Source: an uncultured Clostridia bacterium (lineage in GTDB: Bacteria; Bacillota; Clostridia; Christensenellales; CAG-917). From it: a stretch of 64,000 nt of DNA. The position numbers and the translations under genes are program-made. The DNA is taken from positions 397,566 through 461,565 of the forward strand of contig CAKQGN010000001.1 of assembly GCA_934233745.1 (NCBI GenBank), written 5' to 3'. The notes under the pieces are model-generated. The model was given only the letters and a program-made list of their open reading frames with translations. It ran no database searches and was not told where the DNA came from. Below are positions 1-64,000 of the stretch, piece after piece. Positions within the stretch are counted from its first letter, which is position 1; every line of letters starts with the position of its first letter.

Positions 1-444
1 GTCAGGGGAGTGTACGGAGAGGGAAGCGACGCGGCATACGATATGTATCAAATCTCCAACTCTCGCACTTTGGGAGTCGGCGAAGGAGAAATTATATCGC
101 ATGTGGAACAAGCCGTTGCTCGAATGTGCTACTGCGAGCGCGTTGCGCTTGAAAAACTTGTCAAGGAAAGACAAACCGAACTTCTGGACGGAATATCCAG
201 AAGCTACGCCGTGCTCAAAGGCGCATACGCCCTTACGGCGCAGGAACTTATGAAACTGCTTGTCGACGTAAAAATCGGCATAATTCTCGGGATTTTACCT
301 ATAAAATCCACAACCGTAACGGACGAAATGATATGGGCATGTTCGTCCTCGTCACTAAAAATAATTACAAACGGAAGCAGCGATGAAGACCGTGACAAGA
401 CGCGTGCCAAAATCGTGAGAGAACTTCTGTCGGAGGAAAAATGA
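1..444 (+). CDS. mcsB: protein arginine kinase McsB, C-terminal part (5' end lies outside the window)
   Basis: Frame 1 is open from base 1. The sequence ..YGEGS..YQISN..TLG.. plus a C-terminal ..DRDKTRAKIVRELL tail matches the end of McsB. The stop overlaps the clpC start (ATGA), the usual mcsB-clpC arrangement. Confidence 0.8.
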   Translation, partial: VRGVYGEGSDAAYDMYQISNSRTLGVGEGEIISHVEQAVARMCYCERVALEKLVKERQTELLDGISRSYAVLKGAYALTAQELMKLLVDVKIGIILGILPIKSTTVTDEMIWACSSSSLKIITNGSSDEDRDKTRAKIVRELLSEEK

Positions 445-3014
445 TAACCTACTCGTCAAATGCGCGACTTGTGCTTCAAAGAGCCGGCGAACTTGCCACC
501 CGCACGGGCGGACTTGTGTGTACCGAGCATATTTTATTCGGACTTCTGGACGTGGACGGCTCGGCGTCGCAAAGGCTTCTCAACGGCATTGGTGTGTACG
601 AAGATGACGTGATACGCGTTTTTTCGCCAATGCCCACACGTCCGAACGTGGAGATGTCCGCAAGAGCGTCGAGAGCGGTGCAAAACGCAAAAGAAGTTGC
701 AATTCGCCTTGGTTCGCAGGTTGTAGGCACCGAACATATTTTGTACACGATTCTGGACGAAACGTCCTCGGTTGCAAGCGAAATTCTGCGTTCTAAAGGG
801 GTTGATCCCGAGTATTTGCAACGTCTGACGTACAGCGCAATCGTTTCGAGCGGCGGCGGAAAGGCGACGATGTGCCTTGCAAACGGCGATGAGGAGAGCA
901 TAAACGACGTTTTGAGCGGTTATGTGTCCGACTTCTTCGGAGAAAGCGAGCAAAATGCGCTCAAAAACGGTGTAAACGCAATAAACGGCGCATTTGAAAA
1001 CAATGGAAAAACCGCAAACAACAGCGAGAATTATTACGAAAATTCGCTCAAAAAAGACGAGGATTTCGATTTGTCGAAGTTCGGTACGGACTTGACCAAA
1101 AAAGCACGCGACGGAAAACTCGATCCCGTCATAGGCAGAGGCAAGGAAACAGAAAGAGTCATTCAGGTGCTTTGCCGCAGGACGAAAAACAATCCCGTGC
1201 TTATCGGTGAGCCGGGCGTAGGCAAGAGTGCGGTTATAGACGGACTTGCCCAGCGTATCATAGCAGGCGACGTCCCCGACGCGCTCCGAGGAAAAATCGT
1301 TTTCTCTCTCGACCTTACGTCCCTTGTTGCAGGCACGAGATACAGAGGCGACTTTGAAGAAAGGCTCAAAGCAACGCTCAACGGCATAAAACAAAGAGGC
1401 AACGTGCTGTTGTTTATAGACGAGATTCACACCATTCTGAAAGCGGGTTCGAGCGAGGGCGGACTCGACATAGCCAACATTTTGAAACCTATGCTTGCAA
1501 GGGGAGAATTGCAGACGATAGGCGCGACGACGCTTGAAGAATATCGCAAGCAATTTGAGCAAGACAGCGCGTTAGAACGCCGTTTTCAACCTGTTTTGGT
1601 GGAAGAACCGAGCGTGAGCGATACGATTGAGATATTGCAGGGATTGAAGCCCAAATACGAAGCGCACCACGGCGTGACAATCACCGACGAGGCGATTTCG
1701 TCGGCGGCAATCCTCTCGGACAGATACGTTGCGGACAGATTTTTGCCCGACAAGGCAATAGACCTCATAGACGAGGCGGCGTCGAGAAAGAAGATTTTTT
1801 CATTTACCACTCCGAGCGAAATCAGAGATTTGGAAAACAAAATCAAGCAAGCCGACCTCGATTTGAGCGAGGCGAAACGCAGAGAAAATTTTGAGCTTTG
1901 CGGAAAATACAAAGCACTTCGCGACGACTATATCGAGCAAAAAGAAAAAGCGGAAATCGAGTGGAAAGAGAAGTGCAAAAACACCGATTTGTCGATAGGC
2001 GAGGACGAAATCGCAGAGGTTGTGGGCAACTGGACGGGTATACCCGTAAAGCGCATAACCGAGGGCGAGAGCGAAAAACTCGTCAATCTCGAAAAAGTAC
2101 TGCAATCGAGAGTCATCGGACAAGACGAGGCTTGCGCTGCCGTTGCAAAGGCGGTGAAAAGGGCAAGAGCGGGGTTGAAAGATCCCAAACGCCCGATAGG
2201 TTCGTTCATTTTCCTCGGCCCGACGGGCGTTGGCAAAACCGAACTTGCAAAGGCACTTGCAAGCGCGCTTTTCGGCGACGAAGATTTGCTTATTCGCGTG
2301 GATATGAGCGAGTATATGGAAAAGGACAGCGTGTCCCGCCTTATCGGCTCTGCACCGGGACTCGTCGGCTTCGAGGAGGGCGGACAGCTCACCGAAAAAG
2401 TGCGCAGAAAACCATATTCGGTGGTGCTTTTCGATGAAATCGAAAAAGGTCATCCCGATATCTTCAACATTCTTTTGCAAATTCTCGAAGACGGTATACT
2501 CACCGACAGCCACGGACGCACGGTAAGTTTCAAAAACACGGTGGTTATTCTCACATCGAATATAGGTGCAAAAGAGGCGGCAACCGTGCATAGAACGCTC
2601 GGATTTGCAAGCGAAAAAGCGTCGGACAACGAAAACGAAAGAGTGCGCCAAAGCCACATTCAAGCCCTAAAAGGCGCAATGAAACCCGAGATTATCAATC
2701 GTATAGACGAAATCGTGGTGTTCAAAAAACTCGACAAAGAAAGTTTGTTCAAGATTGCGGATCTGATGTTTGCATCCCTTGAAAAACGCCTCGAATCGCG
2801 TGAAATTTCGGCGCATATCACACAAAGCGCAAAAGATTATATCGTGAGCGAGGGCTATGACGCGGACTACGGCGCAAGACCTTTGCGCAGAACGCTCCAA
2901 CGTCTTGTAGAGGACAAGTTGAGTGAAAAACTTATACGATCGGAGATTGTTGCGGGCGACAAAATAAATATCGATTTCAAAGACAATCGACTTGTTTTCG
3001 AAAAGGAAAATTAA
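441..3014 (+). CDS. clpC: ATP-dependent Clp protease ATP-binding subunit ClpC
   Basis: 857 aa with an N-terminal Clp_N repeat and two AAA+ modules (Walker A GEPGVGKSA and GPTGVGKTE). A UVR-like coiled linker lies between them. Follows mcsB. Confidence 0.95.
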   Translation: MITYSSNARLVLQRAGELATRTGGLVCTEHILFGLLDVDGSASQRLLNGIGVYEDDVIRVFSPMPTRPNVEMSARASRAVQNAKEVAIRLGSQVVGTEHILYTILDETSSVASEILRSKGVDPEYLQRLTYSAIVSSGGGKATMCLANGDEESINDVLSGYVSDFFGESEQNALKNGVNAINGAFENNGKTANNSENYYENSLKKDEDFDLSKFGTDLTKKARDGKLDPVIGRGKETERVIQVLCRRTKNNPVLIGEPGVGKSAVIDGLAQRIIAGDVPDALRGKIVFSLDLTSLVAGTRYRGDFEERLKATLNGIKQRGNVLLFIDEIHTILKAGSSEGGLDIANILKPMLARGELQTIGATTLEEYRKQFEQDSALERRFQPVLVEEPSVSDTIEILQGLKPKYEAHHGVTITDEAISSAAILSDRYVADRFLPDKAIDLIDEAASRKKIFSFTTPSEIRDLENKIKQADLDLSEAKRRENFELCGKYKALRDDYIEQKEKAEIEWKEKCKNTDLSIGEDEIAEVVGNWTGIPVKRITEGESEKLVNLEKVLQSRVIGQDEACAAVAKAVKRARAGLKDPKRPIGSFIFLGPTGVGKTELAKALASALFGDEDLLIRVDMSEYMEKDSVSRLIGSAPGLVGFEEGGQLTEKVRRKPYSVVLFDEIEKGHPDIFNILLQILEDGILTDSHGRTVSFKNTVVILTSNIGAKEAATVHRTLGFASEKASDNENERVRQSHIQALKGAMKPEIINRIDEIVVFKKLDKESLFKIADLMFASLEKRLESREISAHITQSAKDYIVSEGYDADYGARPLRRTLQRLVEDKLSEKLIRSEIVAGDKINIDFKDNRLVFEKEN

Positions 3015-3029
3015 ATATAATTCAACCCC

Positions 3030-3058
3030 TTGAAATAATAAGCATTGTTTGTTATAAT
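3030..3058 (+). promoter_or_regulatory. sigma-A type promoter for hpf (TTGAAA-17 nt-TATAAT)
   Basis: TTGAAA at 3030-3035, a 17-nt spacer and TATAAT at 3053-3058, about 30 nt upstream of the hpf RBS. Confidence 0.6.
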
Positions 3059-3088
3059 GCAAGTATAAAGAACTTAGGAGGTTACTTT

Positions 3089-3436
3089 ATGAGAATCGAA
3101 ATATTCGGCAAGAATTACAATCCTAGTGATTCACTCAAGGCAATCACCGAGAAAAAGTGCGCAAAGCTCGACAGACGTTTCGATGACGACAACGTTGAAG
3201 TGAAGTTCACAGTCACCTATGAAAACGGCGACTACACCACGGATATGGTCGTTACGAGCAAAGGGCTGACTTATCGTGCAAGCGCAATGAGCGGCTCTCC
3301 GTTTGACAACCTCGACGAGGTTATTCCGAGATTGCTCGGACAGATGAGAAAGCAAAAAGACATTTGGGGCAAGGACAAAAAAGGCTCGCCCAACGTTTAC
3401 GAAGAAGAAGTCGTTGTAGAGGGCGAAGAAGAATAA
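3089..3436 (+). CDS. hpf: ribosome hibernation promoting factor / RaiA family, short form
   Basis: 115 aa. MRIEIFGKN..SLKAITEKKCAKLDRRF.. matches the sigma-54 modulation/S30EA fold. RBS AGGAGG. Confidence 0.85.
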   Translation: MRIEIFGKNYNPSDSLKAITEKKCAKLDRRFDDDNVEVKFTVTYENGDYTTDMVVTSKGLTYRASAMSGSPFDNLDEVIPRLLGQMRKQKDIWGKDKKGSPNVYEEEVVVEGEEE

Positions 3437-4216
3437 ATGAAAGTCGGCATTTCGACAGCAACATTTTTTTCAAAAGTATTGACCGAGGATTCGTTCTCGG
3501 TCATTCAACGCTGTGGGGGGGACACTTGCGAAGTGTTCCTCACCACTTTTTATGAATATTCGGACGCTTTTGCGAAACTCCTTGCCGAGCGCAAAGGCGA
3601 CTTTGACGTATACTCGGTTCATTCGCTCAACACTCAGTTTGAACCGCAACTTTTCAACAAAGTGCCGAGGACGTACGAGGATGCGGAAAGAATATTTCGC
3701 ATGGTACTCAACGTCGGCAAAACCATCGGCGCAAGAGCGTACACGTTTCACGCGCAGGCGAGGCTCAAACAAAGCGTGTACATCGATCCGAAATTCGTCG
3801 GCGAGCGTATGAGCAAATTGGGCGCAATCGCAAGCGAATACGGAATAAAACTCTGTCTTGAAAACGTGCATTGGGCAACTTTCGATTCACCCGAGTTTTT
3901 CAGGCAGATGAAACCGTATGCGCAGAATATAGGCACCGTTCTGGACATAAAGCAAGCAAGGCAATCGGGCTATGACTGGCGGGAGTATTTGGACGTTATG
4001 GGAAGCAGTGTTACAAACGTGCATGTGAGCGACGTCAAAGACGGCAAAATCGCTATGGTAGGCAAGGGAGATTTCCCTTTCAGAGAACTTGTGGCAAGGC
4101 TCAAAGACGTCGGTTATGACGGACCGCTCATCATCGAACAATATGCGGGAAATTACGATTCTTTTGACGAGGTTAAGGAATCGGTGGAATACCTTAAAAA
4201 CATTTTGGAGGCATAA
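3437..4216 (+). CDS. sugar phosphate isomerase/epimerase (xylose-isomerase-like TIM barrel)
   Basis: 259 aa with the family pattern ..YTFHA.., ..LCLENVH.., ..IIEQY.. . The start abuts the hpf stop. Confidence 0.7.
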   Translation: MKVGISTATFFSKVLTEDSFSVIQRCGGDTCEVFLTTFYEYSDAFAKLLAERKGDFDVYSVHSLNTQFEPQLFNKVPRTYEDAERIFRMVLNVGKTIGARAYTFHAQARLKQSVYIDPKFVGERMSKLGAIASEYGIKLCLENVHWATFDSPEFFRQMKPYAQNIGTVLDIKQARQSGYDWREYLDVMGSSVTNVHVSDVKDGKIAMVGKGDFPFRELVARLKDVGYDGPLIIEQYAGNYDSFDEVKESVEYLKNILEA

Positions 4217-4221
4217 AAGAT

Positions 4222-5616
4222 ATGCAAATCAAGTTTGATTTCAACAATATGATGGAATCTTCCATCGGCGAGCAAGGCATCACCGAAAAGGAGATAGAAT
4301 CCGTGCTTGACAAAGCCAAAGACAGTTATGCGTATTTTGAACAGAATCGCGGCACGGGCTGGATGGGCTGGGCGGAACTTCCTTACAATCAAGAGGATAT
4401 TGTGCGCGACATCATCTACACGGCGGCGGAAGTGAGAGCGCATTATGACAACTTTGTCGTACTCGGCATCGGCGGCAGCGCGCTCGGTCCTATGGCGGTG
4501 TTCAATGCGCTTTGCCATTTCAGATACAACGAGCTTGACGCCAAGAAACGCGGCGTAAAGTTTTATGTAGAGGACAACGTAGACCCCGAGCGCATGCTTG
4601 CGCTTTTGGATGTTATCGACGTCGAAAAAACGGTGTTCAACGTCATCACAAAGAGCGGCGCAACCTCCGAAACGATGAGCCAATACCTTATCATTACCGA
4701 CATTCTCAAAAAGAAATGCGGCAAGGATTGGGCAAAACATATCATCGCAACGACATCTCAGAGCAAGGGTAACCTCATCAAACTTGCAAAGAAAGAGGGC
4801 TTCAAAACCTACTATATCCCCGACGGCGTTGGCGGACGTTTCAGCGAGCTTTGCCCCGTGGGACTTCTTCCGGCGGCGGTGCTGGGCATTGACATAATCT
4901 CGCTTTTGAGAGGTGCGGCGGATATGGACAAGGCGTGCAATTCTTCCGACCCATACAAAAACCCCGCTCTTATGGCGGCAACGCTCCAATATATCGCAAT
5001 GGAGCAAAAGGGCAAAAACATCTCGGTTATGATGCCTTATGCGGACAGCCTTAAACTTATGGCGGACTGGTATTGCCAACTTTGGGGCGAGAGTTTGGGC
5101 AAGGCGGTTGACTTTGACGGCAACGTCGTTCACAAGGGACAAACCCCCGTCAAGTCGCTCGGCGTGACCGACCAACACTCGCAAGTGCAACTTTACACCG
5201 AAGGCCCGTTCGACAAAGTCGTGACTTTCATCGGCGTTAAGAAGTACAGAGGAGACGTGGTTATTGCAAACGGCGCGGAGGAATTTGCGGACGTAAACTT
5301 CCTTTGTGGACACACTATGGGTGAGCTTATCAACACCGAAAGAGAAGCCACCGAATATGCGCTTACTCGCTCCAAACATATGAATCGCACGATTATGCTT
5401 GACGAAGTAAACGCAAATACAATCGGTCAACTTCTGATGTTCTTCCAACTCGAAACCGCCTACTGCGGCAAGATGCTCAACATCGACACATTCAATCAAC
5501 CGGGCGTCGAAGAGGGCAAAAACGCAACCTTTGCCATGTTTGACAGAAAGGGCTACGAAAAGAAGAAAGAAGAACTCGAAAACGCGCCCAAGAAATTGAA
5601 CAAGTACATCATCTGA
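4222..5616 (+). CDS. pgi: glucose-6-phosphate isomerase
   Basis: 464 aa. Bacillus/Clostridium-type PGI motifs (LGIGGSALGP, GGRFSELCPVGLLPAA, TDQHSQVQLYTEGP). Confidence 0.9.
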   Translation: MQIKFDFNNMMESSIGEQGITEKEIESVLDKAKDSYAYFEQNRGTGWMGWAELPYNQEDIVRDIIYTAAEVRAHYDNFVVLGIGGSALGPMAVFNALCHFRYNELDAKKRGVKFYVEDNVDPERMLALLDVIDVEKTVFNVITKSGATSETMSQYLIITDILKKKCGKDWAKHIIATTSQSKGNLIKLAKKEGFKTYYIPDGVGGRFSELCPVGLLPAAVLGIDIISLLRGAADMDKACNSSDPYKNPALMAATLQYIAMEQKGKNISVMMPYADSLKLMADWYCQLWGESLGKAVDFDGNVVHKGQTPVKSLGVTDQHSQVQLYTEGPFDKVVTFIGVKKYRGDVVIANGAEEFADVNFLCGHTMGELINTEREATEYALTRSKHMNRTIMLDEVNANTIGQLLMFFQLETAYCGKMLNIDTFNQPGVEEGKNATFAMFDRKGYEKKKEELENAPKKLNKYII

Positions 5617-5617
5617 A

Positions 5618-6670
5618 ATGATAAAACTTGAGGGCGTAAGCAAACAGTATCTGTACGGAGCAAGGGTTTTTGCTCCGACGGATATGACAATAAAAGACGG
5701 TGAAATCGTCGCTCTGCTCGGTGACGAGTCGAGCGGCAAAACCACGTTTCTGAAAGTCGTTGCGGGCGTGACGGAATGCGAGGGGAAAGTGCTTTTCGAC
5801 GGTGAACCGCTTGCGAAAAAGCCCGACGACGTTGTGATGATTTTCGATGATCTGGCGTTGTTTGAAAACCGTTCTTGTTATTACAATCTTGCATATCCTC
5901 TCAAAATCAGAGGGGTTGACAAGGGCAAAACAGACGAGATCGTCAAGCATGCGGCGGATATCGTCGGTATAACCGCGTCGCTTTATTTCAAGGCGAAAAA
6001 ACTCGATTTGGCAGACAAAAAACGCCTTGCAATCGCAAGACTTTTCTTGCGCGATTTCAAGGTCGCGCTCGTCGATGACATCACGAGAGGACTTGACAAA
6101 GAGGACGCAAAAACCATTTGGAGCGAGGTTGCTCCCGTCTTGCAGGACTTTGCAAAAGAGGGTAAATGCGTGATTTTTGCAACGCGCGACAAGGACGAGG
6201 CAATCTCGATTGCGGATAGAATCGTCGTGACGCATTATCGTCAAATCAAGCAAATAGGCACATACGAACAGATATGCGAAAATCCGTCGAATATCTGGGC
6301 GGCGCAGGCGTTTGACGAGGATTATGCTTTTGAAAAAGCAAAACTTCAAAGCGTAAACGGCACACTTGTCGCAACCACCGAGGACGGCTTCGAGATAGAC
6401 CTTTCGCATCTGACAAACAGAGTGGTGCAGTCCTACATCGGCAAGAGCGTTTACGTTGGCTGGCATAGCGATTGCTATGACGTGCAAGGCGCGCGACAAG
6501 TCGAAGTAAGACACTCTTACAAAACGAATGACGGATATATTCTCGTCTGTGAAAATTGCAAAATCAAGAGCAGACTCAATCTTGCCCGAGTCGGAACGTT
6601 GCCTCTTTCGGGCAAGGCATTGGTCTTTGACGACACAAACGAAAATTCGATATTGTCTTACGGACAGTGA
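5618..6670 (+). CDS. ABC-type ATPase, MalK/UgpC-like with a C-terminal beta domain; catalytic motifs degenerate; no permease partner nearby
   Basis: Walker A pattern is kept (GDESSGKT). Q-loop Q->D (MIFDD), signature LSGGQ->LDLAD, Walker B DE->DD (LVDDI) and H-loop H->R (FATRD). Confidence 0.75.
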   Translation: MIKLEGVSKQYLYGARVFAPTDMTIKDGEIVALLGDESSGKTTFLKVVAGVTECEGKVLFDGEPLAKKPDDVVMIFDDLALFENRSCYYNLAYPLKIRGVDKGKTDEIVKHAADIVGITASLYFKAKKLDLADKKRLAIARLFLRDFKVALVDDITRGLDKEDAKTIWSEVAPVLQDFAKEGKCVIFATRDKDEAISIADRIVVTHYRQIKQIGTYEQICENPSNIWAAQAFDEDYAFEKAKLQSVNGTLVATTEDGFEIDLSHLTNRVVQSYIGKSVYVGWHSDCYDVQGARQVEVRHSYKTNDGYILVCENCKIKSRLNLARVGTLPLSGKALVFDDTNENSILSYGQ

Positions 6671-6683
6671 GATTGTTGCCGAC

Positions 6684-7047
6684 TATTCGAAGACGGAATT
6701 GGAGTCGCAAGGCGACGACCGTAGCGAGCGCCGAGCTTGACGGTTGTACCGTCCGACTGCGCCATGTTGTTGCGTAGCCGGCGCACAAAGGACGGTGGCA
6801 TAATAAGAGAAATGTCCCTATCTATGCGAGAGCCGAGTGTGTCCCCACGCGAAGCGGACGCCGTGGGTACCCTTTTAAGGGGGAACGGCGGTATGGGCGC
6901 GACGCGTTAAGCAACACATCCAGTGAATGTGTTGTAGCCAAAGCGAACGAGGCGGATTGCGGTGCGCAAACGCCGAAGTCCAAACACGTGAGGAAGGGGG
7001 GCATTGCAATTTAAAAGTGCACGGCGTTCACCTTTGTAGAGAAAGAA
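6684..7047 (+). repeat. structured interspersed element, copy 1 (long form with the optional domain)
   Basis: Shares the blocks GAGCGCCGAGCTTGACGG, GTGGCATAA, CTATCTATGCGAG.GCCGAGTGT, CCCACGCG.AGCGGACGCCGTGGG, GGGGGAACGGCGGTA, AAACACGTGAGGAAGGGGG and TTGTAGAGAAAGAA with five other copies. Confidence 0.85.
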
Positions 7048-7086
7048 CAAGCGGAATAATAACATTCATTTATTTTAGGAGCTGAA

Positions 7087-7584
7087 ATGATAATTTTGGG
7101 CATCGATCCCGGTCTTGCGACAATGGGATATGGCGTGATAAAATCAGAAAAGGGCAATTTCTCCGTAATAGATTACGGGGTTGTCACCACGCCAAAAGAC
7201 TGTACTTTGCCCGAGAGGTTGCTCCAACTCGAAGACGGCGTAAAGGAGCTTATCGACACCTACAAGCCCGACAAAGTGTCCATAGAGGAATTGTTCTTTT
7301 CAAAGAATATCACCACGGGAATACCCGTTGCCGAGGCGAGAGGAGTCATTTTGCTTACGGCGGTGAAGAGTCTTGGCAAGGAAGTGTACGAGTACACGCC
7401 AAACCAAATCAAACAGGCGGTCACGGGCTATGGCGGCGCAGATAAAATCCAAATGCAGCACATGATGCAGGTTTTATTGCGCTTAAAGAGCGTGCCTCGT
7501 CCCGACGATGCCGCCGATGCGCTTGCCGTGGCAATCTGCCACGCTCAAACAAGCAGGCTTGCGGGCAATTTCAAAGTACAATAA
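7087..7584 (+). CDS. ruvC: crossover junction endodeoxyribonuclease RuvC
   Basis: 165 aa. MIILGIDPG.. RNase-H-like fold with the C-terminal ..DAADALAVAICHA motif. Confidence 0.95.
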   Translation: MIILGIDPGLATMGYGVIKSEKGNFSVIDYGVVTTPKDCTLPERLLQLEDGVKELIDTYKPDKVSIEELFFSKNITTGIPVAEARGVILLTAVKSLGKEVYEYTPNQIKQAVTGYGGADKIQMQHMMQVLLRLKSVPRPDDAADALAVAICHAQTSRLAGNFKVQ

Positions 7585-7613
7585 ATCCAAGCACAATGCG
7601 ATAAAAGGTGAGT

Positions 7614-8198
7614 ATGTACAACTATATTCAAGGCAAAATCGTGGACAAAACGTTCACGTCAATCGTCGTTGACAACAACGGCATCGGCTATGAAATCGGC
7701 GTAAGCGGAAACACGCTTATGGACGTCGATATGGGCGAAATAGTCAAGATTTACACATATCTGTACGTCCGCGAGGACGAAATGTCACTGTACGGATTTT
7801 CGCGTTTAGACGAGAAAAAACTGTTTTTGCGCCTCATCGAAATCAGCGGTATAGGCCCGAAAATGGCAATGCAAATCCTCGGCGGTTACGACCTCAAAAC
7901 ACTCACCGTGGCAATCGCAAGCGGCGACAGCAAAACGCTTTGCAAAATCAAAGGTCTTGGCAAAAAAACCGCCGAACTCATCATTTTGAGTTTGCGTGAC
8001 CAAGTTGCCGATGACATCACAATCTTCAACGACCATCGGGACGCAATCACGGGAGAAGACATTGCAGACGCCGTATTTGCCCTCGAAAGCCTCGGAATTT
8101 CCAAAACCGAAGCCGTGCGCATGGCAACGGAGGCGAGCAAGACGTGCCACGGCACAGAGGAAATCATACGCACTTGCTTGCAAAAAATGAGCAAATAG
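7614..8198 (+). CDS. ruvA: Holliday junction DNA helicase subunit RuvA
   Basis: MYNYIQGKIV.. N-terminus and HhH motifs (ISGIGPKMA, IKGLGKKTAE). The ATG at 7614 is preferred over the GTG at 7608 because of RBS spacing. Confidence 0.93.
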   Translation: MYNYIQGKIVDKTFTSIVVDNNGIGYEIGVSGNTLMDVDMGEIVKIYTYLYVREDEMSLYGFSRLDEKKLFLRLIEISGIGPKMAMQILGGYDLKTLTVAIASGDSKTLCKIKGLGKKTAELIILSLRDQVADDITIFNDHRDAITGEDIADAVFALESLGISKTEAVRMATEASKTCHGTEEIIRTCLQKMSK

Positions 8199-8220
8199 CA
8201 CTATTTGGCATTTAGTGTGT

Positions 8221-8513
8221 TCTTATTAACGCAATGTGTTTATTCGGAGTGCGAGCCGCAAGGCGGCGAGAAAAGCGAGCGCCGAGCTTGATGGATAGTA
8301 CAAGCGACTGCGCCGTGTTGTTGCGTAGCTGGCGCACAAAGCGCAGTGGCATAACAAGGGGACGATACCTATTTATGTGAGTGCCGAGTGTTGCCCCACG
8401 CGGAGCGGACGCCGTGGGTTCCCTTTCAAGGGGGAACGGCGGTAGGGGAAACACGTGAGGAAGGGGGACATGGAATTTATAGTTCACGCCGCCCAACTCT
8501 TGTAGAGAAAGAA
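8221..8513 (+). repeat. structured interspersed element, copy 2 (short form)
   Basis: Same conserved blocks as copy 1 but lacks the 88-nt optional domain. Occupies most of the 388-bp ruvA-ruvB gap. Confidence 0.85.
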
Positions 8514-8586
8514 TCTACACTCATTCAAGGCGCACTAATACTCGGACTGCGCCTAACATCGCAAATAACCACCGAAAAGGTAAATC

Positions 8587-9624
8587 ATGATCAAATCACA
8601 ATTTACAAAAGAAAATCAGGACTTCGACGTCACAAATAGGGTGGTGAGTTCGCTCACCATCGATGACGACGAGCAAGAAAACAGCCTTCGTCCGCACAGC
8701 ATGGACGAGTACGTCGGGCAAGAGAAAATCAAGAAGAATCTTGAAGTGTTCATATCTGCCGCAAAGGCGAGGAACGACGCTCTCGACCACGTTTTGCTTT
8801 ACGGACCTCCTGGACTTGGCAAGACCACGCTTGCGCACGTCATTGCAAGCGAACTCGGCGCGCAGATACGAGTCACAAGCGGACCTGCCATCGAAAAAGC
8901 CGCAGACCTTGCGTCTTTGCTCACCAACCTTGAAAAAGGCGACGTGCTGTTTATTGACGAGATACACCGCCTCAACCGCAACATCGAAGAGGTGCTTTAT
9001 CCGGCAATGGAAGATTTTTCTCTCGACCTCGTAAACGGTACCGGCCCTATGGCAAGAAGTATTCGCATACCCCTCAAACGCTTTACGCTTATCGGCGCAA
9101 CGACGAGGGCGGGCATGCTGTCAAGCCCGTTGCGTGACCGTTTCGGCATGTCTTTGCGCCTTGAAATGTACTCGGACGAACAATTGAAGCGCATAGTTAT
9201 GCGTTCAAGCGGTATTTTGGGCATTGCAATCGAGGATTCCGCCGCTCTTGAAATCGCAAAGCGTTCTCGCGGTACGCCGCGTATCGCCAACAGGCTTTTG
9301 CGCCGTGTGCGCGATTTTGCCGAGTACGAAAAACTTGACGGCATAAACCTTGCCATCACACAAAAGGCACTTGCGCTTATGGATGTGGACGAACTCGGTC
9401 TTGACATCACCGATCGCACCGTATTGGAGGCAATCATCGATAAATTCGGCGGAGGTCCTGTCGGACTCGAAACTCTTGCCGCCGCAACGGGGGAGGAAGC
9501 AAGCACCATAGAGGACGTTGTCGAACCTTTCCTCATTCAACTGGGATTTATCGGCAGAACTCCAAGGGGCAGAGTTTGCACTCCCAATGCTTACGACCAT
9601 CTAAAACGTGAGTATAACAAATAG
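8587..9624 (+). CDS. ruvB: Holliday junction DNA helicase RuvB
   Basis: 345 aa with Walker [10 protein letters not shown], Walker B FIDEIH and a RuvB C-terminal winged helix. Confidence 0.97.
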
Positions 9625-9630
9625 TTTTTA

Positions 9631-9985
9631 CGAGACGGAACACGAGCCGCAAGGCGGCGAGAAAAGAGAGCGCCGAGCTTGACGGACAGTACAAGCGACT
9701 GCGCCTTTTGGGTGCGAAGCTGGCGCACAAAGCGCAGTGGCATAAATAGAGAAATGTCCCTATCTATGCGAGTGCTGAGTGTTGCCCCACGCGGAGCGGA
9801 CGCCGTGGGTTCCCTCAAAGAATGCAGAGGGGGAACGGCGGTATGGGCGCGACGCGTTAAGCAACACATCCAGTGAATGTGTTGTAGCCAAAGCGAACGA
9901 GGCGGATTGCGGTGCGCAAACGCCGAAGTCCAAACACGTGAGGAAGGGGGAATATTAAATTTAAGACCCGCCGTTCACTTTGAAA
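9631..9985 (+). repeat. structured interspersed element, copy 3 (long form)
   Basis: Same blocks as copy 1, including the optional domain at 9844-9931. Fills the ruvB-queA gap. Confidence 0.85.
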
Positions 9986-9995
9986 AAGGACTAAT

Positions 9996-11036
9996 ATGCA
10001 AGAAAACGAAAATCTAAAAACGCACGATTTCTTCTATGAATTGCCCGAAGAACTCATTGCGCAAACCCCGATAGAGCCTCGCGATCATTCGAGGCTTTTG
10101 GTGTATAATCGTCAAACGGATCAGATACAGCACAAGCATTTTTACGATTTGCCCTCATTTCTCAAAAAGGGCGATTTGCTTGTCATCAACAACACGAGGG
10201 TTATCCCGGCGCGCATTTTCGGGCATATCGAAAACCACGAGAGCGTGCTTGAAGTGTTGCTGTTGAAACGTAAAGATTATACGCATTGGGAAACCATAAT
10301 GAAACCTGCGCGCAAGGCTCGTTTAGGCTCGGTGATTCACTTTTGCGACGAATTGAGCGCAGTCGTGACCGAGATAGGCGATTACGGCGCACGCACGATA
10401 GAATTTCAATTTGACGGTGTGTTCGAGGACATTCTCGACAGGGTGGGCAATATGCCGCTTCCGCCGTACATCAAGGAAAAACTTGCCGACAAAGAGAGAT
10501 ATCAAACCGTGTACAGCAAGATCGAAGGCTCGGCTGCCGCGCCCACCGCAGGTTTGCATTTTACGCCCGAACTTATGCAAAAAATCAAGGATATGGGCGT
10601 TGATTTTGCAACCGTGCTTTTGCACATAGGACTCGGCACGTTCCGCCCCGTCAAAGAGGACAATATCCTTGAACACGAGATGCACACCGAATACTATGAA
10701 ATCGACGAGGAAAACGCCGAAAAAATAAACTGCGCCATAAAAGAGGGTAGGAGAGTCATATGCGTCGGCACGACAAGCGTTCGTACACTCGAAACGGTTG
10801 CCGACGACAACGGATATGTCCGCGCGCAAAAGGGCGACACGAGCATATTTATTTACCCCGGCTACAAATTCAAGTGCGTAAAGGGGCTTATCACCAACTT
10901 CCACTTGCCCGAAAGCACGCTGATTATGCTTGTTTCGGCGTTTGTGGGCAGAGAAAAAACGCTCGAAATCTACCAAGAGGCGGTCAAGGAGAAGTACAGA
11001 TTCTTCTCGTTTGGCGATTCTTCATTTTTTGAATAA
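9996..11036 (+). CDS. queA: S-adenosylmethionine:tRNA ribosyltransferase-isomerase
   Basis: 346 aa. Motifs ..FDYELPEELIAQ-like N-terminus, ..GSAAAPTAGLHFT.., ..GTTSVRTLE.. . Confidence 0.95.
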   Translation: MQENENLKTHDFFYELPEELIAQTPIEPRDHSRLLVYNRQTDQIQHKHFYDLPSFLKKGDLLVINNTRVIPARIFGHIENHESVLEVLLLKRKDYTHWETIMKPARKARLGSVIHFCDELSAVVTEIGDYGARTIEFQFDGVFEDILDRVGNMPLPPYIKEKLADKERYQTVYSKIEGSAAAPTAGLHFTPELMQKIKDMGVDFATVLLHIGLGTFRPVKEDNILEHEMHTEYYEIDEENAEKINCAIKEGRRVICVGTTSVRTLETVADDNGYVRAQKGDTSIFIYPGYKFKCVKGLITNFHLPESTLIMLVSAFVGREKTLEIYQEAVKEKYRFFSFGDSSFFE

Positions 11037-11058
11037 CCGTACCGCCCGACTCTTGTAG

Positions 11059-12210
<1,152 letters not shown>

Positions 12211-12339
12211 GACTCTGAAACATTAAAAATGCTTTAATAATGCCACAAAATGTACGATTTTTGTTGCAAAACTATAATAAATCGTGTAACATTGAATCAT
12301 CAAAATAGAATAACCGTATAGGTGAATAAAGGAGCAAAT

Positions 12340-12864
12340 ATGTTTAATTTCTTCAATTCTTTGCTGCTTGCGGCGGCAGAAGGCGAAAATTCAGGTGCAA
12401 CCAGTTCAGGCAACAACAGAGGATGGATCATGTATGTCGTCATCGGCGTTGTTCTTGTGCTTATGATCGTTCTTACGATCGTTCCTCAAAAGAAACGTCA
12501 AAAAGAACAACAAAACATGATGAACAGTCTTTGCGTCGGCACAAAGCTGATGACAGTGGGCGGCATTGTGGGCAAGATCACTCAAGTCAATGCAGACAAC
12601 ACTCTCATCGTCAATGTAGGCACGGAAGCCAACCCCACTTTGATCGTCATCGACAAGAAAGCTGTCGGTTATGTCCTTGAAAAGGTTGCTGCACCCGTAC
12701 AGGAAACAGCTCCTCAAGAGCCCGCGGCAGAAGAAGCAAAGGCCGAGGAAACAACTTGCGACAACAACTGCGACGCATGCCGGGAAAAGGCAGATTGCGA
12801 CAAAGCAGTGAGCGGTGAAGTTGTGGAAGAGACCTCGGACGCCACTCAAGACGAAACCAAATAA
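12340..12864 (+). CDS. yajC: preprotein translocase subunit YajC with a long acidic/Cys-containing C-terminal extension
   Basis: One TM helix followed by the YajC core (..LCVGTKLMTVGGIVGKITQV..). ATG at 12340 behind the AAAGGAG RBS. Conserved position after tgt. Confidence 0.8.
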   Translation: MFNFFNSLLLAAAEGENSGATSSGNNRGWIMYVVIGVVLVLMIVLTIVPQKKRQKEQQNMMNSLCVGTKLMTVGGIVGKITQVNADNTLIVNVGTEANPTLIVIDKKAVGYVLEKVAAPVQETAPQEPAAEEAKAEETTCDNNCDACREKADCDKAVSGEVVEETSDATQDETK

Positions 12865-12882
12865 GTTTTGGAAAAACACACG

Positions 12883-12909
12883 AAAAAGCACGCATCGCGT
12901 GCTTTTTTT
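12883..12909. terminator. bidirectional intrinsic terminator between the convergent yajC and membrane-protein genes
   Basis: AGCACGC-ATC-GCGTGCT hairpin flanked by an A-run and a T-run. Confidence 0.7.
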
Positions 12910-12939
12910 GTTGCTTAGTGTGACATAGTTTTTCCGAAA

Positions 12940-13353
12940 TCATGCTTTTTTCGATTTTACGTTGACCGTGATTATGCCGCTTATCGCGCCGGCAACGGGC
13001 AGAGTGATGAGGTCTATCCAGCTGAAAGTCACGTCCTTGAAAGAGTTTAGGGCAGAGAATATCAAAAACGTAAACAACATATACACAAGCCCGCTTATCG
13101 TGCCTTTTACCAGTCCGTTTTGAGGGTTTTTGAACGCAATCATGACGCCGACAAGCAACGACAGAATTTTGATTGCGATATTGACGGGCATGATAACCTT
13201 GTTTTCGACGTTTGCAAATCGGATTACGATTGCGAAAATCAACACCATACCGAGGGAAATCAGGGTTGCAAACAAAACTGCTTTGAGGACGTCCGTGACG
13301 TCGGTTTTTATATTTTTGGCTTTTTCCATACCACAAACTATGACTTTTGACAA
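12940..13353 (-). CDS. small 4-TM membrane protein, TIGR04086/YrzE-like
   Basis: 137 aa with four hydrophobic segments. Same neighbourhood (next to yajC) as B. subtilis yrzE. Confidence 0.6.
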   Translation of the reverse strand: MSKVIVCGMEKAKNIKTDVTDVLKAVLFATLISLGMVLIFAIVIRFANVENKVIMPVNIAIKILSLLVGVMIAFKNPQNGLVKGTISGLVYMLFTFLIFSALNSFKDVTFSWIDLITLPVAGAISGIITVNVKSKKA

Positions 13354-13475
13354 AAATATATGTCTTTTTGTGCAAAAAATACAACTTAAATTGGCGCAAT
13401 CGCATCATATTTTCTTGACTTGACAAGGTGTTATAGTTATAATATCTATGTTTTACTATATGGAGGACTAGTCCT

Positions 13476-14840
13476 GTGAACAAGAAGAAGTCAATAGTCA
13501 TCTTGTGTATAGTGAGTGTATTCATAATTCTCATGGCAGTGTTTGCAGTGTTGCCCACCTTCCCGATCGGCAACACGGTTTATGATTACACCGGTTACGC
13601 AAGGACAATCAAACTTGGTTTAGATATGTCGGGCGGTGTGTCCGCTGTCTTTAGAGTCGCAAACGACGATCACGGCGATTTCGACACGCGCGTCAACGGC
13701 ACAATAAGCTCGCTTCAAAGTTTGCTCGTGTCAAAGGGTTACACCGAGGCGACGGTGACAAAAGGCTCGTCGGGCGACACCACGACAATCCGCGTCGAGA
13801 TCCCCGACGTTGACGATCCCGAAAAAGTGCTCGACCTTATCGGACGCCCCGCGTCGCTCTACTTCACCCTCGAAGATCTCGGCAACGAGGCAAGCAACAC
13901 CGACCTTGAAAAGAAAGCGTTCCTCAACGGACGCGAACACCTTGAAAACGCATACGTCACAACTTCCGACAACGGTCAATACGCAATCGGTTTGAAGTTC
14001 AACGACAAGGGTGCAAAGAAGTTTGGTGAAATCACTTCCGCAAACAAAGGCAAAAAGACCTACATCTACGTTGGCGGTCAAAAGATTATGGAGCCGACAA
14101 TCAATGCGGCAATCACCAACGGTTCGGCAATCATCACCGGCAACTACACCTATCAATCGGCATACGACTATGCAACAAAGCTCCAATCGGGCACGTTTGG
14201 CGTCACTCTCCAACTTGCCGAAATCAGAAACATCTCGGCAACGCTTGGTGAAAATTCCATTCGCACGGCACTCATTGCAGGTATTGTCGGCGTCGCACTC
14301 ATCTTCATCTTTATGGCATGCGTGTATCGCGGACTCGGACTTGCTGCCGATCTCTCGCTTTGCGTTTACATCGTGTTGCTCATCTGGTTCTGCGCAGTGC
14401 TTCCTTGGGTGCAACTCACTCTCCCGGGCATTGCGGGTATCTTGCTCTCAATCGGTATGGCTGTCGACGCAAACGTCATCATCTTCGAGAGAGTCAAGGA
14501 CGAATACAAACACTCGACAAAACCGATTTCAACTTGCATAAAGATAGGCTTCAAGCGTTCTGCCGGCGCAATCGTCGACGGTCAGGTCACAACCCTTATC
14601 GGCGCAATCGTGCTTTGGGTGCTCGGCTCTGCGTCGATTGTCGGCTTTGCGGTGACGCTGTTTATAGGTATCTTGCTCTCGTTGTTCTGCTCGCTCGTCG
14701 TGACAAGACTCGTACTCAAAGCGTTTATGCCGCTCAACAGCACAAGCGAAAAGTTCTACGGTTTGAAACGCGTCAATGAAGACGAAAAAGAAGAAGACGC
14801 AAAGAGTGTATCCGCAAAACTTGCAAAGGAGGAGGCGTAA
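13476..14840 (+). CDS. secD: protein translocase subunit SecD
   Basis: 454 aa. GTG start behind GGAGGA. Periplasmic domain plus a C-terminal 5-TM bundle (..GIAGILLSIGMAVDANVIIFER..). Confidence 0.9.
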   Translation: MNKKKSIVILCIVSVFIILMAVFAVLPTFPIGNTVYDYTGYARTIKLGLDMSGGVSAVFRVANDDHGDFDTRVNGTISSLQSLLVSKGYTEATVTKGSSGDTTTIRVEIPDVDDPEKVLDLIGRPASLYFTLEDLGNEASNTDLEKKAFLNGREHLENAYVTTSDNGQYAIGLKFNDKGAKKFGEITSANKGKKTYIYVGGQKIMEPTINAAITNGSAIITGNYTYQSAYDYATKLQSGTFGVTLQLAEIRNISATLGENSIRTALIAGIVGVALIFIFMACVYRGLGLAADLSLCVYIVLLIWFCAVLPWVQLTLPGIAGILLSIGMAVDANVIIFERVKDEYKHSTKPISTCIKIGFKRSAGAIVDGQVTTLIGAIVLWVLGSASIVGFAVTLFIGILLSLFCSLVVTRLVLKAFMPLNSTSEKFYGLKRVNEDEKEEDAKSVSAKLAKEEA

Positions 14841-14841
14841 T

Positions 14842-16044
14842 ATGAAAAACAGTAACTTCCGCAATCTTTGCAAAAATTACAGCGTTTGCAAAAATGCAAA
14901 ATATATGGCAATCGTGCCCTTCGTAATCGTGCTTGTGGCAGTCATCATGATTGTTTCGCTCGGCGCGACTTCGGGCAGCTACTCGGACGCAGTCGGCATT
15001 GGTATCGACTTCGAGGGCGGTACAATTCTCACCGTCACGCTCGGCAAAGATATTTTGAACGATTCGAAATACGAAAGCGAAGGCAACGCAATCAAAAGTA
15101 TTATCGAAGGTGTTGCAGTGGACGGACAACACGTTGTCGTCAGCTATATGCAACGTCAGGAAGCAAACGACAACGACAAAACCGCTATCGTTTTCAGATA
15201 CAAAAACGTCTTTAAGGACGACGCCAAAATCGAGGAAATGAACAAGGCGATCAGAAAAGCCGTTGACGATTATGTCGATCCCAACGTTTCGCTCACGGAC
15301 GCAAACAAGATCACATACGAATCCATCGGCGCAACCGCCGCTGCGGATTTGCTCTCCAAAGCAGGTATCGCTCTTGCCGTTTCAATCGCATTGATCCTTG
15401 TGTACATCATGATTCGATTCACGTTTACGAGCGCAATCGCGGCTGTTGTCGCATTGCTCCACGACGTCGTCGTCATGTTTGCTCTCACGGTCATTTGCAG
15501 AGTGCAAATAAACAGCTCTTACGTTGCGGCTATGATTACGATCGTTGCGTACTCGATCAACAACACAATCGTCATCTTCGACCGTTGCCGTGAAACCATC
15601 AAACCGCTCAAAGGTCAAAAGGACATCGATTACAAGGGTATAGGCGATATGGCTGTTCGCTCGTCGCTCACTCGTACGGTTTACTCCACGTTGACGACTA
15701 TGGTCACCATCATCTTCCTCGCAATCCTCGGCAGTGACACGATAAGAGAATTCTGCGTGCCTATCATCCTCGGTTTGCTCGCCGGTTTGTTCTCGGCAAC
15801 ATGTCTTGCGACTCCGCTTTGGGCAACGCTCAGCATCTCCTTTGACAAGACAAAAGCAAAGTATGCAAAACGCAACGCCGTGACTTACGATAAGAAAGAT
15901 GACTCCGACGACGAAATCTCTGTCGATGAGGACGGTGAACAAATCGTAAAACAGCAAGTCAAACAGGCAGGTCAACAAAAGCAAAAACAAAACGTCGTCT
16001 ACAAATATTCAAAGAAGAACACGACGTTCAAAAAGAAAAAATAA
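14842..16044 (+). CDS. secF: protein translocase subunit SecF
   Basis: ATG at 14842 behind AGGAGGAGG. SecF TM bundle (..VVALLHDVVVMFAL.., ..AYSINNTIVIFDR..). Lys-rich C-terminal tail. Confidence 0.9.
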   Translation: MKNSNFRNLCKNYSVCKNAKYMAIVPFVIVLVAVIMIVSLGATSGSYSDAVGIGIDFEGGTILTVTLGKDILNDSKYESEGNAIKSIIEGVAVDGQHVVVSYMQRQEANDNDKTAIVFRYKNVFKDDAKIEEMNKAIRKAVDDYVDPNVSLTDANKITYESIGATAAADLLSKAGIALAVSIALILVYIMIRFTFTSAIAAVVALLHDVVVMFALTVICRVQINSSYVAAMITIVAYSINNTIVIFDRCRETIKPLKGQKDIDYKGIGDMAVRSSLTRTVYSTLTTMVTIIFLAILGSDTIREFCVPIILGLLAGLFSATCLATPLWATLSISFDKTKAKYAKRNAVTYDKKDDSDDEISVDEDGEQIVKQQVKQAGQQKQKQNVVYKYSKKNTTFKKKK

Positions 16045-16055
16045 CAATCAGATTG

Positions 16056-16085
16056 CGCCCTCACAAAGGTGAGGGCGTAGTTTTA
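16056..16085 (+). terminator. intrinsic terminator after secF
   Basis: CGCCCTCAC-AAA(G)-GTGAGGGCG hairpin followed by a T-rich tail. Confidence 0.65.
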
Positions 16086-16092
16086 TGATTTT

Positions 16093-18387
16093 ATGAGATA
16101 CGTTGTAAAAACTCCTCGATTTCCACTCACAAGCGAAAATGTTTCGCTTGCAAAGCGTCTTGGGATTTCCCAAGACTTTTTGCGCTTGCTCCTGGGAAGG
16201 GGAATGAGCGAGGATTCGCTTTACGACTATTTGCATCCGTCATTGGACAAACTGTCCTCTCCGTATGAGATAGACGGGATGAAAGAGGCAGTCGCGCGTA
16301 TCGAAAAAGCCATTAAAAACAAAGAAAAAGTGCTGATTTACGGCGATTACGATTGCGACGGCATATGCGCAATATCGACGCTCATGTTGTACTTGCGCGA
16401 CAAACTCAACGTGTTCTACTTCATTCCCGACAGAAACAAAGACGGCTACGGGATAAGCATCGAAGCACTTGAAAAGATACTTGCGTATCATTCGCCGAAA
16501 CTTGTTATAACCGTCGATACCGGCATAACCGCAATCGATGAAGTAGAGTATCTGAAATCGAGGGGTATCGAAACCATAGTCACCGATCACCACGAGCCGC
16601 AGGACAAAATCCCCGATTGCATAGTTGTCGACCCCAAGGTTGCGAGGAAAGGTTTTTACGACTTGTGCGGCGCAGGAGTCGCACTCAAACTCGTGGAAGC
16701 TCTCGGCGGCAGAGAAGAGGCAAAGAAGTATCTCGATATAGTTGCTATCGCAACCATTGCCGATGTCGTGCCTCTTAAAGACGACAACAGAATCATTGCG
16801 TATTACGGATTGAAGCAAATCACCGCTTCGCCGAGAAAGGGTGTAAAAATGCTTCTCAATCAGCAGAGTGTGTCGGCAACCGACGTTATGTTCCGCCTCG
16901 CTCCCAGAATGAACGCTGCGGGCAGACTCAATTCGGCAATGAAAGTGGTGGGGCTTTTCCTCGAAAACGATTATTTTCTGTTGAGAACGCTTACGGACGA
17001 ACTTGCAAGAGATAACGCCGCCCGTCAGGAGCTTTGCGAAAAAGCGGTTGACAGGGCAAAGGCGCAACTTGCAGGAACAGACTTCAACGACGTCGGAATC
17101 ATCATCCTCAAAAACAAGGATTGGGAACCGGGTATATTAGGTATTGCGTGCGCGCGACTCGTCGAGGAGTTCAAACGCCCGACGATTTTGTTTGCAAACA
17201 CCGATGACGGTGAACTCAGAGGCTCGGCACGCTCCATCCCGCAAGTCAATATTTTTGAAACTTTATGTGCGCTCAGCGATTATTTTACGGGCTTCGGCGG
17301 TCACGCTCAAGCGGCGGGAATATCTATGGACGAGAGCAAATTCGACGACTTTGTCAAAGCGGCAAACGAGCTTATATTGTCATCGCATGACAAAAAAGAA
17401 TTTACGCACGAAATTTGTTGCGAGATGGAATTGCCCATCGACATGGACTTTTTGTCGTTTGCAAAAGAGCTTGAACTTATGGAGCCTACCGGATATCAGA
17501 ATCCTCGTCCCACTTTCCTTGTAAAAGGGCAAGGACTGAGATTTGACAGAATAGGCTTTTCGCAACACGTCAAATATGTTGCGCCCAACATCGAGCTTAT
17601 GGGATTTTCAAAGTTTGCGCCGTGTCTTTCGGCAAGAACCGGCAAGGTGGATTTTGAAATATCCCTCGGTATAAATGCGTTTCAAAACAGAGAATCCGCA
17701 CAAGGAATCATCCAATCTTTGCAGTTTGAAGACATAGAACTCGACGAGGACGAGTCTGTTTGCATGAACTTGCATCAACTCTCTTGCGCAGGCAGTGCGG
17801 ATTTTCCCAAAACGGACTTTAAGTGTGTAAAAGAGTGGCTTAAAGAGCCGTTCGGGACGGCAATTGTGTGTTTTTCAAGAAGCGAATACGAGGAGTTATG
17901 CTCAAAGGACGAGAGTATAAAAGCCCTTCCGGTGCTTATTGCGACGCCGCGTTGTCTTAATCCCGAAAACTGTGTTATAGTGTGTCCTGCTCAGTGCTTT
18001 GATTTTTCGTTTTACAACAGAGTGGTGGTTTTCGGACATCCGCTTTGCGAGGGGTATCTTGCAAAACTTCAAAAGGAAACGAAAGCGTTGTTCGCTTTGG
18101 GTGACTGCTCTGCAAAACCTATCTCGGTGAGCAAAGACGTTTTGCGCAAAGTGTACAAAGAAATCGTCAACGTTGCGCATCGCACGCCCAAACTTGCAAG
18201 TCCGCACAGGGCGTATGTCGCAGTATGTTCGGGATACAAAGTTCCGCAAAGCGTGTTTATGCTTGCGCTTCGTATTTTCGACGAGGTAGGCACTGTAAAA
18301 ATCAACGAAAAAGGATTTTTGCACATTTCGGCAAAATCCGTTAATCTCGACGACAGCATTGCATATCGCAACACCGATCACGAATAA
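16093..18387 (+). CDS. recJ: single-stranded-DNA-specific exonuclease RecJ
   Basis: 764 aa with DHH-family motifs (YGDYDCDG, TVDTG, VTDHHEP) and a DHHA1 region (GGHAQAAG). Confidence 0.9.
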   Translation: MRYVVKTPRFPLTSENVSLAKRLGISQDFLRLLLGRGMSEDSLYDYLHPSLDKLSSPYEIDGMKEAVARIEKAIKNKEKVLIYGDYDCDGICAISTLMLYLRDKLNVFYFIPDRNKDGYGISIEALEKILAYHSPKLVITVDTGITAIDEVEYLKSRGIETIVTDHHEPQDKIPDCIVVDPKVARKGFYDLCGAGVALKLVEALGGREEAKKYLDIVAIATIADVVPLKDDNRIIAYYGLKQITASPRKGVKMLLNQQSVSATDVMFRLAPRMNAAGRLNSAMKVVGLFLENDYFLLRTLTDELARDNAARQELCEKAVDRAKAQLAGTDFNDVGIIILKNKDWEPGILGIACARLVEEFKRPTILFANTDDGELRGSARSIPQVNIFETLCALSDYFTGFGGHAQAAGISMDESKFDDFVKAANELILSSHDKKEFTHEICCEMELPIDMDFLSFAKELELMEPTGYQNPRPTFLVKGQGLRFDRIGFSQHVKYVAPNIELMGFSKFAPCLSARTGKVDFEISLGINAFQNRESAQGIIQSLQFEDIELDEDESVCMNLHQLSCAGSADFPKTDFKCVKEWLKEPFGTAIVCFSRSEYEELCSKDESIKALPVLIATPRCLNPENCVIVCPAQCFDFSFYNRVVVFGHPLCEGYLAKLQKETKALFALGDCSAKPISVSKDVLRKVYKEIVNVAHRTPKLASPHRAYVAVCSGYKVPQSVFMLALRIFDEVGTVKINEKGFLHISAKSVNLDDSIAYRNTDHE

Positions 18388-18515
18388 AATCGGCGTGATT
18401 TTTTTGTGATTTAGGCTTTTTGGCGTATTGCAATGTTTTGTTTTATCAAGTATAATAATATATTATCGACAAACGATTGCTTTTGACGGCAATCCGATGC
18501 CGATACACCGAAAGT

Positions 18516-20660
18516 ATGGACGAATTGCTTGTAAAACTCAGAAAAACCTATCCTACAAATTATGCGGAAATAAAAAAAGCGCATGATTTTGCCGAGGAAG
18601 CGCACCGCGGACAAAAGAGAAGTTCGGGGGAGGATTACTTTATCCATCCCTGCGCGGTCGTTGAAATTCTCGCGGATTTCGGCTTTGACTCATCAACGGT
18701 CATAGCCGCGTTTTTGCATGACGTTTTGGAAGATACGTCCGTCACGTATGACGAACTGCGCGAGCAATTCGGCGACGAGATTTGCGAGCTTGTCGAAGGC
18801 GTAACAAAACTCGACAAACTTCAATTTGTCAACAGAGAAGAGGCGCAGGCGGAAAATTTCAGAAAGATTTTCGTCGCAATGGCAAAGGATTTGAGAGTTA
18901 TCATCATCAAACTCGCCGACCGTTTGCACAATATGCGCTCCCTTCAGTATTTGCCCGAAGAAAAGCAAAAACGCATTGCAAAAGAGACGCTCGATATTTA
19001 TGCTCCGCTTGCTGGCAGACTGGGTATTTCCTTCTTCAAGTGCGAACTCGAAGATTTGTCGATGAAATACCTGTTGCCGACGGAGTATAAATACATTGCC
19101 GAAAACGTTGCGAAAAAGAAGTCCGAAAGACAAGGTTTTCTTGACGCAATTTGCAAACAAATCGAGGACAAGCTCAAAGAAATGGGCATACACGGCGAGG
19201 TGAACGGCAGACCGAAACACTTTTATTCCGTGTACAAAAAAATGCATAATCTGCATATCGATATAGATCAGATTTACGACTTGCTTGCCGTCAGAATCAT
19301 AGTTGACACCGTCAAGGACTGCTACACTATGCTCGGCGAAATTCACACGATGTGGAAGCCTATGCCGGGGAGGTTCAAGGACTACATCGCAATGCCCAAG
19401 GCAAACAACTATCAGTCACTGCACACCACCGTCGTGACGCAGTACAACGAAACTTTCGAGATTCAAATCCGCACTTACGAAATGCACAAAGTGGCGGAAT
19501 ACGGCGTTGCGGCGCACTGGAAATATAAAGAGGGCACGACGGGCAAGGACAGCGAGCTTGACAGCAAAGTGCGTTGGCTACGCGAGGTTATGGACGCTCA
19601 AAAGGATATCGACGGCGCAAAAGAGTTTATGGACGCCGTCAAAATCAACGTCTTTGACGATGAGGTTTTTGTGTTCACGCCAAAGGGCGACGTTTTCGAT
19701 TTGCCGGTAGGCTCCACGCCTTTGGATTTGGCGTACAAAATTCACTCGGCAATCGGCAATAAGTGCATCGGCGCGAAAGTCAACAAGCGTATGGTGCCGT
19801 TTTCCACAAAACTTCAAAACGGCGACATCGTTGAAATTATCACCTCCAATTCCTCAAAAGGTCCGAGTCTTGACTGGCTCAAGTACGTGCATACCGCGTC
19901 GGCACGCTCCAAAATCCGCGCGTACTTCAAAAAGGAAAAGAAGGACGAAAATATCGCTCGCGGCAAGGATATGCTTGAAAAAGAGGCCAAACGCAGAGGG
20001 TACGCTCTTGCGGATATATTTACGCCCGACATTTTGTCAAGCATTCTTCAACGACACGCAATGAGCAGTGAAGACGACTTGTATGCCGCTGTCGGTTTCG
20101 GCGGTCTTACGACAAGTCAGGTTCTCACAAAAATCATTCAGGACTTCAAAAAAGAAGACCACACGCTCATATCGCAAGACGTCGCAAACATACCGATCAC
20201 CGAGCAAAAACCGAGAAAACACTCAAAGAGCGGCGTTTTGGTCAACGGCAACGCAAACTTCACAGTGCGTATGGCGCAGTGTTGTTCGCCTGTGCCGGGT
20301 GACGATATTGTCGGCTATATCTCGCGCGGAAGAGGCGTTTCGATACACAGAAAAGATTGCCCCAACGTCAAAGGGATGGAAGACGAAAGACTCATACAAG
20401 CCAGTTGGGACATCGACGGTGAGGAAAGATTCAACGCAACTCTTACGCTCATTTGCGAAAACAAGGGCGGTTTGCTTGCGACAATCACGGCGCATATCGC
20501 AAACGCAAGGCTCGGTATATCCGCCGCAAACGTGCGCGTCGACGAGAAAGCGGGTATTGCGGAAATCCTCGTTACGGTGCAAATCACAAAGGGTAGCGAA
20601 CTCGAAGAGCTTGTAAAACAACTCCGCTCGATAGACGGCGTTATCGAGGTGAGAAGATGA
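18516..20660 (+). CDS. relA: bifunctional (p)ppGpp synthetase/hydrolase RelA/SpoT
   Basis: HD domain (HDVLEDT), synthetase domain, TGS and C-terminal ACT domains. MDELL.. is taken as the start within the longer ORF. Confidence 0.95.
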   Translation: MDELLVKLRKTYPTNYAEIKKAHDFAEEAHRGQKRSSGEDYFIHPCAVVEILADFGFDSSTVIAAFLHDVLEDTSVTYDELREQFGDEICELVEGVTKLDKLQFVNREEAQAENFRKIFVAMAKDLRVIIIKLADRLHNMRSLQYLPEEKQKRIAKETLDIYAPLAGRLGISFFKCELEDLSMKYLLPTEYKYIAENVAKKKSERQGFLDAICKQIEDKLKEMGIHGEVNGRPKHFYSVYKKMHNLHIDIDQIYDLLAVRIIVDTVKDCYTMLGEIHTMWKPMPGRFKDYIAMPKANNYQSLHTTVVTQYNETFEIQIRTYEMHKVAEYGVAAHWKYKEGTTGKDSELDSKVRWLREVMDAQKDIDGAKEFMDAVKINVFDDEVFVFTPKGDVFDLPVGSTPLDLAYKIHSAIGNKCIGAKVNKRMVPFSTKLQNGDIVEIITSNSSKGPSLDWLKYVHTASARSKIRAYFKKEKKDENIARGKDMLEKEAKRRGYALADIFTPDILSSILQRHAMSSEDDLYAAVGFGGLTTSQVLTKIIQDFKKEDHTLISQDVANIPITEQKPRKHSKSGVLVNGNANFTVRMAQCCSPVPGDDIVGYISRGRGVSIHRKDCPNVKGMEDERLIQASWDIDGEERFNATLTLICENKGGLLATITAHIANARLGISAANVRVDEKAGIAEILVTVQITKGSELEELVKQLRSIDGVIEVRR

Positions 20661-21337
20661 CTTGCCCGAAGTTTTTTCATTTGTATACCGGACCGCTTGA
20701 CGTCAATACGTATATTGTGATAAACGGAAACAGCGGTTTTGTAGTCGATCCGGGCGGAAACGCCGAGGATATTTTTGCGATTTTCAAAAAACAAAAGGCG
20801 AAAATCGAAGCGATTTTGCTTACGCACGGACATTTTGACCATATCGGCGGCGTTGCAGAGCTATGTCGCCTTGCAAGCAAAGACGAAAACGGAAATGAGA
20901 ATTTGCAAAACGCTCCTGCCGTGTTTTTGCACAAAGACGATCTTGAAAAAATAGGCTCGTACAAAAATTTGGGCTTTTCTATGGGAATAAATCCCGAAAA
21001 GTTTACTCCGGACGTGTTGCTGAACGGTGGCGAAACCCTCAAAATAGCAGGACTCGACGTCAATGTCATTCATACGCCGGGGCATTCAAAAGGCGGCGTT
21101 TGCTATGTTGTCGACAACAAAATTTTTGTGGGCGACACGCTGTTTTTTATGTCTTTCGGGCGCACGGATTTTTATGACGGAAACGCAAAAGATCTCAAAA
21201 ATTCCATTGTAAACAAACTTTTTACGCTCAAAGGCAACTATACCGTTTTGCCCGGACACGGTGAGCCTACAACCCTCGATTTTGAAAGAGTAAACAATCC
21301 GATTGTCGAAGATACACCGCATATAACTGCCGATTGA
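20657..21337 (+). CDS. MBL-fold metallo-hydrolase (glyoxalase II-like)
   Basis: 226 aa. HxHxDH motif (THGHFDHIGG), ..HTPGHS.. . Start overlaps the relA stop. Confidence 0.85.
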   Translation: MTCPKFFHLYTGPLDVNTYIVINGNSGFVVDPGGNAEDIFAIFKKQKAKIEAILLTHGHFDHIGGVAELCRLASKDENGNENLQNAPAVFLHKDDLEKIGSYKNLGFSMGINPEKFTPDVLLNGGETLKIAGLDVNVIHTPGHSKGGVCYVVDNKIFVGDTLFFMSFGRTDFYDGNAKDLKNSIVNKLFTLKGNYTVLPGHGEPTTLDFERVNNPIVEDTPHITAD

Positions 21338-21344
21338 CCTCATT

Positions 21345-22754
21345 ATGATCGATTTTTCAATTTCAAACGAAGAATATCTCAACGACCTTGCGGAACTTAT
21401 AAGACTGTTTGAATCTCGCTCCGACGAGAACATTTCGCTTGCCGTCGAATACGAAAATACAGACGGCGTTTTCAAGGTGAGAATCACGTCGGACAAATTT
21501 GACGGTTTTGTCAAAAACTATGCGTTTAAGATTGAAACTGACAGCGAACTCGAACGCAAGAGAGTGGAAAAACGCTACCTTAAAATAGCTATTTATCGCA
21601 CGTTGAGTTTCCTTTTGAACGTCAATCTTCCATACGGTTGCCTTACGGGTATTCGCCCGACAAAACTATATTGTGAAATTGAAAACGATACGGATAGATA
21701 TGCGAAATCGGCGCACGACGTCTTTTTGAAAGACTACAGTGTAAGCGAAGGAAAGGTGGAACTTATCGAAAAAATCGTAGAAGTTCAAAAGCCGATAAGA
21801 AACAAATCGTCACGACAGTTCGACGTGTTCGTTTTCATCCCGTTTTGTCCGACAAGATGCGCGTATTGCTCGTTTGTCAGCCTGCCCATAGACAAACAAA
21901 AAAAACTTATCGAACCCTATGTCGATTGTCTTGTGCGCGAGCTGGAACAAACAAGGCAAATCATCGAGAAAAAACGTCTTAAAATCAGGGCGGTGTACGT
22001 CGGTGGAGGTACGCCCACGTCCATCGGTGCGGAGTTAATGGACAAAGTGCTTGAAAAATGTCATTTCGGCGCAAAAGAATTTACCGTCGAAGCGGGACGT
22101 CCCGACACCATAAACGACGACATCGTGCGCGTTTTGCAAAAGCACGGCGTGAGCAGGGTTTCCGTAAACCCTCAAACTTTCAACGACAAAACCCTTGAAA
22201 TCATCGGTCGCAAGCACAAGAGTGCGGACACCTACAACGCATATATGCTTGTCAAAGACAAGTTTGACGTAAATATGGATTTGATTGCATGTCTGCCGGG
22301 CGAAACGCTAAACGACTTTAAGCGTAGCGTCGATATCGCAGTCGCATTGAATCCCGCCAACGTCACCGTACATACGCTTTATATGAAAAAAGGCTCTGCG
22401 CTCAAACAGGCGGGCTATGACAACACCGATTTCGAAACCGCCTCGCAAATGGTGGATTACGCCTACAAAAAACTTACGTCGGCAGGGTATGAGCCATACT
22501 ACATGTATCGCCAGAAATATACCAGCGGCAATCTTGAAAACGTGGGTTACGCCAAGCCGAAAAAAGCGTGCGTCTACAACATAGACATTATGGAGGAAGA
22601 TACGTCCATTATTGCAAACGGCGCGAACGGAATATCAAAAAAATGGAATAAAAAGAAAAATCTGATAACTCGTTGCGCAAATTACAAAGAACCGATAGAG
22701 TATATAAAGCACATAGACGAAATGCTGAAGCGGCAGTATAATTTTTGGCTGTGA
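21345..22754 (+). CDS. HemN/HemZ-like oxygen-independent coproporphyrinogen oxidase family radical SAM protein
   Basis: 469 aa. Radical-SAM CxxxCxxC (CPTRCAYC) and a HemN-like core (..YVGGGTPT..). Confidence 0.8.
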   Translation: MIDFSISNEEYLNDLAELIRLFESRSDENISLAVEYENTDGVFKVRITSDKFDGFVKNYAFKIETDSELERKRVEKRYLKIAIYRTLSFLLNVNLPYGCLTGIRPTKLYCEIENDTDRYAKSAHDVFLKDYSVSEGKVELIEKIVEVQKPIRNKSSRQFDVFVFIPFCPTRCAYCSFVSLPIDKQKKLIEPYVDCLVRELEQTRQIIEKKRLKIRAVYVGGGTPTSIGAELMDKVLEKCHFGAKEFTVEAGRPDTINDDIVRVLQKHGVSRVSVNPQTFNDKTLEIIGRKHKSADTYNAYMLVKDKFDVNMDLIACLPGETLNDFKRSVDIAVALNPANVTVHTLYMKKGSALKQAGYDNTDFETASQMVDYAYKKLTSAGYEPYYMYRQKYTSGNLENVGYAKPKKACVYNIDIMEEDTSIIANGANGISKKWNKKKNLITRCANYKEPIEYIKHIDEMLKRQYNFWL

Positions 22755-22848
22755 CCGAATTTGATACGACACTGCGTCGAACATAGTCGACCGAAAGAGA
22801 GTAAAATATTTTTAATACTAATATTTTTTGTCAAATTGTCAAAATCGA

Positions 22849-22877
22849 TTTACATAAAAATTTTTATATGTTAATAT
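22849..22877 (+). promoter_or_regulatory. candidate rpsO promoter (TTTACA-17 nt-TAATAT with an upstream TG), followed by a ~90-nt leader
   Basis: Sequence match only. The leader contains the hairpin GCGAC-N10-GTCGC and could be an S15 autoregulatory site. Confidence 0.4.
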
Positions 22878-22967
22878 TCAATGGTACTTTCGACGAGGTT
22901 GCGACAAAACTCCGAGTCGCTACTTGGTTGAAAGCGAATTATTTATCCAACGAAGGAGGCAAAAACA

Positions 22968-23231
22968 ATGGATAAAACAACAAAACAAGAAATCATCGCA
23001 AAGTACGCTCGCAAAGAAGGCGACACGGGTTCTCCCGAAGTTCAAATCGCTCTTTTGACAGCTCGTATTTCAGAACTCACCGAACACCTCAAGAATCACC
23101 CCAAGGATCATCACAGCCGTCGCGGTCTTCTTATGATGGTCGGTCACAGAAGAAGTCTTCTCAACTATCTCAAAGAGATGGACATCGAAAGATATCGTAC
23201 AATCGTATCTGCTCTTGGTTTGAGAAAGTAA
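22968..23231 (+). CDS. rpsO: 30S ribosomal protein S15
   Basis: 87 aa. ..[33 protein letters not shown].. . Confidence 0.97.
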
Positions 23232-23238
23232 AAAACAT

Positions 23239-23267
23239 CGGGTGCTTTTACCGCACCCGTTTTTTTT
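23239..23267 (+). terminator. intrinsic terminator/attenuator between rpsO and pnp
   Basis: CGGGTGC..GCACCCG hairpin plus T8. Confidence 0.7.
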
Positions 23268-23360
23268 GGAATAAACGCACATCTGTGCGGGAAAAATAAA
23301 AAATAAACCGCTTTTTGCGGAGAATAAGGGAATGACGGAATTCCCAGAAGGAGAAATTTT

Positions 23361-25481
23361 ATGGAAAGAAGAATTTTCAAGACAACGGTAGGCGGCAGAG
23401 AAATGACCGTCGAAACAGGCGCATACTGCTCGCAATCCAACGGCTCTTGCATCGTGCGTTGCGGCGACACGGTTGTTATGGTCAATGCGACTATGAGCAA
23501 AGCTCCCCGTGACGGTATGGACTTTTTCCCTTTGAGCGTTGACTACGAAGAGAAAATGTACGCAATCGGCAAAATCCCCGGCGGATTCAAAAAGAGAGAG
23601 GGCAGAGCAAGCGACAAGGCAATCCTTACATCACGTCTTATCGACAGACCTATTCGTCCGCTTTTCCCCAAGGGACTTTACAACGACGTTACGGTCATCG
23701 CAACGGTTTTGTCAGTGGACACAAACATTCCGCCTGAAGTTTTCGGCATGATCGGCTCATCCGTTGCGCTTTCGATAAGCGACATTCCTTGGGCAGGCCC
23801 CACGGGCTCGGTCGTAGTCGGTATGGTGGACGGCGAGTACGTCATCAACCCCGACAGCGCACAACGCGCAAAATCTCGTCTTACCCTCAACCTCAGCGGC
23901 ACGAAAGACGCAATCATGATGGTTGAAGCGGGCGCAGACGTCATCACCGAAAAGGAAATGCTCGGCGCAATTATGTTCGGTCACGAAGAAATCAAAAAAA
24001 TCGTGGCTTTCATCGAGGAAATCCAAAAAGAAGTCGGCAAGCCCAAACTCGATATGGACCTCGAACATATCCCCGACAATATCAACGAGGCAGTCAGAGC
24101 TTATGCAAACGAAAAGATGGACTATGTTCTCGAAGCGTTTGACCGCTATGAAAGAGAGGAGAGAGAGGACGCACTCAACGTTGACGTGCTTGCTCACTTT
24201 GCAGACGATTGGAGCGACGAGCCCAAGAAAACCAAATTCATCCTCGACAGCCTCTACTATCTCAAGAAAGAGAAAGTCCGCGCAAAGATTCTCGACGGCG
24301 GCGTACGTCCCGACGGCAGAACTCTCACCGAAATTCGTCCTATCTGGTGCGAAGTGGGTATGCTCCCGCGCGTTCACGGTAGCGCAGTGTTCACAAGAGG
24401 ACAAACTCAAGCTCTCACCACTTGCACTCTCGGCACGATAAGCGAAGCTCAAAAGCTCGAAGGTCTTGACGACGATTACTACAAGAGATACATGCATCAA
24501 TACAACATGCCCGGTTACTCCACAGGCGAAGCAAAGGCTCTCAAGAGCCCCGGTCGTCGTGAAATCGGACACGGCGCACTTGCAGAACGCGCTCTCGAAC
24601 CCGTGCTTCCTTCCGAAGAGGAGTTCCCGTACGCAATCCGCACGGTATCCGACATTTTGAGCTCCAACGGTTCGACTTCGCAAGCATCCGTTTGCGGCAG
24701 CACGCTCGCACTTATGGACGCAGGCGTTCCCATCAAAGCACCCGTCGCAGGCATCGCAATGGGACTTATCAAGAACGAAGAGAGCCACAAAGTTGTGGTT
24801 TTGACCGACATCCAAGGTCTTGAAGACTTCCTCGGCGATATGGACTTCAAAGTCGCAGGTACGACGGAAGGTATCACCGCAATCCAAATGGATATCAAAA
24901 TCAAGGGTATCGATGAGGAAATCCTCACCCGTGCGCTTGAACAAGCAAGACTCGGCAGACTCGAAATTCTCGGCAAGATGCTTGCAACTCTTCCTGCTCC
25001 GAGAGCAGAACTCAGCAAGTTTGCACCCAAGATCGTGTCCTTTGCAATCGATCCCGACAAGATTCGCGACGTCATCGGCACGGGCGGCAAGACCATCAAC
25101 AAGATCATCGAGGATACCGGCGTCAAGATCGACATCAACGACGAAGGCACAATCTTCATTGCATCAAGCGACGACGCTGCTATCAGAAAAGCTCGCACCA
25201 TCATCGAAAACATCGTCCGCGACGTTGAAGTCGGCGACGTCTATGAAGGCAAAGTCACCAAGATTATGGAAAACGATAAAGGTCAATTCGGTGCGTCCGT
25301 CAACTTTGCTCCCGGCAAAGACGGCATGATCCACATCTCCAAACTTTCCGACCAACGTGTCGAAAAGGTCACCGATGTTGTCAATGTCGGCGACATCGTT
25401 CTTGTCAAAGTCATCAAGATTGACGAGAAACACAGAGTTGATTTGCGCCTCAAAGAAGTTCTCTCTAAAGCCACCAATTAA
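23361..25481 (+). CDS. pnp: polyribonucleotide nucleotidyltransferase (PNPase)
   Basis: 706 aa with two RNase PH domains, then KH (..GTGGKTINKI..) and S1 (..GDVYEGKVTKI..) domains. Confidence 0.97.
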   Translation: MERRIFKTTVGGREMTVETGAYCSQSNGSCIVRCGDTVVMVNATMSKAPRDGMDFFPLSVDYEEKMYAIGKIPGGFKKREGRASDKAILTSRLIDRPIRPLFPKGLYNDVTVIATVLSVDTNIPPEVFGMIGSSVALSISDIPWAGPTGSVVVGMVDGEYVINPDSAQRAKSRLTLNLSGTKDAIMMVEAGADVITEKEMLGAIMFGHEEIKKIVAFIEEIQKEVGKPKLDMDLEHIPDNINEAVRAYANEKMDYVLEAFDRYEREEREDALNVDVLAHFADDWSDEPKKTKFILDSLYYLKKEKVRAKILDGGVRPDGRTLTEIRPIWCEVGMLPRVHGSAVFTRGQTQALTTCTLGTISEAQKLEGLDDDYYKRYMHQYNMPGYSTGEAKALKSPGRREIGHGALAERALEPVLPSEEEFPYAIRTVSDILSSNGSTSQASVCGSTLALMDAGVPIKAPVAGIAMGLIKNEESHKVVVLTDIQGLEDFLGDMDFKVAGTTEGITAIQMDIKIKGIDEEILTRALEQARLGRLEILGKMLATLPAPRAELSKFAPKIVSFAIDPDKIRDVIGTGGKTINKIIEDTGVKIDINDEGTIFIASSDDAAIRKARTIIENIVRDVEVGDVYEGKVTKIMENDKGQFGASVNFAPGKDGMIHISKLSDQRVEKVTDVVNVGDIVLVKVIKIDEKHRVDLRLKEVLSKATN

Positions 25482-25496
25482 CGCCTAACATTGTCA

Positions 25497-25562
25497 ACAG
25501 CCCCTTGTCCCGAAATCACGTACGCTTTGTACGTTGGGTTTTGGTTCAAGGGGCTGTTTTCG
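25497..25562 (+). terminator. long hairpin terminator after pnp
   Basis: ACAGCCCCTTG ... CAAGGGGCTGT, with an inner hairpin and a T-run. Confidence 0.6.
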
Positions 25563-25698
25563 CGTTATGCATTTAATCGGATGGCTTTGGAGAGAACTTC
25601 ATATGAGTCTATCGCACTTAGGACACATGTAAGTTGAGAGAAGAATAACGACTGCAACAAACACTCGTTCAAGATATTATTATATACGGTATGTGACC

Positions 25699-25760
25699 AT
25701 TCGGAGTGCGTCTTGCGGTTTGATTGCCACCTCGCACCGTTTGTTGCTCATCGCAATGAC
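25699..25760 (-). repeat. REP-like unit (GTCATTGCGA..GGCAATC family), minus orientation
   Basis: The reverse complement reads GTCATTGCGATGAGCAACAAACGGTGCGAGGTGGCAATC.., the same family as 47880, 52338, 53108 and 57647. Confidence 0.7.
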
Positions 25761-25787
25761 GTAAGGAAGATTTGAATTACCGAAACT

Positions 25788-25898
25788 CACACAAAGTGTG
25801 AATATCATTTTTTTCGAAAGAAAAAAATATCACTTGCGCAAAGCGCAAATATCACTGCGTCGATGTCGCAATATCACTCTTGCAAAGCAAGAATATAT
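25788..25898. repeat. tandem array of five variable hairpins, each followed by (A)ATATCAC
   Basis: Units are CACACaaaGTGTG-AATATCA, TTTTTTTCgaaaGAAAAAAA-TATCAC, TTGCGCaaaGCGCAA-ATATCAC, TGCGtcgatgtCGCA-ATATCAC and TCTTGCaaaGCAAGA-ATATAT. Confidence 0.8.
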
Positions 25899-25918
25899 AG
25901 AAAAGCAATGCCTTGGCA

Positions 25919-26644
25919 TTACTTTTCTATTACATTGCTTACAATGTCCGTTTTGAGGTTTTGAGATTTAATGTATTCGAGTATTTTCGGCAGGGCGGTT
26001 ACGGTTGCGTCGGTGGGGTGCATAAGAATTATATCGCCCGATTTTATGTTTTTTGTCGCGCGCTCGTAAATTATGTTCGGGTTGTGGTCGCGCCAGTCTA
26101 TTGTGTCGCGAGTCCACATAATCACCGTGTAGCCGAGGTCTTTGCAGGCGGAAAACATTGCGTTTGACATACTTCCGCTCGGTGGCGCGAATAACTTTGA
26201 GTTTTTGTAGTCGGGGAGAGAGGAAAGCGAAGAATCTATCACTTTTTCGGTGATATAAATTTCCTCTTTGTTACGTTTTTCGTTGAGTTTTGCATGGTTC
26301 AGATGCGAATAACCGTGGTTGCCGATTTCGTGGCCGCATGAGGCGAGTTTCAGAAGGGTATCACCGTTTCGTGCAGCCCAGCAACCGCCGACGAAAAACG
26401 TTGATTTGAAGTTGTATTCATCCAGTATTTCGGCGATTTTTATTACGTTGTCGGTACTCTCGTACACATTGAACGTCAACGCAACGCAACCGCCGTCGGT
26501 ATTGCCGTTGTACACGGCGTTGTTGACTTGCTCTATGGTTGTTTCACCGGGGTATGCAGCCACGAAAGATACGCCGAAAACAAGCAAAAGTATCGACACT
26601 ATGACAAAATTTGCGCAAAAATTTCGGAACCTTGTTTCATTCAT
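25919..26644 (-). CDS. polysaccharide deacetylase (NodB homology domain), YlxY-like, with an N-terminal TM anchor
   Basis: Internal start MNETRF.. at 26644 was chosen because the longer ORF would overlap the divergent peptidase gene. Motif ..GNHGYSH.. . The position next to pnp and the M16 peptidase matches Bacillus ylxY-mlpA synteny. Confidence 0.8.
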   Translation of the reverse strand: MNETRFRNFCANFVIVSILLLVFGVSFVAAYPGETTIEQVNNAVYNGNTDGGCVALTFNVYESTDNVIKIAEILDEYNFKSTFFVGGCWAARNGDTLLKLASCGHEIGNHGYSHLNHAKLNEKRNKEEIYITEKVIDSSLSSLPDYKNSKLFAPPSGSMSNAMFSACKDLGYTVIMWTRDTIDWRDHNPNIIYERATKNIKSGDIILMHPTDATVTALPKILEYIKSQNLKTDIVSNVIEK

Positions 26645-26692
26645 ACCATAAAATATGATTGCGACTTTCAAACTATGTGATATAATATCCGT

Positions 26693-27961
26693 ATGCAAAA
26701 AATGATTACTTTCAAAAGCGGACTGAAACTTGTGTTTGTTCAAAACACCGCCGTAAGGTCGGTGGCAATCGGCGTGTTTGTAGGTGCCGGAGTGGTGAAG
26801 GAAACTCCCGAAATCGCCGGTATTTCTCACTTTATCGAGCATATGGTGTTCAAAGGCACGACAAAGAGAAGCGCGTTTGACATCGTAAACGAGATTGACT
26901 CCATAGGCGCGCAAATCAACGCTTTCACCGCAAAAAGTTACACGTGTTTTCACACCGTATCTCTCGATACCAATGCCGAAAAGTGCGCGGACGTACTATC
27001 GGATATGTATTTCAACCCTGCTTTCGATTCCGTTGAACTCGAAAAGGAACGCAGGGTTGTCATCGAGGAAATAAACGAGAGCGAAGACACTCCCGACGAT
27101 TTGTGCATAGAGCGACTTTTGAGCCTGTATTTCAAGGGCTGTCCGCTTGAAAAAGCCATTCTCGGCACAAAGAAAACACTCAAAGACATGACGAGCGACA
27201 CGCTCAAAGCATATCACGACAAGCACTATGTCGCAAAAAACACCGTGTTGAGCATCGCAGGCAATCTTACCGAGGAACAAGCGGTTGCGATTGTGCAAAA
27301 GTATTTCGAGGATAAGTATAGTCAAAACCAACCTTATGACAATACGCCGATAAACGCTCGCCCCGTTCATTCGCACGGATGCAAACGCAAAAAAGCAATC
27401 GAGCAAACCCACATAGCATTTGCGTTTCCGTCATACCCCTACAACGACGCAAGATGCACCGCTATGCAACTGATGACGATAATTTTCAGCATGGAGATGT
27501 CGTCGAGACTCTTCCAAAGCGTGCGGGAAAAACTGGGACTGTGCTACACGATTTACGGATATCCGTCTTCATATCAGAACAACGGCGCATTTATAATTTA
27601 TACGTCCACAAGTCCTCGCAATACCGAAAAAGCGGTTGAGGCAATAAGGGAAGAGATAGACCTTCTTCTTGAAAAGGGCGTGAGCGACGAGGAGCTTAAT
27701 AAAGGCAAAGAACAACTCAAAACATCTCTTGTTTTGGGACAGGAAAGCACGTCTGCAATGATGCGTACTTTTGGCGGACATGCCGTACAAACAGGCGAGC
27801 TTTATGATTTCGACAAGCGGATTCAAAGCATAGATTCGGTTTCTAAACAAGACGTGCTCGACAGTGCAAAAGAGATATTCGACTTTTCACAGGTTTGCTC
27901 GTCGATAGTTGCGCCCGGCGACGACATCGACATTTTGAAAATCATAAAAAGAAACGATTAG
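26693..27961 (+). CDS. M16 family zinc peptidase (pitrilysin-like)
   Basis: 422 aa with the inverted zinc motif HxxEH (HFIEH). Confidence 0.9.
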   Translation: MQKMITFKSGLKLVFVQNTAVRSVAIGVFVGAGVVKETPEIAGISHFIEHMVFKGTTKRSAFDIVNEIDSIGAQINAFTAKSYTCFHTVSLDTNAEKCADVLSDMYFNPAFDSVELEKERRVVIEEINESEDTPDDLCIERLLSLYFKGCPLEKAILGTKKTLKDMTSDTLKAYHDKHYVAKNTVLSIAGNLTEEQAVAIVQKYFEDKYSQNQPYDNTPINARPVHSHGCKRKKAIEQTHIAFAFPSYPYNDARCTAMQLMTIIFSMEMSSRLFQSVREKLGLCYTIYGYPSSYQNNGAFIIYTSTSPRNTEKAVEAIREEIDLLLEKGVSDEELNKGKEQLKTSLVLGQESTSAMMRTFGGHAVQTGELYDFDKRIQSIDSVSKQDVLDSAKEIFDFSQVCSSIVAPGDDIDILKIIKRND

Positions 27962-28164
27962 AATATCGAAAAATTTACTATATGCGATATGCAGCAGCCA
28001 ATCGAGCGCAAGGATTTTCATTGCGACTCGATTGTTTTTTTTGTGCAAAAGAAACGCGTTTGTCAAAATCTTTTGAAACCCTTTTGACATTTTCTCTTGT
28101 ATATCGCGCTATATTGTGGTATAATCTTTATACTAATATTATATACTATCGGGAAGGTTTTACC

Positions 28165-31100
28165 GTGGCAGATACAAGACAAGCAAAAGCAAACAAAGGC
28201 AACAGGATAGCAGCGGGGGTTTTGGTCCTCATAGTGTCGCTGTTTTGTTTCCTTTCATTGGTCGGCGCGCTCGGCGGCGTGGGAAGAATGGTATATTCGT
28301 TCTTGTGCGGATTTTTCGGGCTCGCCGCTTACGCATACGCTCTTATGGGACTTATTATCGGCACAGCCGTCACCTTCAACGTGCGTCCCAAGATGCGTTT
28401 ATCAAAGGCATTGACCTATTTCGGATTGCTTATTCTCGGCGTTTTCGCACTTCAGATTTATACGTCCAGCACTCACATCGTCGGCGCAAGTTACGGCGAA
28501 TATCTGCTTGCTTGCTACAACAATACAAACACGGCAGGCGGTATGCTTTTGGGGATTCCCGCATATCCGCTGATGAAAGTCATCACGTCGGTCGGCGCAT
28601 TGATTGCGGCATGCGTGGCATTTTTTATTCTCGCATTTTTTGCCGTTTATCCGTCCATAAAACGCAACGTGATTTACACCGTCGCAACCAAGGGCGAACG
28701 CGACAAAAAAATGAAAGAACAAAAACCAAAGCGTTCGTTTTTCTCCAAAAAGAACAAACAAATCGCCCAATCTTCTCCGCTTGTGGAAGCGCAAGGCGCG
28801 CCCACTATCACCGATTTCAATTCGGCAGGAGAGGGAAGAGGACTTTATGTTGTCGACGTTCCGGGCGATCCGCTTCAATCAAAAGTCAACAAAAAGGCTC
28901 TCGGAGCGGAAGGGTACAGTCCGCTCGATTCTTTCAATCCGCTTTATCCCAACGCTCAAGGCGCAGTCGAAGATGAGATGAGACGTCCCGCTCAACCTGC
29001 CGGCGCAGACAAATTTTCGGCAAGGAACATCGCAAGGGATATTCTTTTCGGTTCGGGACCGAGCAATGACAATCTTGCAAAATTCGATACCGTAAAAGAT
29101 CCGAACAACGCTCTGTCAAGCGTGAGCGCGCCATACAGCGCATTCAGAAGAAACGAACTTAAATCGAAACTCGGCGTCGACGCAACGCAAAGCGCGATAA
29201 GAGAAGATTTTATGTCCAGATACAGAGCCGTTCAACCCGAGTCGCAGGCGACCGCTTCGTCGGTTAAAAAGGACGAAAAGGCGTCGGTTGCAAGCAAAAT
29301 AGAAACGCCGCTCGATTTCAAGCGAGATTTCAGCGCACTCAAACAGGAGCAAACACAACGCTTCGGACAAATGTATGCAAAGCCCGAATTCGAGGCAGGC
29401 GTGCATATGGAACAACAAGACGAAGCATGTCTTATCGCAGAACCCGTCAAGAAAGAGGTTGTGAAACCCACAAAAACTTACGACGGGGCGGAAGCAATCA
29501 ATTCCACCATTCAAAAAGCCAACGATTCCGTTTCTAAACAACAAGTGAACGTCGGCATGCTCGGCGCACTCAACAGAGCGATTTCGGGCGAGGAAGAACA
29601 AAAACCCGTAGCGAAAGAAGAGATCGTGTCCGAGGCATACGAAAAACCGAAGACGGATATGGTGTTTATCGCTCGCGATAAGGGCGAAACCGCGCAAGGC
29701 GGTTCGACTGCCGCACAACCTTCATCTCAAAGCGCGCAAATCGGCTCAAACAAAAACGGCGTCGCTTTGTCGAATCAACCTGTAAAACCCGCTCAGAGTG
29801 CAGCGCAGACACCCGTTGTCGCACCAAAGAAAGCCGCAAGCATAGACGAGCTTGACAGAAGCGGTTATACACCCGTTCAAGGCGAGGCAAAATTGCCAAG
29901 AGCGTTTCAACAAACCGCGGTGGAAGAAGAAAAGACCGAAACTAATTTCTTTGGCGGTATAGGCAAAACGAAACCCGTAAAGACATATGAGATGAGCAAA
30001 GCGACGCTTGACAATCAGCGTCCCAAGTATGTAGACAACGACAAAACCGTCGGCGGCGACAACCCGACAGCACCCGCTCCGGTGCAACAAAAGGTTACGG
30101 GCGGAGATATGTCGCGTGCGGCGATTCAGTCCACAACCGCTATTGCCAAAAACTCCGCAAAAGACATTGAAAACGCAGAGGTCAAAGCGCGCATTCAGAA
30201 TATAAAACAAGCAATCAAAGAAACTCCGCAAATGGGACAATACGAGAGGGAAGCCCTCATGAGAGAGGAAAAGATGAAAGCCTCTCAATCCCGCGGCATT
30301 CAAAAGACGGAAACGCAAAAGAAGAGTGACGCGCGCCTTACGCAAGTCAATATGGAACAAGCCATCTCGCAAGCGACTCCGAAACGTCCGTATGTCGCTC
30401 CTCCTATTGCGTTGCTCAATCCGCCTGCTCCGGAAATCGACCAAAACGAAGACTACGAGCAAAAGAAAGAGCAAATCATCAATACGCTTGCGTTTTTCAG
30501 CATAACGGGCGAGGTTATCGACATTTTGGTCGGCCCGACGTTTACTATGTACAAACTGCGCGTCGAGATGCCAAGAGGCAGAACAATCGGCTATATATCC
30601 TCGCTTGAAAGCGACATCGCAATGAAGATGGAAGCGGGAAGCGTGCGTATCATTGCGCCTATTCCCGGCGAGAATGCCGTCGGTATCGAAGTGCCCAACA
30701 AGCACAGAAGAAACGTCAACCTCAGCGAAATCATTCAATCGCCCGAGTTTAACAACGCAAAAGCTCCGGCAACCTTTGCCCTCGGCAAAAACCTGTACGG
30801 ACAATCAAGGGTTGTGGAAATCAAAAAGCTACCGCACGTTCTCATTGCAGGCGCAACCGGCGCAGGCAAGAGTTGCTGTATCAACTCTATTATCGTCAGT
30901 TTGCTCTACAAGGCTTCTCCCGACGACGTGCGCCTCATTCTTATAGACCCCAAGCGCATAGAAATGAGTGTGTACGCCGGCATTCCGCATCTTCTTATGG
31001 ACGAGATTATCTGCGACACCGACAAGGCTATCCGCGCGCTCAACTGGGCGATAAGCGAGATGGAAAGACGTATCAAGTTCCTTGCCGACGTCAACTACAG

Positions 31101-31884
31101 AGATATTGACGAGTACAACGCCGATTGCCAGAAGAACGGATATGAAAAGATGCCGAGAATCGTCATTATCGTCGACGAGTTTGCCGACCTCATGTCCACA
31201 GGCAAAAAGGCGGTCGAGGACACCGTAAACCGCATTGCAAGACTTGCGCGTGCCGTGGGTATTCATCTTATGCTCGCAACGCAAAGACCGTCCGTCGACG
31301 TCATCAGCGGTACTATCAAAAACAACTTCCCGAGCCGAGTCGCATTCAAGGTTACGTCGAGTTTCGACAGCAAAACGATTCTCGACACCGTGGGCGCGGA
31401 CAAACTTCTCGGCTACGGCGACTTGCTGTATATGATGCCGGGCGCAAGCGACCTTGAACGTATGCAAGGCGCGTTTATATCCAACGAAGAAGTCAAAAAA
31501 GTCGTCGATTTCGTCAAAGCCAAAAACGACGCTTATTTCGACAATAATATCAAAGACGCTATTTTCAAGGATAAGGAAGAAGAAAAGCCTGCGCAATCTA
31601 AGGACGCAAGGGAAGGAAACAAAGATAAAATACCGCCCGAACTGTTCGACGCATTGCAACTCGGCATAGAGTTGAGAGAGGAACAGGACGCACCCATAAG
31701 CATATCCTTTATGCAACGTCGCTTGGGACTCGGCTGGCCGAAAGCCGCAAAGATTTACGACAAAATGGATCTTATGGGATATCTTACTCCCGACGAGCAT
31801 GATCCCAAAAAGAAGAAAGTCAACATCACTTACGAGGAACTGGAAGAACTTAAAGCCACTGCTCAAAGCGAGGACGAGGAATGA
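28165..31884 (+). CDS. ftsK: DNA translocase FtsK/SpoIIIE with a ~600-aa low-complexity linker
   Basis: GTG at 28165 behind GGGAAGG. Four or five N-terminal TM helices. Motor domain with GATGAGKS and IVIIVDEFADL. C-terminal winged-helix gamma domain. Confidence 0.9.
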   Translation: MADTRQAKANKGNRIAAGVLVLIVSLFCFLSLVGALGGVGRMVYSFLCGFFGLAAYAYALMGLIIGTAVTFNVRPKMRLSKALTYFGLLILGVFALQIYTSSTHIVGASYGEYLLACYNNTNTAGGMLLGIPAYPLMKVITSVGALIAACVAFFILAFFAVYPSIKRNVIYTVATKGERDKKMKEQKPKRSFFSKKNKQIAQSSPLVEAQGAPTITDFNSAGEGRGLYVVDVPGDPLQSKVNKKALGAEGYSPLDSFNPLYPNAQGAVEDEMRRPAQPAGADKFSARNIARDILFGSGPSNDNLAKFDTVKDPNNALSSVSAPYSAFRRNELKSKLGVDATQSAIREDFMSRYRAVQPESQATASSVKKDEKASVASKIETPLDFKRDFSALKQEQTQRFGQMYAKPEFEAGVHMEQQDEACLIAEPVKKEVVKPTKTYDGAEAINSTIQKANDSVSKQQVNVGMLGALNRAISGEEEQKPVAKEEIVSEAYEKPKTDMVFIARDKGETAQGGSTAAQPSSQSAQIGSNKNGVALSNQPVKPAQSAAQTPVVAPKKAASIDELDRSGYTPVQGEAKLPRAFQQTAVEEEKTETNFFGGIGKTKPVKTYEMSKATLDNQRPKYVDNDKTVGGDNPTAPAPVQQKVTGGDMSRAAIQSTTAIAKNSAKDIENAEVKARIQNIKQAIKETPQMGQYEREALMREEKMKASQSRGIQKTETQKKSDARLTQVNMEQAISQATPKRPYVAPPIALLNPPAPEIDQNEDYEQKKEQIINTLAFFSITGEVIDILVGPTFTMYKLRVEMPRGRTIGYISSLESDIAMKMEAGSVRIIAPIPGENAVGIEVPNKHRRNVNLSEIIQSPEFNNAKAPATFALGKNLYGQSRVVEIKKLPHVLIAGATGAGKSCCINSIIVSLLYKASPDDVRLILIDPKRIEMSVYAGIPHLLMDEIICDTDKAIRALNWAISEMERRIKFLADVNYRDIDEYNADCQKNGYEKMPRIVIIVDEFADLMSTGKKAVEDTVNRIARLARAVGIHLMLATQRPSVDVISGTIKNNFPSRVAFKVTSSFDSKTILDTVGADKLLGYGDLLYMMPGASDLERMQGAFISNEEVKKVVDFVKAKNDAYFDNNIKDAIFKDKEEEKPAQSKDAREGNKDKIPPELFDALQLGIELREEQDAPISISFMQRRLGLGWPKAAKIYDKMDLMGYLTPDEHDPKKKKVNITYEELEELKATAQSEDEE

Positions 31885-33188
31885 GAATCGGAGCAATATC
31901 GCTCGGGTGCGATAAGAATAGAGTAGACACCGAAAAGATGCTTTCTCGCCTTGTTGGCGGAGGGCATACGCTTGTTGGCAGCGAGGACGAGGCTGATGTC
32001 ATCATTGTCAATACGTGCGCCTTTATCGATAAAGCCAAAGAGGAATCCATAGACGAGATTTTGAATGCCGTTGCCGCAAAAAACGCAGGGAAAGGCAAAA
32101 AAGTCATCGTCACGGGTTGCCTTGCGCAAAGATATGCCGATACGCTCAAAGAGGAATTTCCGGAGGTTGACGCAATCCTCGGAATTGCCGACTATGACAA
32201 AATTCTCGACACGATAAAGGATGTCGAGGACGGTGAAAAGGTGTTGAATTGCGCAAATCTCGACAGATTTTACGAGGGTAGGGTGCTTACAACTCCTTAT
32301 CATTACGCTTATCTTAAAATTGCGGACGGTTGCAGCAATCACTGCACTTACTGTGCAATTCCGTCCATACGAGGCAAGTATCGCTCCGAAAAAATCGAGG
32401 ACTTGCTTTGCGAGGCAAAAACACTCTCGGACGACGGCGTGAAAGAGCTTATTCTGGTTGCGCAGGACGTGACGAGATACGGCACTGATTTTGACGGCAA
32501 ATCCCACCTGATAGAGCTGTTGGACGGTTTGTCTAAGCTGGATTTCGAGTGGATCAGACTTTTGTATCTCTATCCCGAAATGGTGGACGATACATTGATA
32601 GAATACGTAAAAAGCAACCCAAAAATCGCCAAATATATGGATGTTCCCCTCCAACATATCGACGATGAAGTGCTGAAACGTATGAATCGCCGCACCGACG
32701 AAAAAAGTATAAGGGAACTTATAGGCAAGCTTAAAGACGCAGGTATAGCGGTGAGAACGACGTTTATTTGCGGTTTCCCGGGAGAAACGCAAGAGCAGTT
32801 TGAAAAACTTGAAAACTTTATAAAAGAGGTCAAATTCGACTATGCGGGCTTCTTTGCGTATTCGAGAGAGGAAGGTACGCCTGCCGATAAGCTGGGCGGG
32901 CATCTCGACGAAAAAATCAAGGAAGAAAGAGCGAGAAAATTGCGTTCTGTCCAAGAAAAAATCATCAGGAATCACAATAAAGAACTTGTCGGAAAAACAA
33001 TCAAGGTCATCTATGACGACATCGATTATGACAAACAAATGTTTGTCGGCAGATGCCAATCTCAAGCTCCGGACATCGACAACGTGACGTTGTTTTGTGC
33101 AGACGATGAAGTCAGAATAGGTGAGTTTTACAATGTGGAGATCTTAGGTGCCGACGGCATCGATCTTGTAGGGAAGGTGATAAAATGA
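31881..33188 (+). CDS. rimO: ribosomal protein S12 methylthiotransferase RimO
   Basis: 435 aa with a UPF0004 N-domain, radical SAM CSNHCTYC and a TRAM C-terminus. The start overlaps the ftsK stop. Confidence 0.9.
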   Translation: MRIGAISLGCDKNRVDTEKMLSRLVGGGHTLVGSEDEADVIIVNTCAFIDKAKEESIDEILNAVAAKNAGKGKKVIVTGCLAQRYADTLKEEFPEVDAILGIADYDKILDTIKDVEDGEKVLNCANLDRFYEGRVLTTPYHYAYLKIADGCSNHCTYCAIPSIRGKYRSEKIEDLLCEAKTLSDDGVKELILVAQDVTRYGTDFDGKSHLIELLDGLSKLDFEWIRLLYLYPEMVDDTLIEYVKSNPKIAKYMDVPLQHIDDEVLKRMNRRTDEKSIRELIGKLKDAGIAVRTTFICGFPGETQEQFEKLENFIKEVKFDYAGFFAYSREEGTPADKLGGHLDEKIKEERARKLRSVQEKIIRNHNKELVGKTIKVIYDDIDYDKQMFVGRCQSQAPDIDNVTLFCADDEVRIGEFYNVEILGADGIDLVGKVIK

Positions 33189-33868
33189 AAATCACACTCG
33201 CAACAAAAATTACGATAGCACGCATATTTTTGATTATCCCCACGATAGCCATGTTTATTGTGGCGGAGCTTGCAAGAGTATCGCAAGGCGCGCATATCGC
33301 ACTTGTAGTCATTGCGGCGGCACTGTTTGCAATCTGCTGTGCAACCGACTTTGTGGACGGGCATATAGCAAGAAAAACCAACACGGTGTCTATGCTGGGC
33401 AAGTTTCTCGATCCGCTTGCGGACAAGGTTGTCATTGTCGTTATGTTGTTCCTTATCGTTTTGTTCCGCGACGGGCTTTCGATGAACGGCGTATATCCGC
33501 ACAACGCTCTTGTCATCGCGCTTCTTTCGGGGCTTATTCTTTCAAGAGAACTTATGATAGGCGTGTTCCGCTCAATTGCGGCGTCAAGAGGTCTTGTGCT
33601 TGCCGCAGATATTTACGGCAAGATAAAAACCGTGTTTCTGGACGTAGGAGTTACGGTGCTTATGCTTGCGGGGCTTCACCCCGTGCTTGGCTGGATAGGC
33701 ACGATAACCTTCTATATCGGCTCGTTCTTTGCTGTGTACAGCGGACTCAATTACGTACTAAAAAACAAGCACGTCCTAAGACAAGACGATGAAACGAAGG
33801 GCGAAACGACAGGCGAAACCGAGCCTGAAACAACCGATGCGCCCGACAGTGAGGCAAAAGCGCAATAA
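33185..33868 (+). CDS. pgsA: CDP-diacylglycerol--glycerol-3-phosphate 3-phosphatidyltransferase with an acidic C-terminal tail
   Basis: CDP-alcohol phosphatidyltransferase motif DFVDGHIARK..G..LDPLADK. Confidence 0.9.
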   Translation: MKITLATKITIARIFLIIPTIAMFIVAELARVSQGAHIALVVIAAALFAICCATDFVDGHIARKTNTVSMLGKFLDPLADKVVIVVMLFLIVLFRDGLSMNGVYPHNALVIALLSGLILSRELMIGVFRSIAASRGLVLAADIYGKIKTVFLDVGVTVLMLAGLHPVLGWIGTITFYIGSFFAVYSGLNYVLKNKHVLRQDDETKGETTGETEPETTDAPDSEAKAQ

Positions 33869-33901
33869 TTTTGCGATTCAGCCGTTTAGATAACCGAAAA
33901 G

Positions 33902-34597
33902 ATGATGAAAGAAATTGTAAAAATCTGCGGTCTGAATAAGGAGGAAATCCTTTCGAAACTCAAAATTTTTGAGGGGTTCGGCGTGGATTTTTCTGTTGAA
34001 GAAAACTGCCTTGACGCTACGATAACATTGACGAGCGAGGCAAAGAGGGATGTTTTCGAAACGGTGAAAAGCAGAGTTTACAATGCTTTTGAAGAAGAAG
34101 TTTATTCGGCAACGGAAGGCTCTCTCGAAGATATTGCCGCAAGGCTTTTGAAAATGAACAACCGCACGCTTGCGGTTGGCGAAAGTCTGACGGGCGGCGA
34201 GATTTGCTCGCGTCTTACGAGCGTTGCGGGCATAAGCGCAAACTTTTATGAGGGAATCGTGTGCTACAATCGCGCCTCAAAAGTCGAGCGTTTGGGCGTA
34301 CCCAAAGCCGTGCTTGCCGATTACGGTGCGGTGAGCAGAGAAACCGCATATGCAATGGTCAAAGGACTTTGCAAACGTCCCGTTGACATCGCTCTTGCAA
34401 CCACCGGTCTTGCAGGACCGACGGGCGATGAAGGAAAGCCCGTGGGGCTTGTGTATATCGGAGTCGGAGGCGGCGACTTCATCACCGTTTTCGAGCGCAG
34501 ATTTTCGGGGACGCGCAACGAGATCAGACGTGCAACCTCAAACGTTGCGCTGTTTTACCTCATTAGGTATCTGAAAGGGGACATTTTGCGACTTTGA
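33902..34597 (+). CDS. cinA: CinA-family protein (C-terminal PncC-like nicotinamide-nucleotide amidase domain only)
   Basis: ..LAVGESLTGGEI.S.LT.V.G.S..F.G.IV.Y....K...LGV. Located immediately upstream of recA, as in many Firmicutes. Confidence 0.8.
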   Translation: MMKEIVKICGLNKEEILSKLKIFEGFGVDFSVEENCLDATITLTSEAKRDVFETVKSRVYNAFEEEVYSATEGSLEDIAARLLKMNNRTLAVGESLTGGEICSRLTSVAGISANFYEGIVCYNRASKVERLGVPKAVLADYGAVSRETAYAMVKGLCKRPVDIALATTGLAGPTGDEGKPVGLVYIGVGGGDFITVFERRFSGTRNEIRRATSNVALFYLIRYLKGDILRL

Positions 34598-34688
34598 TGT
34601 ACCGATTTCGGGACATCTGTTGTCGTATGATATATACAACGAAAACATTTGCCGTAGATTCGGCGAAAGGATATAAAGGAGAAACAAT

Positions 34689-35708
34689 ATGGCAGACAAA
34701 ACTCAGGATAAGTCCGCGCTTAACGATAAGGAACGCAATTTGCAACTCGCTCTTGCAAAGATAGAAAAGGACTTCGGCAAGGGCGCGATCATGCGCCTTG
34801 GCGAGACCGAGATTCCCAAAGTGGAAGCAATTTCAACCGGCTGTTTGACTCTTGACGTCGCACTTGGAATCGGCGGCATTCCCAAGGGAAGAATCATTGA
34901 GATATACGGTCCCGAATCATCGGGCAAAACCACGGTTGCGCTCCACTGCGTTGCCGAGGTGCAAAAAGAGGGCGGTACGGCGGCATTCGTTGACGCCGAA
35001 CATGCACTCGACCCCGTTTATGCCTCCAAACTCGGCGTAAATCTCGACGACCTCTACATTTCTCAGCCCGACAGCGGCGAGCAGGCTCTCGAAATCACCG
35101 AAACGCTCATCAGAAGCGGCGCAATCGACATCATCGTAATCGACTCGGTTGCCGCGCTCACTCCGCAAGCCGAGCTTGACGGCGATATGGGCGACAGCCA
35201 TGTCGGTATGCAGGCGCGCCTTATGTCGCAAGCACTGCGCAAAATCACCGCCGCGTCCTCAAAGAGCAAATGCACAATCATTTTCATCAATCAATTGAGA
35301 GAGAAAATCGGCGTTATGTACGGCAATCCCGAAACCACAACTGGCGGCAAAGCACTCAAATTCTATTCCTCCGTGCGTATCGAAATAAGAAAAGCCGACA
35401 CGCTCAAAGACGGCAGCGATATTGTAGGAAACCACGTCAAAGCCAAGGTTGTCAAAAACAAAGTCGCTCCTCCGTTCAAGGTTGCAGAGTTCGATATTAT
35501 GTACGGCACGGGCATTTCCAACATGGGTTGCGTCCTCGATCTCGCAGTCGAAAACGGCTTTGTCCAAAAGAGCGGAAGTTGGTTCAGTTACAACGACGAG
35601 AAGATAGGACAGGGCAGAGATAAGGCAATGGAATTTTTGAAAGCCAATCCCGAGATTTTCAAAGAACTCGACGCGAAAATCCGCGAAAAATACGAGATGA
35701 ACAAGTGA
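34689..35708 (+). CDS. recA: recombinase RecA
   Basis: 339 aa with GPESSGKTT, ..IDSVAAL.. and ..[22 protein letters not shown].. . Confidence 0.98.
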
Positions 35709-35740
35709 TTTGTCTTGTATAAACCTTTGATTTGAACAAA

Positions 35741-35774
35741 AATCGCTTTTCAGTGACGAAAAGCGATTTTTTTT
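35741..35774 (+). terminator. intrinsic terminator after recA
   Basis: AATCGCTTTTC-N6-GAAAAGCGATT hairpin plus T-run. Confidence 0.75.
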
Positions 35775-35967
35775 GAGGTTCGGCATTGACGAAACACTAC
35801 AAATAGTATATACTATATACGACAAAACTATATATTGAAAACATTAGTTTGGTATAGATACAAAGTTTGGATATAGAAATTGGGGTATTTCCGTTTTGAA
35901 AAAACTTTTCGTATAGCCGTATTTTTGCTTTCTCGTGTGGTTTTGATTATATATATGGAGGTCAAAT

Positions 35968-37587
35968 ATGACCGGGAATTTCAATTTTCTGATTGCTGCT
36001 CTCTCTCCGGGTGCGGCTGCCGGTATAGCGGCGGTGTGCGCATTGGTCGTAGGAGCATTGATCGGTTTTATTGTTTACAGAGTTTATTCTCAAAATAAAA
36101 TCGGCAACGCGAAACGCGAAGCGGCAAGAATTATCGAAGAAGCAAATCTCGAAGCAAAGACCATTCGCAAGGACGGTATGCTCGAGGCAAAAGAACAAAT
36201 GAACAAAATGCGCGTCGATTTCGAAAACGAAACAAAAGAGCGCAAGCAAGACTGGCAACGCACGGAAAACCGCCTCGCTCAAAAAGAGGCAACTCTCGAC
36301 AAAAAAGAGGACGCTCTTGACAAAAAAGACGCCGCTTTGGACAAGAAAATCGAGGACGTAGAAAAGTCGCAAAAACAAATCGAAGAAACAAAAGAACGCT
36401 TGAAGGGCATCGAAAACGAGCTCAACAACGCTCAGGAAAACATGCAAAAGGAACTTGAAAGAGTTGCCGGCATGACAAAAGAGGAAGCCTCGCAAGAACT
36501 TAAAGACGCTCTGCTCGACAGCGTGAAAAAGAGCAGCGCAAACGAGGCAAAACAACTCATTCAGGAAGCAAAAGACAACGCGGTCAAAGAGGCGCAAAAC
36601 ATCATTTCGCAAGCGATCCAACGCTGTGCCGCTGATACCGCAACCGAGAACACCGTATCCGTCGTGGCTTTGCCGAATGACGATATGAAGGGCAGAATCA
36701 TCGGCCGTATGGGAAGGAACATCCGCGCTCTTGAAAGCGCAACCGGCGTCGATCTCATCATTGACGACACCCCCGACGTTATCACGCTTTCAAGTTTCGA
36801 TCCCGTAAGAAGGGAAGTTGCAAGACTCACTCTCGAAAAACTCATCACCGACGGCCGCATCCATCCCGCTCGCATCGAAGAGATGGTGGACAAGGTGAGG
36901 AAGGAAGTCGAAGCAGGCATCAAAGAAGCGGGCGAAGAAGCCGCTTTCGAAGTCGGTGTACACGGCTTGCATCCCGAGCTTATCAAGATTCTCGGCAGAC
37001 TCAAATACCGCACAAGCTATGGTCAAAACGTGCTGAAACACTCAATCGAGGTCGCATCGGTGGCATCCGTTATGGCAGCGGAACTCGGCATAGATCCTCG
37101 TATTGCAAGGAGAGCGGGTTTGTTGCATGACATCGGCAAGGCGGTTGACCACGAGTTTGAGGGAACGCACATTCAACTCGGTGTCGAACTTGCAAAGAAG
37201 TATCGTGAAAACAACGAAGTTATCCACGCAATCGCCGCACACCACAATGACATCGAACCTCAAACCATCGACGCCGTTCTCGTTCAAGCGGCGGATGCGA
37301 TTTCAAGCGCAAGACCGGGTGCAAGACGTGAATCCGTCGAAACGTACGTCAAACGTATCGAAAAGCTCGAGGACATCGCAAAATCCTTTGACGGTGTGGA
37401 ACAAACTTTCGCCGTTCAGGCAGGCAGAGAAATCCGCGTTATGGTCAAGCCCGAACAAGTCAACGACGCAAGCACGGTTTTCCTCGCAAAAGAGATTGCT
37501 CAAAAACTCGAAAACGAGCTTGAATATCCCGGACAAATCAAAGTCAACGTCATCAGGGAAGTTCGCAGCGTAGAGTACGCAAAATAA
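35968..37587 (+). CDS. rny: ribonuclease Y
   Basis: 539 aa with an N-terminal TM helix, a coiled coil, KH (..[15 protein letters not shown]..) and HD (..LLHDIGKA..) domains. Confidence 0.95.
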
Positions 37588-37721
37588 TTTTTACAATCAT
37601 TCGCCTCGGTGCAAAATCGGCAAAATTTGCGTAGAACTTGCATTGAGGCGCATATGGTGCTAAAATACCGTTATAGGCTTTTGGCACACAACAAAAACAT
37701 ACAATTTAGGAGAATATCATT

Positions 37722-38285
37722 ATGGCACAAATTATGGCAGGCGATTTGAGAAAGGGCGTTACGTTCCTCTATGACAACAAAATCATGACCATAGTCGATT
37801 TCTTGCACGTCAAACCGGGCAAGGGAGCTGCTTTCGTCCGCACAAAAATGAAAAACGTCGTCACCGGCGCAGTGCTTGAACAAACTTTCAACCCCACCGA
37901 AAAATTTGAACTCGCACACATCGAAACCAAAACAATGGAATACCTCTACAACGACGGTGAATTCTATTATTTCATGGACGCAGACACTTACGAGCAAATT
38001 CCGCTCAACAAGAGTCAGGTCGAGGACGCTCTCAACTTCGTCAAAGAAAATATGAACGTCACCATGAAGTTCTTCCAAGGCGCACCGTTCTCGGTTGAAC
38101 CGCCAAACTTTGTCGAACTTCTTATCACTGTGTGTGAACCGGCAGTTGCAGGCAACACCGCTACCAACGCAACCAAGCCCGCCACCGTCGAAACAGGCTA
38201 TGAACTTCAAGTTCCTATGTTTGTAAATGAGGGGGATACTATACGTATCGATACTCGCACCGGCGAATATATGTCAAGAGTCTAA
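37722..38285 (+). CDS. efp: elongation factor P
   Basis: 187 aa. ..[15 protein letters not shown].. . Confidence 0.97.
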
Positions 38286-38313
38286 GCGCACCAAACAGCG
38301 AATAACTGCGGCA

Positions 38314-38380
38314 GAGGCATCCGTCCGTCAACTCATTTACGCCTTGTAAATTAGGGTTGCCGTTCGGATGCCTCTTTCTT
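38314..38380 (+). terminator. possible terminator after efp
   Basis: Perfect 10-bp stem GAGGCATCCG/CGGATGCCTC with a large loop, followed by a T-rich stretch. Confidence 0.4.
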
Positions 38381-38617
38381 GTTCTTCATCTGTTTGGCGC
38401 ACTTAGGTATTAACGCTTATTCTTCATCCGTTTCAGACTCTTGACGACAAGTTATAATCGTTTCTTTCTGTTTTTCATCCAAATAACCGCACTTTTTACA
38501 AGAGCTTTTGCAAAATATAATCAATATTGTTTTTTGTTTTTCGTCATCTTTCATTAAGAAAAAAGTCTAAATTTGTCGCAATGCAATTTGCATTGTTTTG
38601 TCGGCATATAGTTTTGT

Positions 38618-39460
38618 ATGCTTGATGAAATCGTCGGGGAAAATATCGCAAAAATCGTCGGGGACGAGAGATTGGTTGCGGAGTTGCGTTTGAGGGTAAA
38701 CAGACCTCTTCTGGTGTGCATGGTTGACGGCACAAGGCGCGTTGCGTCGCTTTCGGGCGCGCCTTACATTATTTCTCAAAAGGATATAGATGACGTGTTG
38801 TCTTTTGCGACAAATATGTCTTATTACAGCGCATCGGAGGAGATGAAGAGAGGATACGTGCCTTGCAAGCATTACCGCATAGGCGTGGGCGGTGAAGGGG
38901 TATCGGAAGGCGGAAAACTCATAAGCGTGAAGAACGTGGGGTATCTTGTCATTCGCATCCCTCATCAGATAAAGGATGTTGCAAGCAAAATCGCATGCGA
39001 TGTTTTTCAAGACGGAAGGGCGCGCAGCACGCTGATTATATCGCCTACGGGAGGTGGAAAAACAACCATGCTGCGCGATCTGGGGCGCATTGCCTCAAAG
39101 CGATTCAATGTCGTCGTGATTGATGAAAGATATGAACTGTGCGCAGTTTCAAACGGCGTTCCGCTTCTGGATATCGGAGATTGCGACGTTGTAAGCGGTG
39201 TGCCCAAAAAGGACGCATACGAAAGTTGTGTGCGCGCAATGAATCCCGATGTAATCGTAACCGACGAGCTGTTCGGAAAAGACGATGCGGATGCTATTGC
39301 CGACGTGATGAGATGCGGCGTGAGCGTGTTTGCGTCATTGCACGGGGATTGTATCAAAAACATAGAACGAAGCGAGTTTTCGCCGATATTGGACATGTTT
39401 GAGGTGATTGTCGTGCTTTCAAAAAATCCAATCGGAACAATAATCGAGAAGCGGGTATGA
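38618..39460 (+). CDS. spoIIIAA: stage III sporulation protein AA (AAA+/secretion-ATPase-like)
   Basis: 280 aa with Walker A SPTGGGKTT and Walker B ..VIVTDEL.. . First gene of an eight-gene cluster with the spoIIIA size and TM pattern. Confidence 0.85.
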   Translation: MLDEIVGENIAKIVGDERLVAELRLRVNRPLLVCMVDGTRRVASLSGAPYIISQKDIDDVLSFATNMSYYSASEEMKRGYVPCKHYRIGVGGEGVSEGGKLISVKNVGYLVIRIPHQIKDVASKIACDVFQDGRARSTLIISPTGGGKTTMLRDLGRIASKRFNVVVIDERYELCAVSNGVPLLDIGDCDVVSGVPKKDAYESCVRAMNPDVIVTDELFGKDDADAIADVMRCGVSVFASLHGDCIKNIERSEFSPILDMFEVIVVLSKNPIGTIIEKRV

Positions 39461-39957
39461 GCGAGATTTTGAGACTGATTGCCGGAGGATTGCTTGCGCT
39501 GATTGCATGCTATATAGGCATTCTGGTCAAAAGGCGATATAATCGGCGAGTCGAGTTTTTCAAATCGGCATGTGAATTTGCAACCTTCATCTCGACAGAA
39601 CTTGCCATGAAAAAGACGCCCATGCCGGATATTTCGGCACGGTTTTTGCAGGGCAGGGCAGGAGAGTTTGAAAGGAGCGTCGAAAACTGGAGCGAGATTG
39701 CAAAAAAGGGCAAATGTTATGAATTTGAAAACGTAAACGCTTCAATTTTGAAAACGGATGAGAAAAAACAATTGGTGTCGTTTTTTTCAACGCTCGGCAA
39801 AACCGACCTGAAAGACCAACTTGCACATGTGGGGTACTTCAAGAATGTGTTTGAACAAAAACAAAAAACGTGCGAAGAGGAGAGCAAAAAGCTCGGAAAC
39901 ATGTATTTCAAATTATGCGTGTTGGCAGGCATTGCCATAATGTTGATTTTGGCATGA
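39457..39957 (+). CDS. spoIIIAB: stage III sporulation protein AB
   Basis: 166 aa with TM helices at both ends. Assigned by position in the operon. Confidence 0.7.
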   Translation: MSEILRLIAGGLLALIACYIGILVKRRYNRRVEFFKSACEFATFISTELAMKKTPMPDISARFLQGRAGEFERSVENWSEIAKKGKCYEFENVNASILKTDEKKQLVSFFSTLGKTDLKDQLAHVGYFKNVFEQKQKTCEEESKKLGNMYFKLCVLAGIAIMLILA

Positions 39958-40030
39958 CAACAAAAAACGATGCAGATCATGCGAAAAATATAATTACGGC
40001 TTAAATCGGTTGTGATTGTTTAGGAGTGAT

Positions 40031-40228
40031 ATGGATGTAAATATAATTTTGAAAATCGCAGGCGTCGGATTGCTCACCGCAATCGTATGTGTGATTCTGA
40101 AAAAAAGCGACAGAGATGAAATCGCAACGTTTGCAACGCTTGCAGGGCTTATAATCGTTGCCGTGCTTGTGCTTGATATGTTGGGAGGTTTATTTGACAC
40201 GCTAAAATCAATACTGGCACTTTATTGA
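40031..40228 (+). CDS. spoIIIAC: stage III sporulation protein AC
   Basis: 65 aa, two TM helices. MDVNIILKIAGVGLL.. behind AGGAG. Confidence 0.8.
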   Translation: MDVNIILKIAGVGLLTAIVCVILKKSDRDEIATFATLAGLIIVAVLVLDMLGGLFDTLKSILALY

Positions 40229-40300
40229 CTCAAAATCAAAGTATAAAATGCCTGTACTGTGAATATAAGCAAGATTTGTAAGCGGAGAAGCGGAAAGAAA

Positions 40301-40690
40301 ATGGTGTTCAAACTTGTCGGAATCGCATTGACGGGAGTCGTTGTCGTGACGCTTTTGAAAAACTCAAAACCGGAGTTTAGCGTGTTTGCAAGTATCGCAA
40401 CAGGTGTCGTGATGGTGATAACTATGCTGTCCGCGCTTCAGGAAGTCGTGCTTGCGTTTGATGTCATCGTTGAAAAAAGCGGCGTCGACGACGAGGTTTT
40501 CTCTGCCGTTTTGAAAATTATCGGCATAGGATATCTGACCGAATATTCGTCCTCCGTCGCAACGGACGCCGGGTGTGAATCTATTGCGCAAAAGTTGCAA
40601 TTCGGAGGGAAAATCGTGATATTTTTGATGAGTATTTCCATTGTAAAAACTCTCGTAGACGTGGTGTCAACGCTTGTAAGTGCGATATGA
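40301..40690 (+). CDS. spoIIIAD: stage III sporulation protein AD
   Basis: About 129 aa, multi-TM. ..KIIGIGYLTE.. is typical of SpoIIIAD. Confidence 0.8.
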   Translation: MVFKLVGIALTGVVVVTLLKNSKPEFSVFASIATGVVMVITMLSALQEVVLAFDVIVEKSGVDDEVFSAVLKIIGIGYLTEYSSSVATDAGCESIAQKLQFGGKIVIFLMSISIVKTLVDVVSTLVSAI

Positions 40691-41952
40691 AAGATAAATT
40701 TTCGACTCGGTTAAACTCTCGTTTGCTTGAAAAAAACGCTAAAACAACACTGTTTTTTGCTGTGTTTATTATGCTTTTTTGCGTTGTTTTCGGTGCATGC
40801 TTTTTTGTCTTGTCCAAAGACAACCGCGCTGTTGCCGCCGATAAATCGGAGGAAGAAATCAGAAGGGAATTCGAGGGAAACGTAAACGATGTCATAAACG
40901 GACTTGACGTTGACGCTCTTCAAAATTTTTTGAACTCGCTTGGAGGGGAAGAGAGCGAAGCAATTTCGGTTGACGATTTGAAATCGACGCTTAAAGCACT
41001 TGTAAACGGTGAAACGCAAAGTTTCTATCAAAGTTTTTTGAGTGTTCTTTCAAAGTCGGCAGGGCGATATTTTTTGTCCTTTTTGCCGGGGTTTGTGACG
41101 ATTGCCGTTATTTGTTTGCTGAAAAACATGTTATGTTCGCTTACCGGAGATTTCCTCAACAATTCGACAACCGATGTCGTACATACGGTGTGTTATTGCG
41201 CAGTCGTTATTGTGCTTATAAGCGCGATTGCGGGAATAATCAAAACCGTAAGCGATACGATAAACGGACTTGCGACATTGACGAATGCGATATTCCCGGT
41301 GCTTTTGACTTTGCTCTCTTCTTTGGGAGCAACGGTGACGGTTGCGGGATATTCTCCTCTTATTGCGGTGTTCGATTCTGTTGTGATGAGGCTTGTGGGC
41401 AGCGTGATATTGCCTGCTTTCATCGCCTGCATTGTATTTTGCGTTGTCGGCAATATTTCAAAAACCGTCAAACTCGACAAACTCGCAAAACTAATAAAAT
41501 CCGCATCCGGCTGGCTTGTGGGAATCGTATTCGGATTGTTTGCGACTTTTTTGACAACGCAGGGCGTGACGGGCGGAGCAGTGGATAAATTCGGTTTTAA
41601 CGTTGCAAAGTTTGCGGTGTCGAGTTATGTGCCTGTGTTGGGAGGATATTTGTCCGACGGGCTCGATTTGCTGACGGCATCCGTCGTTCTTGTCAAAAAC
41701 GCCTTCGGATATGTCGGAGCAATCGTTCTTTGCGCAACAGTGTTGTTCCCCCTTGTAAAAATCGTCATATTTTCACTCACTCTAAAACTTGCCTCGGCAG
41801 TGTGCGAGCCTTTGGGGGATACAAGAACATCGAATTTGCTTTATTCGGTGTCGAAAAACATGAGTTTGCTTATAACGGCTCTTGCGGGTGTAGCGTTTTT
41901 GTTTTTCCTTCTTGTGATGTTGCTGATTTCGTCTTGCAATATGGGGATATGA
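40687..41952 (+). CDS. spoIIIAE: stage III sporulation protein AE
   Basis: 421 aa polytopic membrane protein. Assigned by operon position. Confidence 0.85.
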   Translation: MKDKFSTRLNSRLLEKNAKTTLFFAVFIMLFCVVFGACFFVLSKDNRAVAADKSEEEIRREFEGNVNDVINGLDVDALQNFLNSLGGEESEAISVDDLKSTLKALVNGETQSFYQSFLSVLSKSAGRYFLSFLPGFVTIAVICLLKNMLCSLTGDFLNNSTTDVVHTVCYCAVVIVLISAIAGIIKTVSDTINGLATLTNAIFPVLLTLLSSLGATVTVAGYSPLIAVFDSVVMRLVGSVILPAFIACIVFCVVGNISKTVKLDKLAKLIKSASGWLVGIVFGLFATFLTTQGVTGGAVDKFGFNVAKFAVSSYVPVLGGYLSDGLDLLTASVVLVKNAFGYVGAIVLCATVLFPLVKIVIFSLTLKLASAVCEPLGDTRTSNLLYSVSKNMSLLITALAGVAFLFFLLVMLLISSCNMGI

Positions 41953-41953
41953 T

Positions 41954-42388
41954 ATGGCAGCGTGGATAATGTCGGTTGTCGGTGTGATATGTCTGGGAGT
42001 GCTGTTTGAGATTGTGCTGCCGACAGGCAAAACGACAAAATATATAAGGGGAGCGTTTTCGCTTTTGGTGGTGTTTGTGGTTGCGTCGATAGTCCCGTCG
42101 ATAGCAAAAGCGGATTGGAAATTCGATCTCGACAATGTATTTTCCACAACAGACGTTGTAGCGACGTCCGATTTGGATTTGACATTGAGCGTGAAAGAAA
42201 AAGCACGTCTTGCTCTTCAAAGGGAAGGGTGCGAGTGCAGGGTAGAAATCGATTCGAGCGGAACGGTTGTAAAAAAAGTTAAAATATACGTGGAAAAAAC
42301 AACAATCGATGGCGCATGTATTGTTGAAATCACATCGAAAACGCTCAATGTTTTTAGGCAGATAATCTATGTAATTTATAGCGAATAG
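41954..42388 (+). CDS. spoIIIAF: stage III sporulation protein AF
   Basis: 144 aa with two N-terminal TM helices. Assigned by operon position. Confidence 0.7.
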   Translation: MAAWIMSVVGVICLGVLFEIVLPTGKTTKYIRGAFSLLVVFVVASIVPSIAKADWKFDLDNVFSTTDVVATSDLDLTLSVKEKARLALQREGCECRVEIDSSGTVVKKVKIYVEKTTIDGACIVEITSKTLNVFRQIIYVIYSE

Positions 42389-42396
42389 CGACCGTT

Positions 42397-42430
42397 TCGC
42401 GCGCGCGTGCGCGCGCTCATGCGCGTTTTT
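42397..42430 (+). terminator. GC-only alternating hairpin plus T6 inside the spoIIIA operon (between AF and AG); a second hairpin lies at 42439-42456
   Basis: CGCGCGCGCGTGCGCGCGC..CGCGC-TCAT-GCGCG-TTTTTT, then CTGCGCG-TGCG-CGCGCAG. Confidence 0.5.
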
Positions 42431-42569
42431 TGAATGTACCTGCGCGTGCGCGCGCAGGCGCGCGAAAACCCGTAAACATACTGCGTTAACGGCTTTGTTT
42501 TTCGGTTTTTTATTTGAAAAACGACAACGAAATTTTCATAAAAACAACCGATTGACATATATATTTGAT

Positions 42570-42956
42570 ATGAGCGAAAGTGTTGAAAAAGTCAAAACCG
42601 ATCTGAAAGGCATGTTCGAAAAAATTAAAGGGATAAAAAACATAAAGATTATCGCTTTGGTATTCATAATCGCAATTGCCCTCATCATATACTCTAACGT
42701 AGTCGCAAGAGATAAAGACGAAAAACAATCCTTTCAGAACGACGAGGAGACAAGGCTTGCAAGCATACTATCATCGGTTGACGGCGCAGGCGACGTCGAA
42801 ACTATGATAACCAAATCGTCGGGGCAAATCGTCGGGGTGCTTGTGATTGCAACCGGCGCAAACAATCCGCTCGTAAGACTCAGACTTTTGAACGCAGCAT
42901 CGAGCGCACTCGGAGTAGACTCCGAAACGGTGAGCGTCATGAGTCGTAAAAACTGA
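42570..42956 (+). CDS. spoIIIAG: stage III sporulation protein AG
   Basis: Single TM helix followed by a ring-building-motif-like C-terminus (..VGVLVIATGA..). The start is uncertain because there is no clear RBS. Confidence 0.65.
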   Translation: MSESVEKVKTDLKGMFEKIKGIKNIKIIALVFIIAIALIIYSNVVARDKDEKQSFQNDEETRLASILSSVDGAGDVETMITKSSGQIVGVLVIATGANNPLVRLRLLNAASSALGVDSETVSVMSRKN

Positions 42957-42973
42957 ACCTATAGGAGGAATAT

Positions 42974-43468
42974 ATGAAAATGAAACCCAAAACAAAAAAA
43001 ATAATCGTGTTGTCGGTTATGGTTGCATTGCTTGTTGCAACGGGCGTGCTGAATTTTGTGCTTAGCGACAAGCTTAACAAAACGTCAACAGACGTTGGCG
43101 GACAACAGGACACCGTGACGCAAACATTCTTTGCCGCGGCAAGAAGCGACCGCGATGCAACGAGAGAGTCGGAGTTTTTGTATCTTGATGCCATCATGAA
43201 TTCCGACGAAAGCACCGATAGCGCAAAGACCACCGCTCAGGAACAAAAAATGTTGTTGGTGAATAGAATGGAAAAGGAACTCGCACTTGAAACGCTTATC
43301 AAGGGCAGAGGATTTGAAGATGCAATCGTCACAATCGGCGATAACGGGGTGAGCATCGTAGTCGGCGAGAGCGAGCTTTCTCAAGAGCAAGCCAATCAGA
43401 TACTTTCCGTCGTCGTTGCCGAAACGACCTTCAAAGCAACAGACGTAAAGGTGATTCCTTTCAACTGA
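42974..43468 (+). CDS. spoIIIAH: stage III sporulation protein AH
   Basis: 164 aa with an N-terminal TM helix. RBS AGGAGG. Last gene of the cluster. Confidence 0.75.
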   Translation: MKMKPKTKKIIVLSVMVALLVATGVLNFVLSDKLNKTSTDVGGQQDTVTQTFFAAARSDRDATRESEFLYLDAIMNSDESTDSAKTTAQEQKMLLVNRMEKELALETLIKGRGFEDAIVTIGDNGVSIVVGESELSQEQANQILSVVVAETTFKATDVKVIPFN

Positions 43469-43482
43469 CACGGGGAGGATAT

Positions 43483-43518
43483 GCGCCGCAAAGAGAATTC
43501 TTTGCGGCGCAATTTTAT
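43483..43518 (+). terminator. intrinsic terminator after spoIIIAH
   Basis: GCGCCGCAAAG-N6-CTTTGCGGCGC hairpin plus a T-rich tail. Confidence 0.7.
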
Positions 43519-43692
43519 GTCGCATGCGCAATGCAAGAGTTAAAACTTATAATCACATTCAAGAATTTATGAAGACAGATTTCAATCTCATTTTGTAATA
43601 TACATTCTCACAAATACTCATCCAAAATTATTTATACGGACGGTTGATATAATTTTTTGCGTGTGATATAATAATTGACAAGGAGACAGTAT

Positions 43693-43995
43693 ATGGCAAA
43701 AGAAAAATCATCCGTATTGAACGAAGTGTTGGTTTCGCTTGCAACCGAGGCTGCGCAAGACGTGGAGGGAGTGCATCTTCTCAATTCAAAGCGCAATCGC
43801 GGCGCGGTGTCCGTTTACATTTTGCCAAACGAAAAAGTAACGGTCGATCTTTTTGTAAGCATCGATCTCGGTTACAGCGTACCGTATGCCGTTGCGGTTT
43901 TGCAAGAAAAAGTCAAAAATCAAATCGAAGGCGCAACCAAGTTTAAGGTTCAGTCCGCAAACGTACAGGTTGTCAACGTAAATGTGGCGCAATAA
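43693..43995 (+). CDS. Asp23/Gls24 family envelope stress protein
   Basis: About 100 aa. Same position upstream of nusB as in Bacillus (yqhY). Confidence 0.8.
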   Translation: MAKEKSSVLNEVLVSLATEAAQDVEGVHLLNSKRNRGAVSVYILPNEKVTVDLFVSIDLGYSVPYAVAVLQEKVKNQIEGATKFKVQSANVQVVNVNVAQ

Positions 43996-43997
43996 TC

Positions 43998-44393
43998 ATG
44001 AGAAGAGTAGCAAGAGAAAACGTGTTCAAATTGGTGTTCGAGTACACCTTTTACGGAGCGGTGAACGAGTCCACTTTGGAGCTTATGCTTGTGGACAGCG
44101 ACCTTACCGAAGACGATAGACAATATATCAACTCAACGTATCTGGGCGTTTGCACAAACGACGAGAAACTCAAGGGCATCATTGAAAATCACCTTGAGGG
44201 ATACAAACTCGATAGAGTATATCGTCCCGACTATGCGGTGTTGCTTGTTGCGACATATGAACTTTGTGAACATACCGCACCGAATGCGGTCATCATAAAC
44301 GAAGCGGTGGAGCTTTCAAAGAAGTACGGCACCGACAAATCCGGCTCGTTTGTGAACGGTGTGCTTGCAAAGATTGTAAAAGATATTGACTGA
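43998..44393 (+). CDS. nusB: transcription antitermination factor NusB
   Basis: 131 aa. MRRVARENVFKLVFEY.. and ..INEAVELSKKYG....FVNGVL.K. Confidence 0.9.
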   Translation: MRRVARENVFKLVFEYTFYGAVNESTLELMLVDSDLTEDDRQYINSTYLGVCTNDEKLKGIIENHLEGYKLDRVYRPDYAVLLVATYELCEHTAPNAVIINEAVELSKKYGTDKSGSFVNGVLAKIVKDID

Positions 44394-44487
44394 TCAAAGA
44401 GAATTATCCCGAAATTTTCAAAATCTGCAAAGTTTGTATGCAAATGTTTGATATTTCGGGATTTTTTGACTCAAAATAATCGTAAAA

Positions 44488-45750
44488 ATGCCGAAAAATC
44501 GGTGTTTTACTGCAAAAAAGGTGTATAAAGTGTCGATTGTGTCAGATAAAACCCCATTTTCTGAAAAAACAATATCTGTAAGCGAAGTCAATGAAACGAT
44601 AAAAGCCTGCATTGACGCCCCGATATTCAAGGGGCTGGAAGTTTTCGGTGAGATTTCGGGTTATAAGTTTTCGGGAGCGCATGCTTACTTTACGCTCAAG
44701 GACAAAAACTCGCAGCTCTCATGCGTTTGCTTCTACGCACAAAAAACGTATGTCCCAAAAGACGGCGAAAGCGTCATCGTGCGCGGCTCGCTTGACTATT
44801 ATGTCAAGGGCGGCAGACTGTCTTTGCAGGCAAGCTCGATAACTCCCGTCGGACAAGGACTGTTGTTTTTGGAGTTTGAAAGACTCAAAGCAAAATTGCA
44901 GGCGGAGGGACTATTTGACGAGGCGCACAAAAAACCGATTCCTCAATTTGTCAAAAAAGTTTTGGTGGTTACATCCAAAACGGGTGCGGTCATCAGAGAT
45001 ATAGTGACAACCGTTCGCCGCAAGAATCCCGTCATCGATATCGTTGTCAAAGACGTGCGCGTGCAGGGCGAAGGCGCAGGCAAAGAAATCGCCAAAGTTC
45101 TTGAGAGAGTGGACAACCTCGGATATGACGTCATCGTCATTGCAAGAGGAGGAGGCTCGCTTGAAGACCTCGCTCCGTTTTATGACGAAACGTTGGTGCG
45201 TGCGGTTTACGATATGAAGACACCCGTCGTATCGGCGGTGGGACACGAAACCGACTTTTCGCTTTGCGACTTTGTTGCCGACAAGAGGGCGGCAACTCCC
45301 ACGGCGGCAGGAGAACTTGTAGCATACGACTACTATGCGCTTTATGACGAACTCAGACAAAATATGCGCAGACTCTCCGTCAATGCGACAAGGGCGTATG
45401 AAAGAAAGAGTTCCGCGGTGCAAATAAGTTGCAACAAACTTCGACGGCTTGCTTCGGAATTTTACTTGCAGAGGGGACACAAAATAGAAGTTCTTATGCA
45501 GAGGGCAAAATCGCAAATCGAGAGGAAGTTCGAGATTGCGGACGCAAGGGTGGACAAAGCTACGGCGTCGCTCGACAATCTATCGCCTCTCAAAACTTTG
45601 CGCAGAGGGTATTTCAGACTCCAAGCGCAAGGCAGAACAATAAACAAAGTCGCAAATCTCAAAATCGGCGACCTGGTTACGGCAACGGGCTCGGACGGCG
45701 CAATCGAAGCGCAAGTGAGCAAAATCGAAATTTTCGAGGAGAACAAATAA
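44488..45750 (+). CDS. xseA: exodeoxyribonuclease VII large subunit
   Basis: OB-fold N-terminus (..ISVSEVNETIK..) and a catalytic core (..ARGGGS.EDL..F..E...RA). The true start may be the GTG at 44530. Confidence 0.9.
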   Translation: MPKNRCFTAKKVYKVSIVSDKTPFSEKTISVSEVNETIKACIDAPIFKGLEVFGEISGYKFSGAHAYFTLKDKNSQLSCVCFYAQKTYVPKDGESVIVRGSLDYYVKGGRLSLQASSITPVGQGLLFLEFERLKAKLQAEGLFDEAHKKPIPQFVKKVLVVTSKTGAVIRDIVTTVRRKNPVIDIVVKDVRVQGEGAGKEIAKVLERVDNLGYDVIVIARGGGSLEDLAPFYDETLVRAVYDMKTPVVSAVGHETDFSLCDFVADKRAATPTAAGELVAYDYYALYDELRQNMRRLSVNATRAYERKSSAVQISCNKLRRLASEFYLQRGHKIEVLMQRAKSQIERKFEIADARVDKATASLDNLSPLKTLRRGYFRLQAQGRTINKVANLKIGDLVTATGSDGAIEAQVSKIEIFEENK

Positions 45751-45969
45751 ATGGCAGAAATCAAAAAGTTTGAAGACGCACTTCAAGAACTCGAAGCAAT
45801 TGTAAAAAAACTCGAAGGGGATATTCCTCTTGACGAGGCAGTCAAGGCTTTTGAAAAAGGAATAGAACTTAGCAAAGTTTGCATTGCAGATCTCAAAGCG
45901 GAGAAAGGCAAACTCGCTTTGCTTGTCGACGACATCAACAACCTCACCGAAGAATTGAAACTCGACTGA
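45751..45969 (+). CDS. xseB: exodeoxyribonuclease VII small subunit
   Basis: 72 aa. ..[15 protein letters not shown]...L.E....FE.G..L.. . Confidence 0.9.
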
Positions 45970-45971
45970 TT

Positions 45972-46787
45972 ATGAAAATATCGACCATTGACAAAAACGA
46001 ATTTATGTTTATGTTTGAACAATCGCTCAAAAATGCGATTGGATCGGGCGATTCGATAATCGACGAAGGGATGCGCTATGCCACGCTCGACGGAGGAAAA
46101 AGAATTCGTCCGCTGTGCGTGTATTACGGTGCGCGAGCTTTAGGCAAAGACGCCGATGCCGACGAGGTCGTTTGTCTTGCGGTGGGGGTTGAGCTTATTC
46201 ACAACTATTCGCTTGTGCATGATGATTTGCCTGCTATGGACAACGACGATTATCGCAGAGGCAAACTTTCCGTTCACAAAAAGTTCGGGCATGCAAACGG
46301 AATACTTATAGGCGACCAACTCCTGACTCTTGCTTCTTGCGTATTGCTTGACGGCGCACGAGTGTACGGTTCTCGTTTTGCAAGAGCTGCGCAGGAGATC
46401 GCAGGCGCGGCAAAGCGAATGGTGTTGGGGCAGGCAAACGACCTTAAAGGATGCGATACGGCGGACGACTTCCTCGATATGTATTCACAAAAGACCGCAG
46501 CATTGATAGTGGGTGCATTTACAGCCGGTGCGATTTGCGCAGATGCGGACTTTGAACAGATAGAGAAAATCGGAGAGTATGCAATGCATGTCGGAGTTGC
46601 TTTTCAACTTGCAGACGACCTTTTGGACGAAGGCGATGAGAGAAGTATCGTATCTGCGCTCGGAGTCGACAAAACTCGCGAATTGCTCAATGCCCAAACA
46701 CAACGAGCCGAAGAAATCAGTTTGAACTTTGCGGGGGCAAAGGAATTGTCCGATTTTGCCGACGCGCTATGCAATAGACAAAAATAA
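45972..46787 (+). CDS. ispA: farnesyl diphosphate synthase (polyprenyl synthetase)
   Basis: Asp-rich motifs LVHDDLPAMDNDDYRRG and FQLADDLLD. ATG at 45972 was chosen within the longer ORF. Confidence 0.9.
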   Translation: MKISTIDKNEFMFMFEQSLKNAIGSGDSIIDEGMRYATLDGGKRIRPLCVYYGARALGKDADADEVVCLAVGVELIHNYSLVHDDLPAMDNDDYRRGKLSVHKKFGHANGILIGDQLLTLASCVLLDGARVYGSRFARAAQEIAGAAKRMVLGQANDLKGCDTADDFLDMYSQKTAALIVGAFTAGAICADADFEQIEKIGEYAMHVGVAFQLADDLLDEGDERSIVSALGVDKTRELLNAQTQRAEEISLNFAGAKELSDFADALCNRQK

Positions 46788-46863
46788 ACAGAATATAGTG
46801 CAAACTTGCAAAAAAGTGTTGCCAAACTCGTTTGTTTTTGATATATTGTTAAAGCAATCGTGT

Positions 46864-46938
46864 GCGGGAGTGACTCAGTGGTAGAGTGTCACCTTGCCAA
46901 GGTGAAAGTCGCGGGTCCGAATCCCGTCTCCCGCTCCA
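46864..46938 (+). tRNA. tRNA-Gly (anticodon GCC), CCA encoded; T-loop reads TCCGAAT instead of TTCGAAT
   Basis: Hand-folded cloverleaf. Acceptor GCGGGAG/CTCCCGC, anticodon arm TCACC-TTGCCAA-GGTGA, T arm GCGGG-TCCGAAT-CCCGT. Confidence 0.85.
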
Positions 46939-47079
46939 CACAAAGCAAGACGGTATGAATAGAAAATCTTGTGGGTTGAGAAATCAATTGACGGGATTCG
47001 CTTCACAAAGTGAAGTGCGATGAAATCGCAGACACGCGAAGCGGGTTCGCACCGCAAGGTTGCCGCGCAGGCGGCCACA

Positions 47080-47099
47080 CCGTCTCCCGCTCCACACAA
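47080..47099 (+). pseudogene. 20-nt duplicate of the tRNA-Gly 3' end and flank (CCGTCTCCCGCTCCACACAA)
   Basis: Identical to 46924-46943. Confidence 0.8.
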
Positions 47100-47126
47100 C
47101 GTATCGGCATCACCGATATAAGATAT

Positions 47127-47200
47127 GGCATCATAGCCAAGAGGTAAGGCAAGGGTCTGCAAAATCCTCACCCCCAGTTCAAGTCTGGGTGATGCCTCCA
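47127..47200 (+). tRNA. tRNA-Cys (anticodon GCA), CCA encoded
   Basis: Acceptor GGCATCA/TGATGCC, anticodon arm AGGGT-CTGCAAA-ATCCT, T arm CCCAG-TTCAAGT-CTGGG. Confidence 0.85.
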
Positions 47201-47204
47201 AAAA

Positions 47205-47234
47205 ATATCTCGCAAACAGCGAGATATTTTTTTA
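47205..47234 (+). terminator. intrinsic terminator after tRNA-Cys
   Basis: ATATCTCGC-AAACA-GCGAGATAT hairpin plus T-run. Confidence 0.75.
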
Positions 47235-47342
47235 TATTTCCTGATTTGTTATATTTTTAGAGTGTGAAACACGCAAAGCACTATTTACATTTTGACGCTT
47301 TGGTGTTATTATATCCGTAGCAATCAAAGGTAGGAAACATAT

Positions 47343-47699
47343 ATGGAAGACAGTCCTCTTGTCGAACAATCGAAATCGTTTGCACTTGACATAATCAAGC
47401 TGTGCAATCAAATCAAAATCGATAGGCGCGAAACCGTGCTTGTCAATCAACTTATGCTCTCGGGAGCGAGCATAGGCGCAAGAGTGAGAGAGGCATATTG
47501 CCTGCAAGACAAAAACGACTTTATCAAGAAATTGCAAGAGGCTCTCAAAGATTGTTCGGAAACAGAATATTGGATTGAATTGCTGATTGAAAGCGGCACG
47601 TACTATTCGGACAGAATGATTCTTGAAAAGTGTATCGAGATAAAGAAGATGCTTATGTCCACAATCGCAAAGGAGAGCGAAACGGCAAAAGCCGAATAG
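47343..47699 (+). CDS. four-helix-bundle protein (23S rRNA intervening-sequence protein / Avd-like family)
   Basis: 118 aa. ..SKSFALDIIKLC......E.VL.NQL.RS..SIGA...EA......DF..KL.. is the typical pattern of this family. Confidence 0.8.
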   Translation: MEDSPLVEQSKSFALDIIKLCNQIKIDRRETVLVNQLMLSGASIGARVREAYCLQDKNDFIKKLQEALKDCSETEYWIELLIESGTYYSDRMILEKCIEIKKMLMSTIAKESETAKAE

Positions 47700-47879
47700 T
47701 GCATGTGGCAGATATAATACAATAAGAAGAGGGATTTTGCGGAATCTCTTTTTTTATATAAAAACGATTTTGTTGCGCTTTACTTTTTGCGGTTGCCGTG
47801 ATATTATTTTCTCACATAGCAGTCGCAAGGAAGATTTATTTTTTCCTTAACTGCACGAAGTGCAATATCATTTTTAGAT

Positions 47880-47972
47880 GTCATTTCGAGCGCAAGCGTT
47901 GGAATCAAGCCGTAAGGCGCAATTCGCTCCGCTAGATTGCCACGTCGCAACGTTGTTGCTCCTCGCAATGAC
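47880..47972. repeat. composite REP-like palindrome (unit GTCATTTCGAGCG..GGAATC plus an inverted GTCATTGCGAGGAGCAAC..GGCAATC unit)
   Basis: Two inverted units around AAGCCGTAAGGCGCAATTCGCTCCGCTA. Flanked by 30-bp direct repeats at 47841-47870 and 47987-48016. Confidence 0.8.
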
Positions 47973-47997
47973 AAGGGTAAATCGGATTTTCCTTAAC

Positions 47998-48083
47998 TGC
48001 ACGAAGTGCAATATCACTTGCGCAAAGCGCAAATAGCACTGTTGCCATCGGCAACAATATCACTGCACGAAGTGCAATATCAC
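47998..48083. repeat. tandem array of four variable hairpins, each followed by ATATCAC
   Basis: Units are TGCACgaaGTGCA-ATATCAC, TTGCGCaaaGCGCAA-ATAGCAC, TGTTGCCatcGGCAACA-ATATCAC and TGCACgaaGTGCA-ATATCAC. Confidence 0.8.
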
Positions 48084-48090
48084 TCAAAAT

Positions 48091-48115
48091 GCCGGAATGG
48101 CGGAATAGGCAGACG
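48091..48115 (+). pseudogene. 25-nt duplicate of the tRNA-Leu 5' end, running into an unrelated hairpin
   Basis: GCCGGAATGGCGGAATAGGCAGACG is identical to 48191-48215, exactly 100 bp downstream. Confidence 0.8.
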
Positions 48116-48190
48116 GATGAAACATATTCATCCCGGCGTCTGCACAAAGACCGCCTCGCACTTGGTTGAGAACGAAAACTTAATAAACAA

Positions 48191-48277
48191 GCCGGAATGG
48201 CGGAATAGGCAGACGCAAGGGACTTAAAATCCCTCGATGGAAACATCGTATCGGTTCGACCCCGATTTTCGGCACCA
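48191..48277 (+). tRNA. tRNA-Leu (anticodon TAA), long variable arm, CCA encoded
   Basis: Acceptor GCCGGAA/TTTCGGC, anticodon arm AGGGA-CTTAAAA-TCCCT, variable arm CGATGGAAACATCG, T arm ATCGG-TTCGACC-CCGAT. Confidence 0.85.
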
Positions 48278-48278
48278 A

Positions 48279-48306
48279 ACACCTCGATTGCGGGGTGTTT
48301 TTTTTG
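48279..48306 (+). terminator. intrinsic terminator after tRNA-Leu
   Basis: AACACC..GGTGTT hairpin plus T8. Confidence 0.65.
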
Positions 48307-48365
48307 TTGCGACTTAACTAATTATGCAAAATGTATTAAAAATCGATTTTTTGCAGTCAAACCTA

Positions 48366-48394
48366 TTGCAAAGTCGCACGCGCGATGTTATAAT
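48366..48394 (+). promoter_or_regulatory. strong sigma-A-type promoter (TTGCAA-17 nt-TATAAT, TG-extended) whose spacer is a GC-rich alternating tract
   Basis: TTGCAA at 48366-71, spacer AGTCGCACGCGCGATGT and TATAAT at 48389-94, 62 nt upstream of the ATG at 48456. Confidence 0.6.
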
Positions 48395-48455
48395 TATTGA
48401 GTATATTGAGAAAGTATGTACGCATGCTTATGCGCGCACGCACGCAAGGAGAGAA

Positions 48456-50246
48456 ATGAATTCCACAGCATACGCAAAAAGGACGCTATACAAACCTATC
48501 GATTTCTTCTTCCGCGGAGTGGCAGACACTTCGGGCAAGACGAAAAAGATTGCGTTTGTCGATGCGTTTCAAGTTCTGAACGATCGTTATCTCGGCAGAA
48601 TGAGCGTATGCAATTATTTTTACATTGCGGAAGGCTCCGTGCGCATCAATGAACTCAACATCATCGCCCTTGAAGAACTTGTCAATTACGACCTCGTTAT
48701 GAAGGAAAATTTCCTTATTCCCGATGTCACCTACAATTTGCCGTTGTCCACTCGTTTTTTGGAAAATGACAAAGATTTTGATTTGCTTGTCGATGCGCTC
48801 AAAGATTTGGGCTACAAAAAGGGCGGTTTGGTTATTTCGTTTTTCGTATCGTCTTTGACAAAATTGGACAAAGACGGAAAGGCAAGATACAATCGTTTGC
48901 GCAAAGCGGGCTACAAGATTTGCGCCACGGCTTTTGGCGAGGACTACAACTCGCTCGATATTTTTGCCGATTTCAATTTTGATTATCTCAGATGTGAAGC
49001 GCAGTATTTCGACACCGACAAGAACAAGAAAAAAGTGCTTGCGATGCTCATAGGTTTTTGCAAAGCCAACAAAATCGGTTTCATAATGGAAGGCGTGGAC
49101 TCGCCCGGTCAGTATTCGCGCTTCAAACGCGAAGGCGTAAAACTTATGACGGGCAGAGGAGTATCCAAACTTTCGCGTTGGGTGACCAACGAGTTTTTGG
49201 GACTCAAAGATCCCGAAGGCGAAAAGAAAGAGCAATATCTCAAGAAACTTCAAAAGGTTCTCGACGCCAAAGAAAAGGCGGAGCAAGCCGAGCTTGAAGC
49301 GTTGCGCAGGGCAGCGATAGAAAAGGCAAAAGCAACCGAAGGCGAGAAGGTTATGCCTTCGGCACCTCGTCCCGAACTTGCCAAGTCGCCCTATCAGGTG
49401 CGTCTTGAACAGCAAAAGCTGAGCGCAAAGAAAGCGACCGAGGAGAGATTGCAAGCGCAGGCGAAACTTGTCGAGCAGGATCCGAAAGAAACTGAGGAAA
49501 GAGAAAAGAAACTCATCACCGAGATGTCGCGTATGCGCTATGAAGGTGACGTGCAAAGCGCGCTTGCGTTGTCTTTCGCATCGCAAAAGAAGAGCGAACT
49601 CGGCATAGACAGACCGTTTGAACATAAGACCGAAAAGGTTGAACAAAACGCAGCCTCGGAAGAAGAAAAACCGCAACCGCAAAGTGAAACCATAGTCAAA
49701 GAAGAGGAAAACAGCGTTGCGGCTCCCGTCCGTCCAGAAAAACCGTCGGGATTTACAGCCCACAAGAAACCCAAGAGAATCAAAGCGGACTTTGACAAAG
49801 AGGAAAAACTTTTCAATGAATACAAGTCCGACAGTCTTTTCGGCGGGCTGGGTATGGATTCGGGCATGAAAGGCTTTGGCGTCACGATGCACATTGCGAG
49901 CAAGGATAAGGACGAGCCCGATCTTGTCGGAACATACAACGACAAAGGTCAATGGGTTGACGAGGACGGCAACGTGTTCAACGGCTATTTCGATGTCGAA
50001 GGCAACTGGGTTGAATACGAGCAGTTTGACGTGAGCAAGGAAGGCTCTTACAACGAGAACGCGCAGTGGGTTGACAAAGACGGCAACGTTTATGACGGCT
50101 ACTTTGACGAGGAGGGCAGGTGGATAGATTACACCTACACCGATCCGAGCGGCGAAATCGTCGACAACGGCTACTTTGACGATAAGATAGGCAAATGGGT
50201 TCCGTACGGTTACTTTGCAGGGGACGGGACATACCACAAATTTTGA
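48456..50246 (+). CDS. degenerate EAL-domain protein with a Lys/Glu-rich coiled-coil region and C-terminal GYFD-x-EG-x-W repeats
   Basis: EAL-fold landmarks are recognisable but mutated. EAL->DAF, DDFGTGYSS->TAFGEDYNS, EGVE->EGVD. RBS AAGGAGAG before the ATG at 48456. Confidence 0.7.
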   Translation: MNSTAYAKRTLYKPIDFFFRGVADTSGKTKKIAFVDAFQVLNDRYLGRMSVCNYFYIAEGSVRINELNIIALEELVNYDLVMKENFLIPDVTYNLPLSTRFLENDKDFDLLVDALKDLGYKKGGLVISFFVSSLTKLDKDGKARYNRLRKAGYKICATAFGEDYNSLDIFADFNFDYLRCEAQYFDTDKNKKKVLAMLIGFCKANKIGFIMEGVDSPGQYSRFKREGVKLMTGRGVSKLSRWVTNEFLGLKDPEGEKKEQYLKKLQKVLDAKEKAEQAELEALRRAAIEKAKATEGEKVMPSAPRPELAKSPYQVRLEQQKLSAKKATEERLQAQAKLVEQDPKETEEREKKLITEMSRMRYEGDVQSALALSFASQKKSELGIDRPFEHKTEKVEQNAASEEEKPQPQSETIVKEEENSVAAPVRPEKPSGFTAHKKPKRIKADFDKEEKLFNEYKSDSLFGGLGMDSGMKGFGVTMHIASKDKDEPDLVGTYNDKGQWVDEDGNVFNGYFDVEGNWVEYEQFDVSKEGSYNENAQWVDKDGNVYDGYFDEEGRWIDYTYTDPSGEIVDNGYFDDKIGKWVPYGYFAGDGTYHKF

Positions 50247-50318
50247 GAACAAAATTTGCGAGTGATATTCGCCCACCATTGCTCAAACGGCGCATAGGTC
50301 ATGGCAACCGTCCCGAAT

Positions 50319-50350
50319 GTCATTCAGAGGAGCAAAGCGACGTGGGAATC
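50319..50350 (+). repeat. single REP-like unit (GTCATTCAGAGGAGCAAAGCGACGTGGGAATC)
   Basis: Same family as the units at 52338, 53108 and 57647. Confidence 0.7.
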
Positions 50351-50526
50351 CCCTAAATAGAAACGAAAACCAAGTGGCGATTGCCACAGACCTCGCTTGT
50401 TTTCGCAATCACTAACCGCGCAAGCCCTCTTCACTCTCAAAATGAGAGGGATAAAAACTCAAACCGCAATTCCGTGCGAGTGCTTGCTTGGTGTTTAGCG
50501 TGCAATGCACGCAAGCGGATAAACGA

Positions 50527-50867
50527 AAACTTATTCAAGGCGTACTTATAAACGGAATGTGTATATTCAGGGTGCGAGCCGCAACGGCGGCGAGAAAATG
50601 GAGCGCCGAGCTTGACGGATAGTACAAGCGACTGCGCCGTGTTGTTGCGTAGCTGGCGCACAAAGCGCAGTGGCATAATGAGGAAAATGCCCCTATCTAT
50701 GCGAGTGCCGACTGTCTCCCCCGCGAACGATGGATAATCTTGTAGAGAATTGCCTCTATTTGAGTGGTGGGAGAAAAGCCCGAAAGGGAAAGAGGGGGCG
50801 CATCTAATTTAGAGTTCACGCCATTCAACTTTTGTAGAGTGCAAACAAAACACGTGAGGAAGGGGGA
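50527..50867 (+). repeat. structured interspersed element, copy 4 (5' half intact, 3' half rearranged or degenerate)
   Basis: The 5' blocks are conserved up to CTATCTATGCGAGTGCCGA. After that the order of the TTGTAGAG and CACGTGAGGAAGGGGGA modules is permuted. Confidence 0.75.
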
Positions 50868-50924
50868 AGCGGATAAACATAAAATCCCGCACCGTTATCC
50901 TGATAAAAACCAACATATAAAAAT

Positions 50925-52046
50925 ATGAGCGAACAAGAAATCAACAACACCCAAGCAGAACAGACGACTGCGCAAGACGAACAATCCGACCAAACCGAGC
51001 AATCGGCATCGGAGCAATCTGCCAAGTCGAAAAAGTCTGCAAAAGGCGCAAAGGGCGACAAAAAATCCGCCGCTGCGACCAAAAAGGAGCAAGCCCGCTT
51101 GAAAAAAGAGTGGGAGGATTCTATCGTTGCTTCAAAAAAGGTCAAGCATGAGGAAATGCGTCGCAAGCTCAAACGCGCCATGCTGATCATGCTTGTTTTT
51201 TCGCTTATCGTGACGTCGGTTGTGTACATTATGCTTTTGTTTGTTCAAGAAAACAACATTCGCATCACGGCGAGCAACCGCAACAAAGAAAAATCAATCT
51301 CGTTGTCGATGGACAACGATTTTTGGACGCCGTACCTCAATGCCGAAGGCCCGGAGCATATGTGGAACATTAGTTATGATGTCCGCTACAAAACCGAGCA
51401 ACTTGACACGATTGCCAAGGTTGCCGAAATGCTTGAGGCGGACGAAGTGCAACTTGGCACACAAAACGGCGAGCAATTTATCAGATTTGTTTTCATGCTC
51501 AAAAACACGGGCAACGAGGCGGCGCACATCAACTATGAGATGACTCTTGAATTTGACAAGCACAAACTTCACGACGCCGTTCGCGTCACATGGGGCGAGA
51601 GCTTCAAGAATCCGAATGCAGAGCTTGAGAAAAAAACCGATGTAAAGGTTTATGCCGCTTTGTCCAAAAACGAGCGTCTTGCCGGTTCAAACATCAATAT
51701 CAAGGGTGACGGCACGCCTCGCACGGCGCAAGAGGGCTTCATCGAGTATGTTGCCTATCCCGGCGACTTTACCACACAGGTTCACAAGGGCGACAAGTAT
51801 TATTACGTCAAGGATTATGAATCCACGGTTGACATTGACAAGCGATTTGACGATATGGCAAACGGCTTTGTTGCCACGACGCCGTTCTTTTCGGACGAAT
51901 ATGTATTCCAACGCGAAGCGGACATGGCAAAAGGTGACATTATGTACTGTTATGTGAGCATCTGGCTTGAGGGGAGTGACTTTGAATGTATCGATGACCG
52001 ATTGGGAGGTTATTGCAAGATTGGCTTGAACTTCTATGCAACCTAA
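50925..52046 (+). CDS. membrane-anchored paralog of the two SipW-signal proteins (acidic/Lys-rich cytoplasmic N-terminus, one TM helix, exported domain)
   Basis: The C-terminal motif YCYVSIWLEGSDFECID..GGYCKIGLNFY parallels YYITMEIWIEGTDAECIQ..GGGITLKMEFVY in the 53502 gene. Confidence 0.6.
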   Translation: MSEQEINNTQAEQTTAQDEQSDQTEQSASEQSAKSKKSAKGAKGDKKSAAATKKEQARLKKEWEDSIVASKKVKHEEMRRKLKRAMLIMLVFSLIVTSVVYIMLLFVQENNIRITASNRNKEKSISLSMDNDFWTPYLNAEGPEHMWNISYDVRYKTEQLDTIAKVAEMLEADEVQLGTQNGEQFIRFVFMLKNTGNEAAHINYEMTLEFDKHKLHDAVRVTWGESFKNPNAELEKKTDVKVYAALSKNERLAGSNINIKGDGTPRTAQEGFIEYVAYPGDFTTQVHKGDKYYYVKDYESTVDIDKRFDDMANGFVATTPFFSDEYVFQREADMAKGDIMYCYVSIWLEGSDFECIDDRLGGYCKIGLNFYAT

Positions 52047-52071
52047 AAATTCGCCGAAAGGCGAATTTTTC
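52046..52071 (+). terminator. intrinsic terminator
   Basis: AAATTCGCC-GAAA-GGCGAATTT hairpin plus a T-run. Confidence 0.75.
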
Positions 52072-52073
52072 AA

Positions 52074-52165
52074 TGATATCGCGCTTTGCTCGATGATATC
52101 ACTTCGTGCGATGCACGATATAATTACGGAGTGATATCACCGCACAATGTGAGACATTCACGCCC
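52074..52165. repeat. hairpin/GATATCAC array (includes the perfect palindrome GTGATATCAC)
   Basis: ..GATATCGCGCTTTGCTCGATGATATCAC TTCGTGCGATGCACGATATAAT TACGGAGTGATATCAC CGCACAATGTG.. . Confidence 0.65.
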
Positions 52166-52337
52166 GAAAGGACAACGTGCGACACCAATGCCCCTACTCG
52201 TGTCATGTTGAGTGCATAGTGCGATACACACCCTCATGTGTCATGTTGAGCGGAGTGAAACGCAGTCGAAACATCTCCTGGAAAGGAAACGATGTGAATT
52301 GTCGCAAGTATAGCGCACAACAATTCAATTCTTCCTT

Positions 52338-52430
52338 GTCATTGCGAGGAGCAACGAATGTTGCGACGTGGCAATCTAGCGGAGCGAAATGCGCCTGACG
52401 GCTGGATTCCCACGCTACGCTCGGAATGAC
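52338..52430. repeat. composite REP-like palindrome (two inverted GTCATT.CGAG..GGAATC units)
   Basis: GTCATTGCGAGGAGCAACGAATGTTGCGACGTGGCAATC-TAGCGGAGCGAAATGCGCCTGACGGCTG-GATTCCCACGCTACGCTCGGAATGAC. Confidence 0.8.
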
Positions 52431-52492
52431 AGTAGGGTGGGACACCCACACCTGATTGACAAGTGGGATATTCCACAATCCGAGCAATGTGA

Positions 52493-52582
52493 GGATATCA
52501 TCGTGCGTTGCACGATATCATCACAAAGTGATATCACCGCCGCAGGCGATATCATGTGCGCAGCATATGCCTGCGCATCACC
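52493..52582. repeat. hairpin/GATATCA array
   Basis: GATATCATCGTGCgtTGCACGATATCAT CACAAAGTGATATCAC CGCCGCAGGCGATATCAT GTGCGCAGcatatgCCTGCGCATCAC. Confidence 0.65.
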
Positions 52583-52937
52583 TGCGAAGCGCGGCATTTT
52601 GTCGCATTTTCCCACTTTTATTAAAAAAAGTATATCAAAAGATTTATCGTGGCGGGCGGGCGCAGGTATGCTCGCGCACATTCGCGTACATTCGCGCGTC
52701 ACGCGCTCGCTTACGCACGTTATTATACAAAATATGCATTTTATATATTATATACCGCATAAAATTATCAAAATATGCAAAATCATTGCATAAAAGCGTA
52801 TAAATATCCAAAATTACATTGCGCAAGAAAACCGACATAATCGTACATATGTACGGACATCATACATTTGATGTGGATAAAATCATGCGTTTTGTAGGGA
52901 AAAATGTTGAAACCTAAAGAAAATCTTAATTTTGGTG

Positions 52938-52966
52938 TTGACATTTATGCATTGTCGATTTATAAT
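52938..52966 (+). promoter_or_regulatory. perfect consensus sigma-A promoter TTGACA-17 nt-TATAAT, ~535 nt upstream of the 53502 gene
   Basis: TTGACA at 52938-43, a 17-nt spacer and TATAAT at 52961-66. Confidence 0.6.
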
Positions 52967-52982
52967 TCATGTATAAACGAAT

Positions 52983-53022
52983 CGCATGTGTGCGTGTATG
53001 TACATGTACGTGCGCGCATATA
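52983..53022. repeat. 40-nt perfectly alternating pyrimidine-purine tract (Z-DNA-prone)
   Basis: In CGCATGTGTGCGTGTATGTACATGTACGTGCGCGCATATA every position alternates Y-R. Confidence 0.85.
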
Positions 53023-53107
53023 ATGGAGTGAAGAGGGCAGACGGTTGCGCAAATTCGCAATTTTACACCCCACCCGATAGACAAGTGGAATATTCCGATT
53101 CTTCCTT

Positions 53108-53201
53108 GTCATTGCGAGGAGCAACGAATGTTGCGACGTGGCAATCTAGCGGAGCGAAATGCGCCTGTCGGCTGGATTCCCACGCTGTCGCTCTGAATGA
53201 C
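53108..53201. repeat. composite REP-like palindrome (near-identical to 52338-52430 and, inverted, to 57647-57740)
   Basis: GTCATTGCGAGGAGCAACGAATGTTGCGACGTGGCAATCTAGCGGAGCGAAATGCGCCTGTCGGCTGGATTCCCACGCTGTCGCTCTGAATGAC. Confidence 0.8.
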
Positions 53202-53351
53202 AAAATGGTGGGACACCCACACCCGAAAGCACAACGTGTGACACCCCGTCCCCATGTGTCATCCTGAGGCACGAAGTGCCGTGAGGATCTCCTGGAAAGG
53301 AAACGATGTGAATTGTCGCAAGTACAGCGCACAACAATCCGATTCTTCCGT

Positions 53352-53400
53352 GTCATTCCGAGGGAGCGGAGTGACCGTGGGAATCCAGCCGTAAGGCGCA
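53352..53400 (+). repeat. REP-like unit (GTCATTCCGAGGGAGCGGAGTGACCGTGGGAATC + CAGCCGTAAGGCGCA)
   Basis: Same family. Part of a ~165-bp module that is also present at about 52240-52345. Confidence 0.7.
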
Positions 53401-53587
53401 CCCACCCGAACGCACAACAAAACAAAAACAAAAAAATAAAAAAATAAAATTTGGGATAAAGTTTTTTAGAAAGGGGCTTTATTCCGATAAGGAGAAAAAC
53501 GATGAAAAAGAAAGGTTTGATTATTTCAACAGTCGTGATGGTTGTTGTCTTGATTGCATCTCTCACCACCGCTACATACGCTTGGTT
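53401..53587 (+). repeat. outer inverted repeat, left arm (5' UTR, RBS and first 29 codons of the 53502 gene)
   Basis: About 187 nt, essentially identical (one A-run indel) to the reverse complement of 57443-57632. Confidence 0.9.
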
Positions 53588-54764
53588 CTCGGCGCAAGCA
53601 AGTGCGACAGTTGATGATCTAGCATTCACAACCAAGGCTGCAGATGGTCTTCAAATCGCTATGAAAAATGCTGGCTCAACAACTGCAGAATATGTTTCGG
53701 GCAACCTTACATACAACCCTGCTGCAACCGATAATACCTATTGGGAAGGCGATGTGAATGATTGGGGTACTAACCTAGGTTTTGATGCTATTGATATTGG
53801 TGAAATTACGGATGCAGTAACCTATCATACTACTCAAAATTATCCTGTATTTAGCGGATATACACCCGTTGCTGTTTTAGCGGTTAATACCACATATTAC
53901 ATTCCCACAAAACATGAAAATATTACTACTAAAGACGGATTTGATGCAATCTCAGGAGCAAAGTATTATGAGAAAGAATCTAAATATGTTCTTGCCAATA
54001 AATTAATTGATAGCGTAACAACTTACTACACAGTCAAGTCAACAAAAACGGGAAAAACAGCAGCAGAGCTTCCCAATAACTATACAGCAAATTCTTGGTG
54101 GGCAAGAGCTACAAGCACTGCGACTATAACACCTGAAGGCATTGAGAATAATGGCCAATTCCTCGTGCCTACTGGTTATGATGATTCTATTAACCCAATC
54201 GGTTATGCAAGTGCGGTTAGAAATGGCAATTATTACTATTTGACAATGGCTGTAAAACCAGTTACTGACGTTGACAAACTTGGTTTGAAGATGACATTTG
54301 GTGCCACACAAAATAAAGCAGCACAAACACTTGATACCTCTGTTACTCAAGGCAATCTAAATGGTGCTATGGCAGCTGCAACTCGTTGTAATATTCTTTT
54401 TGAAAACAGCGCACTTCAAACTGCAAATAAGTCAAAACAAAATATTGCTCCGTTCAGCGCATTCTATGTTGATGGAACATCGCTGAAAAAATATACAGGT
54501 GCAGATGATGCTTCGTTTAAGAGCAATGAAGATGGTGCATACAATGCTACTGGTGTATATGAATATGTGCTGTCAGACACTTCCGTCAAGGCTGGTACGA
54601 TCTACTATATCACTATGGAAATTTGGATTGAAGGTACAGATGCTGAATGTATTCAAGAAACTGCAGGGGGAGGCATAACACTCAAAATGGAATTTGTCTA
54701 TGACAAAAATGGAAATACCCCGGTTGCTGACTTCGCTGCTGGAACTACTGTTACATGGGCATAA
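53502..54764 (+). CDS. secreted protein with a SipW-dependent (TasA/camelysin-class) signal peptide, paralog A
   Basis: MKKKGLIISTVVMVVVLIASLTTATYAWFSA.. fits the SipW-cognate signal class (..T.AYF[ST]). A SipW-type peptidase gene lies 4 kb downstream. The body is more AT-rich than the backbone. Confidence 0.75.
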   Translation: MKKKGLIISTVVMVVVLIASLTTATYAWFSAQASATVDDLAFTTKAADGLQIAMKNAGSTTAEYVSGNLTYNPAATDNTYWEGDVNDWGTNLGFDAIDIGEITDAVTYHTTQNYPVFSGYTPVAVLAVNTTYYIPTKHENITTKDGFDAISGAKYYEKESKYVLANKLIDSVTTYYTVKSTKTGKTAAELPNNYTANSWWARATSTATITPEGIENNGQFLVPTGYDDSINPIGYASAVRNGNYYYLTMAVKPVTDVDKLGLKMTFGATQNKAAQTLDTSVTQGNLNGAMAAATRCNILFENSALQTANKSKQNIAPFSAFYVDGTSLKKYTGADDASFKSNEDGAYNATGVYEYVLSDTSVKAGTIYYITMEIWIEGTDAECIQETAGGGITLKMEFVYDKNGNTPVADFAAGTTVTWA

Positions 54765-54780
54765 TTCCAATACACTTGAT

Positions 54781-54853
54781 AAAAATTACAACAATATACA
54801 AGTCCCGATTCACACCGAATCGGGACTTGTGTTTTTTTTATCCCTCTTGAATT
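54781..54853 (+). repeat. inner inverted repeat, left arm; contains the terminator of paralog A (54798-54839) and the -35 box of the NTase promoter
   Basis: The 73 nt match the reverse complement of 56164-56235 with two differences. Hairpin ACAAGTCCCGATT-CACACC-GAATCGGGACTTGT plus T8. Confidence 0.9.
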
Positions 54854-54875
54854 GTCCACCCGTCAATGTTATAAT
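54847..54875 (+). promoter_or_regulatory. promoter of the NTase gene (TTGAAT-17 nt-TATAAT, TG-extended)
   Basis: TTGAAT at 54847-52 (inside the inner IR) and TGTTATAAT at 54867-75, about 30 nt before the ATG at 54906. Confidence 0.55.
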
Positions 54876-54905
54876 TTTGGTAGAAAGCCACAAAGGAGGA
54901 ATAAT

Positions 54906-55550
54906 ATGGCATATCATTTTGCAAAGAAAGCAGATGTTAAAGAAACCAACAAATGGTGTGTTGAAATTTTGAATGAAGTGCAAACCATTGTAAAAGATTA
55001 TTTTACATTTTCGTATGAATTGATTGGAAGTGGTGGCAATCGCCTTGTAACATACAATGACGGTAATCCATTTGATTTGGACTACAATATTATTATCCAA
55101 AAAGACAAGCAACATTTGCTCCAACAGCCAGACCAAATAAAAGATATATTCTTCAAAGCGTTTCAAAAGACTTTTTGCAAGAATATCAAAGATTTCAACC
55201 GAACAAACTATATAAAAATCAACAATTCAAAATCAGTTATAACTGTTAAAAATATTGAATATGGGAATTTGGCATTTTCTTTTGATGTCGCAATTTTGAG
55301 GCAACACCCCAACGGATATTTTGAAAAAATAATTTTTGATAAAAAGAATAATCGCTATATCTGGAATCAAGTCAAGGACTCAAAAGATTTGAACGATAAA
55401 GTTTTGCATGTAAAACAAAGACCTGGCTGGAACGCTGTGAGAGAACGCTATCTTGAATTGAAAAATAATAGTTTGCGAAACAATGATGAAACAAAATCGT
55501 TTTCGATATTCATTCAGGTCATAAACGAGTTATATCAACATCTTGAATAA
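54906..55550 (+). CDS. Pol-beta-superfamily nucleotidyltransferase (MNT/SMODS-like core with a ~100-aa C-terminal extension)
   Basis: The G-S...D-x-D signature ELIGSGGNRLVTYNDGNPFDLDYNII and a third acidic residue in AFSFDVAIL. RBS AAAGGAGGA before the ATG at 54906. Confidence 0.6.
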   Translation: MAYHFAKKADVKETNKWCVEILNEVQTIVKDYFTFSYELIGSGGNRLVTYNDGNPFDLDYNIIIQKDKQHLLQQPDQIKDIFFKAFQKTFCKNIKDFNRTNYIKINNSKSVITVKNIEYGNLAFSFDVAILRQHPNGYFEKIIFDKKNNRYIWNQVKDSKDLNDKVLHVKQRPGWNAVRERYLELKNNSLRNNDETKSFSIFIQVINELYQHLE

Positions 55551-55574
55551 CTCTCAAATCTATTAGATAACCAC

Positions 55575-55602
55575 CAACGGCGCGGAATCTTCCGCGCCGT
55601 TG
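55575..55602. terminator. bidirectional terminator shared by the convergent NTase and HEPN genes
   Basis: CAACGGCGCGGA-ATCT-TCCGCGCCGTTG, a perfect 12-bp stem. Confidence 0.7.
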
Positions 55603-55608
55603 AGTTGG

Positions 55609-56100
55609 TTAATTAAAAAGATTATTGTAACGTTGTTGCTCATCTTTCATAATTTTTGCAAGGTCTTCATTTATCAATGACATTTCTTCAATTAAATTTT
55701 CCAATCTTTCATAATAGAATGTTGGATTTGTTTCTATCAAATTCATTTGCAAATCTTCCTTAAACAATTGGTGTACAACATAATTGCGTTCATCACACAT
55801 TTCGTCCAATCTGTTTTGAGATTGCTGGACAAAGTAACCGTGTTCTTGTGCCTTTTTGAGGCCATATCCAAGCGGCTTACATTCGAGTATATGATACCAT
55901 TTTTCTGCTTTTTGACTTATGTTATTAAATTTTTTATAAGACATATTTTTGCTCTTATAGAAATTTTCACACAGTTCGTCTAGTGCCAATATATTGGCAA
56001 TGTTGTACTCAATCATTTGCGACAAATGCACCACAAGCCCAACCTTGCCCAACAAAGTAAAATATTGTTCTTCTTGCAATGAAAATTGTTGTTTACTCAT
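55609..56100 (-). CDS. HEPN-domain protein (R-x4-H motif)
   Basis: ..MCDERNYVVHQLF.. carries the RNxxxH HEPN signature in a predicted all-alpha, 163-aa protein. MSKQQF.. start at 56100 behind GAGGAG. Confidence 0.6.
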   Translation of the reverse strand: MSKQQFSLQEEQYFTLLGKVGLVVHLSQMIEYNIANILALDELCENFYKSKNMSYKKFNNISQKAEKWYHILECKPLGYGLKKAQEHGYFVQQSQNRLDEMCDERNYVVHQLFKEDLQMNLIETNPTFYYERLENLIEEMSLINEDLAKIMKDEQQRYNNLFN

Positions 56101-56141
56101 AACTAACTCCTCAAAAAATATCTCCCATATGTGGTGAGGAA

Positions 56142-56170
56142 ATTTTAGCACAACAACAGGCAAAATTCAA
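56142..56170 (-). promoter_or_regulatory. promoter of the HEPN gene (TTGAAT-17 nt-TAAAAT on the minus strand), mirror image of the NTase promoter
   Basis: The -35 box at 56165-56170 lies inside the right inner IR. The -10 box is at 56142-56147. Confidence 0.5.
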
Positions 56171-56235
56171 GAGGGATAAAAAAACACAAGTCCCGATTCG
56201 GTGTGAATCGGGACTTGTATATTGTTGTGATTTTT
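56164..56235 (-). repeat. inner inverted repeat, right arm; contains the terminator of paralog B (56178-56219)
   Basis: Reverse complement of 54781-54853. Confidence 0.9.
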
Positions 56236-56253
56236 TTCAAATCTTTTGAATTA

Positions 56254-57528
56254 TCAGCCACCAACTGCTTGAATTGTAAGCTCTTTTGCATCTTTGCCTT
56301 GAGTTTGCACAACAACTTTTGTTGTTCCGGCTGTTGCAGTCACAGTACCAGTAGAGGTGAATTTGCCATTTGACCATGTTCCAGCAATGGTTTCTTCGCC
56401 AATTTTGACAGTCGTATTTGTTGCAGTATAGGTTGTCTCTCCGCCTTCAATTTCAAGTTTATTGTCAGCAGTAAGTTTTGCAGATGTCGCTTTAGTCTCT
56501 GCATTTGCACAGTCAAAGAACATTTTTATATCACCAGATGCCGTTTTGCCTTGGCCGTTACAGTCAGTATCTGCACCTGCCATATAAATAACAACCTCCA
56601 CTTGCGTAATCTTATTTACTTCAGTATCAAGTCCGCTAATAACACAAGCCATAGAACCTGTTGGTAGTGTTCCACCTATTGCGGTAGAATATGCAGTTGC
56701 AATAGTGCCTGTCACATTAGTTGTAATATCACCTTTTTTTGTTGTGCCTTTGTTTGTGCCATAAACGTCGACTTCTGTCCAATTCGGTTCAGCTGCGCCG
56801 TCTTTCCTTACTCGATAAGCAACGTGTATTGAAGCAAGTATGCCAAGAGTGCTAGTGTCTGAAGAAGGTGAAATCATGACAACAAAATTGTTTCTATCAA
56901 GTGCCTTTGTCGGTTGAACGCCAAGAATGAAATGCGCATAATCGCCCGCACCTTCACCATTAATATTTGCTCTAGCCAACGATTGGTTTGTCAAATCATT
57001 CGACCCCTGTGCCTTGTTTGCAGCTATGACAGCTGTTTTGCCTGTCGTTGTATTGCCATATGCGATTGAACCATCTTGGTTTGGAGTATCTGTAACCCAA
57101 AAACGCGTATTTGCTGTTGTTGCTTTTGATGCATTATCCTCAGATGTTGCCTCGGCGGAAGTAGTTAAACCAACAGCTTTTGCTTGTGAACCCCAATTGA
57201 TATTGTGTTCAAGAGTTGCGCTTAACCCATCGGAACCACCACTCCACGAGCCAGGATTATTGATTTTCCCTGGTCCTGAATCGTTTGTTGTACCAGTTGT
57301 AAAAGTAACAGAACCAGTTGTAAATTCTCCAGCTGAGGGATTTTGGCTTAATGAATATTCTTTTTTCATACCAATGTTAACAGCATTTGAAGATACGACT
57401 GAAACATTGAAACCAGATATTTCAGTTTTGTTCGATGCCGTAAACCAAGCGTATGTAGCGGTGGTGAGAGATGCAATCAAGACAACAACCATCACGACTG
57501 TTGAAATAATCAAACCTTTCTTTTTCAT
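56254..57528 (-). CDS. secreted protein with a SipW-dependent signal peptide, paralog B
   Basis: The first 29 aa are identical to paralog A (MKKKGLIISTVVMVVVLIASLTTATYAWF). The body is divergent and Thr/Gly/Ala-rich. C-terminal region ..VEVVIYMAGADTDCNGQG..GDIKMFFDC. Confidence 0.75.
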   Translation of the reverse strand: MKKKGLIISTVVMVVVLIASLTTATYAWFTASNKTEISGFNVSVVSSNAVNIGMKKEYSLSQNPSAGEFTTGSVTFTTGTTNDSGPGKINNPGSWSGGSDGLSATLEHNINWGSQAKAVGLTTSAEATSEDNASKATTANTRFWVTDTPNQDGSIAYGNTTTGKTAVIAANKAQGSNDLTNQSLARANINGEGAGDYAHFILGVQPTKALDRNNFVVMISPSSDTSTLGILASIHVAYRVRKDGAAEPNWTEVDVYGTNKGTTKKGDITTNVTGTIATAYSTAIGGTLPTGSMACVISGLDTEVNKITQVEVVIYMAGADTDCNGQGKTASGDIKMFFDCANAETKATSAKLTADNKLEIEGGETTYTATNTTVKIGEETIAGTWSNGKFTSTGTVTATAGTTKVVVQTQGKDAKELTIQAVGG

Positions 57529-57632
57529 CGTTTTTCTCCTTATCGGAATAAAGCCCCTTTCTAAAAAACTTTATCCCAAATTTTATTTTTTTATTTTTTT
57601 TGTTTTTGTTTTGTTGTGCGTTCGGGTGTGGG
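57443..57632 (-). repeat. outer inverted repeat, right arm
   Basis: Reverse complement of 53401-53587. Confidence 0.9.
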
Positions 57633-57646
57633 TATCCCACCATTTT

Positions 57647-57740
57647 GTCATTTAGAGCGATAGCGTGGGAATCCAGCCGACAGGCGCATTTCGCTCCGCT
57701 AGATTGCCACGTCGCAACATTCGTTGCTCCTCGCAATGAC
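57647..57740. repeat. composite REP-like palindrome (inverted copy of 53108-53201)
   Basis: GTCATTTAGAGCGATAGCGTGGGAATCCAGCCGACAGGCGCATTTCGCTCCGCTAGATTGCCACGTCGCAACATTCGTTGCTCCTCGCAATGAC. Confidence 0.8.
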
Positions 57741-57840
57741 ACGTGGGGGTGGGGTGTAAAATTGCGAATTTGCGCAAAAATCGTCGCTGTGGCAACTGCA
57801 ACGCTCACAGGTGCGCATTGCCGAGAGCCACGCTAGGTTT

Positions 57841-58146
57841 TTTCACAGGTAAAAGTACGTGTAATTTGAATTGCAATTTCCCCTTTCCTCAGGTGTTTTC
57901 CCCCTCGCCGTTCCCCCTTAAAATGGAACCCACGGCGACCGCGGAGCGGGGGACAACACTCAACGCTCGCATAGATAGGGCATTTCACTCATTATGCCAC
58001 TTCGCCTGCGTGGCGGCTCCGCAACAGAATGCCACGCATTCTCGTACTAACCGTCAAGCTCGGTGTTCGCTACGGTCGTCGCCTTGCGACTCCAATTCCG
58101 TCTTCGAATAGGCATATACCGTGCATGAGAACGCTTTGAATAAGTT
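57841..58146 (-). repeat. structured interspersed element, copy 5 (short form, minus strand, upstream of paralog B)
   Basis: The reverse complement carries all conserved blocks. The variable helix is TGCGTGGC/GCCACGCA. Confidence 0.85.
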
Positions 58147-58202
58147 TTTGAAAATAGAAAAATCAAAAATTGTAATAAAAAAACCCTACTGAATAGTAGG
58201 GT

Positions 58203-58233
58203 TTCAATTTGTTGGCGGAGAAGCAGGGATTTG
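58203..58233 (-). pseudogene. 31-nt duplicate of the tRNA-Ser 3' end and flank, with its own terminator hairpin (58180-58203)
   Basis: TTCAATTTGTTGGCGGAGAAGCAGGGATTTG is identical to 58387-58417. Confidence 0.8.
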
Positions 58234-58363
58234 TTCAATAGCGAGCAAGCAAGTTAACTTGCAAAAGCGAGCGTCAGCCTGGCGGTGACAGGGTTCACTT
58301 TGCGCAAAACGCAAAGTGCAAAGCAATGAAGTATTGCTTTGCAAAATCACTGCAAAAAGGTAA

Positions 58364-58386
58364 CAAAAAAGCACTCTTGCGAGTGC
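58364..58386 (-). terminator. intrinsic terminator of tRNA-Ser
   Basis: GCACTC-TTGC-GAGTGC hairpin with a T-run on the minus strand. Confidence 0.7.
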
Positions 58387-58396
58387 TTCAATTTGT

Positions 58397-58488
58397 TGGC
58401 GGAGAAGCAGGGATTTGAACCCTGGCTACGATTCACTCGTACTACTCCCTTAGCAGGGGAGCCCCTTCGGCCTCTTGGGTACTTCTCC
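58397..58488 (-). tRNA. tRNA-Ser (anticodon GCT), long variable arm, CCA encoded
   Basis: The reverse complement is GGAGAAGTACCCAAGAGGCCGAAGGGGCTCCCCTGCTAAGGGAGTAGTACGAGTGAATCGTAGCCAGGGTTCAAATCCCTGCTTCTCCGCCA. Anticodon arm CTCCC-CTGCTAA-GGGAG. Confidence 0.85.
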
Positions 58489-58899
58489 AAAAAAATAATA
58501 AACAGAATATTTGTTTGTCAAGGGGCATTTTGCCGATTGACTTGGTTATAATAGCACATGATTTGAAACATTGTCAATGATTTTTGTATAAATGCGACGA
58601 TGGTTTTGCGCCGTATTGGCGCATGTCATGCAGAATAATTGTCAAACTTGGTGTTTTGTCATATTTTTGCTGTTGACACGGGCGGGGTTTTCAGCTAAAA
58701 TACATAGTGTATAGTTATAACTATACGCTACAGCAAAATCATTCGAGCAAAGCGGCGCGATTGCGCGTTCCGTTGAAGGGCAATAAGCATGGCTCGGTGA
58801 CGTCAATAGTCATTCGTTTTCTTCTCGGCTGCGCCGTTGGCGCGGAGTGGGGCAATAAGTCGTGAGTCGAAAGTGAAGAAGCATCATAAGGAAGACAGT

Positions 58900-59877
58900 A
58901 TGAACATCAAGGAAAAACTCGCGTCCTCTTCCAAAAAGGAACGCACTCCTCAGCAACAAAAGGCCATGACCATTCTCAATTGGGTGGCAACCGCAGTTTG
59001 CATTATTGTAATTATTTTTGCGCTGATTGTGGCGATTTTTACCATTGCCGGCTCTACAAGCAAGGACCATCTCACAAGATTCGGTGACAAGATTTATCTC
59101 AACGTCGCGTCCGACTCAATGGAGCCGACTTTCAGCACCAGCGACGTGATTATCGCAAATGCGTTCAACTATGAAAAACAACTTGCAGAACTAAAAGTCG
59201 GACAAGTCGTCACTTTCAAGACTACGGTGCGCTCGGGCGGAAATACCTATGAGGTTTTCAACACCCACAGAATCGTCAGAATCAACTTTGAAGAAAACGG
59301 CACGACCGTAAGAAACTTCACCACGCGCGGCGACAATTCAAAATCCGCAGACAAGGATAATTCCAAACTTTCATGGAAAGAAGCCATTGTTCAAAACACG
59401 CTTGGTCTCACTGAAACAGTGGCTCCGTCCAACATCGTTGCCACTTGGGGCAGTGTGGACGAAAACGGCAATTTCACGTCAGGCAAGATGCTCAAGGGCG
59501 TAGGCGGATTTGCCAACTTCATTCAAGACACAGAGCACTTTGGCGCAAACCATAAGATGCGTTTCTTCTGCATCGTGGTTTTGCCGCTTATTTTGCTGTT
59601 TGTGATTTACGCATTTGTTTTGGTGCGTACTCTCGTCATTGCAAAACTCGAAAATCAACGCAAGGTGCAATCCGAGCAAGTCATCACGGTGGACAGCCTC
59701 TCCGACGAGGAAAAACGCCGTCTTGCCCAAGAGTACCTGGCGTCTTTGCAGGCGCAGACAGGCGGTGATACGTCCGATACAAAAGCCGATGACGCTCAAA
59801 CCGACGAAACTTCAACCGACAAGTCGGACAGTTCGGACGTCAGCGACGACAATGCAAGCGAGGATAAACCCGAATAA
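58900..59877 (+). CDS. sipW: signal peptidase I, SipW (archaeal/ER) type, with a C-terminal TM helix and an acidic tail
   Basis: Catalytic Ser box ASDSMEPTF, His box THRIV, and TRGDNS..D. ATG at 58900 behind AAGGAAG. Confidence 0.85.
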   Translation: MNIKEKLASSSKKERTPQQQKAMTILNWVATAVCIIVIIFALIVAIFTIAGSTSKDHLTRFGDKIYLNVASDSMEPTFSTSDVIIANAFNYEKQLAELKVGQVVTFKTTVRSGGNTYEVFNTHRIVRINFEENGTTVRNFTTRGDNSKSADKDNSKLSWKEAIVQNTLGLTETVAPSNIVATWGSVDENGNFTSGKMLKGVGGFANFIQDTEHFGANHKMRFFCIVVLPLILLFVIYAFVLVRTLVIAKLENQRKVQSEQVITVDSLSDEEKRRLAQEYLASLQAQTGGDTSDTKADDAQTDETSTDKSDSSDVSDDNASEDKPE

Positions 59878-60076
59878 ACAGTTTTGATTTTTCCGAATTT
59901 CGATTTCGCGCATTGCGCGTGCGCAAAATCGAAGTACCCTTTTGCAAAGTCGATACGTTTATCCGTTTTTAGGATAGGGGACATCGCGAATCGGGCTGAC
60001 TTTGCAAACGTTCGCATTGTGCGGGCGTCGGCTATCGCGGGAGGCGAGATGCCGAATATAAAATATATCGACAACA

Positions 60077-61591
60077 ATGAACATAAATTTAGTGTTTGAA
60101 TTTCTCAAAGCCTTCCTCGGCGCATTTTACGACAAGGGTATCGGCAGTATTTTCTGGGGTTTTCTGCATATCTTTTACAACGAAGGGTATGCGGACGCTT
60201 TCAAGAATTACACCGAGTACTTCGGCGCAGGGGAGTGGGCTGTCGCAATAATTTTTATCATTCTTATCGTCGCGGTAATTGTTGCGATTATCGTTTTGAT
60301 TGCGCTCGGAATCCGCAAACTCGCAAGACTTCAAAAAGCCAAAGTCTTGCCCCAGGACCTCGTTGAAGAATGCGCAAACCTCAAAAAGCAAATCATCAAA
60401 ATGTCGGCAGAGAAAGACCGTATTCTCGGTATGCGCGTGAGCGATATCGGCACGTATGAGGGCGAAGAAGGAGAAGATGGCGAAAAGAAAGAAGAAAAAT
60501 CTCCGACAGGCGAATCCCGCTTTTACAAGCTCACCGAAATCGACAAGATTTACGAAAATTACGTTCCGCCCGTATACGACGATTCTATTACGCTGCCCGA
60601 GCTGTGCGATCGCTTCCGCAACTTTGCCTGCTCGCGCATGCGCCTTTACTACAATCCGCGTATCATAAGACTGTTTATTGCAGGTATGTCAACATCTCGT
60701 CTTATGATTTTGCAAGGTATTTCCGGTACAGGTAAAACCTCGCTTCCGCACGCTATGGGTATTTTCCTCAACAACCCGGCGACGATTGCGTCCGTTCAGC
60801 CGTCCTGGCGTGACCGTACCGAGCTTTTCGGATACTTCAACGAATTTACAAAGCGTTTCAACGAAACCGAGGTTTTGAAGAAAATGTACGAGGCTACCTG
60901 GAACGACCAAATCTACCTCACCGTTCTCGACGAAATGAACATCGCGCGTGTCGAGTACTATTTTGCCGAAATGTTGTCAATTCTCGAAATGCCTTCACGC
61001 GACGAGTGGATTGTCGACCTCGTGCCGTCGGGTTGGCCGAACGACCCCAAACATATCGACAAAGGGCGTTTCCAACTTCCGCAAAACATGTGGTTTATCG
61101 GCACGGCAAACAACGACGACTCGACGTTTGCTATTTCGGATAAAGTCTACGACCGTGCTATGCCTATCAACATCAACAGCAAGGGTGTGCCTTTCGACGC
61201 TCCTTGGGCGGACAATATTTTCATCAGCTACAAGCATCTTGAAGCGATGTTCAAAGAGTCGCAAGAGACATACAAGGTGTCGCAGGAAGTGCTTGACAAA
61301 GTCAATAAATTGGACGACTACGTTATCGAGCATTTCCGCCTCGCGTTCGGCAACCGTATCGTGAAGCAGCTCAAAGAGTTTGTCCCGTCATATGTCGGAT
61401 GCGGCGGAACGGAGCTTGACGGACTCGACTATGTGCTTTGCAACAAGATTTTCCGTAAGTTCGAATCACTCAACTTGTCATACATCCGCGACGAAATCGA
61501 CGGTTTGATTTTGTATTTGAGCGAGCTTTTCGGAGAGGAAAACATGCAAGAGAGCAAAGAATACATCAACAGACTTAAAAAATTGTTCTAA
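60077..61591 (+). CDS. membrane-anchored McrB-like AAA+ (AAA_5) NTPase
   Basis: TM helix (WAVAIIFIILIVAVIVAIIVLIALGI), a coiled/acidic linker and Walker A LQGISGTGKTS. Walker B plus McrB-type segment LTVLDEMNIARVEYYFAEMLSILE, then FIGTANNDDS..DKVYDRAMPI. Confidence 0.75.
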   Translation: MNINLVFEFLKAFLGAFYDKGIGSIFWGFLHIFYNEGYADAFKNYTEYFGAGEWAVAIIFIILIVAVIVAIIVLIALGIRKLARLQKAKVLPQDLVEECANLKKQIIKMSAEKDRILGMRVSDIGTYEGEEGEDGEKKEEKSPTGESRFYKLTEIDKIYENYVPPVYDDSITLPELCDRFRNFACSRMRLYYNPRIIRLFIAGMSTSRLMILQGISGTGKTSLPHAMGIFLNNPATIASVQPSWRDRTELFGYFNEFTKRFNETEVLKKMYEATWNDQIYLTVLDEMNIARVEYYFAEMLSILEMPSRDEWIVDLVPSGWPNDPKHIDKGRFQLPQNMWFIGTANNDDSTFAISDKVYDRAMPININSKGVPFDAPWADNIFISYKHLEAMFKESQETYKVSQEVLDKVNKLDDYVIEHFRLAFGNRIVKQLKEFVPSYVGCGGTELDGLDYVLCNKIFRKFESLNLSYIRDEIDGLILYLSELFGEENMQESKEYINRLKKLF

Positions 61592-61606
61592 TTCTACACT
61601 TGTTTG

Positions 61607-61950
61607 TAGACGGAACGCGAGCCGCAGGAGGCGAGAAAGCGAGCGCCGAACTTGACGAACAGTACGAGTGAACGGGCGAGTGTGGATTTTTTCGCCCGTG
61701 AACGAGTGGCATAATGAGTGAACGATACCTTTCTATGTGAGAGCCGAGTGTTGCCCCACGCGAAGCGGACGCCGTGGATTCCCTCAAAGTATGCAGAGGG
61801 GGAACGGCGGTATGGGCGCGACGCGTTAAGCAACACATTCGATGAATGTGTTGTAACCAAAGCGAACGAGGCGGATTGCGGTGCGCAAACGCCGAAGTCC
61901 AAACACGTGAGGAAGGGGGAAGTTTTAATTGTAACAAACGTGTCGGCGTG
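61607..61950 (+). repeat. structured interspersed element, copy 6 (long form)
   Basis: All blocks are present. The variable helix is ACGGGCGA/TCGCCCGT and the optional domain is at 61813-61900. Confidence 0.85.
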
Positions 61951-62070
61951 CGGGTGGGGCTTGCCCCACACCCCAATGAATAATTAGGGCGTGTAGCAAA
62001 ATACTACGTCTTAAAATTCCGCTTTATCAATCTATCGCCGGAGTGGAATATAAATAAATCTCATAAAAGT

Positions 62071-64000
62071 ATGGCAGACAACAAGATTACAAGAGAAGTG
62101 TACAGACAGTACGCAAATAAGATTGTTTCCGTCCTCAACAAAGAGGGCTTTTATGAGCAATTCAAAAAACGCGTCGACAAGGGCGCATCGAGCTTCAAAC
62201 TCGCAAAAAAACGCCTCGTTCAAGATATTTCGATAGACTGGATCGATACGATCGAAAGCATACTTCCCAATCTCGACACGATTGTACGCAACCCGAGAAA
62301 GTTTATCGTGCAGGAAGAGGATATTGTCGACGTATCGCTTGCAAGAAGTATATCGACAGAATCGGTCAAATACCTTGCCCAGCACACAAATATGATCTCG
62401 AAGGTCGATGAAAAAACAGGTGACGTTACTCCGTCGAAAATCCTCAATATCACAAAAGAGGAATCCTTTGAGATATACGAAAATCGCTTTATTTATACGC
62501 TTCTTTTGAAACTTAAAGACTTCGTAACCATGCGTTACGACAAGATTAAAAAGGCGTCGGCAACGCAGGACGTGCTGGAACTCGACATTGAATCGAGGTT
62601 CAATCTTCCGAGCAAGAAAATCACTTATAGAACGGAATATTTTGCTCAATTGAGTTTTGACGAAGTTATGCGCCTCGATCCCGACACTCTCACAAAAATC
62701 GAGAGAGTGGCAAAAATCGACCGCATTATAACCGACTTCTTGTCGTCGTCTTTTGCAAAATCCATGCGCAATTCGGCACCCGTGCGTCCGCCTATCATGC
62801 GTACAAACGTCATTCTGAAAGAGCCGAACTTCAAAAAAGCACTTACGCTTTGGCAGTTTGTCGAAACCTATCAGCAAACGGCAGGTTTTTCCACGTCCGA
62901 CGAAGTGGAAGATTATGAAATCGACAGCGAAAGCGAGCAACGTCTGAAAAGCATGATCACGCTCAACACGATGGTGTTTGAGAGTATGTACGATCAATGC
63001 GAAACCGATATGGATATGGAAGACAAGCAATTTGCAGACTTCCTCCGCGTCGGTCAGATGGATTTTGAAAAAGACAATATCGACCGCGACGAATACGCTC
63101 AAAAACTCGAAGAGCAAAAGGAAAACGAAGAAGAAAAAGACAATATCGAAGAGGTAAAGCCTCAGGAAGACGCGGAATCGGAAAAGGAAATTCCGCCCGA
63201 AACTCCTCCCGAAGAACAGGAACAGGAAGAAAAAGAGTCGGAAACTCCTCCCGAAATCGAAGAAAAAGAGATTGAAAAGCCTCAAGAAATAGAAAAAGAA
63301 GTCGTTGTCGAGCATCCCGTCGAAGTTGAGCGTTTCAAAGAAATGCCACCCAAAGCAGACCAGGAAGAAGTCGATCTCGAACCCGATGCGGAAAAATTCG
63401 ATCAGCATCTTTTCGAAGTGCGCAAAATCTTTAAGCGTCCCGACGACGACAAGATTAAGCAAGAAGAAATCATCAAAGCGCGCGACGCCATTGACCGCTG
63501 CTTGACCTCGTATCGTCGTATCAAACAAGAGGAACTCGACGAACGCGACAGACAAGAGCGTATACGCCGTCGCAAAGAGGATATCAAAAAGCGTGCGGAA
63601 GCGTTCAGAAAACAGCGCGAGGAGCTTGAAAAGAACATGGATTCTTCTCAGGATTCCGCATATTTCGGCATGGATCCGTTCTCCTTCCAAAAGGCTAAAA
63701 TTCAAGAGAAAAAACGCCTCGAAGAAGAAGCGAAGCGCAAAGAAGCGATCAAGTTCGACAAACACGAAAATCTCGAACTCGAAGACAAAAACACCGACGC
63801 CATCAACAAGTCCATCGACGAGATGGAAAAGGCTCGTCAAGAAAAAGCGTTGCGCGACCAAAGAATCGATCATACGCTCGATGCAATCGATTCGGTTATG
63901 CCCATCGAAGGCGATGTTTTGTCAAGCAGAAGAGCAAAATCAAAACTTCCGACCGAAAGTCAAATACAAAATGTTTCCCAAACCGAAACGCCTCGATCGG
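62071..64000 (+). CDS. large DUF2357/McrC-N-terminal-like protein with a >350-aa Glu/Lys-rich region (3' end outside the window)
   Basis: Not in the ORF track because there is no stop in the window. I translated frame 1 from ATG 62071 (MADNKITREVYRQY..) to 64000 and found no stop in the parts checked. Motifs FEIYENRFIYTLLLKL and NVILKEPNFKKALTLWQFVE resemble the DUF2357/McrC N-terminal half. Confidence 0.6.
   Translation, partial: MADNKITREVYRQYANKIVSVLNKEGFYEQFKKRVDKGASSFKLAKKRLVQDISIDWIDTIESILPNLDTIVRNPRKFIVQEEDIVDVSLARSISTESVKYLAQHTNMISKVDEKTGDVTPSKILNITKEESFEIYENRFIYTLLLKLKDFVTMRYDKIKKASATQDVLELDIESRFNLPSKKITYRTEYFAQLSFDEVMRLDPDTLTKIERVAKIDRIITDFLSSSFAKSMRNSAPVRPPIMRTNVILKEPNFKKALTLWQFVETYQQTAGFSTSDEVEDYEIDSESEQRLKSMITLNTMVFESMYDQCETDMDMEDKQFADFLRVGQMDFEKDNIDRDEYAQKLEEQKENEEEKDNIEEVKPQEDAESEKEIPPETPPEEQEQEEKESETPPEIEEKEIEKPQEIEKEVVVEHPVEVERFKEMPPKADQEEVDLEPDAEKFDQHLFEVRKIFKRPDDDKIKQEEIIKARDAIDRCLTSYRRIKQEELDERDRQERIRRRKEDIKKRAEAFRKQREELEKNMDSSQDSAYFGMDPFSFQKAKIQEKKRLEEEAKRKEAIKFDKHENLELEDKNTDAINKSIDEMEKARQEKALRDQRIDHTLDAIDSVMPIEGDVLSSRRAKSKLPTESQIQNVSQTETPRS

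Follow-up and report, generated by a model that had tools for sequence, protein, structure and literature searches.

A modular, gene-less structured repeat in the operon spacers of uncultured gut Clostridia looks like a mobile element

Here we ask what occupies the spacers of the ruvC-ruvA-ruvB-queA cluster in an uncultured Clostridia bacterium, in which ruvA and ruvB lie 388 nt apart and ruvB and queA 371 nt apart. We find a gene-less intergenic repeat, adding 290-500 bp per insertion and present in six copies in the window (the whole 64,000-nt stretch of DNA that was analysed). The repeat looks like a new mobile structured element, outside the catalogued RNA families.

A repeat family and its modules

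The original prediction placed six copies of a structured element in the window, and block counts and a covariance model (R1) confirm all six at the positions given. The flanking genes ruvC, ruvA, ruvB and queA and the lengths of the two spacers are likewise as stated. In the window, the block GTGGCATAA occurs 6 times against 0.46 expected, AACACGTGAGGAAGGGGG (at most 3 mismatches) 6 times against 0.09, and GAGCGCCGAGCTTGACGG 7 times against 0.07, the seventh being a chance match within recA. R1 returns exactly six full-length matches (E 1e-33 to 1e-46; the next match has E 0.06), with cores at 6691-6836, 8242-8387, 9633-9778, 50565-50711, 57960-58103 (minus strand) and 61608-61747. The element is ORF-less, bearing out the claim that no reading frame is conserved across copies, and neither a conserved ORF nor a terminator or promoter signal was found inside it. 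More widely, 126 covariance model matches were obtained in 728 kb from ~25 related small-genome Clostridia MAG species, and the source scaffold alone holds 7 copies in 81 kb; the density is about one per 10 kb. No phage, plasmid or viral contig matched the repeat.

The element is modular in build. Zero to three small 5' hairpin units precede a conserved 146-nt four-helix core, after which come one of two alternative 3' domains (type A or type B), each ending in a purine run, optional expansion modules of 88 nt and about 50 nt, and finally a 3' tail and terminal hairpins; the full structured core spans 230-260 nt and folds with several junctions and long-range closing helices. Hairpin-unit stems differ among copies, even within one genome, around conserved TTATAAACG-like loops. 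In copies 1, 2 and 6 a 3' hairpin unit sits 0-4 nt from the end, while a 5' unit is found in copies 2, 4 and 5 and is missing from copies 3 and 6. Between the mapped 5' boundary and the core lie 14 nt in copy 6, 29 nt in copy 2, 39 nt in copy 1 and 167 nt in copy 4, and 45-190 nt of variable modules lie 3' of the core fold.

Copy 2, inserted between ruvA and ruvB (8213..8550, 338 nt, plus strand), runs from a partial 5' hairpin unit through the core (8242..8387; R1 162.5 bits, E 4.8e-45) and a type A 3' domain (8388..8467, ending GAGGAAGGGGG) to a tail hairpin (...TTTATAGTTCACGCCGCCCAACTCTTGTAGAGAAAGAA) and a terminal hairpin unit (ACACTCATTCAAGGCGCACTAATACTCGGACTGC), the last two read directly from the sequence at 8468..8550. 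RNAalifold and pair counts over 35 copies give its 3' domain a long-range GUGUU-CCCC/GGGG-AACAC helix, a CGC-GGA-GCG hairpin, and CGCCG/CGGCG and UUCCC/GGGAA helices. Covariation among copies is also seen in the tail stem (AGAGT/ACTCT, AAAGT/ACTTT, GGGT/ACCC), and the terminal unit is similar to the 5' 'leader' units. Copy 1 (6652..7069, about 418 nt, plus strand) sits between an ABC ATPase gene and ruvC and provides the final 5 codons and stop codon of the ABC gene. Model R1 (143.9 bits, E 9.7e-40) and pair counts place helices P1, P3, P4 and P5 in its 5' core at 6691..6836, and an optional 88-nt module (TGGGCGCGACGCG...GCCGAAGTCC, 6894..6981) stands in place of GGGG in the 3' domain; copies 3 and 6 have this module as well. 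Between ruvB and queA, copy 3 (9631..9985, plus strand; 167.5 bits, E 1.8e-46) comprises the core at 9633-9778, a type A 3' domain and the 88-nt module at 9844-9931.

Copy 4 is a composite insertion between an EAL gene and a gene for a 373-aa protein (50398..50893, 496 nt, plus strand; 156.3 bits), in which upstream repeat modules and a leader unit precede the core (50565-50711), followed by a type B 3' domain (50712-50802), a tail and a second GAGGAAGGGGG unit (50849-50866). The minus-strand copy 5 (57841..58146; 140.6 bits, E 8.5e-39) lies upstream of a minus-strand 424-aa gene and consists of a leader unit (58119-58144), core (57960-58103) and type A 3' domain, its span being the one originally listed. 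Copy 6 (61594..62012, about 419 nt, plus strand), between a 504-aa gene and a DUF2357 gene, has a core at 61608-61747, a type A 3' domain, the 88-nt module at 61813-61900 and 3' hairpin units.

The predicted single-strand fold of this multi-copy element is borne out, with covariation well above both controls. Among the 52 pairs of the type A element, 99.1% of cells are paired and 14 pairs show compensatory double changes; slid alignments reach 40-56% paired, and 0 of 500 shuffles were as good. The 5' core is 94.7% paired across 51 diverse copies of both types, and 8 pairs of the type A 3' domain carry compensatory changes among 35 copies. In the type A alignment, G-U cells (~120) are far above A-C cells (7), and one strand is therefore the folding strand; GC to GU changes are seen in GGCATA/TATGY. 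At the level of single helices, the proposed compensatory change in hairpin 1 (GCCGC/GCGGC versus GTCGC/GCGAC) is real. The helix described as closing before GTGGCATAA conflates two things: the inner hairpin is what covaries, and the ACTGCGC/GCGCAGT pairing of copies 2-4 overlaps it and has no independent support. The variable hairpin takes the forms TGCGCC/GGCGCA, TGCGTGGC/GCCACGCA and ACGGGCGA/TCGCCCGT.

Gain, loss and exchange between strains

Strains with identical flanking proteins (RuvB, the 504-aa protein, IVP, RecA) differ seamlessly in the presence of the whole element, and five spacers (ruvA-ruvB, ABC-ruvC, EAL-373aa, 504aa-DUF2357 and topA-gid) are empty in some conspecific strains. 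Empty ruvA-ruvB spacers are 50 nt long and filled ones 388 nt, the exact empty site being GGCATT^GCCTAAC in L104, L105, L106, L109, L110 and L112; copy 1 is absent in L106, in which the ABC gene runs into ruvC with its stop codon overlapping the ruvC start, and its boundaries are good to 1-2 nt. True insertion into the ruv cluster, as originally proposed, is thus established by the 50-nt spacer and the overlapping ABC/ruvC junction of conspecifics. Copy 4 is absent in L133, L136 and L137 (empty site GACCTCGCT^ATTATCCTG) and copy 6 in L120 and L121 (TTCTAATT^AAAATTCC). For copy 3, no empty allele was found among the strains compared, and 9631..9985 is the span originally listed. The empty alleles leave the predicted locations in place and correct the predicted extents, the true insertion units being larger: 8213-8550, 61594-62012, about 6652-7069 and 50398-50893.

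The junctions of copies 2 and 6 (GGCATT^[338 nt]^GCCTAAC and CTAATT^[419 nt]^AAAATT, with at most a TT of 2 nt ambiguous in the latter) show neither a target duplication nor terminal inverted repeats, the two ends being unrelated. Left flanks at the six mapped junctions read CATT, AATT, GAT(T), CGCT, GCTT and GCGG, and element 3' ends read TGC, CTT, CAT(T), ACC and ATT; no conserved target-adjacent or element-end motif emerges from these six junctions, some of which come from composite insertions.

Exchange extends to the inside of the element, as internal modules are swapped at one locus among strains and copies are mosaic or recombinant. The 88-nt module is missing from the element corresponding to copy 1 in L104 and L107 and from copy 3 in L106, and L104 has a 47-nt extra module in copy 3. 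At the site of copy 4, L135 has the first module only and L132 a type A core. Furthermore, one spacer may hold the element in either orientation depending on strain: that of copy 6 carries an inverted element in L114, L117 and L119, and in L118 the element is without its 88-nt module. At several 'insertions' a short segment has been replaced, a pattern that fits recombination between alleles as well as transposition. Remnants were found too. A solo 'tail' (AACCGTACCGCCCGACTCTTGTAGAAA, 11035..11061, plus strand) in the queA-tgt spacer, present in all strains of the source species, corresponds in alignment to the tail of a complete type B element that another species (L024) carries at the orthologous site. 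In the pnp-deacetylase spacer, a solo 'leader' hairpin unit (25661..25710, plus strand) equals the 5' half of the left leader joined to the 3' half of the right leader of the leader-core-tail-leader arrangement in L149 and L151, showing that it arose by recombination between flanking direct-repeat hairpin units.

Known families and partner proteins

The repeat belongs to no Rfam family: nothing in the window matched at gathering score, and copies 1-3, copy 4 and a type B copy with both optional modules had no match at E<=10. ORF-less IS200/IS605 derivatives (PATEs) carrying omega RNAs are an established concept (PMC10055086). Our element resembles PATEs, HEARO (RF02033) and the TnpB right-end RNAs IS605-orfB-I/II in being multi-copy, ORF-less and intergenic with a large conserved one-strand fold, in lacking terminal inverted repeats and target duplication, apparently also in a subterminal hairpin and a strand bias tied to replication, and in that its proteins would come in trans (PMC10055086). 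It differs from them in having no Rfam match, no tnpA, tnpB or iscB in ~0.9 Mb of flanks and no motif at the six junctions, in a scaffold flush with neither end, in terminal hairpin stems that vary within a genome, and in having a choice of two 3' domains as well as optional expansions.

The suggested assignment to an IS200/IS605 guide-RNA scaffold (HEARO or omega RNA) does not hold as stated, with no HEARO or IS605-orfB match even at E<=10, and no IscB, IsrB, TnpB, TnpA or RT gene adjoins any of ~140 copies in the ~0.9 Mb of flanks, a sample of the genomes. Motif screening and Pfam likewise found no nuclease or transposase and no Y1 (HUH) TnpA candidate in the sampled flanks, and no neighbouring protein family recurs in 102 loci. 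An IscB-IsrB omega RNA is not supported, given the lack of an RF02033 match and of iscB or isrB downstream in the sampled flanks and a scaffold that is not at the element end. An omega-type guide must abut its scaffold; because the folded core lies 14 to >150 nt from the element boundary, the guide-scaffold reading is unsupported. Elements of the IS200/IS605 type are also expected to have a conserved 4-5 nt target motif 5' of the left end and another conserved sequence at the right, neither of which is evident at the six junctions. The omega-RNA/HEARO idea is compatible with some features but unproven, and an IS200/IS605-like single-strand mechanism is compatible with seamless insertion, a hairpin just inside the 3' end and GC-skew orientation.

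Other classes were rejected as well: a classical MITE derived from a DDE transposase (no terminal inverted repeats, no fixed-length target duplication), group I or II introns, IStrons and self-cleaving ribozymes (no Rfam match at E<=10, intergenic copies), and an integron attC site (the 146-nt core and 3' domain are not one imperfect palindrome, whereas attC is an R''/L''-L'/R' palindrome of 55-140 nt at the edge of a cassette). Another repeat family in these genomes resembles attC more closely. Pneumococcal BOX (boxA-boxB(n)-boxC), RUP and SPRITE are likewise modular, ORF-less intergenic repeats of a narrow clade with extensive predicted RNA structure, and are probably parasitic yet able to influence co-transcribed genes (PMC3049150). 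By description, BOX modules are 45-60 nt simple hairpins whose new insertions are rare between strains, whereas here we see a 230-260 nt multi-junction core, strong covariation and frequent conspecific turnover. REP/BIME mosaics with RAYT transposases, ERIC/IRU and Bacillus cereus bcr repeats share the mosaic of small hairpin units (represented in our element by the leader, tail and X-type repeats), the intergenic location, and solo units and arrays. Unlike this element, however, REP units are ~35-nt palindromes conserved in sequence within a genome with an identifiable RAYT gene, and we know of no member of these groups with a 146-nt four-helix core and structured 3' domain. ROOL, GOLLD, OLE and raiA share large, ornate, covariation-supported folds, but they occur in single or few copies per genome, in fixed contexts and in Rfam; our element recurs roughly every 10 kb, varies between strains and has no Rfam match.

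Orientation and competing explanations

All six window copies are co-oriented with their neighbours, as predicted, but this is not a general rule across other loci. The folding strand lies on the G-rich strand in 43 of 60 copies, in 34 of 46 with usable neighbours and in 7 of 10 with both neighbouring genes on the other strand, as judged from stretches of <=8 kb with crude ORF calls, with local skew serving as no more than a proxy for the direction of replication. Orientation thus tracks GC skew better than gene direction, the folding strand lying preferentially on the G-rich strand, presumably the lagging-strand template.

We tentatively favour, at less than even confidence, a new family of non-autonomous, ORF-less, modular mobile elements with a large structured RNA or ssDNA module, moved in trans. 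The mobilising factor would be encoded once per genome or elsewhere, most likely a single-strand-DNA HUH/Y1 enzyme acting on the terminal hairpins in an IS200/IS605-like 'peel and paste' manner. The large core may be kept intact for the propagation or retention of the element itself, possibly as an RNA scaffold serving a protein encoded in trans, upon read-through from neighbours, as omega RNAs are for TnpB/IscB, and effects on ruvA-ruvB-queA expression would be side effects. We favour this explanation because of the copy number and spread, covariation, seamless alleles, module swaps, skew-linked orientation and lack of an ORF, promoter or terminator; against it stand the absence of a transposase, TnpB, IscB or RT from the ~0.9 Mb of flanks, the lack of a conserved target or end motif at the six junctions, variable terminal stems, a core off the boundaries, the segment replacements and an unremarkable single-sequence folding energy (z -1.24, folding strand). 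It is also conceivable, if somewhat unlikely, that the fold itself is the agent of an 'RNA-first' mobile class, either as a new family of transposon guide or scaffold RNAs with a once-per-genome effector or as a ribozyme-like RNA or ssDNA directing seamless insertion and excision.

A similarly doubtful alternative is that the fold matters as ssDNA only, being an intermediate of transposition or recombination, or else a site for priming or recombination exposed on the lagging-strand template, with no RNA role. The 34 of 46 copies folding on the G-rich strand regardless of gene direction speak for this, although that evidence comes from the short stretches and crude ORF calls described above, as do seamless insertion, terminal hairpins and the copies antisense to transcription (L005, L100) that retain all pairs. 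G-T wobbles are tolerated in DNA hairpins, and mini-hairpins such as the CGC-GAA-GCG and CGC-GGA-GCG of the domain are very stable in DNA. However, the GNRA-type loops (GCAA, GAAA) and invariant U-G pairs of the fold are typical of RNA, and we know of no ssDNA transposon or recombination site that needs a ~250-nt multi-junction fold with long-range helices and optional expansions.

Unlikely, in our view, is a host-used cis-acting RNA module, whose co-transcribed fold would block exonucleases, make processing sites or insulate cistrons, with copies retained by the host. Similar cis effects on mRNA have been proposed for REP, BOX and ERIC repeats. Co-orientation of all six window copies and of 34 of 50 copies between same-strand genes (crude ORF calls) agrees with this module, and since the element holds no terminator, operon transcripts would read through it. 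Orthologous copies are moreover kept across species even where third-codon-position identity of the flanking gene is only 72%, and an effect on co-transcribed genes has been suggested for BOX-type repeats (PMC3049150). Yet particular copies are dispensable in conspecific strains, the five empty spacers being examples; a spacer may carry the element antisense to its operon; the same crude ORF calls give 16 of 50 same-strand contexts as antisense, with 26 copies in convergent and 13 in divergent spacers; and orientation tracks GC skew more than genes. A cis-regulatory leader or riboswitch was rejected, the downstream gene being co-oriented in only 47 of 89 copies by these calls and the 26 convergent spacers counting against it too, and processing out of operon transcripts becomes less likely given copies antisense to their operon.

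RNA-mediated mobility, whether of a SINE-like retroelement that an RT acting in trans would copy or of a self-inserting and self-excising ribozyme-type element, could account for variable 5' ends and module content around a conserved core, for mosaic copies at one locus and for the lack of a DNA transposase in the sampled flanks; it is nonetheless very unlikely, as no RT gene was seen in ~0.9 Mb of flanks, the copies come with neither a target duplication nor an A-rich or otherwise consistent 3' end, no ribozyme family matched at E<=10, and orientation appears to follow replication (as judged by GC skew), not transcription. Finally, a dispersed family of trans-acting small RNAs with a promoter per copy would suit the conserved blocks and stable fold but is highly improbable, given no sigma-70-like promoter or terminator in or beside the conserved modules, variable 5' and 3' flanking modules, and copies dispensable between strains.

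If our favoured explanation is true, ~3-4% of a small gut-bacterial genome is one structured, gene-less repeat that is still active. The repeat would offer a lead to a candidate mobilising or RNA-binding factor; HEARO RNAs, in parallel, came before the discovery of IscB. Its two 3' domains and 88-nt and ~50-nt modules supply a ready set of natural variants for determining RNA structure. In practice, gene callers put spurious 90-200 aa ORFs on the repeats, which can serve as strain markers and are likely hot spots of assembly breaks and recombination. Between strains whose housekeeping proteins are identical, the set of filled operon spacers, the orientation and the internal modules all vary, which offers a natural test of what a 300-nt structured insert does to tight operons such as ruvA-ruvB, ABC-ruvC and topA-gid. 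Were the 'RNA-first' class to prove true, more than 100 copies per 1.6-Mb genome would be reshaping the operons of uncultured gut Clostridia today.

Copies, architecture and fold of the element

The six predicted copies of the structured element in the window are real and far exceed chance: short conserved blocks each occur 6-7 times against 0.07-0.46 expected from shuffles, and R1, a covariance model of the 5' core built from 51 diverse copies (146 positions, 24 pairs), finds exactly six full-length matches when the window is searched with filters off (E 1e-33 to 1e-46; next match E = 0.06). The matched cores lie at 6691-6836 (copy 1, between an ABC ATPase gene and ruvC), 8242-8387 (copy 2, ruvA-ruvB), 9633-9778 (copy 3, ruvB-queA), 50565-50711 (copy 4, between EAL and 373-aa protein genes) and 61608-61747 (copy 6, between 504-aa and DUF2357 protein genes) on the plus strand, and at 57960-58103 on the minus strand (copy 5). 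Pfam bears out the ruv-queA neighbourhood (ABC ATPase, RuvC, RuvA, RuvB, QueA). Mapped insertion units make up 3.65% of the window, and the window's own scaffold holds 7 copies in 81 kb, a density of one per ~11-12 kb.

Common to all copies is a 5' core of ~146 nt that forms four helices, P1 (GCCGC-AAG-GCGGC), P3 (CUUGAC...GUACAAG), P4 (a variable hairpin) and P5 (GGCAUA...UAUGC), followed by one of two alternative 3' domains. Type A, carried by copies 1, 2, 3, 5 and 6, has a long-range helix (GUGUU-CCCC/GGGG-AACAC) around three further helices and a 3' end GAGGAAGGGGG; type B, carried by copy 4, has an interior unlike that of type A, and its 3' end is GAAGGGAAGGGG or GGAAAGAGGGGG. Optional parts comprise an 88-nt module in place of GGGG (copies 1, 3 and 6), a ~50-nt module that follows GAGUGCCG, 5' leader hairpin units (one to three, each ~37 nt), a 3' tail hairpin of ~45 nt that is sometimes followed by a second GAGGAAGGGGG unit, and a leader-like terminal hairpin unit. 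The ~50-nt module (…GACGGAATAGCGATTGTTACGAAGTCAATCGCGTC) is also found alone, outside large elements and in either orientation (L022 at ~5027; L010, L043, L085 and L092, where L-numbers denote loci of strains or related metagenome-assembled genomes, MAGs), and may itself be a small mobile unit.

Helices conserved on one strand, as originally predicted, are upheld by compensatory changes and by covariation beyond shuffled and slid controls. RNAalifold predicts 52 pairs from 35 distinct type A copies, 14 of them with compensatory double changes; in an independent count, standard pairing occupies 99.1% of cells, none of 500 column shuffles matches the observed pairing, covariation score or doubly changed cells, and pairing falls to 40-56% once the 3' partners are shifted by 1-3 columns. 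Across the 51 diverse copies of both types, the four 5' helices are 94.7% paired with double changes in 9 pairs, the unpaired cells being mostly one hairpin variant aligned out of register. Since the type A pair tables hold ~120 G-U cells against 7 A-C cells, and two U-G pairs are invariant, it is the listed strand that folds and not its complement. Two weaker points stand against a one-strand fold: single-sequence folding energy is unremarkable and uninformative (z = -1.24 for the folding strand, -2.28 for the complement), and RNAalifold finds high pairing but almost no covariation in the type B 3' domain, for which we therefore claim structure in the closing helix only. No Rfam family matches the element: gathering thresholds for the whole window and E<=10 for four element regions, chosen to include both types and both optional modules, returned only tRNAs and noise.

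Antisense ORFs of 90-200 aa cross the G-rich element in the window (8212-8496, 9591-9869 and 61594-61971, all minus strand), and gene callers have annotated such ORFs in several assemblies (e.g., a 79-aa gene in L104 and a 152-aa gene in L132); they group in clustering only because they overlie the repeat. A protein-coding reading of either strand is rejected, given indel lengths not divisible by 3, the presence of optional modules and the compensatory pairs.

Beyond the window, a three-block DNA pattern applied to one genome per species recovered at least 102 stretches (728 kb), in which an HMM of the 5' part finds at least 132 copies and R1 at least 126. Among the matches listed, nearly all come from small-genome MAGs (Christensenella sp., uncultured Clostridiales/Clostridia, Firmicutes CAG:475/CAG:238), and one element-bearing genome is a complete 1.65-Mb chromosome. 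Some listed MAGs are titled Bacteroides sp., Phascolarctobacterium, Butyrivibrio crossotus or Anaeroplasmataceae; because their flanks are orthologous to the window (e.g., L025, 82% identity over 3.2 kb), these labels point to mislabelled or contaminated bins. Phages and plasmids gave no match to the element (blastn, 'distant' mode), viral contigs gave 0 matches to the three-block pattern and 0 to the 3' motif, and searches of the literature, whether by topic or with literal strings of its sequence, returned nothing describing it.

Gain, loss and exchange between strains

The presence or absence of copies from strain to strain is the most informative result of this analysis. Contigs encoding proteins identical to those of the window (RuvB, the 504-aa protein, the IVP protein, RecA and others) gave the conspecific strains; junctions were defined at this level because cross-species filled/empty alignments were too diverged, and too rich in other repeats, to define them. 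True insertion into the ruv cluster, as had been proposed, is evident from empty ruvA-ruvB and ABC-ruvC alleles. Six strains without copy 2 have a ruvA-ruvB spacer of 50 nt (...GGCATT^GCCTAAC...); the copy 2 insert, present in the window, L103 and L111, measures 338 nt and has neither target duplication nor terminal inverted repeats, and an 84-nt longer form with another 3'-domain variant occupies the spacer in L107 and L108. Copy 1 is missing from L106, in which the ABC stop overlaps the ruvC start; its insertion sets the two 416 nt apart and swaps the C-terminal pentapeptide of the ABC ATPase (...SILSYGQ* versus ...SIYSRS* in the empty allele; window 6652-6670).

Other sites are similarly variable. 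The copy 6 spacer is empty in some strains (61 nt, ...CTAATT^AAAATT...). Other strains have a plus-orientation element there, which may or may not include the 88-nt module, and still others an inverted element plus another repeat. The copy 4 site is empty in three strains. One strain has just an upstream repeat module at this site and another a type A core, and further strains carry type B, some including the 88-nt module and some lacking it. At the topA-gid junction, the window's strain is empty and three others are filled. The pnp-deacetylase spacer of the window holds a solo leader unit (25661-25710) where L149 and L151 have leader-core-tail-leader; the solo unit is a recombinant of the two flanking leaders. 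The queA-tgt spacer of the window keeps a solo tail (11035-11061) at a site where another species has a full element. The pgk-tpiA spacer bears the element in opposite orientations between species. Turnover between strains is very quick.

Furthermore, parts are exchanged among copies. In one orthologous copy with an identical junction between species, the P4 hairpin and P5 loop have been swapped for other family variants, and third codon positions of its flanking gene are 72% identical. Alleles with and without the 88-nt module differ by a co-adapted base (UA-UGGGC...GUCCA-AAC and UA-GGGG-AAAC, respectively), which points to pre-adapted variants exchanged by inter-copy recombination rather than to simple nested insertion.

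Orientation, search for partners and a proposed mode of movement

All six window copies are co-oriented with their neighbours, as originally noted, but this fails as a general rule. Among 89 copies with crude ORF calls, both neighbouring genes lie on the element's strand in 34 and on the opposite strand in 16, with 26 copies in convergent and 13 in divergent spacers. Of 60 copies, 43 have their folding strand on the side that is locally richer in G. For copies with usable neighbours the count is 34 of 46, including 7 of the 10 with both neighbours on the other strand; the window itself has a skew of +0.038 and 5 of its 6 copies on the plus strand. On these small numbers, and with local skew as a proxy, a replication-linked bias would explain co-orientation better than a need to join the neighbours' transcripts, since most genes also lie on the leading strand.

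No partner protein emerged when 1518 ORFs from 102 loci were clustered all against all: the only recurrent families were ABC ATPases, hydrogenases, neighbours orthologous between loci, and the spurious antisense ORFs that overlie the element. A zinc-finger/HUH motif screen with Pfam found no TnpA or TnpB, only radical SAM, Nuo51, subtilase and oxidoreductase proteins. Neither iscB, isrB, tnpB, tnpA nor a reverse transcriptase gene adjoins any copy or falls within ~0.9 Mb of flanks. Pfam searches of 40 window proteins identified housekeeping genes only (besides the ruv cluster, clpB-like, pgi, tgt, yajC, secDF, recJ, relA, pnp, ftsK, miaB, recA, rny, efp, spoIIIA, xseA and ispA), a set belonging to a spore-forming Clostridia-like organism, and no transposase, reverse transcriptase or RNA-guided nuclease in the window. 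The sole recombinase seen near the window is a large serine recombinase of 500 aa (Resolvase + Recombinase + Zn_ribbon_recom) ~9 kb upstream of its start (L154 1-868; scaffold_116 24210-25078), which adjoins no copy. The six mapped junctions share no conserved target or end motif, and core-to-boundary distance varies between copies. The suggested omega-RNA/HEARO membership failed every test run, whether by model match, partner genes, core-boundary distance or junction motifs.

Several familiar classes can be set aside: a classical MITE, given the lack of terminal inverted repeats and target duplication; a riboswitch or leader, given inconstant position and orientation relative to genes; and a group I or II intron or known ribozyme, given intergenic copies and no family-model match. 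We tentatively favour a non-autonomous mobile element, a reading to which we give somewhat less than even weight. Its movement would be seamless, by an ssDNA-type mechanism akin to IS200/IS605 'peel and paste' that is provided in trans and uses the terminal hairpin units; recombination among the many copies would reassort it. The core would be retained because of its use to the element itself, and the most plausible such use is to scaffold, as RNA, a protein encoded in trans. Copy number, the fold of one strand, seamless gain and loss, the exchange of modules, solo units and the bias with skew are all observed, whereas the enzyme, an RNA product and the partner of that RNA are inferred.

It is also conceivable, if rather unlikely, that the structure acts purely at the ssDNA level. 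A cis-acting RNA used by the host is similarly unlikely, if slightly more so: it would accord with co-orientation in the window, but the replication-linked bias would account for this better than does joining the neighbours' transcripts. RNA-mediated mobility, in which the folded strand would move by way of its transcript, seems very improbable, and a family of trans-acting sRNA genes, for all the conserved fold, more improbable still, as a promoter and terminator scan in and beside the elements finds none above shuffles.

Neighbouring repeats and relation to known systems

The window and related loci hold other repeats too. A second family, X (window 38298-38390 and 25483-25570; loci L144-L153 at ~13600-14480), starts GCGAATAACTG or GCCTAACATTG, ends CTTTCTTGTTCTTCATC or GCGTTATGC, and has in its middle a long hairpin whose stems vary and co-vary while its loop is conserved (CAACTCATTTACGYCTWGTAAATTAGGGTTG or TCACGTACG...GTACGTTGGG); with its boxed ends and imperfect palindrome, it is reminiscent of integron attC sites. 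By strain, 1-5 tandem X units occupy the efp-spoIIIAA spacer, whose length accordingly varies between 285 and 879 nt. Further short repeats occur at ~57655-57740 (minus), ~50316-50350 and 25800-25900 of the window and in L011, L072, L081, L100 and L139; one family comprises GTCATTGCGAGGAGCAACGAATGTTGCGACGTGGCAATC-type units and another tandem (A/G)TGATATY-hairpin units, often immediately upstream of the leader-preceding 'GCGGATAAACGAACACTTATTC' module.

Gene content also varies. A tRNA cluster (46864-46935, 47127-47197 and 48191-48274) encloses a gene for a 23S-rRNA-intervening-sequence protein (PF05635; 47343-47699), a four-helix bundle with kinship to DGR Avd; conspecific strains have one to three such genes at differing places (L132-L141, L158, L159), and GIY-YIG ORFs of 85-93 aa occupy the same variable spacers. 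Between copy 4 (plus) and copy 5 (minus) lies a strain-variable island (50925-59877) of proteins without Pfam match, including paralogues with signal-peptide-like N-termini (53502-54764 and 56254-57528); which genes it holds depends on the strain (DUF4238, SecB-like and IVP genes). The complete MAG CP091723.1 (L065) has element plus gene twice, as identical inverted copies that face each other ~4 kb apart. At 60077-63999, a 504-aa protein without Pfam match precedes a 983-aa DUF2357 protein, which we take to be McrC-like, with copy 6 between the genes; this arrangement suggests a restriction-type defence pair.

In concept, the element stands between two known kinds, namely omega-RNA-bearing PATEs and stand-alone HEARO copies (PMC10055086) on the one hand, and structured repeats of modular build, pneumococcal BOX among them (PMC3049150), on the other. 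Several traits set it apart from both: no partner or end motif can be identified; the fold, at ~230-350 nt and with multiple junctions, exceeds theirs in size and complexity; there are expansion modules and a choice of two 3' domains; and turnover from strain to strain is very quick. Whether by way of a guide/scaffold RNA family with an effector still to be found, or of a self-acting RNA or ssDNA element, it could represent a new class, a possibility that we regard as doubtful.

Follow-up and report, generated by a model that had tools for sequence, protein, structure and literature searches.

In Campylobacter fetus, the sapA homologues form a family of surface-protein genes that are conserved in their 5' regions and diverge in their bodies. 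Which of them is expressed changes by RecA-dependent recombination between those conserved regions, and the single promoter lies inside an invertible element between divergent genes. The babA, babB and babC paralogs of Helicobacter pylori have near-identical ends and divergent middles, and intragenomic conversion moves their bodies between loci with different promoters. The locus described here, which occurs in uncultured human and animal gut Clostridia, resembles both in its gene layout. Unlike sapA, however, its genes converge with the promoter outside, and its products would be exported through Sec and SipW rather than by type I secretion; the bab genes differ in being dispersed rather than mirror-arranged, in having coding sequence as their conserved 3' ends, and in encoding outer-membrane adhesins of a Gram-negative bacterium.

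In Lactobacillus acidophilus, the slpA and slpB genes reportedly have an identical 5' leader and signal-peptide region, as does the gene pair here, and the stability of slp mRNA is said to be attributable to a 5' UTR hairpin. The two opposed paralogs lie on a few-kb segment; one of them is served by the promoter of an expression site that lies outside the invertible part, the other lacks it, and inversion puts that other gene behind the promoter, according to the account of Boot et al. 1996 in the review PMC3666127. The expression-site promoter is described as giving a stable mRNA in the title of Boot et al. 1996b, as cited in PMC3666127. By analogy, our locus appears to be built like this system of an expression site and a silent gene. 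It differs in encoding a different protein family, without S-layer or cell-wall-binding domains and without a conserved C-terminal third among the mature sequences. It also has a second, inner repeat pair that would permit body-only swaps, a bay of toxin-antitoxin and defence cargo between the genes, and dozens of alleles exchanged between strains; within-clone inversion is putative here.

The known SipW systems are TasA/TapA/SipW of Bacillus subtilis and BsaA/BsaB/SipW of Clostridium perfringens (PMC9674648; bioRxiv 10.1101/2024.11.04.621531). There, as at our locus, secreted matrix or fibre proteins are encoded beside a dedicated SipW-type signal peptidase, and the likeness extends to a T-x-A-x-F-type signal-peptide end, an all-beta fold (predicted here) and an accessory paralog nearby. 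In contrast, the two proteins studied here have no Pfam Peptidase_M73 match and weak structural similarity, are roughly double the size, with further domains, and are not encoded in an operon with sipW. The literature searched on tasA and bsaA yielded no comparable allelic hypervariability or mirror architecture.

Repeat architecture and central genes

In the window (the whole 64,000-nt stretch of DNA that was analysed), gene A, an ORF of 420 aa with body type T1, occupies the left slot at 53502-54764 on the plus strand, and gene B (424 aa, body type T2) occupies the right slot at 56254-57528 on the minus strand. Their first 29 codons are identical and encode the same SipW-type signal peptide, and divergence begins at codon 29-30. 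The initial annotation had described the bodies as highly divergent, which holds: BLASTP matches only the N-terminus and a short C-terminal motif, and profile alignment places the mature parts at about 22% identity.

The outer inverted repeat has a core at 53401-53593 and 57437-57632, 98.4% identical over 192 nt with one A-run indel, of which 53419-53593 and 57437-57611 are 97% complementary and gap-free. The core arms span the 5' UTR, RBS and codons 1-29 of both genes, and a 40-mer taken from the outer arm has exactly 2 copies in the window, with 0 expected. These repeats had been recognised from the start, but they are longer than was claimed, reaching out to 53045 on the left and 57777 on the right through upstream extensions at 53107-53235/57613-57741 (129 nt, 97%) and 53045-53075/57747-57777 (31 nt, 100%). 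The left outer arm (53045-53593, plus strand) comprises a distal dispersed repeat element (53045-53235), an insertion of about 183 bp of dispersed-repeat sequence that breaks the arm (53236-53400), and the core, with its A-rich tract, 5' UTR hairpin (53453-53485), RBS (53490-53495) and codons 1-29. The hairpin shows compensatory changes between species at 5 of 13 pairs. The right outer arm (57437-57777, minus strand) has its UTR hairpin at 57545-57577 and a distal repeat element at 57613-57777; since the same element sits upstream of both genes, the "structured element copy 5" once proposed as a distinct right-hand context does not set the two sides apart.

The inner repeats were confirmed with both terminators and both -35-like boxes, spanning 54768-54853 on the left (plus strand; the intrinsic terminator of A, together with the -35-like hexamer TTGAAT for the gene that follows) and 56164-56248 on the right (minus strand; the terminator of B, together with the same -35-like hexamer for the HEPN gene). 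Their terminator hairpins, 54796-54832 (followed by a T-run) and 56184-56220, have a 16-bp stem.

We compared the locus with 64 related contigs, all of them metagenome contigs or MAGs in which joins across the repeats (190-500 bp) could be chimeric. Among 12 genomes with two arms each, the 60-nt UTR differed at 0.58 positions within a genome and at 21.4 between genomes, and the 87 coding nt of the arm at 1.5 and 5.2, respectively. Synonymous arm variants were common to both copies of a genome (permutation p ≤1e-4). These comparisons show that the 5' arms are kept near-identical within a genome by recombination, in concerted evolution, and bear out the earlier suggestion of ongoing gene conversion or cassette exchange.

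The centre has a GC content of 35%, against 44-49% in the flanks, and holds two convergent genes. The first (54906-55550, plus strand, 214 aa) encodes an NTase-like protein with a Pol-beta-type GS...DxD...D motif, in which G41, S42, D57, D59 and D127 are invariant across 56 homologues; no Pfam, NCBIfam, PADLOC or PDB sequence match was found, so its identification stands by motif alone. The second (55609-56100, minus strand, 163 aa) encodes a HEPN-like protein, an identity upheld by the motif RNYVVH (Rx4H) together with a match to Pfam HEPN_RiboL-PSP that falls below the cutoff (E 2.7e-4). Between the two stop codons lies a strong hairpin (55568-55610, -31.1 kcal/mol, z -7.65) with no clear U-tracts, which is possibly, as had been stated more firmly, a terminator shared by both genes.

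Bodies and central cargo are exchanged among strains

Most lineages carry the signal peptide MKKKGLIISTVVMVVVLIASLTTATYAWF unchanged and a few have it with 1-3 substitutions; the mature parts are 25-45% identical. At least 47 body types were distinguished over all loci (grouping at ≥80% aa identity), so that relatives do carry different bodies between the same conserved ends, a check that the initial annotation had proposed.

The arrangement of the window, with A on the left, NTase-HEPN in the centre and B on the right, is found unchanged in two other samples (L027 and L028). In L001, a body C stands on the left, DUF4238-HEPN in the centre and A on the right. L021 has C' on the left (a placement that we infer, the contig stopping 246 nt upstream of C'), an MqsA-SecB set in the centre and A on the right, whereas L030 has A on the left, the MqsA-SecB set in the centre and X on the right; the block of A plus centre common to L030 and L021 is 98.9% identical over 3.8 kb and lies on opposite flanks. 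L029 carries F on the left, another centre and, by a provisional placement on a contig without the SipW-side flank, A on the right. L025 combines E on the left with NTase-HEPN and a B bearing a nonsense codon on the right, and L061 has E and B with a different centre. Body T4 occupies the left slot in L048 and the right slot in L015 (95.6% identical), so that, with A, two body types lie on the left in some assemblies and on the right in others. Between lineages, dS is 0.07-0.08 for A and 0.22-0.23 for the flanks, which argues for recent exchange of A.

Copies of the HEPN gene 98% identical to that of the window adjoin the right-slot gene in L001, L019 and L025, and the NTase gene is replaced in other strains by a DUF4238 gene, a toxin-antitoxin-chaperone-like set or AbiQ. 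NTase and HEPN are not established as one module, since L001 pairs HEPN with the DUF4238 gene instead. These arrangements show that bodies and central cargo are exchanged independently among strains, and that the same body fits either slot. A simple inversion across the outer repeats, as originally proposed, fails for the window and L001: A changed slot and HEPN stayed on the right, so that the inner arms as well as the outer ones must have taken part in exchange.

Slot asymmetry and expression

A consensus sigma-70 promoter (52938-52966, plus strand, TTGACA-17-TATAAT, 12/12) is aimed at the left slot from outside the homogenised arms and is followed by a conserved leader of about 80 nt that includes an alternating purine-pyrimidine tract (~52985-53025). 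The exact 29-mer recurs in L025-L027, L029 and L030, and in several species-level lineages both promoter and leader have kept their place and their sequence. Of 24 left slots, 20 are preceded by a consensus promoter, against 0 of 12 right slots (Fisher p 1.5e-6), and none lies upstream of the window's right outer arm; the left-only promoter noted initially is thus real. The right slot is separated from the SipW region by tRNA-Ser(gct) (58397-58488, minus strand), with its own strong promoters at 58577 and 58521 (minus strand) and three terminator-like hairpins on its 3' side, which together probably insulate the right slot from upstream transcription.

We favour, with a probability of about 0.6, the reading that this is a recombination-driven chromosomal cassette locus that encodes a hypervariable extracellular protein associated with SipW, with the left slot as main expression site. 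Each unit would consist of a conserved 5' arm (A-rich tract, UTR hairpin, RBS and invariant signal peptide as far as its predicted cleavage site), a body that can be freely replaced and codes for the whole mature protein, and a terminator arm conserved in the window lineage and L001 but not in every lineage. Two such units facing each other yield the nested inverted repeats around a central bay, which would hold toxin-antitoxin and defence-type cargo. The left slot, the only one behind the conserved promoter and leader, would be the main site of expression, and the right slot would keep a gene in reserve, silent or weakly expressed. Through homologous recombination between arms, whether by outer-arm inversion or by paired exchanges at outer and inner arms, a body would enter or leave the expression site, and this may generate antigenic-variation-like diversity without a dedicated invertase. 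Cassette exchange between strains is evident from the arrangements above; switching within a clone we infer.

It is possible, though rather doubtful, that A and B are two ordinary paralogs co-expressed from arm-internal promoters, with slot position carrying no regulatory meaning. The inverted repeats would then be a by-product of gene conversion and of strong constraint on UTR and signal peptide, and the diversity would reflect population-level allelic replacement under diversifying selection by phage or host immunity. A -10-like A/T hexamer does lie just 5' of the UTR hairpin in every arm, and the relative L009 has a full TTGACA-17-TATATA beside the hairpin of its arm, so the right slot may be expressed from within the arm; no sigma-70-like site of ≥9/12, however, was found inside the arms. 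Both bodies are under purifying selection, long-term in the case of the right-slot genes (dN/dS 0.11-0.14), which are otherwise intact, but in L025 and L026 the right-slot B has become a pseudogene through a nonsense codon, and L006 is a single-slot relative without the right slot. The recurrence of one arrangement in three samples, and the constant side of HEPN, adjoining the right slot in 3 of 3 placeable lineages (window/L027, L001 and L025), would also suit co-expression, and frequent whole-segment inversion is not evident in those lineages. Were the slots equivalent, the left-only promoter and leader would go unexplained.

That the slot differences are assembly artefacts, with short reads unable to orient the inverted-repeat segment or strains joined at the arms, is unlikely. 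The right-hand placements of A and the mixed partner combinations would then not be real genomes. The comparison data are all metagenomic, and the contigs L010, L028, L059 and L061 start and stop inside arms, the signature of breaks at repeats. Nevertheless, three independent samples and assemblers place A in the right slot, each time with a consistent and distinct partner (L001, L021 and L029), and the arms of L001 differ at sites <141 nt apart, which makes the path resolvable at k=141. The left/right pattern is repeated by body T4 in a 388-kb contig and in a MAG, and body diversity and concerted arm evolution are independent of orientation.

Products and flanking genes

Gene A has 473 homologues, none of them named and none with a Pfam domain. 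The AF2 model of A (pLDDT 84) has an all-beta mature protein, and its most probable Foldseek matches include the TasA fibre (8aur, the most probable, probability 0.85, E 7e-3, not significant), CanA and the Sulfolobus 0406 thread. The model of B (pLDDT 90) retrieved beta-sandwich adhesin-like matches (Epf adhesin, E 1.5e-5, TM 0.2-0.3), with no TasA among its Foldseek matches. Both are thus predicted to have all-beta folds of extracellular type and are probably, judging by these models, subunits of a TasA-like fibre or a surface adhesin; membership of the TasA family is not established. The SipW-cognate motif TIGR04088 matches weakly, below cutoff, at the right position (the T-Y-A-W-F-[ST] end).

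An alternative to a cleaved SipW signal peptide at the N-terminus is a class III signal of the type IV pilin kind, with cleavage after Gly5 and a retained hydrophobic helix that would form the filament core and so explain the N-terminal invariance. The start MKKKG followed by about 20 hydrophobic residues, the extreme conservation of the amino acid sequence over 47 body types and the helix predicted for residues 5-20 of B are all consistent with this. We consider it very unlikely nonetheless, as the F/M-T-L-x-E motif is absent, the T-Y-A-W-F-[ST] end fits the SipW-cognate position, no prepilin peptidase or pilus assembly genes were found nearby, and SipW neighbours the locus in every lineage.

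The conserved gene order runs from an EAL protein through a membrane paralog, the slots and the tRNA to the SipW-type signal peptidase, so the link to SipW drawn initially is sustained. The peptidase, SipW-like (archaeal/ER-type) signal peptidase I, is encoded at 58837-59877 (plus strand), in synteny in 12 loci, and scores 51.1 bits against TIGR02228 (cutoff 51.85) and E 7e-13 against the SipW model; it would be the processing enzyme for A and B. A site-specific shufflon or inverton, driven by a dedicated recombinase at short sites within the repeats, shares the inverted-repeat-flanked geometry but is extremely improbable, as the neighbouring genes showed no recombinase, integrase or resolvase domain (window, L001, L020, L021 and L025; 8 neighbouring ORFs scanned for recombinase domains), the repeats are long (190-550 bp) and end with homology rather than at short core sites, and the inner arms are also sites of exchange.

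The membrane paralog, p373 (50925-52046, plus strand, 373 aa), always lies just 5' of the left slot, in synteny kept in at least 12 loci. Its N-terminus is charged, it has a single transmembrane helix, and it shares the C-terminal W-x-E-G-x-D-x-E-C motif of the family with A; it would be an invariant anchor or accessory subunit, in our model the anchor of the fibre or adhesin. At similar dS, dN/dS was 0.02-0.11 for p373 and 0.26-0.43 for A and B.

Inverted repeats of the two-gene locus

The mirror symmetry described in the initial annotation was recovered by both a repeat finder and alignment, which returned an outer and an inner pair of inverted arms around two paralogs that share a start and have divergent bodies: gene A in the left slot (ORF 53502-54764, + strand) and gene B in the right slot (ORF 56254-57528, - strand). 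The repeat finder placed the outer arms, which cover the 5' UTR, the RBS, and codons 1-29, at 53419-53593 and 57437-57611 (175 nt, 97% identity), and by alignment the outer core spans 53401 to 53593 with one indel in an A-run, stopping exactly past codon 29 of both ORFs. The inner arms (54768-54838 with 56178-56248, plus 54833-54853 with 56164-56184, per the repeat finder) start 4-6 nt past each stop codon, and each consists of a terminator with a 16-bp stem, then a T-run, and at its end TTGAAT, the -35-like hexamer of a TG-extended promoter-like site, one for each inner gene. A 40-mer from the arm and a 31-mer from the terminator each occur in exactly two copies in the window, with 0 expected.

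The outer repeat reaches farther upstream, to 53045 on the left and 57777 on the right, via a copy of a ~130-nt dispersed element, and the left arm is split by a 183-bp insertion. Since the repeat runs through this element in both arms, the "structured element" previously taken to distinguish the right-hand context is common to both sides, and that part of the initial annotation was wrong. The dispersed repeat has at least five full or partial copies in the window (including 47879-47986 on the - strand, 52273-52455, 53045-53400, and 57613-57777 on the - strand), makes up the distal stretch of each outer arm, and adds length to the left leader; spurious ORFs over it read ...SLRGATNVATWQSSG.... 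Candidates for its nature are a MITE- or REP-like element and a structured RNA. Two sub-threshold matches to Rfam Gut-1 (47986-48065 and 52490-52557, both on the - strand; 43 bits against a gathering score of 50, E ~1e-5) each adjoin one of its copies.

Searching Rfam with the leader and arms at E-values up to 1 yielded only tRNAs and sub-threshold Gut-1 matches, with no riboswitch or other known RNA, and a c-di-GMP riboswitch, considered owing to the adjoining EAL gene, was not found in the leader. A 5' UTR hairpin (53453-53485 and 57545-57577) has its pairing preserved by compensatory changes in 5 of 13 pairs; its probable function is to stabilise the mRNA or to mark the mRNA 5' end. The sequence CCTAGCGTGGCTC..., present on the right in the window and in the left leader of the related contigs L030 and L025, was considered as the mark of an old inversion and rejected, as most strains have it on both sides; it is part of the longer arms, lost on the left in the window's lineage.

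Homogenised arms and exchanged bodies

Related loci were collected with a 23-mer from the signal-peptide codons, which retrieved 16 contigs from ~12 species-representative genomes (uncultured Clostridia, Christensenella sp. UBA MAGs, an Acutalibacteraceae MAG, CAG:238, and a few contigs that are evidently mis-binned), and with a 35-mer from the UTR, which retrieved 34 contigs, the descriptive names among them being mostly human-gut metagenome; close strains were added via protein look-ups. Oppositely oriented paralogs with a near-identical 5' leader and signal-peptide region were found in 7 two-gene loci (12 genomes in all). The 5' arm copies are 90-99.5% identical within every two-gene locus, over a span from -67...-277 to +85...+110 relative to the ATG, and the similarity ends abruptly where the mature protein begins; mature parts are 25-45% identical across loci, and 47 body types (≥80% identity) are found over the full set of loci. 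In the 12 genomes, UTR differences amount to 0.58 positions within a genome versus 21.4 between genomes, and synonymous variants in the signal-peptide codons are common to both copies of a genome (permutation p ≤1e-4). We attribute the homogeneity of the arms to recombination between copies because constraint alone cannot give such genome-specific co-variation. On this comparative sequence evidence, the arms are shown to be homogenised within genomes by recombination (concerted evolution), and the gene conversion initially proposed is borne out by arms that co-vary within a genome and differ between genomes.

Cassette exchange, also proposed initially, was likewise seen, in that close relatives differ independently in left body, centre, and right body. 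With p373 (a 373-aa membrane paralog) and the EAL protein on the left flank and SipW on the right, contig L027 has the arrangement of the window (A, an NTase-HEPN centre, and B, from left to right), and L028 has the same genes without flanks. L001 has body C on the left, a DUF4238-HEPN centre, and A on the right, and L030 has A on the left, a set of MqsA-like and SecB-like genes in the centre, and X on the right. L021 combines the MqsA-like and SecB-like set with C' on the left and A on the right, the slot of C' being assigned from the position of the other gene as only 246 nt of contig precede C'. L029 has F on the left, other cargo, and A on the right, this slot again assigned from the other gene as the contig has no SipW-side flank. 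L022 has A and the MqsA/SecB centre as in L030 and L021 with a partner Y (no flanks), and L061 has E and B with a different centre (flanks off the contig). L025 and L026 have E on the left, the NTase-HEPN centre, and on the right a B gene whose codon 26, one of the signal-peptide codons, is the nonsense codon TAA in place of TAC (L025 7842-7919 and L026 950-1027; window 57451-57453). These B genes are otherwise ≥96% intact, and each is a recently silenced cassette.

Between strains, both the block of A plus centre and the T4 body are found in either slot: the former is 98.9% identical over 3.8 kb between L030 and L021, yet lies on opposite flanks, and the latter (95.6% identical) occupies the left slot in L048 and the right slot in L015. 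The difference between L021 and L030 looks like a whole-segment inversion. Between the window and L001, the moved unit is 53045-54853, and the change requires exchange at the outer arms and at the inner arms alike, as A changed slot while HEPN stayed on the right. Synonymous divergence between lineages is lower for A (0.07-0.08) than for the flanking genes (0.22-0.23), which indicates recent cassette transfer. The slot differences could instead be chimeric metagenome joins across the arms, and long inverted arms break or mis-orient short-read assemblies at the locus; however, the sites that tell the two L001 arms apart are spaced by less than 141 nt, and two body types show the left/right pattern in assemblies made independently. 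Comparison of these strains shows the arms to be recombination substrates and the crossover points for exchange of bodies and cargo, both between strains and between slots, and we consider it very probable that this is a cassette locus maintained by recombination. The invariant 87-nt signal-peptide sequence with one of at least 47 bodies behind it is a marker that could serve to type strains and to track strain replacement in metagenomes.

Encoded proteins, central cargo, and neighbouring genes

Mature A and B are only ~22% identical yet homologous over their full length (hhalign probability 99.9). Neither gave a family in Pfam, NCBIfam, PADLOC, or PDB-sequence searches, and no Pfam domain is recorded for any of ~240 homologues among those listed, which are unnamed proteins of gut metagenomes and Clostridia MAGs. 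The N-terminus of both is MKKKGLIISTVVMVVVLIASLTTATYAWF, with a T-x-A-x-F-[ST] end as in SipW-cognate signal peptides, and TIGR04088 aligns at the expected position (residues 15-36) with 11.6-12.1 bits, below its cutoff of 19 (E 0.17-0.24). The gene for a SipW-like (archaeal-type) signal peptidase (58837-59877) has kept its neighbouring position in 12 related loci across species. A match to a TasA-family model (Pfam Peptidase_M73 or the TasA-like model) is absent for A and B, and a PDB-sequence profile search gave no TasA match. AlphaFold models are confident and all-beta (pLDDT 84 for A and 90 for B). A retrieved no significant PDB structure match; its most probable one is the TasA fibre 8aur (probability 0.85, E 7e-3, TM 0.20-0.33), with CanA and the Sulfolobus 0406 thread (Saci_0406) also among its matches, and those of B are Ig-like adhesin domains, not TasA. 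We therefore describe A and B as SipW-associated extracellular fibre- or adhesin-like proteins and do not file them as TasA family members. A type IV pilin is unlikely: the N-terminus MKKKG-LIISTV has no Glu at position 5 and no G|F/M-T-L-x-E, and the neighbourhood holds no prepilin peptidase or pilus assembly genes.

The 29-residue signal peptide (53502-53588 and 57442-57528) is invariant at the amino acid level in most lineages, with one to three substitutions in a few, even though the SipW proteins of those lineages are just 55-78% identical. Such invariance is not usual in a signal peptide that is cleaved off, and it hints either at a sequence-specific role that the peptide may have during secretion or assembly or at selection that keeps the arms competent for recombination. 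The proteins of the locus form a widespread family, so far without annotation, that is linked to SipW; full-text searches of the literature turned up no description of the family or of the architecture, which does not prove that none exists.

The space between the two terminators (54847-56170) forms a bay with 35% GC, compared to 44-49% around it, and its two convergent genes had been called NTase and HEPN. An invariant GS...DxD...D motif in 56 homologues supports the first name and is its sole basis, as the protein has no family in Pfam, NCBIfam, PADLOC, or PDB-sequence searches; for the second, the Rx4H motif (RNYVVH) is present and the match to Pfam HEPN_RiboL-PSP is sub-threshold (21.3 bits, cutoff 28.4). 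They do not form an MNT-HEPN toxin-antitoxin operon, since they converge. The cargo, of toxin-antitoxin or defence type, varies by strain: in L001 (11351-12880) the HEPN gene is paired with DUF4238, the NTase-like gene being replaced; L021 (9479-11570) has an MqsA-like HTH and SecB-like chaperone set; L029 (3008-4345) has a distant NTase homologue and a 234-aa gene; L020 (11371-13944), from a more distant species, has AbiQ/ToxN; and L002 and L004 have a centre without genes and one shared terminator only. Insertion of the cargo by simple target duplication into one ancestral bidirectional terminator, as in the centre-less loci, was rejected because each inner repeat is a complete hairpin in true inverted orientation, with a loop and flanks that are asymmetric. 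At the bay junctions, a short promoter cassette (ATCCCTCTTGAATTTTGC...) is found repeatedly.

The order of EAL protein, p373, slot(s), SipW, and McrB-like protein is kept across species-level lineages. p373 evolves slowly (dN/dS 0.02-0.11) and keeps its transmembrane helix, from which we infer an anchoring or nucleating role. The conserved left neighbour, an EAL-domain protein of c-di-GMP phosphodiesterase type with a long repetitive C-terminal region (48324-50246, + strand), suggests c-di-GMP-linked control. The McrB-like AAA protein (60077-61591, + strand; PADLOC PDC-M26A, E 2e-36), whose DUF2357 partner follows downstream (about 61650 to 64000), is 93-97% identical in amino acid sequence across species where SipW is 55-78% and the EAL protein 60-85% identical, which suggests that this restriction-like module is either exceptionally well conserved or has recently spread horizontally. 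Between SipW and the right slot lies a tRNA-Ser(gct) (58397-58488, - strand), the 3' end of which is duplicated 184 nt downstream (36 nt, 94%; 58382-58417 and 58198-58233) in what looks like the att-site scar of an integrated element.

Slot asymmetry and possible switching

A perfect TTGACA-17-TATAAT promoter (52938-52966), followed by a conserved leader with an alternating purine-pyrimidine tract, lies upstream of the left slot. The left-only promoter noted initially extends to the relatives: 20 of 24 left-slot genes, from six or more lineages, have an equivalent 236-931 nt upstream, on the distal side of the homogenised arm in each case, and 0 of 12 right-slot genes have one (Fisher p 1.5e-6, for loci that are not fully independent). 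At the level of sequence, then, there appears to be one promoter outside the repeat segment with one gene behind it. The sole strong promoter upstream of the right slot is that of the tRNA-Ser, ~1 kb away and followed by three terminator-like hairpins. The right-slot gene may be expressed, because a -10-like hexamer stands just ahead of the hairpin in every arm. A sigma-D/sigma-28-type promoter at CCGATAA before the RBS was rejected: its spacing to TAAA is wrong, its transcript would have no RBS, and the motif is missing in several lineages.

In our best explanation of this cassette locus, the left slot would be the main expression site and the right slot a reserve, with recombination between the arms changing the displayed protein; phase variation is plausible. 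The probability of roughly 0.6 that we assign applies to the explanation as a whole, including the recombination-maintained cassette locus. An invertase-driven shufflon or inverton was rejected, as the genes scanned at the locus include no dedicated site-specific recombinase: no recombinase domain was detected in 8 neighbouring ORFs or in the called genes of L001, L020, L021, and L025. With no recombinase recognised among neighbouring genes, RecA-type homologous recombination on the 190-550 bp repeats is the likely agent of exchange between the arms. That the locus operates as an expression-site switch we rate at slightly less than even odds; against it, two other samples repeat the arrangement of the window, HEPN lies on the right in each of the three lineages where it can be placed, and right-slot genes are under long-term purifying selection. 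More tentative still, and on balance doubtful, is the full proposal of recombinase-independent two-slot antigenic variation of a new SipW-processed fibre/adhesin family in human-gut Clostridia. In this proposal, a regulated expression site and a reserve slot would lie within arms that gene conversion holds identical; inversion or double exchange through RecA would change which protein a lineage displays; strains could take up any of dozens of alleles by way of the arms; and the bay would also receive toxin-antitoxin and abortive-infection genes as an interchangeable landing pad. If true, surface variation and phage defence would be shuffled together.

The slpA/slpB switch of L. acidophilus (PMC3666127) has the same architecture as proposed here. 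Conserved ends, divergent bodies, and recombination that alters expression context are shared with slpA/slpB, C. fetus sap, and H. pylori bab. In contrast to these systems, the present locus encodes another protein family, has converging genes with two nested repeat pairs, replaces the entire mature protein with 3' arms that are non-coding where conserved, holds a cargo bay of toxin-antitoxin and abortive-infection genes, and has very large allelic diversity; judging from the neighbouring genes scanned, it is also not of the invertase shufflon type. Hypervariable surface structures set phage susceptibility and immune (IgA) recognition of gut bacteria, and almost nothing is known of them for uncultured Clostridia; the locus offers a way to test if, in Firmicutes, an expression-site switch can run on homologous recombination alone.

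We would like to note that one relative, the Christensenella sp. UBA7588 contig L006 (373-8000), has only the promoter-bearing slot, in the order EAL, p373, consensus promoter, one gene, SipW, and McrB-like protein, which suggests that the inverted second slot was a later addition or was lost in L006.

Follow-up and report, generated by a model that had tools for sequence, protein, structure and literature searches.

A compact nucleotidyltransferase with a CD-NTase-like fold and a probable HEPN RNase in a variable defense hotspot of an uncultured Clostridia bacterium

RESULTS

Analysis of a 64,000-nucleotide stretch of DNA from an uncultured Clostridia bacterium (the window) revealed that the slot between two homologous surface-protein genes is a variable defense hotspot. 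In the window, it holds a 214-aa nucleotidyltransferase (NTase), which is a compact enzyme of a CD-NTase-like fold from an unannotated, undescribed family, and a 163-aa all-helical protein that, judging from its sequence, is probably a stand-alone HEPN RNase of the RiboL-PSP-HEPN-like kind. The two are probably independent tenants of the hotspot rather than an obligate pair, and the NTase family represents a new candidate system for the control of nucleases.

The NTase and HEPN open reading frames (ORFs) are convergent and lie tail-to-tail between the 3′ ends of the surface-protein genes, which are themselves convergent paralogues whose products are identical over their first 29 residues. The features of the locus are as follows.

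53419-53593, with partner arm 57437-57611, no strand: 175-nt inverted repeat (97%)
53502-54764, + strand: gene for a 420-aa predicted secreted/surface protein, the left wall of the hotspot
54796-54832, + strand: terminator hairpin with T-run of the 420-aa surface gene, within a 71-nt inverted repeat
54847-54875, + strand: predicted σ70-like promoter of the NTase gene (TTGAAT-17-TATAAT, TG-extended), by consensus match only
54906-55550, + strand: NTase gene (214 aa), with the ribosome-binding site AAAGGAGG at 54892-54899
55568-55611, no strand: central GC-rich hairpin common to both genes, with a perfect 12-bp stem (~18 bp extended)
55609-56100, - strand: HEPN gene (163 aa), with the ribosome-binding site GAGGAG
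56142-56170 (read 56170-56142), - strand: predicted σ70-like promoter of the HEPN gene (TTGAAT-17-TAAAAT, TG-extended)
56184-56220, - strand: terminator hairpin with T-run of the 424-aa surface gene, a mirror copy of 54796-54832
56254-57528, - strand: gene for a 424-aa predicted secreted/surface protein, the right wall of the hotspot

The arms of the 71-nt inverted repeat are at 54768-54838 and 56178-56248, and the -35 boxes of both predicted promoters fall inside a perfect 21-nt inverted repeat (54833-54853/56164-56184). In both surface genes, the 175-nt repeat takes in ~30 codons at the start of the gene together with the region ahead of it, and the equivalent arms in relatives flank an invertible segment. 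The first-pass annotation of this DNA had described two convergent ORFs with NTase and HEPN motifs between surface-protein genes, each with its own promoter and a -35 box in an inverted repeat; the ORFs, their motifs, and the conservation of these confirmed the former, and consensus matches located both promoters. Since the genes are convergent and have separate promoters, they are not translationally coupled. The perfect 12-bp shared terminator described in the same annotation corresponds to the central hairpin, which has a ΔG of -31.1 kcal/mol (z = -7.8 on the + strand and -6.7 on the - strand) and overlaps the HEPN stop codon, but it was not called by a T-run-dependent terminator scanner because it has no T-run. 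It is probably a bidirectional terminator or a 3′ stabilizer.

The GC content was 31 to 35% over 54.75-56.25 kb, 37 to 44% in the 420- and 424-aa genes, and mostly 46 to 51% in the backbone; for the ~1.4- to 1.5-kb cassette overall, it was 32% versus ~47% in the backbone. A foreign-looking interior, proposed earlier for 53.6-57.4 kb, is thus seen for the cassette, but GC falls steeply only within its 1.5 kb.

Among relatives, the same slot varies in content. It holds the NTase, AbiD, and a 161-aa protein at locus L001; the 163-aa HEPN, a 431-aa HEPN-like protein, ToxN/AbiQ, and the NTase at L046; the NTase and a DUF4238 protein at L121; DUF4238, the NTase, and Pycsar at L123; the NTase and a 123-aa ORF at L125-128; and AbiD and the NTase at L129. 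At L057, the slot runs from the 163-aa HEPN to a Pycsar-like gene and has no NTase. Profile matches identified AbiD (PADLOC, E = 5e-48), AbiQ/ToxN (E = 7e-33; Pfam, 8e-44), PycTM with its cyclase, and DUF4238, and the NTase was the near-constant tenant. This variability bears out the earlier suggestion of a defense setting, the cassette being in a true defense locus.

The 214-aa protein carries the NTase motifs GSGGNRLVTYNDGNPFDLDYNII and FSFDVAIL. Its residues G41, S42, G43, D57, D59, and D127 were invariant in 39 homologues down to ~50% identity, the catalytic residues GS ... DxD ... D were kept in far more distant relatives, and the motif spacing GSX14DXD (G41-S42, 14 residues, D57-L-D59) was constant across the family. 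The protein is a genuine, intact NTase of the Pol-β type, predicted from its sequence and model to be catalytically intact. We found no match for it in Pfam, NCBIfam, or PADLOC at E ≤ 1 and none in PHROG, and a family profile gave only noise against PDB sequences. When its AlphaFold2 (AF2) model (pLDDT 86) was compared with the PDB by Foldseek, the top 50 matches were all CD-NTase, cGAS, or DncV structures (E = 9e-6 to 8e-4), with no aminoglycoside or lincosamide NTase among them; in these alignments of the 214-aa query with 290- to 390-aa targets, TMq was 0.39 to 0.59 and rmsd was ~5 to 12 Å. In structure, the protein is therefore closer to CD-NTase/cGAS than it is to MntA, in agreement with the earlier proposal. 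The ~100-aa helical extension attributed to it is contradicted by the model, in which residues ~101-155 form β-strands and only ~162-213 are helical, as three helices.

The NTase family comprised 874 representatives at 50% identity (E ≤ 1e-3). In 21 of the 23 assessable species-level genomes with an NTase identity of ≥39%, the NTase gene was followed directly by a co-directional gene whose ~241-aa product carries an RN[AC]VxH motif, the two genes overlapping, commonly by 4 nt, or lying ≤~10 nt apart. This partner had a weak match to Abi_2 (E = 1e-4) and resembled Abi_2 in its YRYDKR... and RNAVMH motifs, and its profile matched PDB 8vz6, an "Abi family protein" (E = 0.011). Loss of the two genes was asymmetric. 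The partner was decayed beside an intact NTase at L019 (motif H to L), L020 (a fragment), and L035 (a chimera), and absent beside an intact NTase at L017; a partner without the NTase was seen in none of three independently seeded loci, these being viral loci seeded from the partner, with the NTase immediately upstream in 3/3. Distant NTase relatives were fused to nucleases (NTase+PIN7 and NTase+HNH). Outside the host clade, the NTase was found away from surface genes, in Abi_2-like HEPN operons, beside RM/Hachiman genes and recombinases, and in prophages. The window itself has no Abi_2 gene. A tblastn search of cultured phage and plasmid collections yielded two distant, unannotated phage matches for the NTase, no plasmid match, and none for the Abi_2-like partner, and our literature search found no defense system combining an NTase with Abi_2/HEPN. 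In L004-type loci, a 70-aa ORF precedes the NTase and was considered as a wHTH antitoxin; the idea was rejected because the similarity of this ORF to the C-terminal tail of the tRNA methyltransferase encoded upstream (E = 3e-8) makes an integration-site duplicate more likely.

The HEPN motif of the 163-aa protein, DERNYVVHQ, corresponds to residues 103-111. N106, H110, and the helix-1 glutamate E31 were invariant in its family, and R105 was present in 29/30 members. The AF2 model (pLDDT 86.5) has helices at 8-49, 55-74, 92-119, and 126-162 with a short insert at 79-86, and the R-N-x3-H motif (105-110) lies within helix 92-119, as judged by secondary structure only. In Pfam, the protein matched HEPN_RiboL-PSP with E = 2.7e-4 and 21.3 bits, below the gathering cutoff of 28.4; among the 30 family members, HEPN-clan matches at E ≤ 0.01 (best, 1.2e-5) were to RiboL-PSP-HEPN (9 members), Cthe2314-HEPN (3), DUF4145 (3), and Apea-HEPN (1). 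Scans of NCBIfam, PADLOC, and PHROGs were without match, the family profile gave only noise against PDB sequences, and a second profile search with the HEPN alignment returned, in its top 120, only unannotated ~156-aa relatives and no bridge to a curated family. Foldseek against the PDB and BFVD gave only generic helical bundles (E ≥ 0.05), so the HEPN fold is without structural confirmation. In hhalign, this family and the Abi_2-like partner family aligned on RNxxxH in the correct register, but with a probability of 4.9% the alignment is not usable as proof. The HEPN identity assigned earlier is accordingly probable by motif and sub-threshold profiles, whereas Foldseek does not support it.

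The 163-aa family numbers ~256 clusters, and its members were mostly solo and in regions that are mobile or variable. Serine recombinases immediately preceded the HEPN gene at 15 loci, an HTH_3 623-aa and 257-aa gene pair did so at 10, an 835-aa Flg_new protein at 9, and a collagen/LRR protein at 6. We also considered that the HEPN of the window might have an RNA antitoxin and rejected this for lack of space, with ~40 nt upstream and 58 nt downstream, the latter filled by the hairpin; Rfam gave no match up- or downstream of the HEPN gene.

Only 7 of the 66 loci fetched via the 163-aa HEPN family had an NTase within 5 kb. The two genes are convergent in the window, L056, and L131/132, and the other shared architectures are HEPN, NTase, and Abi_2-like protein in that order (L048) and HEPN followed by a distant NTase-like protein (L089/L092). 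Such co-occurrence in at least three architectures exceeds what would be expected of two rare families, and a real functional affinity could underlie it. Between-strain identities of the two genes were discordant (90% versus 64%; 85% versus 99%), which indicates that they are exchanged independently, and dN/dS values of 0.07 to 0.5 indicate purifying selection on both. The coupling of NTase and HEPN put forward in the first-pass annotation stands as a theme of the NTase family but not for the specific pair in the window; since the NTase is apart from the 163-aa HEPN in most loci, the lack of co-occurrence named there as counting against the module largely applies to this pair, although it does not apply to NTase and HEPN in general.

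Two observations form a counterpoint to independence. The 163-aa protein is the sole HEPN near the window NTase, whose family otherwise partners HEPN nucleases, and the cassette looks designed in its symmetry, with promoters that mirror each other and a hairpin common to both genes.

DISCUSSION

The NTase gene of MNT-HEPN dyads lies on the 5′ side, and its product serves as the antitoxin (PMC3710099, PMC7641770), and the HepT/MntA antitoxin is defined as a minimal NTase of <150 aa, PF01909 (NTP_transf_2) (PMC7641770). The window cassette, which had been described as an atypical module resembling MNT-HEPN, is not a HepT/MntA member, and every defining feature that was tested failed. Its NTase has 214 aa, a CD-NTase-like fold, and the spacing GSX14DXD rather than GSX10DXD; the HEPN proteins found with the family are of the Abi_2-like or RiboL-PSP-like kind and not of DUF86/PF05168. 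HepT/MntA toxins, which the NTase neutralizes by oligo-AMPylation, belong to DUF86/PF01934 or PF08780 and carry RX4HXY, whereas the 163-aa protein has no DUF86 match and reads R-N-Y-V-V-H-Q-L-F, with L, M, or F at H+2 across members. The window genes are convergent, have their own promoters, and are not conserved as a pair, unlike the co-directional HepT/MntA genes. What is alike is the genetic coupling of a Pol-β-fold NTase with a HEPN protein of the Rx4-6H type and, in the NTase and Abi_2-like operon of relatives, an NTase gene that is 5′ of the HEPN gene and overlaps or abuts it (PMC3710099); by analogy, neutralization of a nuclease by an NTase is a likely shared logic.

Among known structures, only those of CD-NTase/cGAS/DncV match the NTase significantly (Foldseek E ~1e-5). 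The GS...DxD...D triad and, in the predicted model, an N-terminal helix and a C-terminal helical lobe are common to both, and the defense-island setting and the nuclease adjoining the NTase recall CBASS. However, the window NTase is smaller by ~100 residues or more than characterized CD-NTases and falls outside the SMODS/Mab-21 (Pfam) and PADLOC Cdn models at E ≤ 1. In place of a Cap effector with a nucleotide-sensor domain (SAVED, STING), its neighbor is a 163-aa helical protein, and the pattern of partner loss points to an inhibitor, not an activator. As for AbiD/AbiF (Abi_2, type III TA-like), the usual partner of the NTase family resembles Abi_2, and a full-length AbiD is beside the NTase in the same hotspot at L001 and L129. 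AbiF-type HEPNs require a neutralizer, which is an ncRNA (PMC13064643), whereas a protein-coding NTase takes the upstream position here. The 163-aa protein, being small, solo, and in variable or mobile contexts, is like single-gene HEPN defenses, but its family is absent from PADLOC. The slot resembles known defense hotspots in swapping AbiD, AbiQ/ToxN, Pycsar, and DUF4238 between strains and differs from them in that its borders are a convergent pair of surface-protein genes within an invertible segment instead of prophage or integron landmarks.

Given the observed gene structures, motifs, NTase fold, hotspot variability, neighborhood statistics, and purifying selection, we favor, with about an even chance of being right, the explanation that the hotspot currently contains two independent tenants and that the NTase family controls nucleases. 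The low-GC cassette would be the present occupant of a small, strain-variable anti-phage/TA hotspot, and its two genes would be transcribed separately. In the canonical arrangement of its family, the NTase is encoded first in an operon of two genes, and its gene often runs into the start of that for an AbiD/F-like (Abi_2) HEPN nuclease; it may control this nuclease by nucleotidyl transfer, either modifying it covalently or synthesizing a short inhibitory or regulatory oligonucleotide. Its role would be antitoxin-like, comparable to that of the upstream ncRNA for AbiF and of MntA for HepT. The window NTase may have lost its partner and persisted as an orphan or a stand-alone unit under purifying selection. 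The 163-aa HEPN, whose family usually comes last in a row of genes, after large genes or recombinases and in mobile or variable surroundings, may be a single-gene abortive-infection or toxin effector.

It seems to us doubtful that the two genes form a dedicated convergent TA or abortive-infection unit, in which nucleotidylylation would hold the 163-aa RNase inactive until infection. The habitual coupling of the NTase family to HEPN nucleases, the adjacency of the two families in three architectures, including the deeply diverged pair at L089/L092, the recurrence of the exact cassette in several samples (L131, L132, and L056), and the purifying selection on both genes are in its favor, but an NTase lies near the HEPN gene in few of the HEPN-family loci, the one beside the HEPN at L048 already has its own Abi_2-like partner, and each gene occurs without the other in the hotspot (L057; L001 and L121-130). 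The independent exchange indicated by the discordant identities, the separate promoters, and the convergent, uncoupled arrangement also argue against such a unit, as does the lack of an acceptor tyrosine, RNYVVHQLF having no Y at H+2 and Y107 being F in several members. An infection-sensing NTase making a second messenger that activates a HEPN RNase, as in CBASS or OAS-RNase L, is improbable; the RNase would be the 163-aa protein in the window and the Abi_2-like protein elsewhere. HEPN RNases are the effectors of nucleotide signals in Csm6/Csx1 and RNase L, the closest structures to the NTase are all signal-synthesizing enzymes, and its GS-to-DxD spacing of 14 residues is that of CD-NTases and unlike that of MntA. 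Nevertheless, 214 aa is far below the size of any characterized CD-NTase, the structural alignments are loose (TMq 0.4 to 0.6, rmsd ~5 to 12 Å), the SMODS/Cdn sequence models are without match, and the 163-aa HEPN is too small for a CARF/SAVED-type sensor domain. The overlap or abutment of a 5′ NTase with a 3′ nuclease and the asymmetric loss of the partner are more in keeping with an antitoxin than with an activator.

Less probable still is a function outside defense, with the NTase modifying a small molecule or antibiotic or serving the surface-protein locus and the HEPN-like gene encoding an unrelated helical protein. Such a function would suit an NTase that is the most constant tenant beside the surface genes in the clade and a HEPN fold that Foldseek did not confirm, but the NTase has no match in NCBIfam, including its AMR models, or in Pfam, aminoglycoside and lincosamide NTases are missing from its top 50 structural matches, its contexts outside the clade are unrelated to surface genes, and its co-tenants in the slot are all recognized defense genes. 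Only tentatively would we extend the favored explanation to the proposal that the 214-aa NTase founds an undescribed class of miniature cGAS/CD-NTase-fold control subunits for interchangeable nucleases and cooperates with the convergent 163-aa HEPN. The nucleases would be AbiD/F-like HEPNs in the operons, PIN or HNH in the fusions, and the small HEPN here.

If the inference for the family holds, ~870 clusters of NTase sequences from gut Firmicutes, spirochaetes, mollicutes, and prophages, which Pfam, NCBIfam, PADLOC, and PHROGs at present fail to detect, encode an unrecognized defense or TA system. A stripped-down cGAS-like enzyme would then govern an Abi-type HEPN RNase, bridging MntA protein AMPylation and CD-NTase signal synthesis, the best-known NTase paradigms of bacterial immunity, and providing a protein counterpart to the ncRNA antitoxin of AbiF. 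As a general control subunit, the NTase would represent a new principle of TA or abortive infection that differs from type VII HepT/MntA as well as from CBASS. The compact hotspot at the center of an invertible surface-protein segment is also a natural "cassette exchanger" in which to find small defense genes of uncultured gut Clostridia.

Architecture of the NTase-HEPN cassette

Both open reading frames proposed in the first-pass annotation are present, encoding a 214-aa nucleotidyltransferase (NTase) and a 163-aa HEPN-like protein. They form a 1.4-kb cassette in a slot between two surface-protein genes (420 aa, 53502-54764, +; 424 aa, 56254-57528, -), with the following features.

54906-55550, +: NTase ORF, 214 aa, AAAGGAGG just 5′
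55609-56100, -: HEPN ORF, 163 aa, GAGGAG just 5′
54847-54875, +: promoter-like site of the NTase gene, TTGAAT-17-TATAAT with TG extension (consensus scan)
56170-56142, -: promoter-like site of the HEPN gene, TTGAAT-17-TAAAAT with TG extension (consensus scan)
54796-54832, +: terminator of the 420-aa surface gene, hairpin and T-run
56220-56184, -: terminator of the 424-aa surface gene, hairpin and T-run
54768-54838/56178-56248: 93% inverted repeat, holding the surface-gene terminators and -35 boxes together with the 21-mer
54833-54853/56164-56184: perfect 21-mer inverted repeat
55568-55611: intergenic hairpin, 12-bp perfect stem, dG -31.1 kcal/mol, z ~ -7 on either strand

In the consensus scan, both promoter-like sites lay directly 3′ of the adjoining surface-gene terminator and their TTGAAT boxes fell in the repeats, in agreement with the earlier claim that each gene has its own promoter with a repeat-derived -35; the span then proposed, 54847-56170, runs exactly from -35 box to -35 box. 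The perfect stem reported between the convergent genes was likewise found, in the 58-nt gap between their stop codons. The GC content was 31-35% across 54.75-56.25 kb, compared with 37-44% in the flanking surface genes and mostly 46-51% in the backbone. A foreign composition had been ascribed to all of 53.6-57.4 kb, but the anomaly, though strong, is confined to the cassette.

The 214-aa protein has a predicted miniature CD-NTase-like fold

The NTase matched no Pfam, NCBIfam, PADLOC, or PHROGs model, and its family profile found nothing among PDB sequences. A word-indexed search returned 363 homologous clusters, and an exhaustive profile search yielded 874 50%-identity representatives, of which 536 reached E <= 1e-10. 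The Pol-beta signature recognized at first pass was borne out: G41-S42-G43, D57, D59, and D127 were invariant in 39 aligned members, with a GS-to-DxD spacing of 14 residues, and the catalytic residues were kept in relatives of far lower identity. With the AF2 model (pLDDT 86.4, pTM 0.81), the best 50 Foldseek matches in the PDB were all bacterial CD-NTases, cGAS, or DncV (top match DwCdnB 8ysc, E 9e-6; TMq up to 0.59), with no MntA, kanamycin, or lincosamide NTase among them. Conserved catalytic residues and uniform fold matches therefore argue that this is a real and probably active enzyme of the Pol-beta fold, built in the model like a miniature cGAS. The ~100-aa helical extension ascribed to it was not seen in the model, where the post-core region is mainly beta-strand and the helices are the three terminal ones.

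The 163-aa protein is probably a HEPN protein

The E-R-N-Y-V-V-H motif was conserved in the family of the 163-aa protein (N106 and H110 invariant, R105 in 29 of 30 members), as was an N-terminal LSQMIEYN helix with an invariant E31. The AF2 model (pLDDT 86.5) is all-helical; a short insert separates helices 2 and 3, and the motif lies within the distal half of helix 3, in keeping with the published HEPN description as to helix order, insert, and motif position (PMC3710099). Profile support was consistent but weak, as the protein scored 21.3 bits on HEPN_RiboL-PSP, below the cut-off of 28.4, and among 30 family members the matches at E <= 0.01 were to HEPN_RiboL-PSP (9 members), HEPN_Cthe2314 (3), DUF4145 (3), and HEPN_Apea (1), all HEPN-clan families. 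Foldseek searches of PDB and BFVD gave generic helical bundles only. The earlier HEPN assignment thus holds for motif and architecture but not for the curated threshold or a structural match, and we consider the protein a probable HEPN.

The slot is a defence hotspot within an apparently invertible block

The two surface proteins have an identical 29-residue N-terminus (MKKKGLIISTVVMVVVLIASLTTATYAWF) and diverge after it. The same slot, framed by homologous surface-gene pairs, differed in content among related metagenome contigs.

Slot content in related loci (numbered as retrieved)
L001-3: NTase, AbiD (PADLOC E 5e-48), 161-aa protein
L046/47: 162-aa HEPN, 431-aa protein with RNIIIH, ToxN/AbiQ, NTase
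L057: HEPN, 431-aa protein, ToxN-like, PycTM, cyclase; without NTase
L121/122: NTase, DUF4238
L123/124: DUF4238, NTase, Pycsar-like pair
L125-128: NTase, 123-aa ORF, nothing else
L129/130: AbiD, NTase
L056, L131, L132: same arrangement as the window

Thus, the NTase is the most constant tenant, and all others, including the 163-aa HEPN, are interchangeable. The locus is a defence/toxin-antitoxin hotspot in which the NTase and HEPN are plausible defence genes; roles outside defence for the window genes seem very improbable. The 431-aa protein of L046 (5633-6928; also in L047 and L057), located between the small HEPN and ToxN/AbiQ, has a CHRNIIIHNRG motif and matched nothing in Pfam or PADLOC; it is possibly a further uncharacterised HEPN defence protein.

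Inverted repeats flank the surface-gene block in the window (53107-53593 and 57437-57741). Between two ~99.8% identical strains (L125 and L126), the interior 5.8 kb had the same orientation and both flanks were reversed, and the block is bounded by ~440-nt inverted repeats. The whole ~4-kb block, comprising both surface genes and the cassette, is apparently invertible; the window has it in the orientation of L126, L001, and L046, whereas L125, L127, and L121 have it the other way round. The repeats extend over the region 5′ of both surface genes and their first ~30 codons, and the gene products diverge past the identical N-terminus, a layout that suggests inversion-based surface-antigen variation.

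Several other elements were observed in this region. A ~80-130-nt repeat in three copies (52337-52417, 53107-53235, and 57613-57741; 97-99% identical) sits in the stretches on either side of the block (52047-53501 and 57529-58836), which appear to be non-coding, are unusually long (1.3-1.45 kb), and gave no match in Rfam. Just outside the block, L125 (9417-9770), L126 (2211-2564), and L127 (9337-9690) have a 117-aa 23S_rRNA_IVP (PF05635) gene, a counterpart of which was not noticed in the window; this family includes accessory proteins of diversity-generating retroelements. A 373-aa protein (50925-52046) upstream of the block belongs to the family of the 420-aa surface protein, as shown by a common C-terminal "IW(I/L)EG(T/S)D.EC" region (37% over 46 aa, E 2e-7). 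The weak Peptidase_S26 (signal peptidase) match of a 346-aa ORF (58837-59877) suggests a dedicated secretion/processing locus. Three tRNA genes (Rfam RF00005) lie 5′ of an EAL-domain gene (region 46864-48274), and the sporulation gene spoIIIAE (40687-41952) indicates a spore-forming Firmicute host.

The NTase and the small HEPN are probably chance neighbours

When the neighbours in 66 loci retrieved via the HEPN family were scanned with family HMMs, an NTase-family gene lay within 5 kb in only 7, contrary to the co-occurrence expected at first pass. The HEPN gene was typically last in its row, with variable content downstream, directly 3′ of a large gene; the genes 5′ of it were serine recombinases (15 loci), an HTH_3 623-aa and 257-aa pair (10), an 835-aa Flg_new-repeat protein (9), a collagen/LRR protein (6), or the surface gene (5). 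In L048, the HEPN gene is 5′ of an NTase gene that already possesses its own Abi_2-like partner, the HEPN nuclease gene usual in relatives. Identities to the window were discordant, at 90% for the NTase and 64% for the HEPN in L046 and 85% and 99% in L056, and both genes were under purifying selection between strains (dN/dS 0.07-0.5). We therefore favour two functional genes exchanged independently over a co-evolving pair, and give their being independent tenants about an even chance. A true module of the two is doubtful to us, given the low co-occurrence, the NTase in L048 with its own partner, and the discordant identities, although two rare families adjoin in three architectures, for which reason some functional affinity between them may exist. 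One of these is a deeply diverged pair (L089, 5004-6347; L092, 4998-6377) located 3′ of the 835-aa Flg_new-repeat protein, in which a distant small HEPN (~38-40% identity) is followed, after ~270 nt, by a distant NTase-like gene (family HMM E ~1e-31 to 1e-34); the sister loci L093-L101 keep the HEPN with different genes downstream. What remains of the proposed atypical MNT-HEPN module is a hotspot with plausible defence genes, but these two genes probably share the slot by coincidence.

Nor is the pair a member of HepT/MntA, because the NTase has 214 aa rather than <150 and GSX14DXD rather than GSX10DXD, neither protein matches PF01909 or DUF86, the 163-aa protein lacks RX4HXY, and the genes, unlike those of HepT/MntA, are convergent.

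The NTase family is coupled to Abi-type HEPN nucleases

In 21 of 23 assessable species-representative genomes (NTase identity >=39%), a co-directional partner gene of ~230-256 aa lay directly 3′ of the NTase gene, overlapping it, commonly by 4 nt, or separated by <= ~10 nt. The partner carries YRYDKR and ELRN[AC]VxHN motifs, falls just under the threshold of the Abi_2 model (E 1e-4), and its profile matched a solved "Abi family protein" (8vz6, E 0.011). Such operons occur in Christensenellales, other Clostridia, Treponema/Spirochaetales, Erysipelotrichales, and Acholeplasmataceae, and in IMG/VR contigs (L113, L133-135), in contexts with MmeI-type RM and HamA genes (L006) or a serine recombinase (L007). 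Fusions to PIN7 (E 5.6e-16) or HNH (E 2e-10) domains were seen in distant members of the family. Just 5′ of the operon in L004, a 70-aa ORF (5776-5988) resembles the C-terminal tail of the upstream tRNA (U5)-methyltransferase-like gene (4123-5760; 41% over 37 aa, E 3e-8) and looks like a target-site or 3′-end duplication from integration of an operon-carrying mobile element.

We infer that the NTase may be an antitoxin-like controller of the nuclease that works by nucleotidyl transfer, with the nuclease itself as acceptor or a short inhibitory oligonucleotide as product. This is because the NTase is the 5′ gene, overlapping or abutting its partner, and because loss is asymmetric. The NTase stays intact where the partner has the His of its motif changed to Leu (RNAVML; L019, 6624-7343), is reduced to a 62-aa fragment (L020, 6624-6812), or is chimeric with a foreign C-terminal half (L035, 559-1290), and it stands without the partner in L017 and the whole hotspot clade, while in each of the three loci retrieved via the nuclease the NTase lay upstream of it. 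AbiF-type HEPNs, moreover, need a neutraliser, an upstream ncRNA (PMC13064643), and MntA/HepT offers a parallel (PMC7641770, PMC3710099). The main alternative, a CBASS/OAS-like activator role in signalling, is suggested by the NTase fold but appears improbable, as gene order and asymmetric loss match it less well and both HEPN partners lack a recognisable nucleotide-sensor domain. The window NTase, being without the canonical partner, would be either an orphan, kept because it gives cross-protection or has some other stand-alone function, or an enzyme that has adopted the adjoining small HEPN.

CD-NTases are nearest to this enzyme in fold but differ in sequence profile, size, and effector type, and our literature search found no description of an NTase plus Abi_2/HEPN defence system of this kind. 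The more interesting result lies at the level of the NTase family rather than the window pair. Its enzymes, with a miniature CD-NTase fold, form a large group that carries no annotation; they are closely tied to HEPN nucleases of the Abi type, with occasional PIN or HNH fusions, and represent a new variation on the NTase-plus-nuclease theme.
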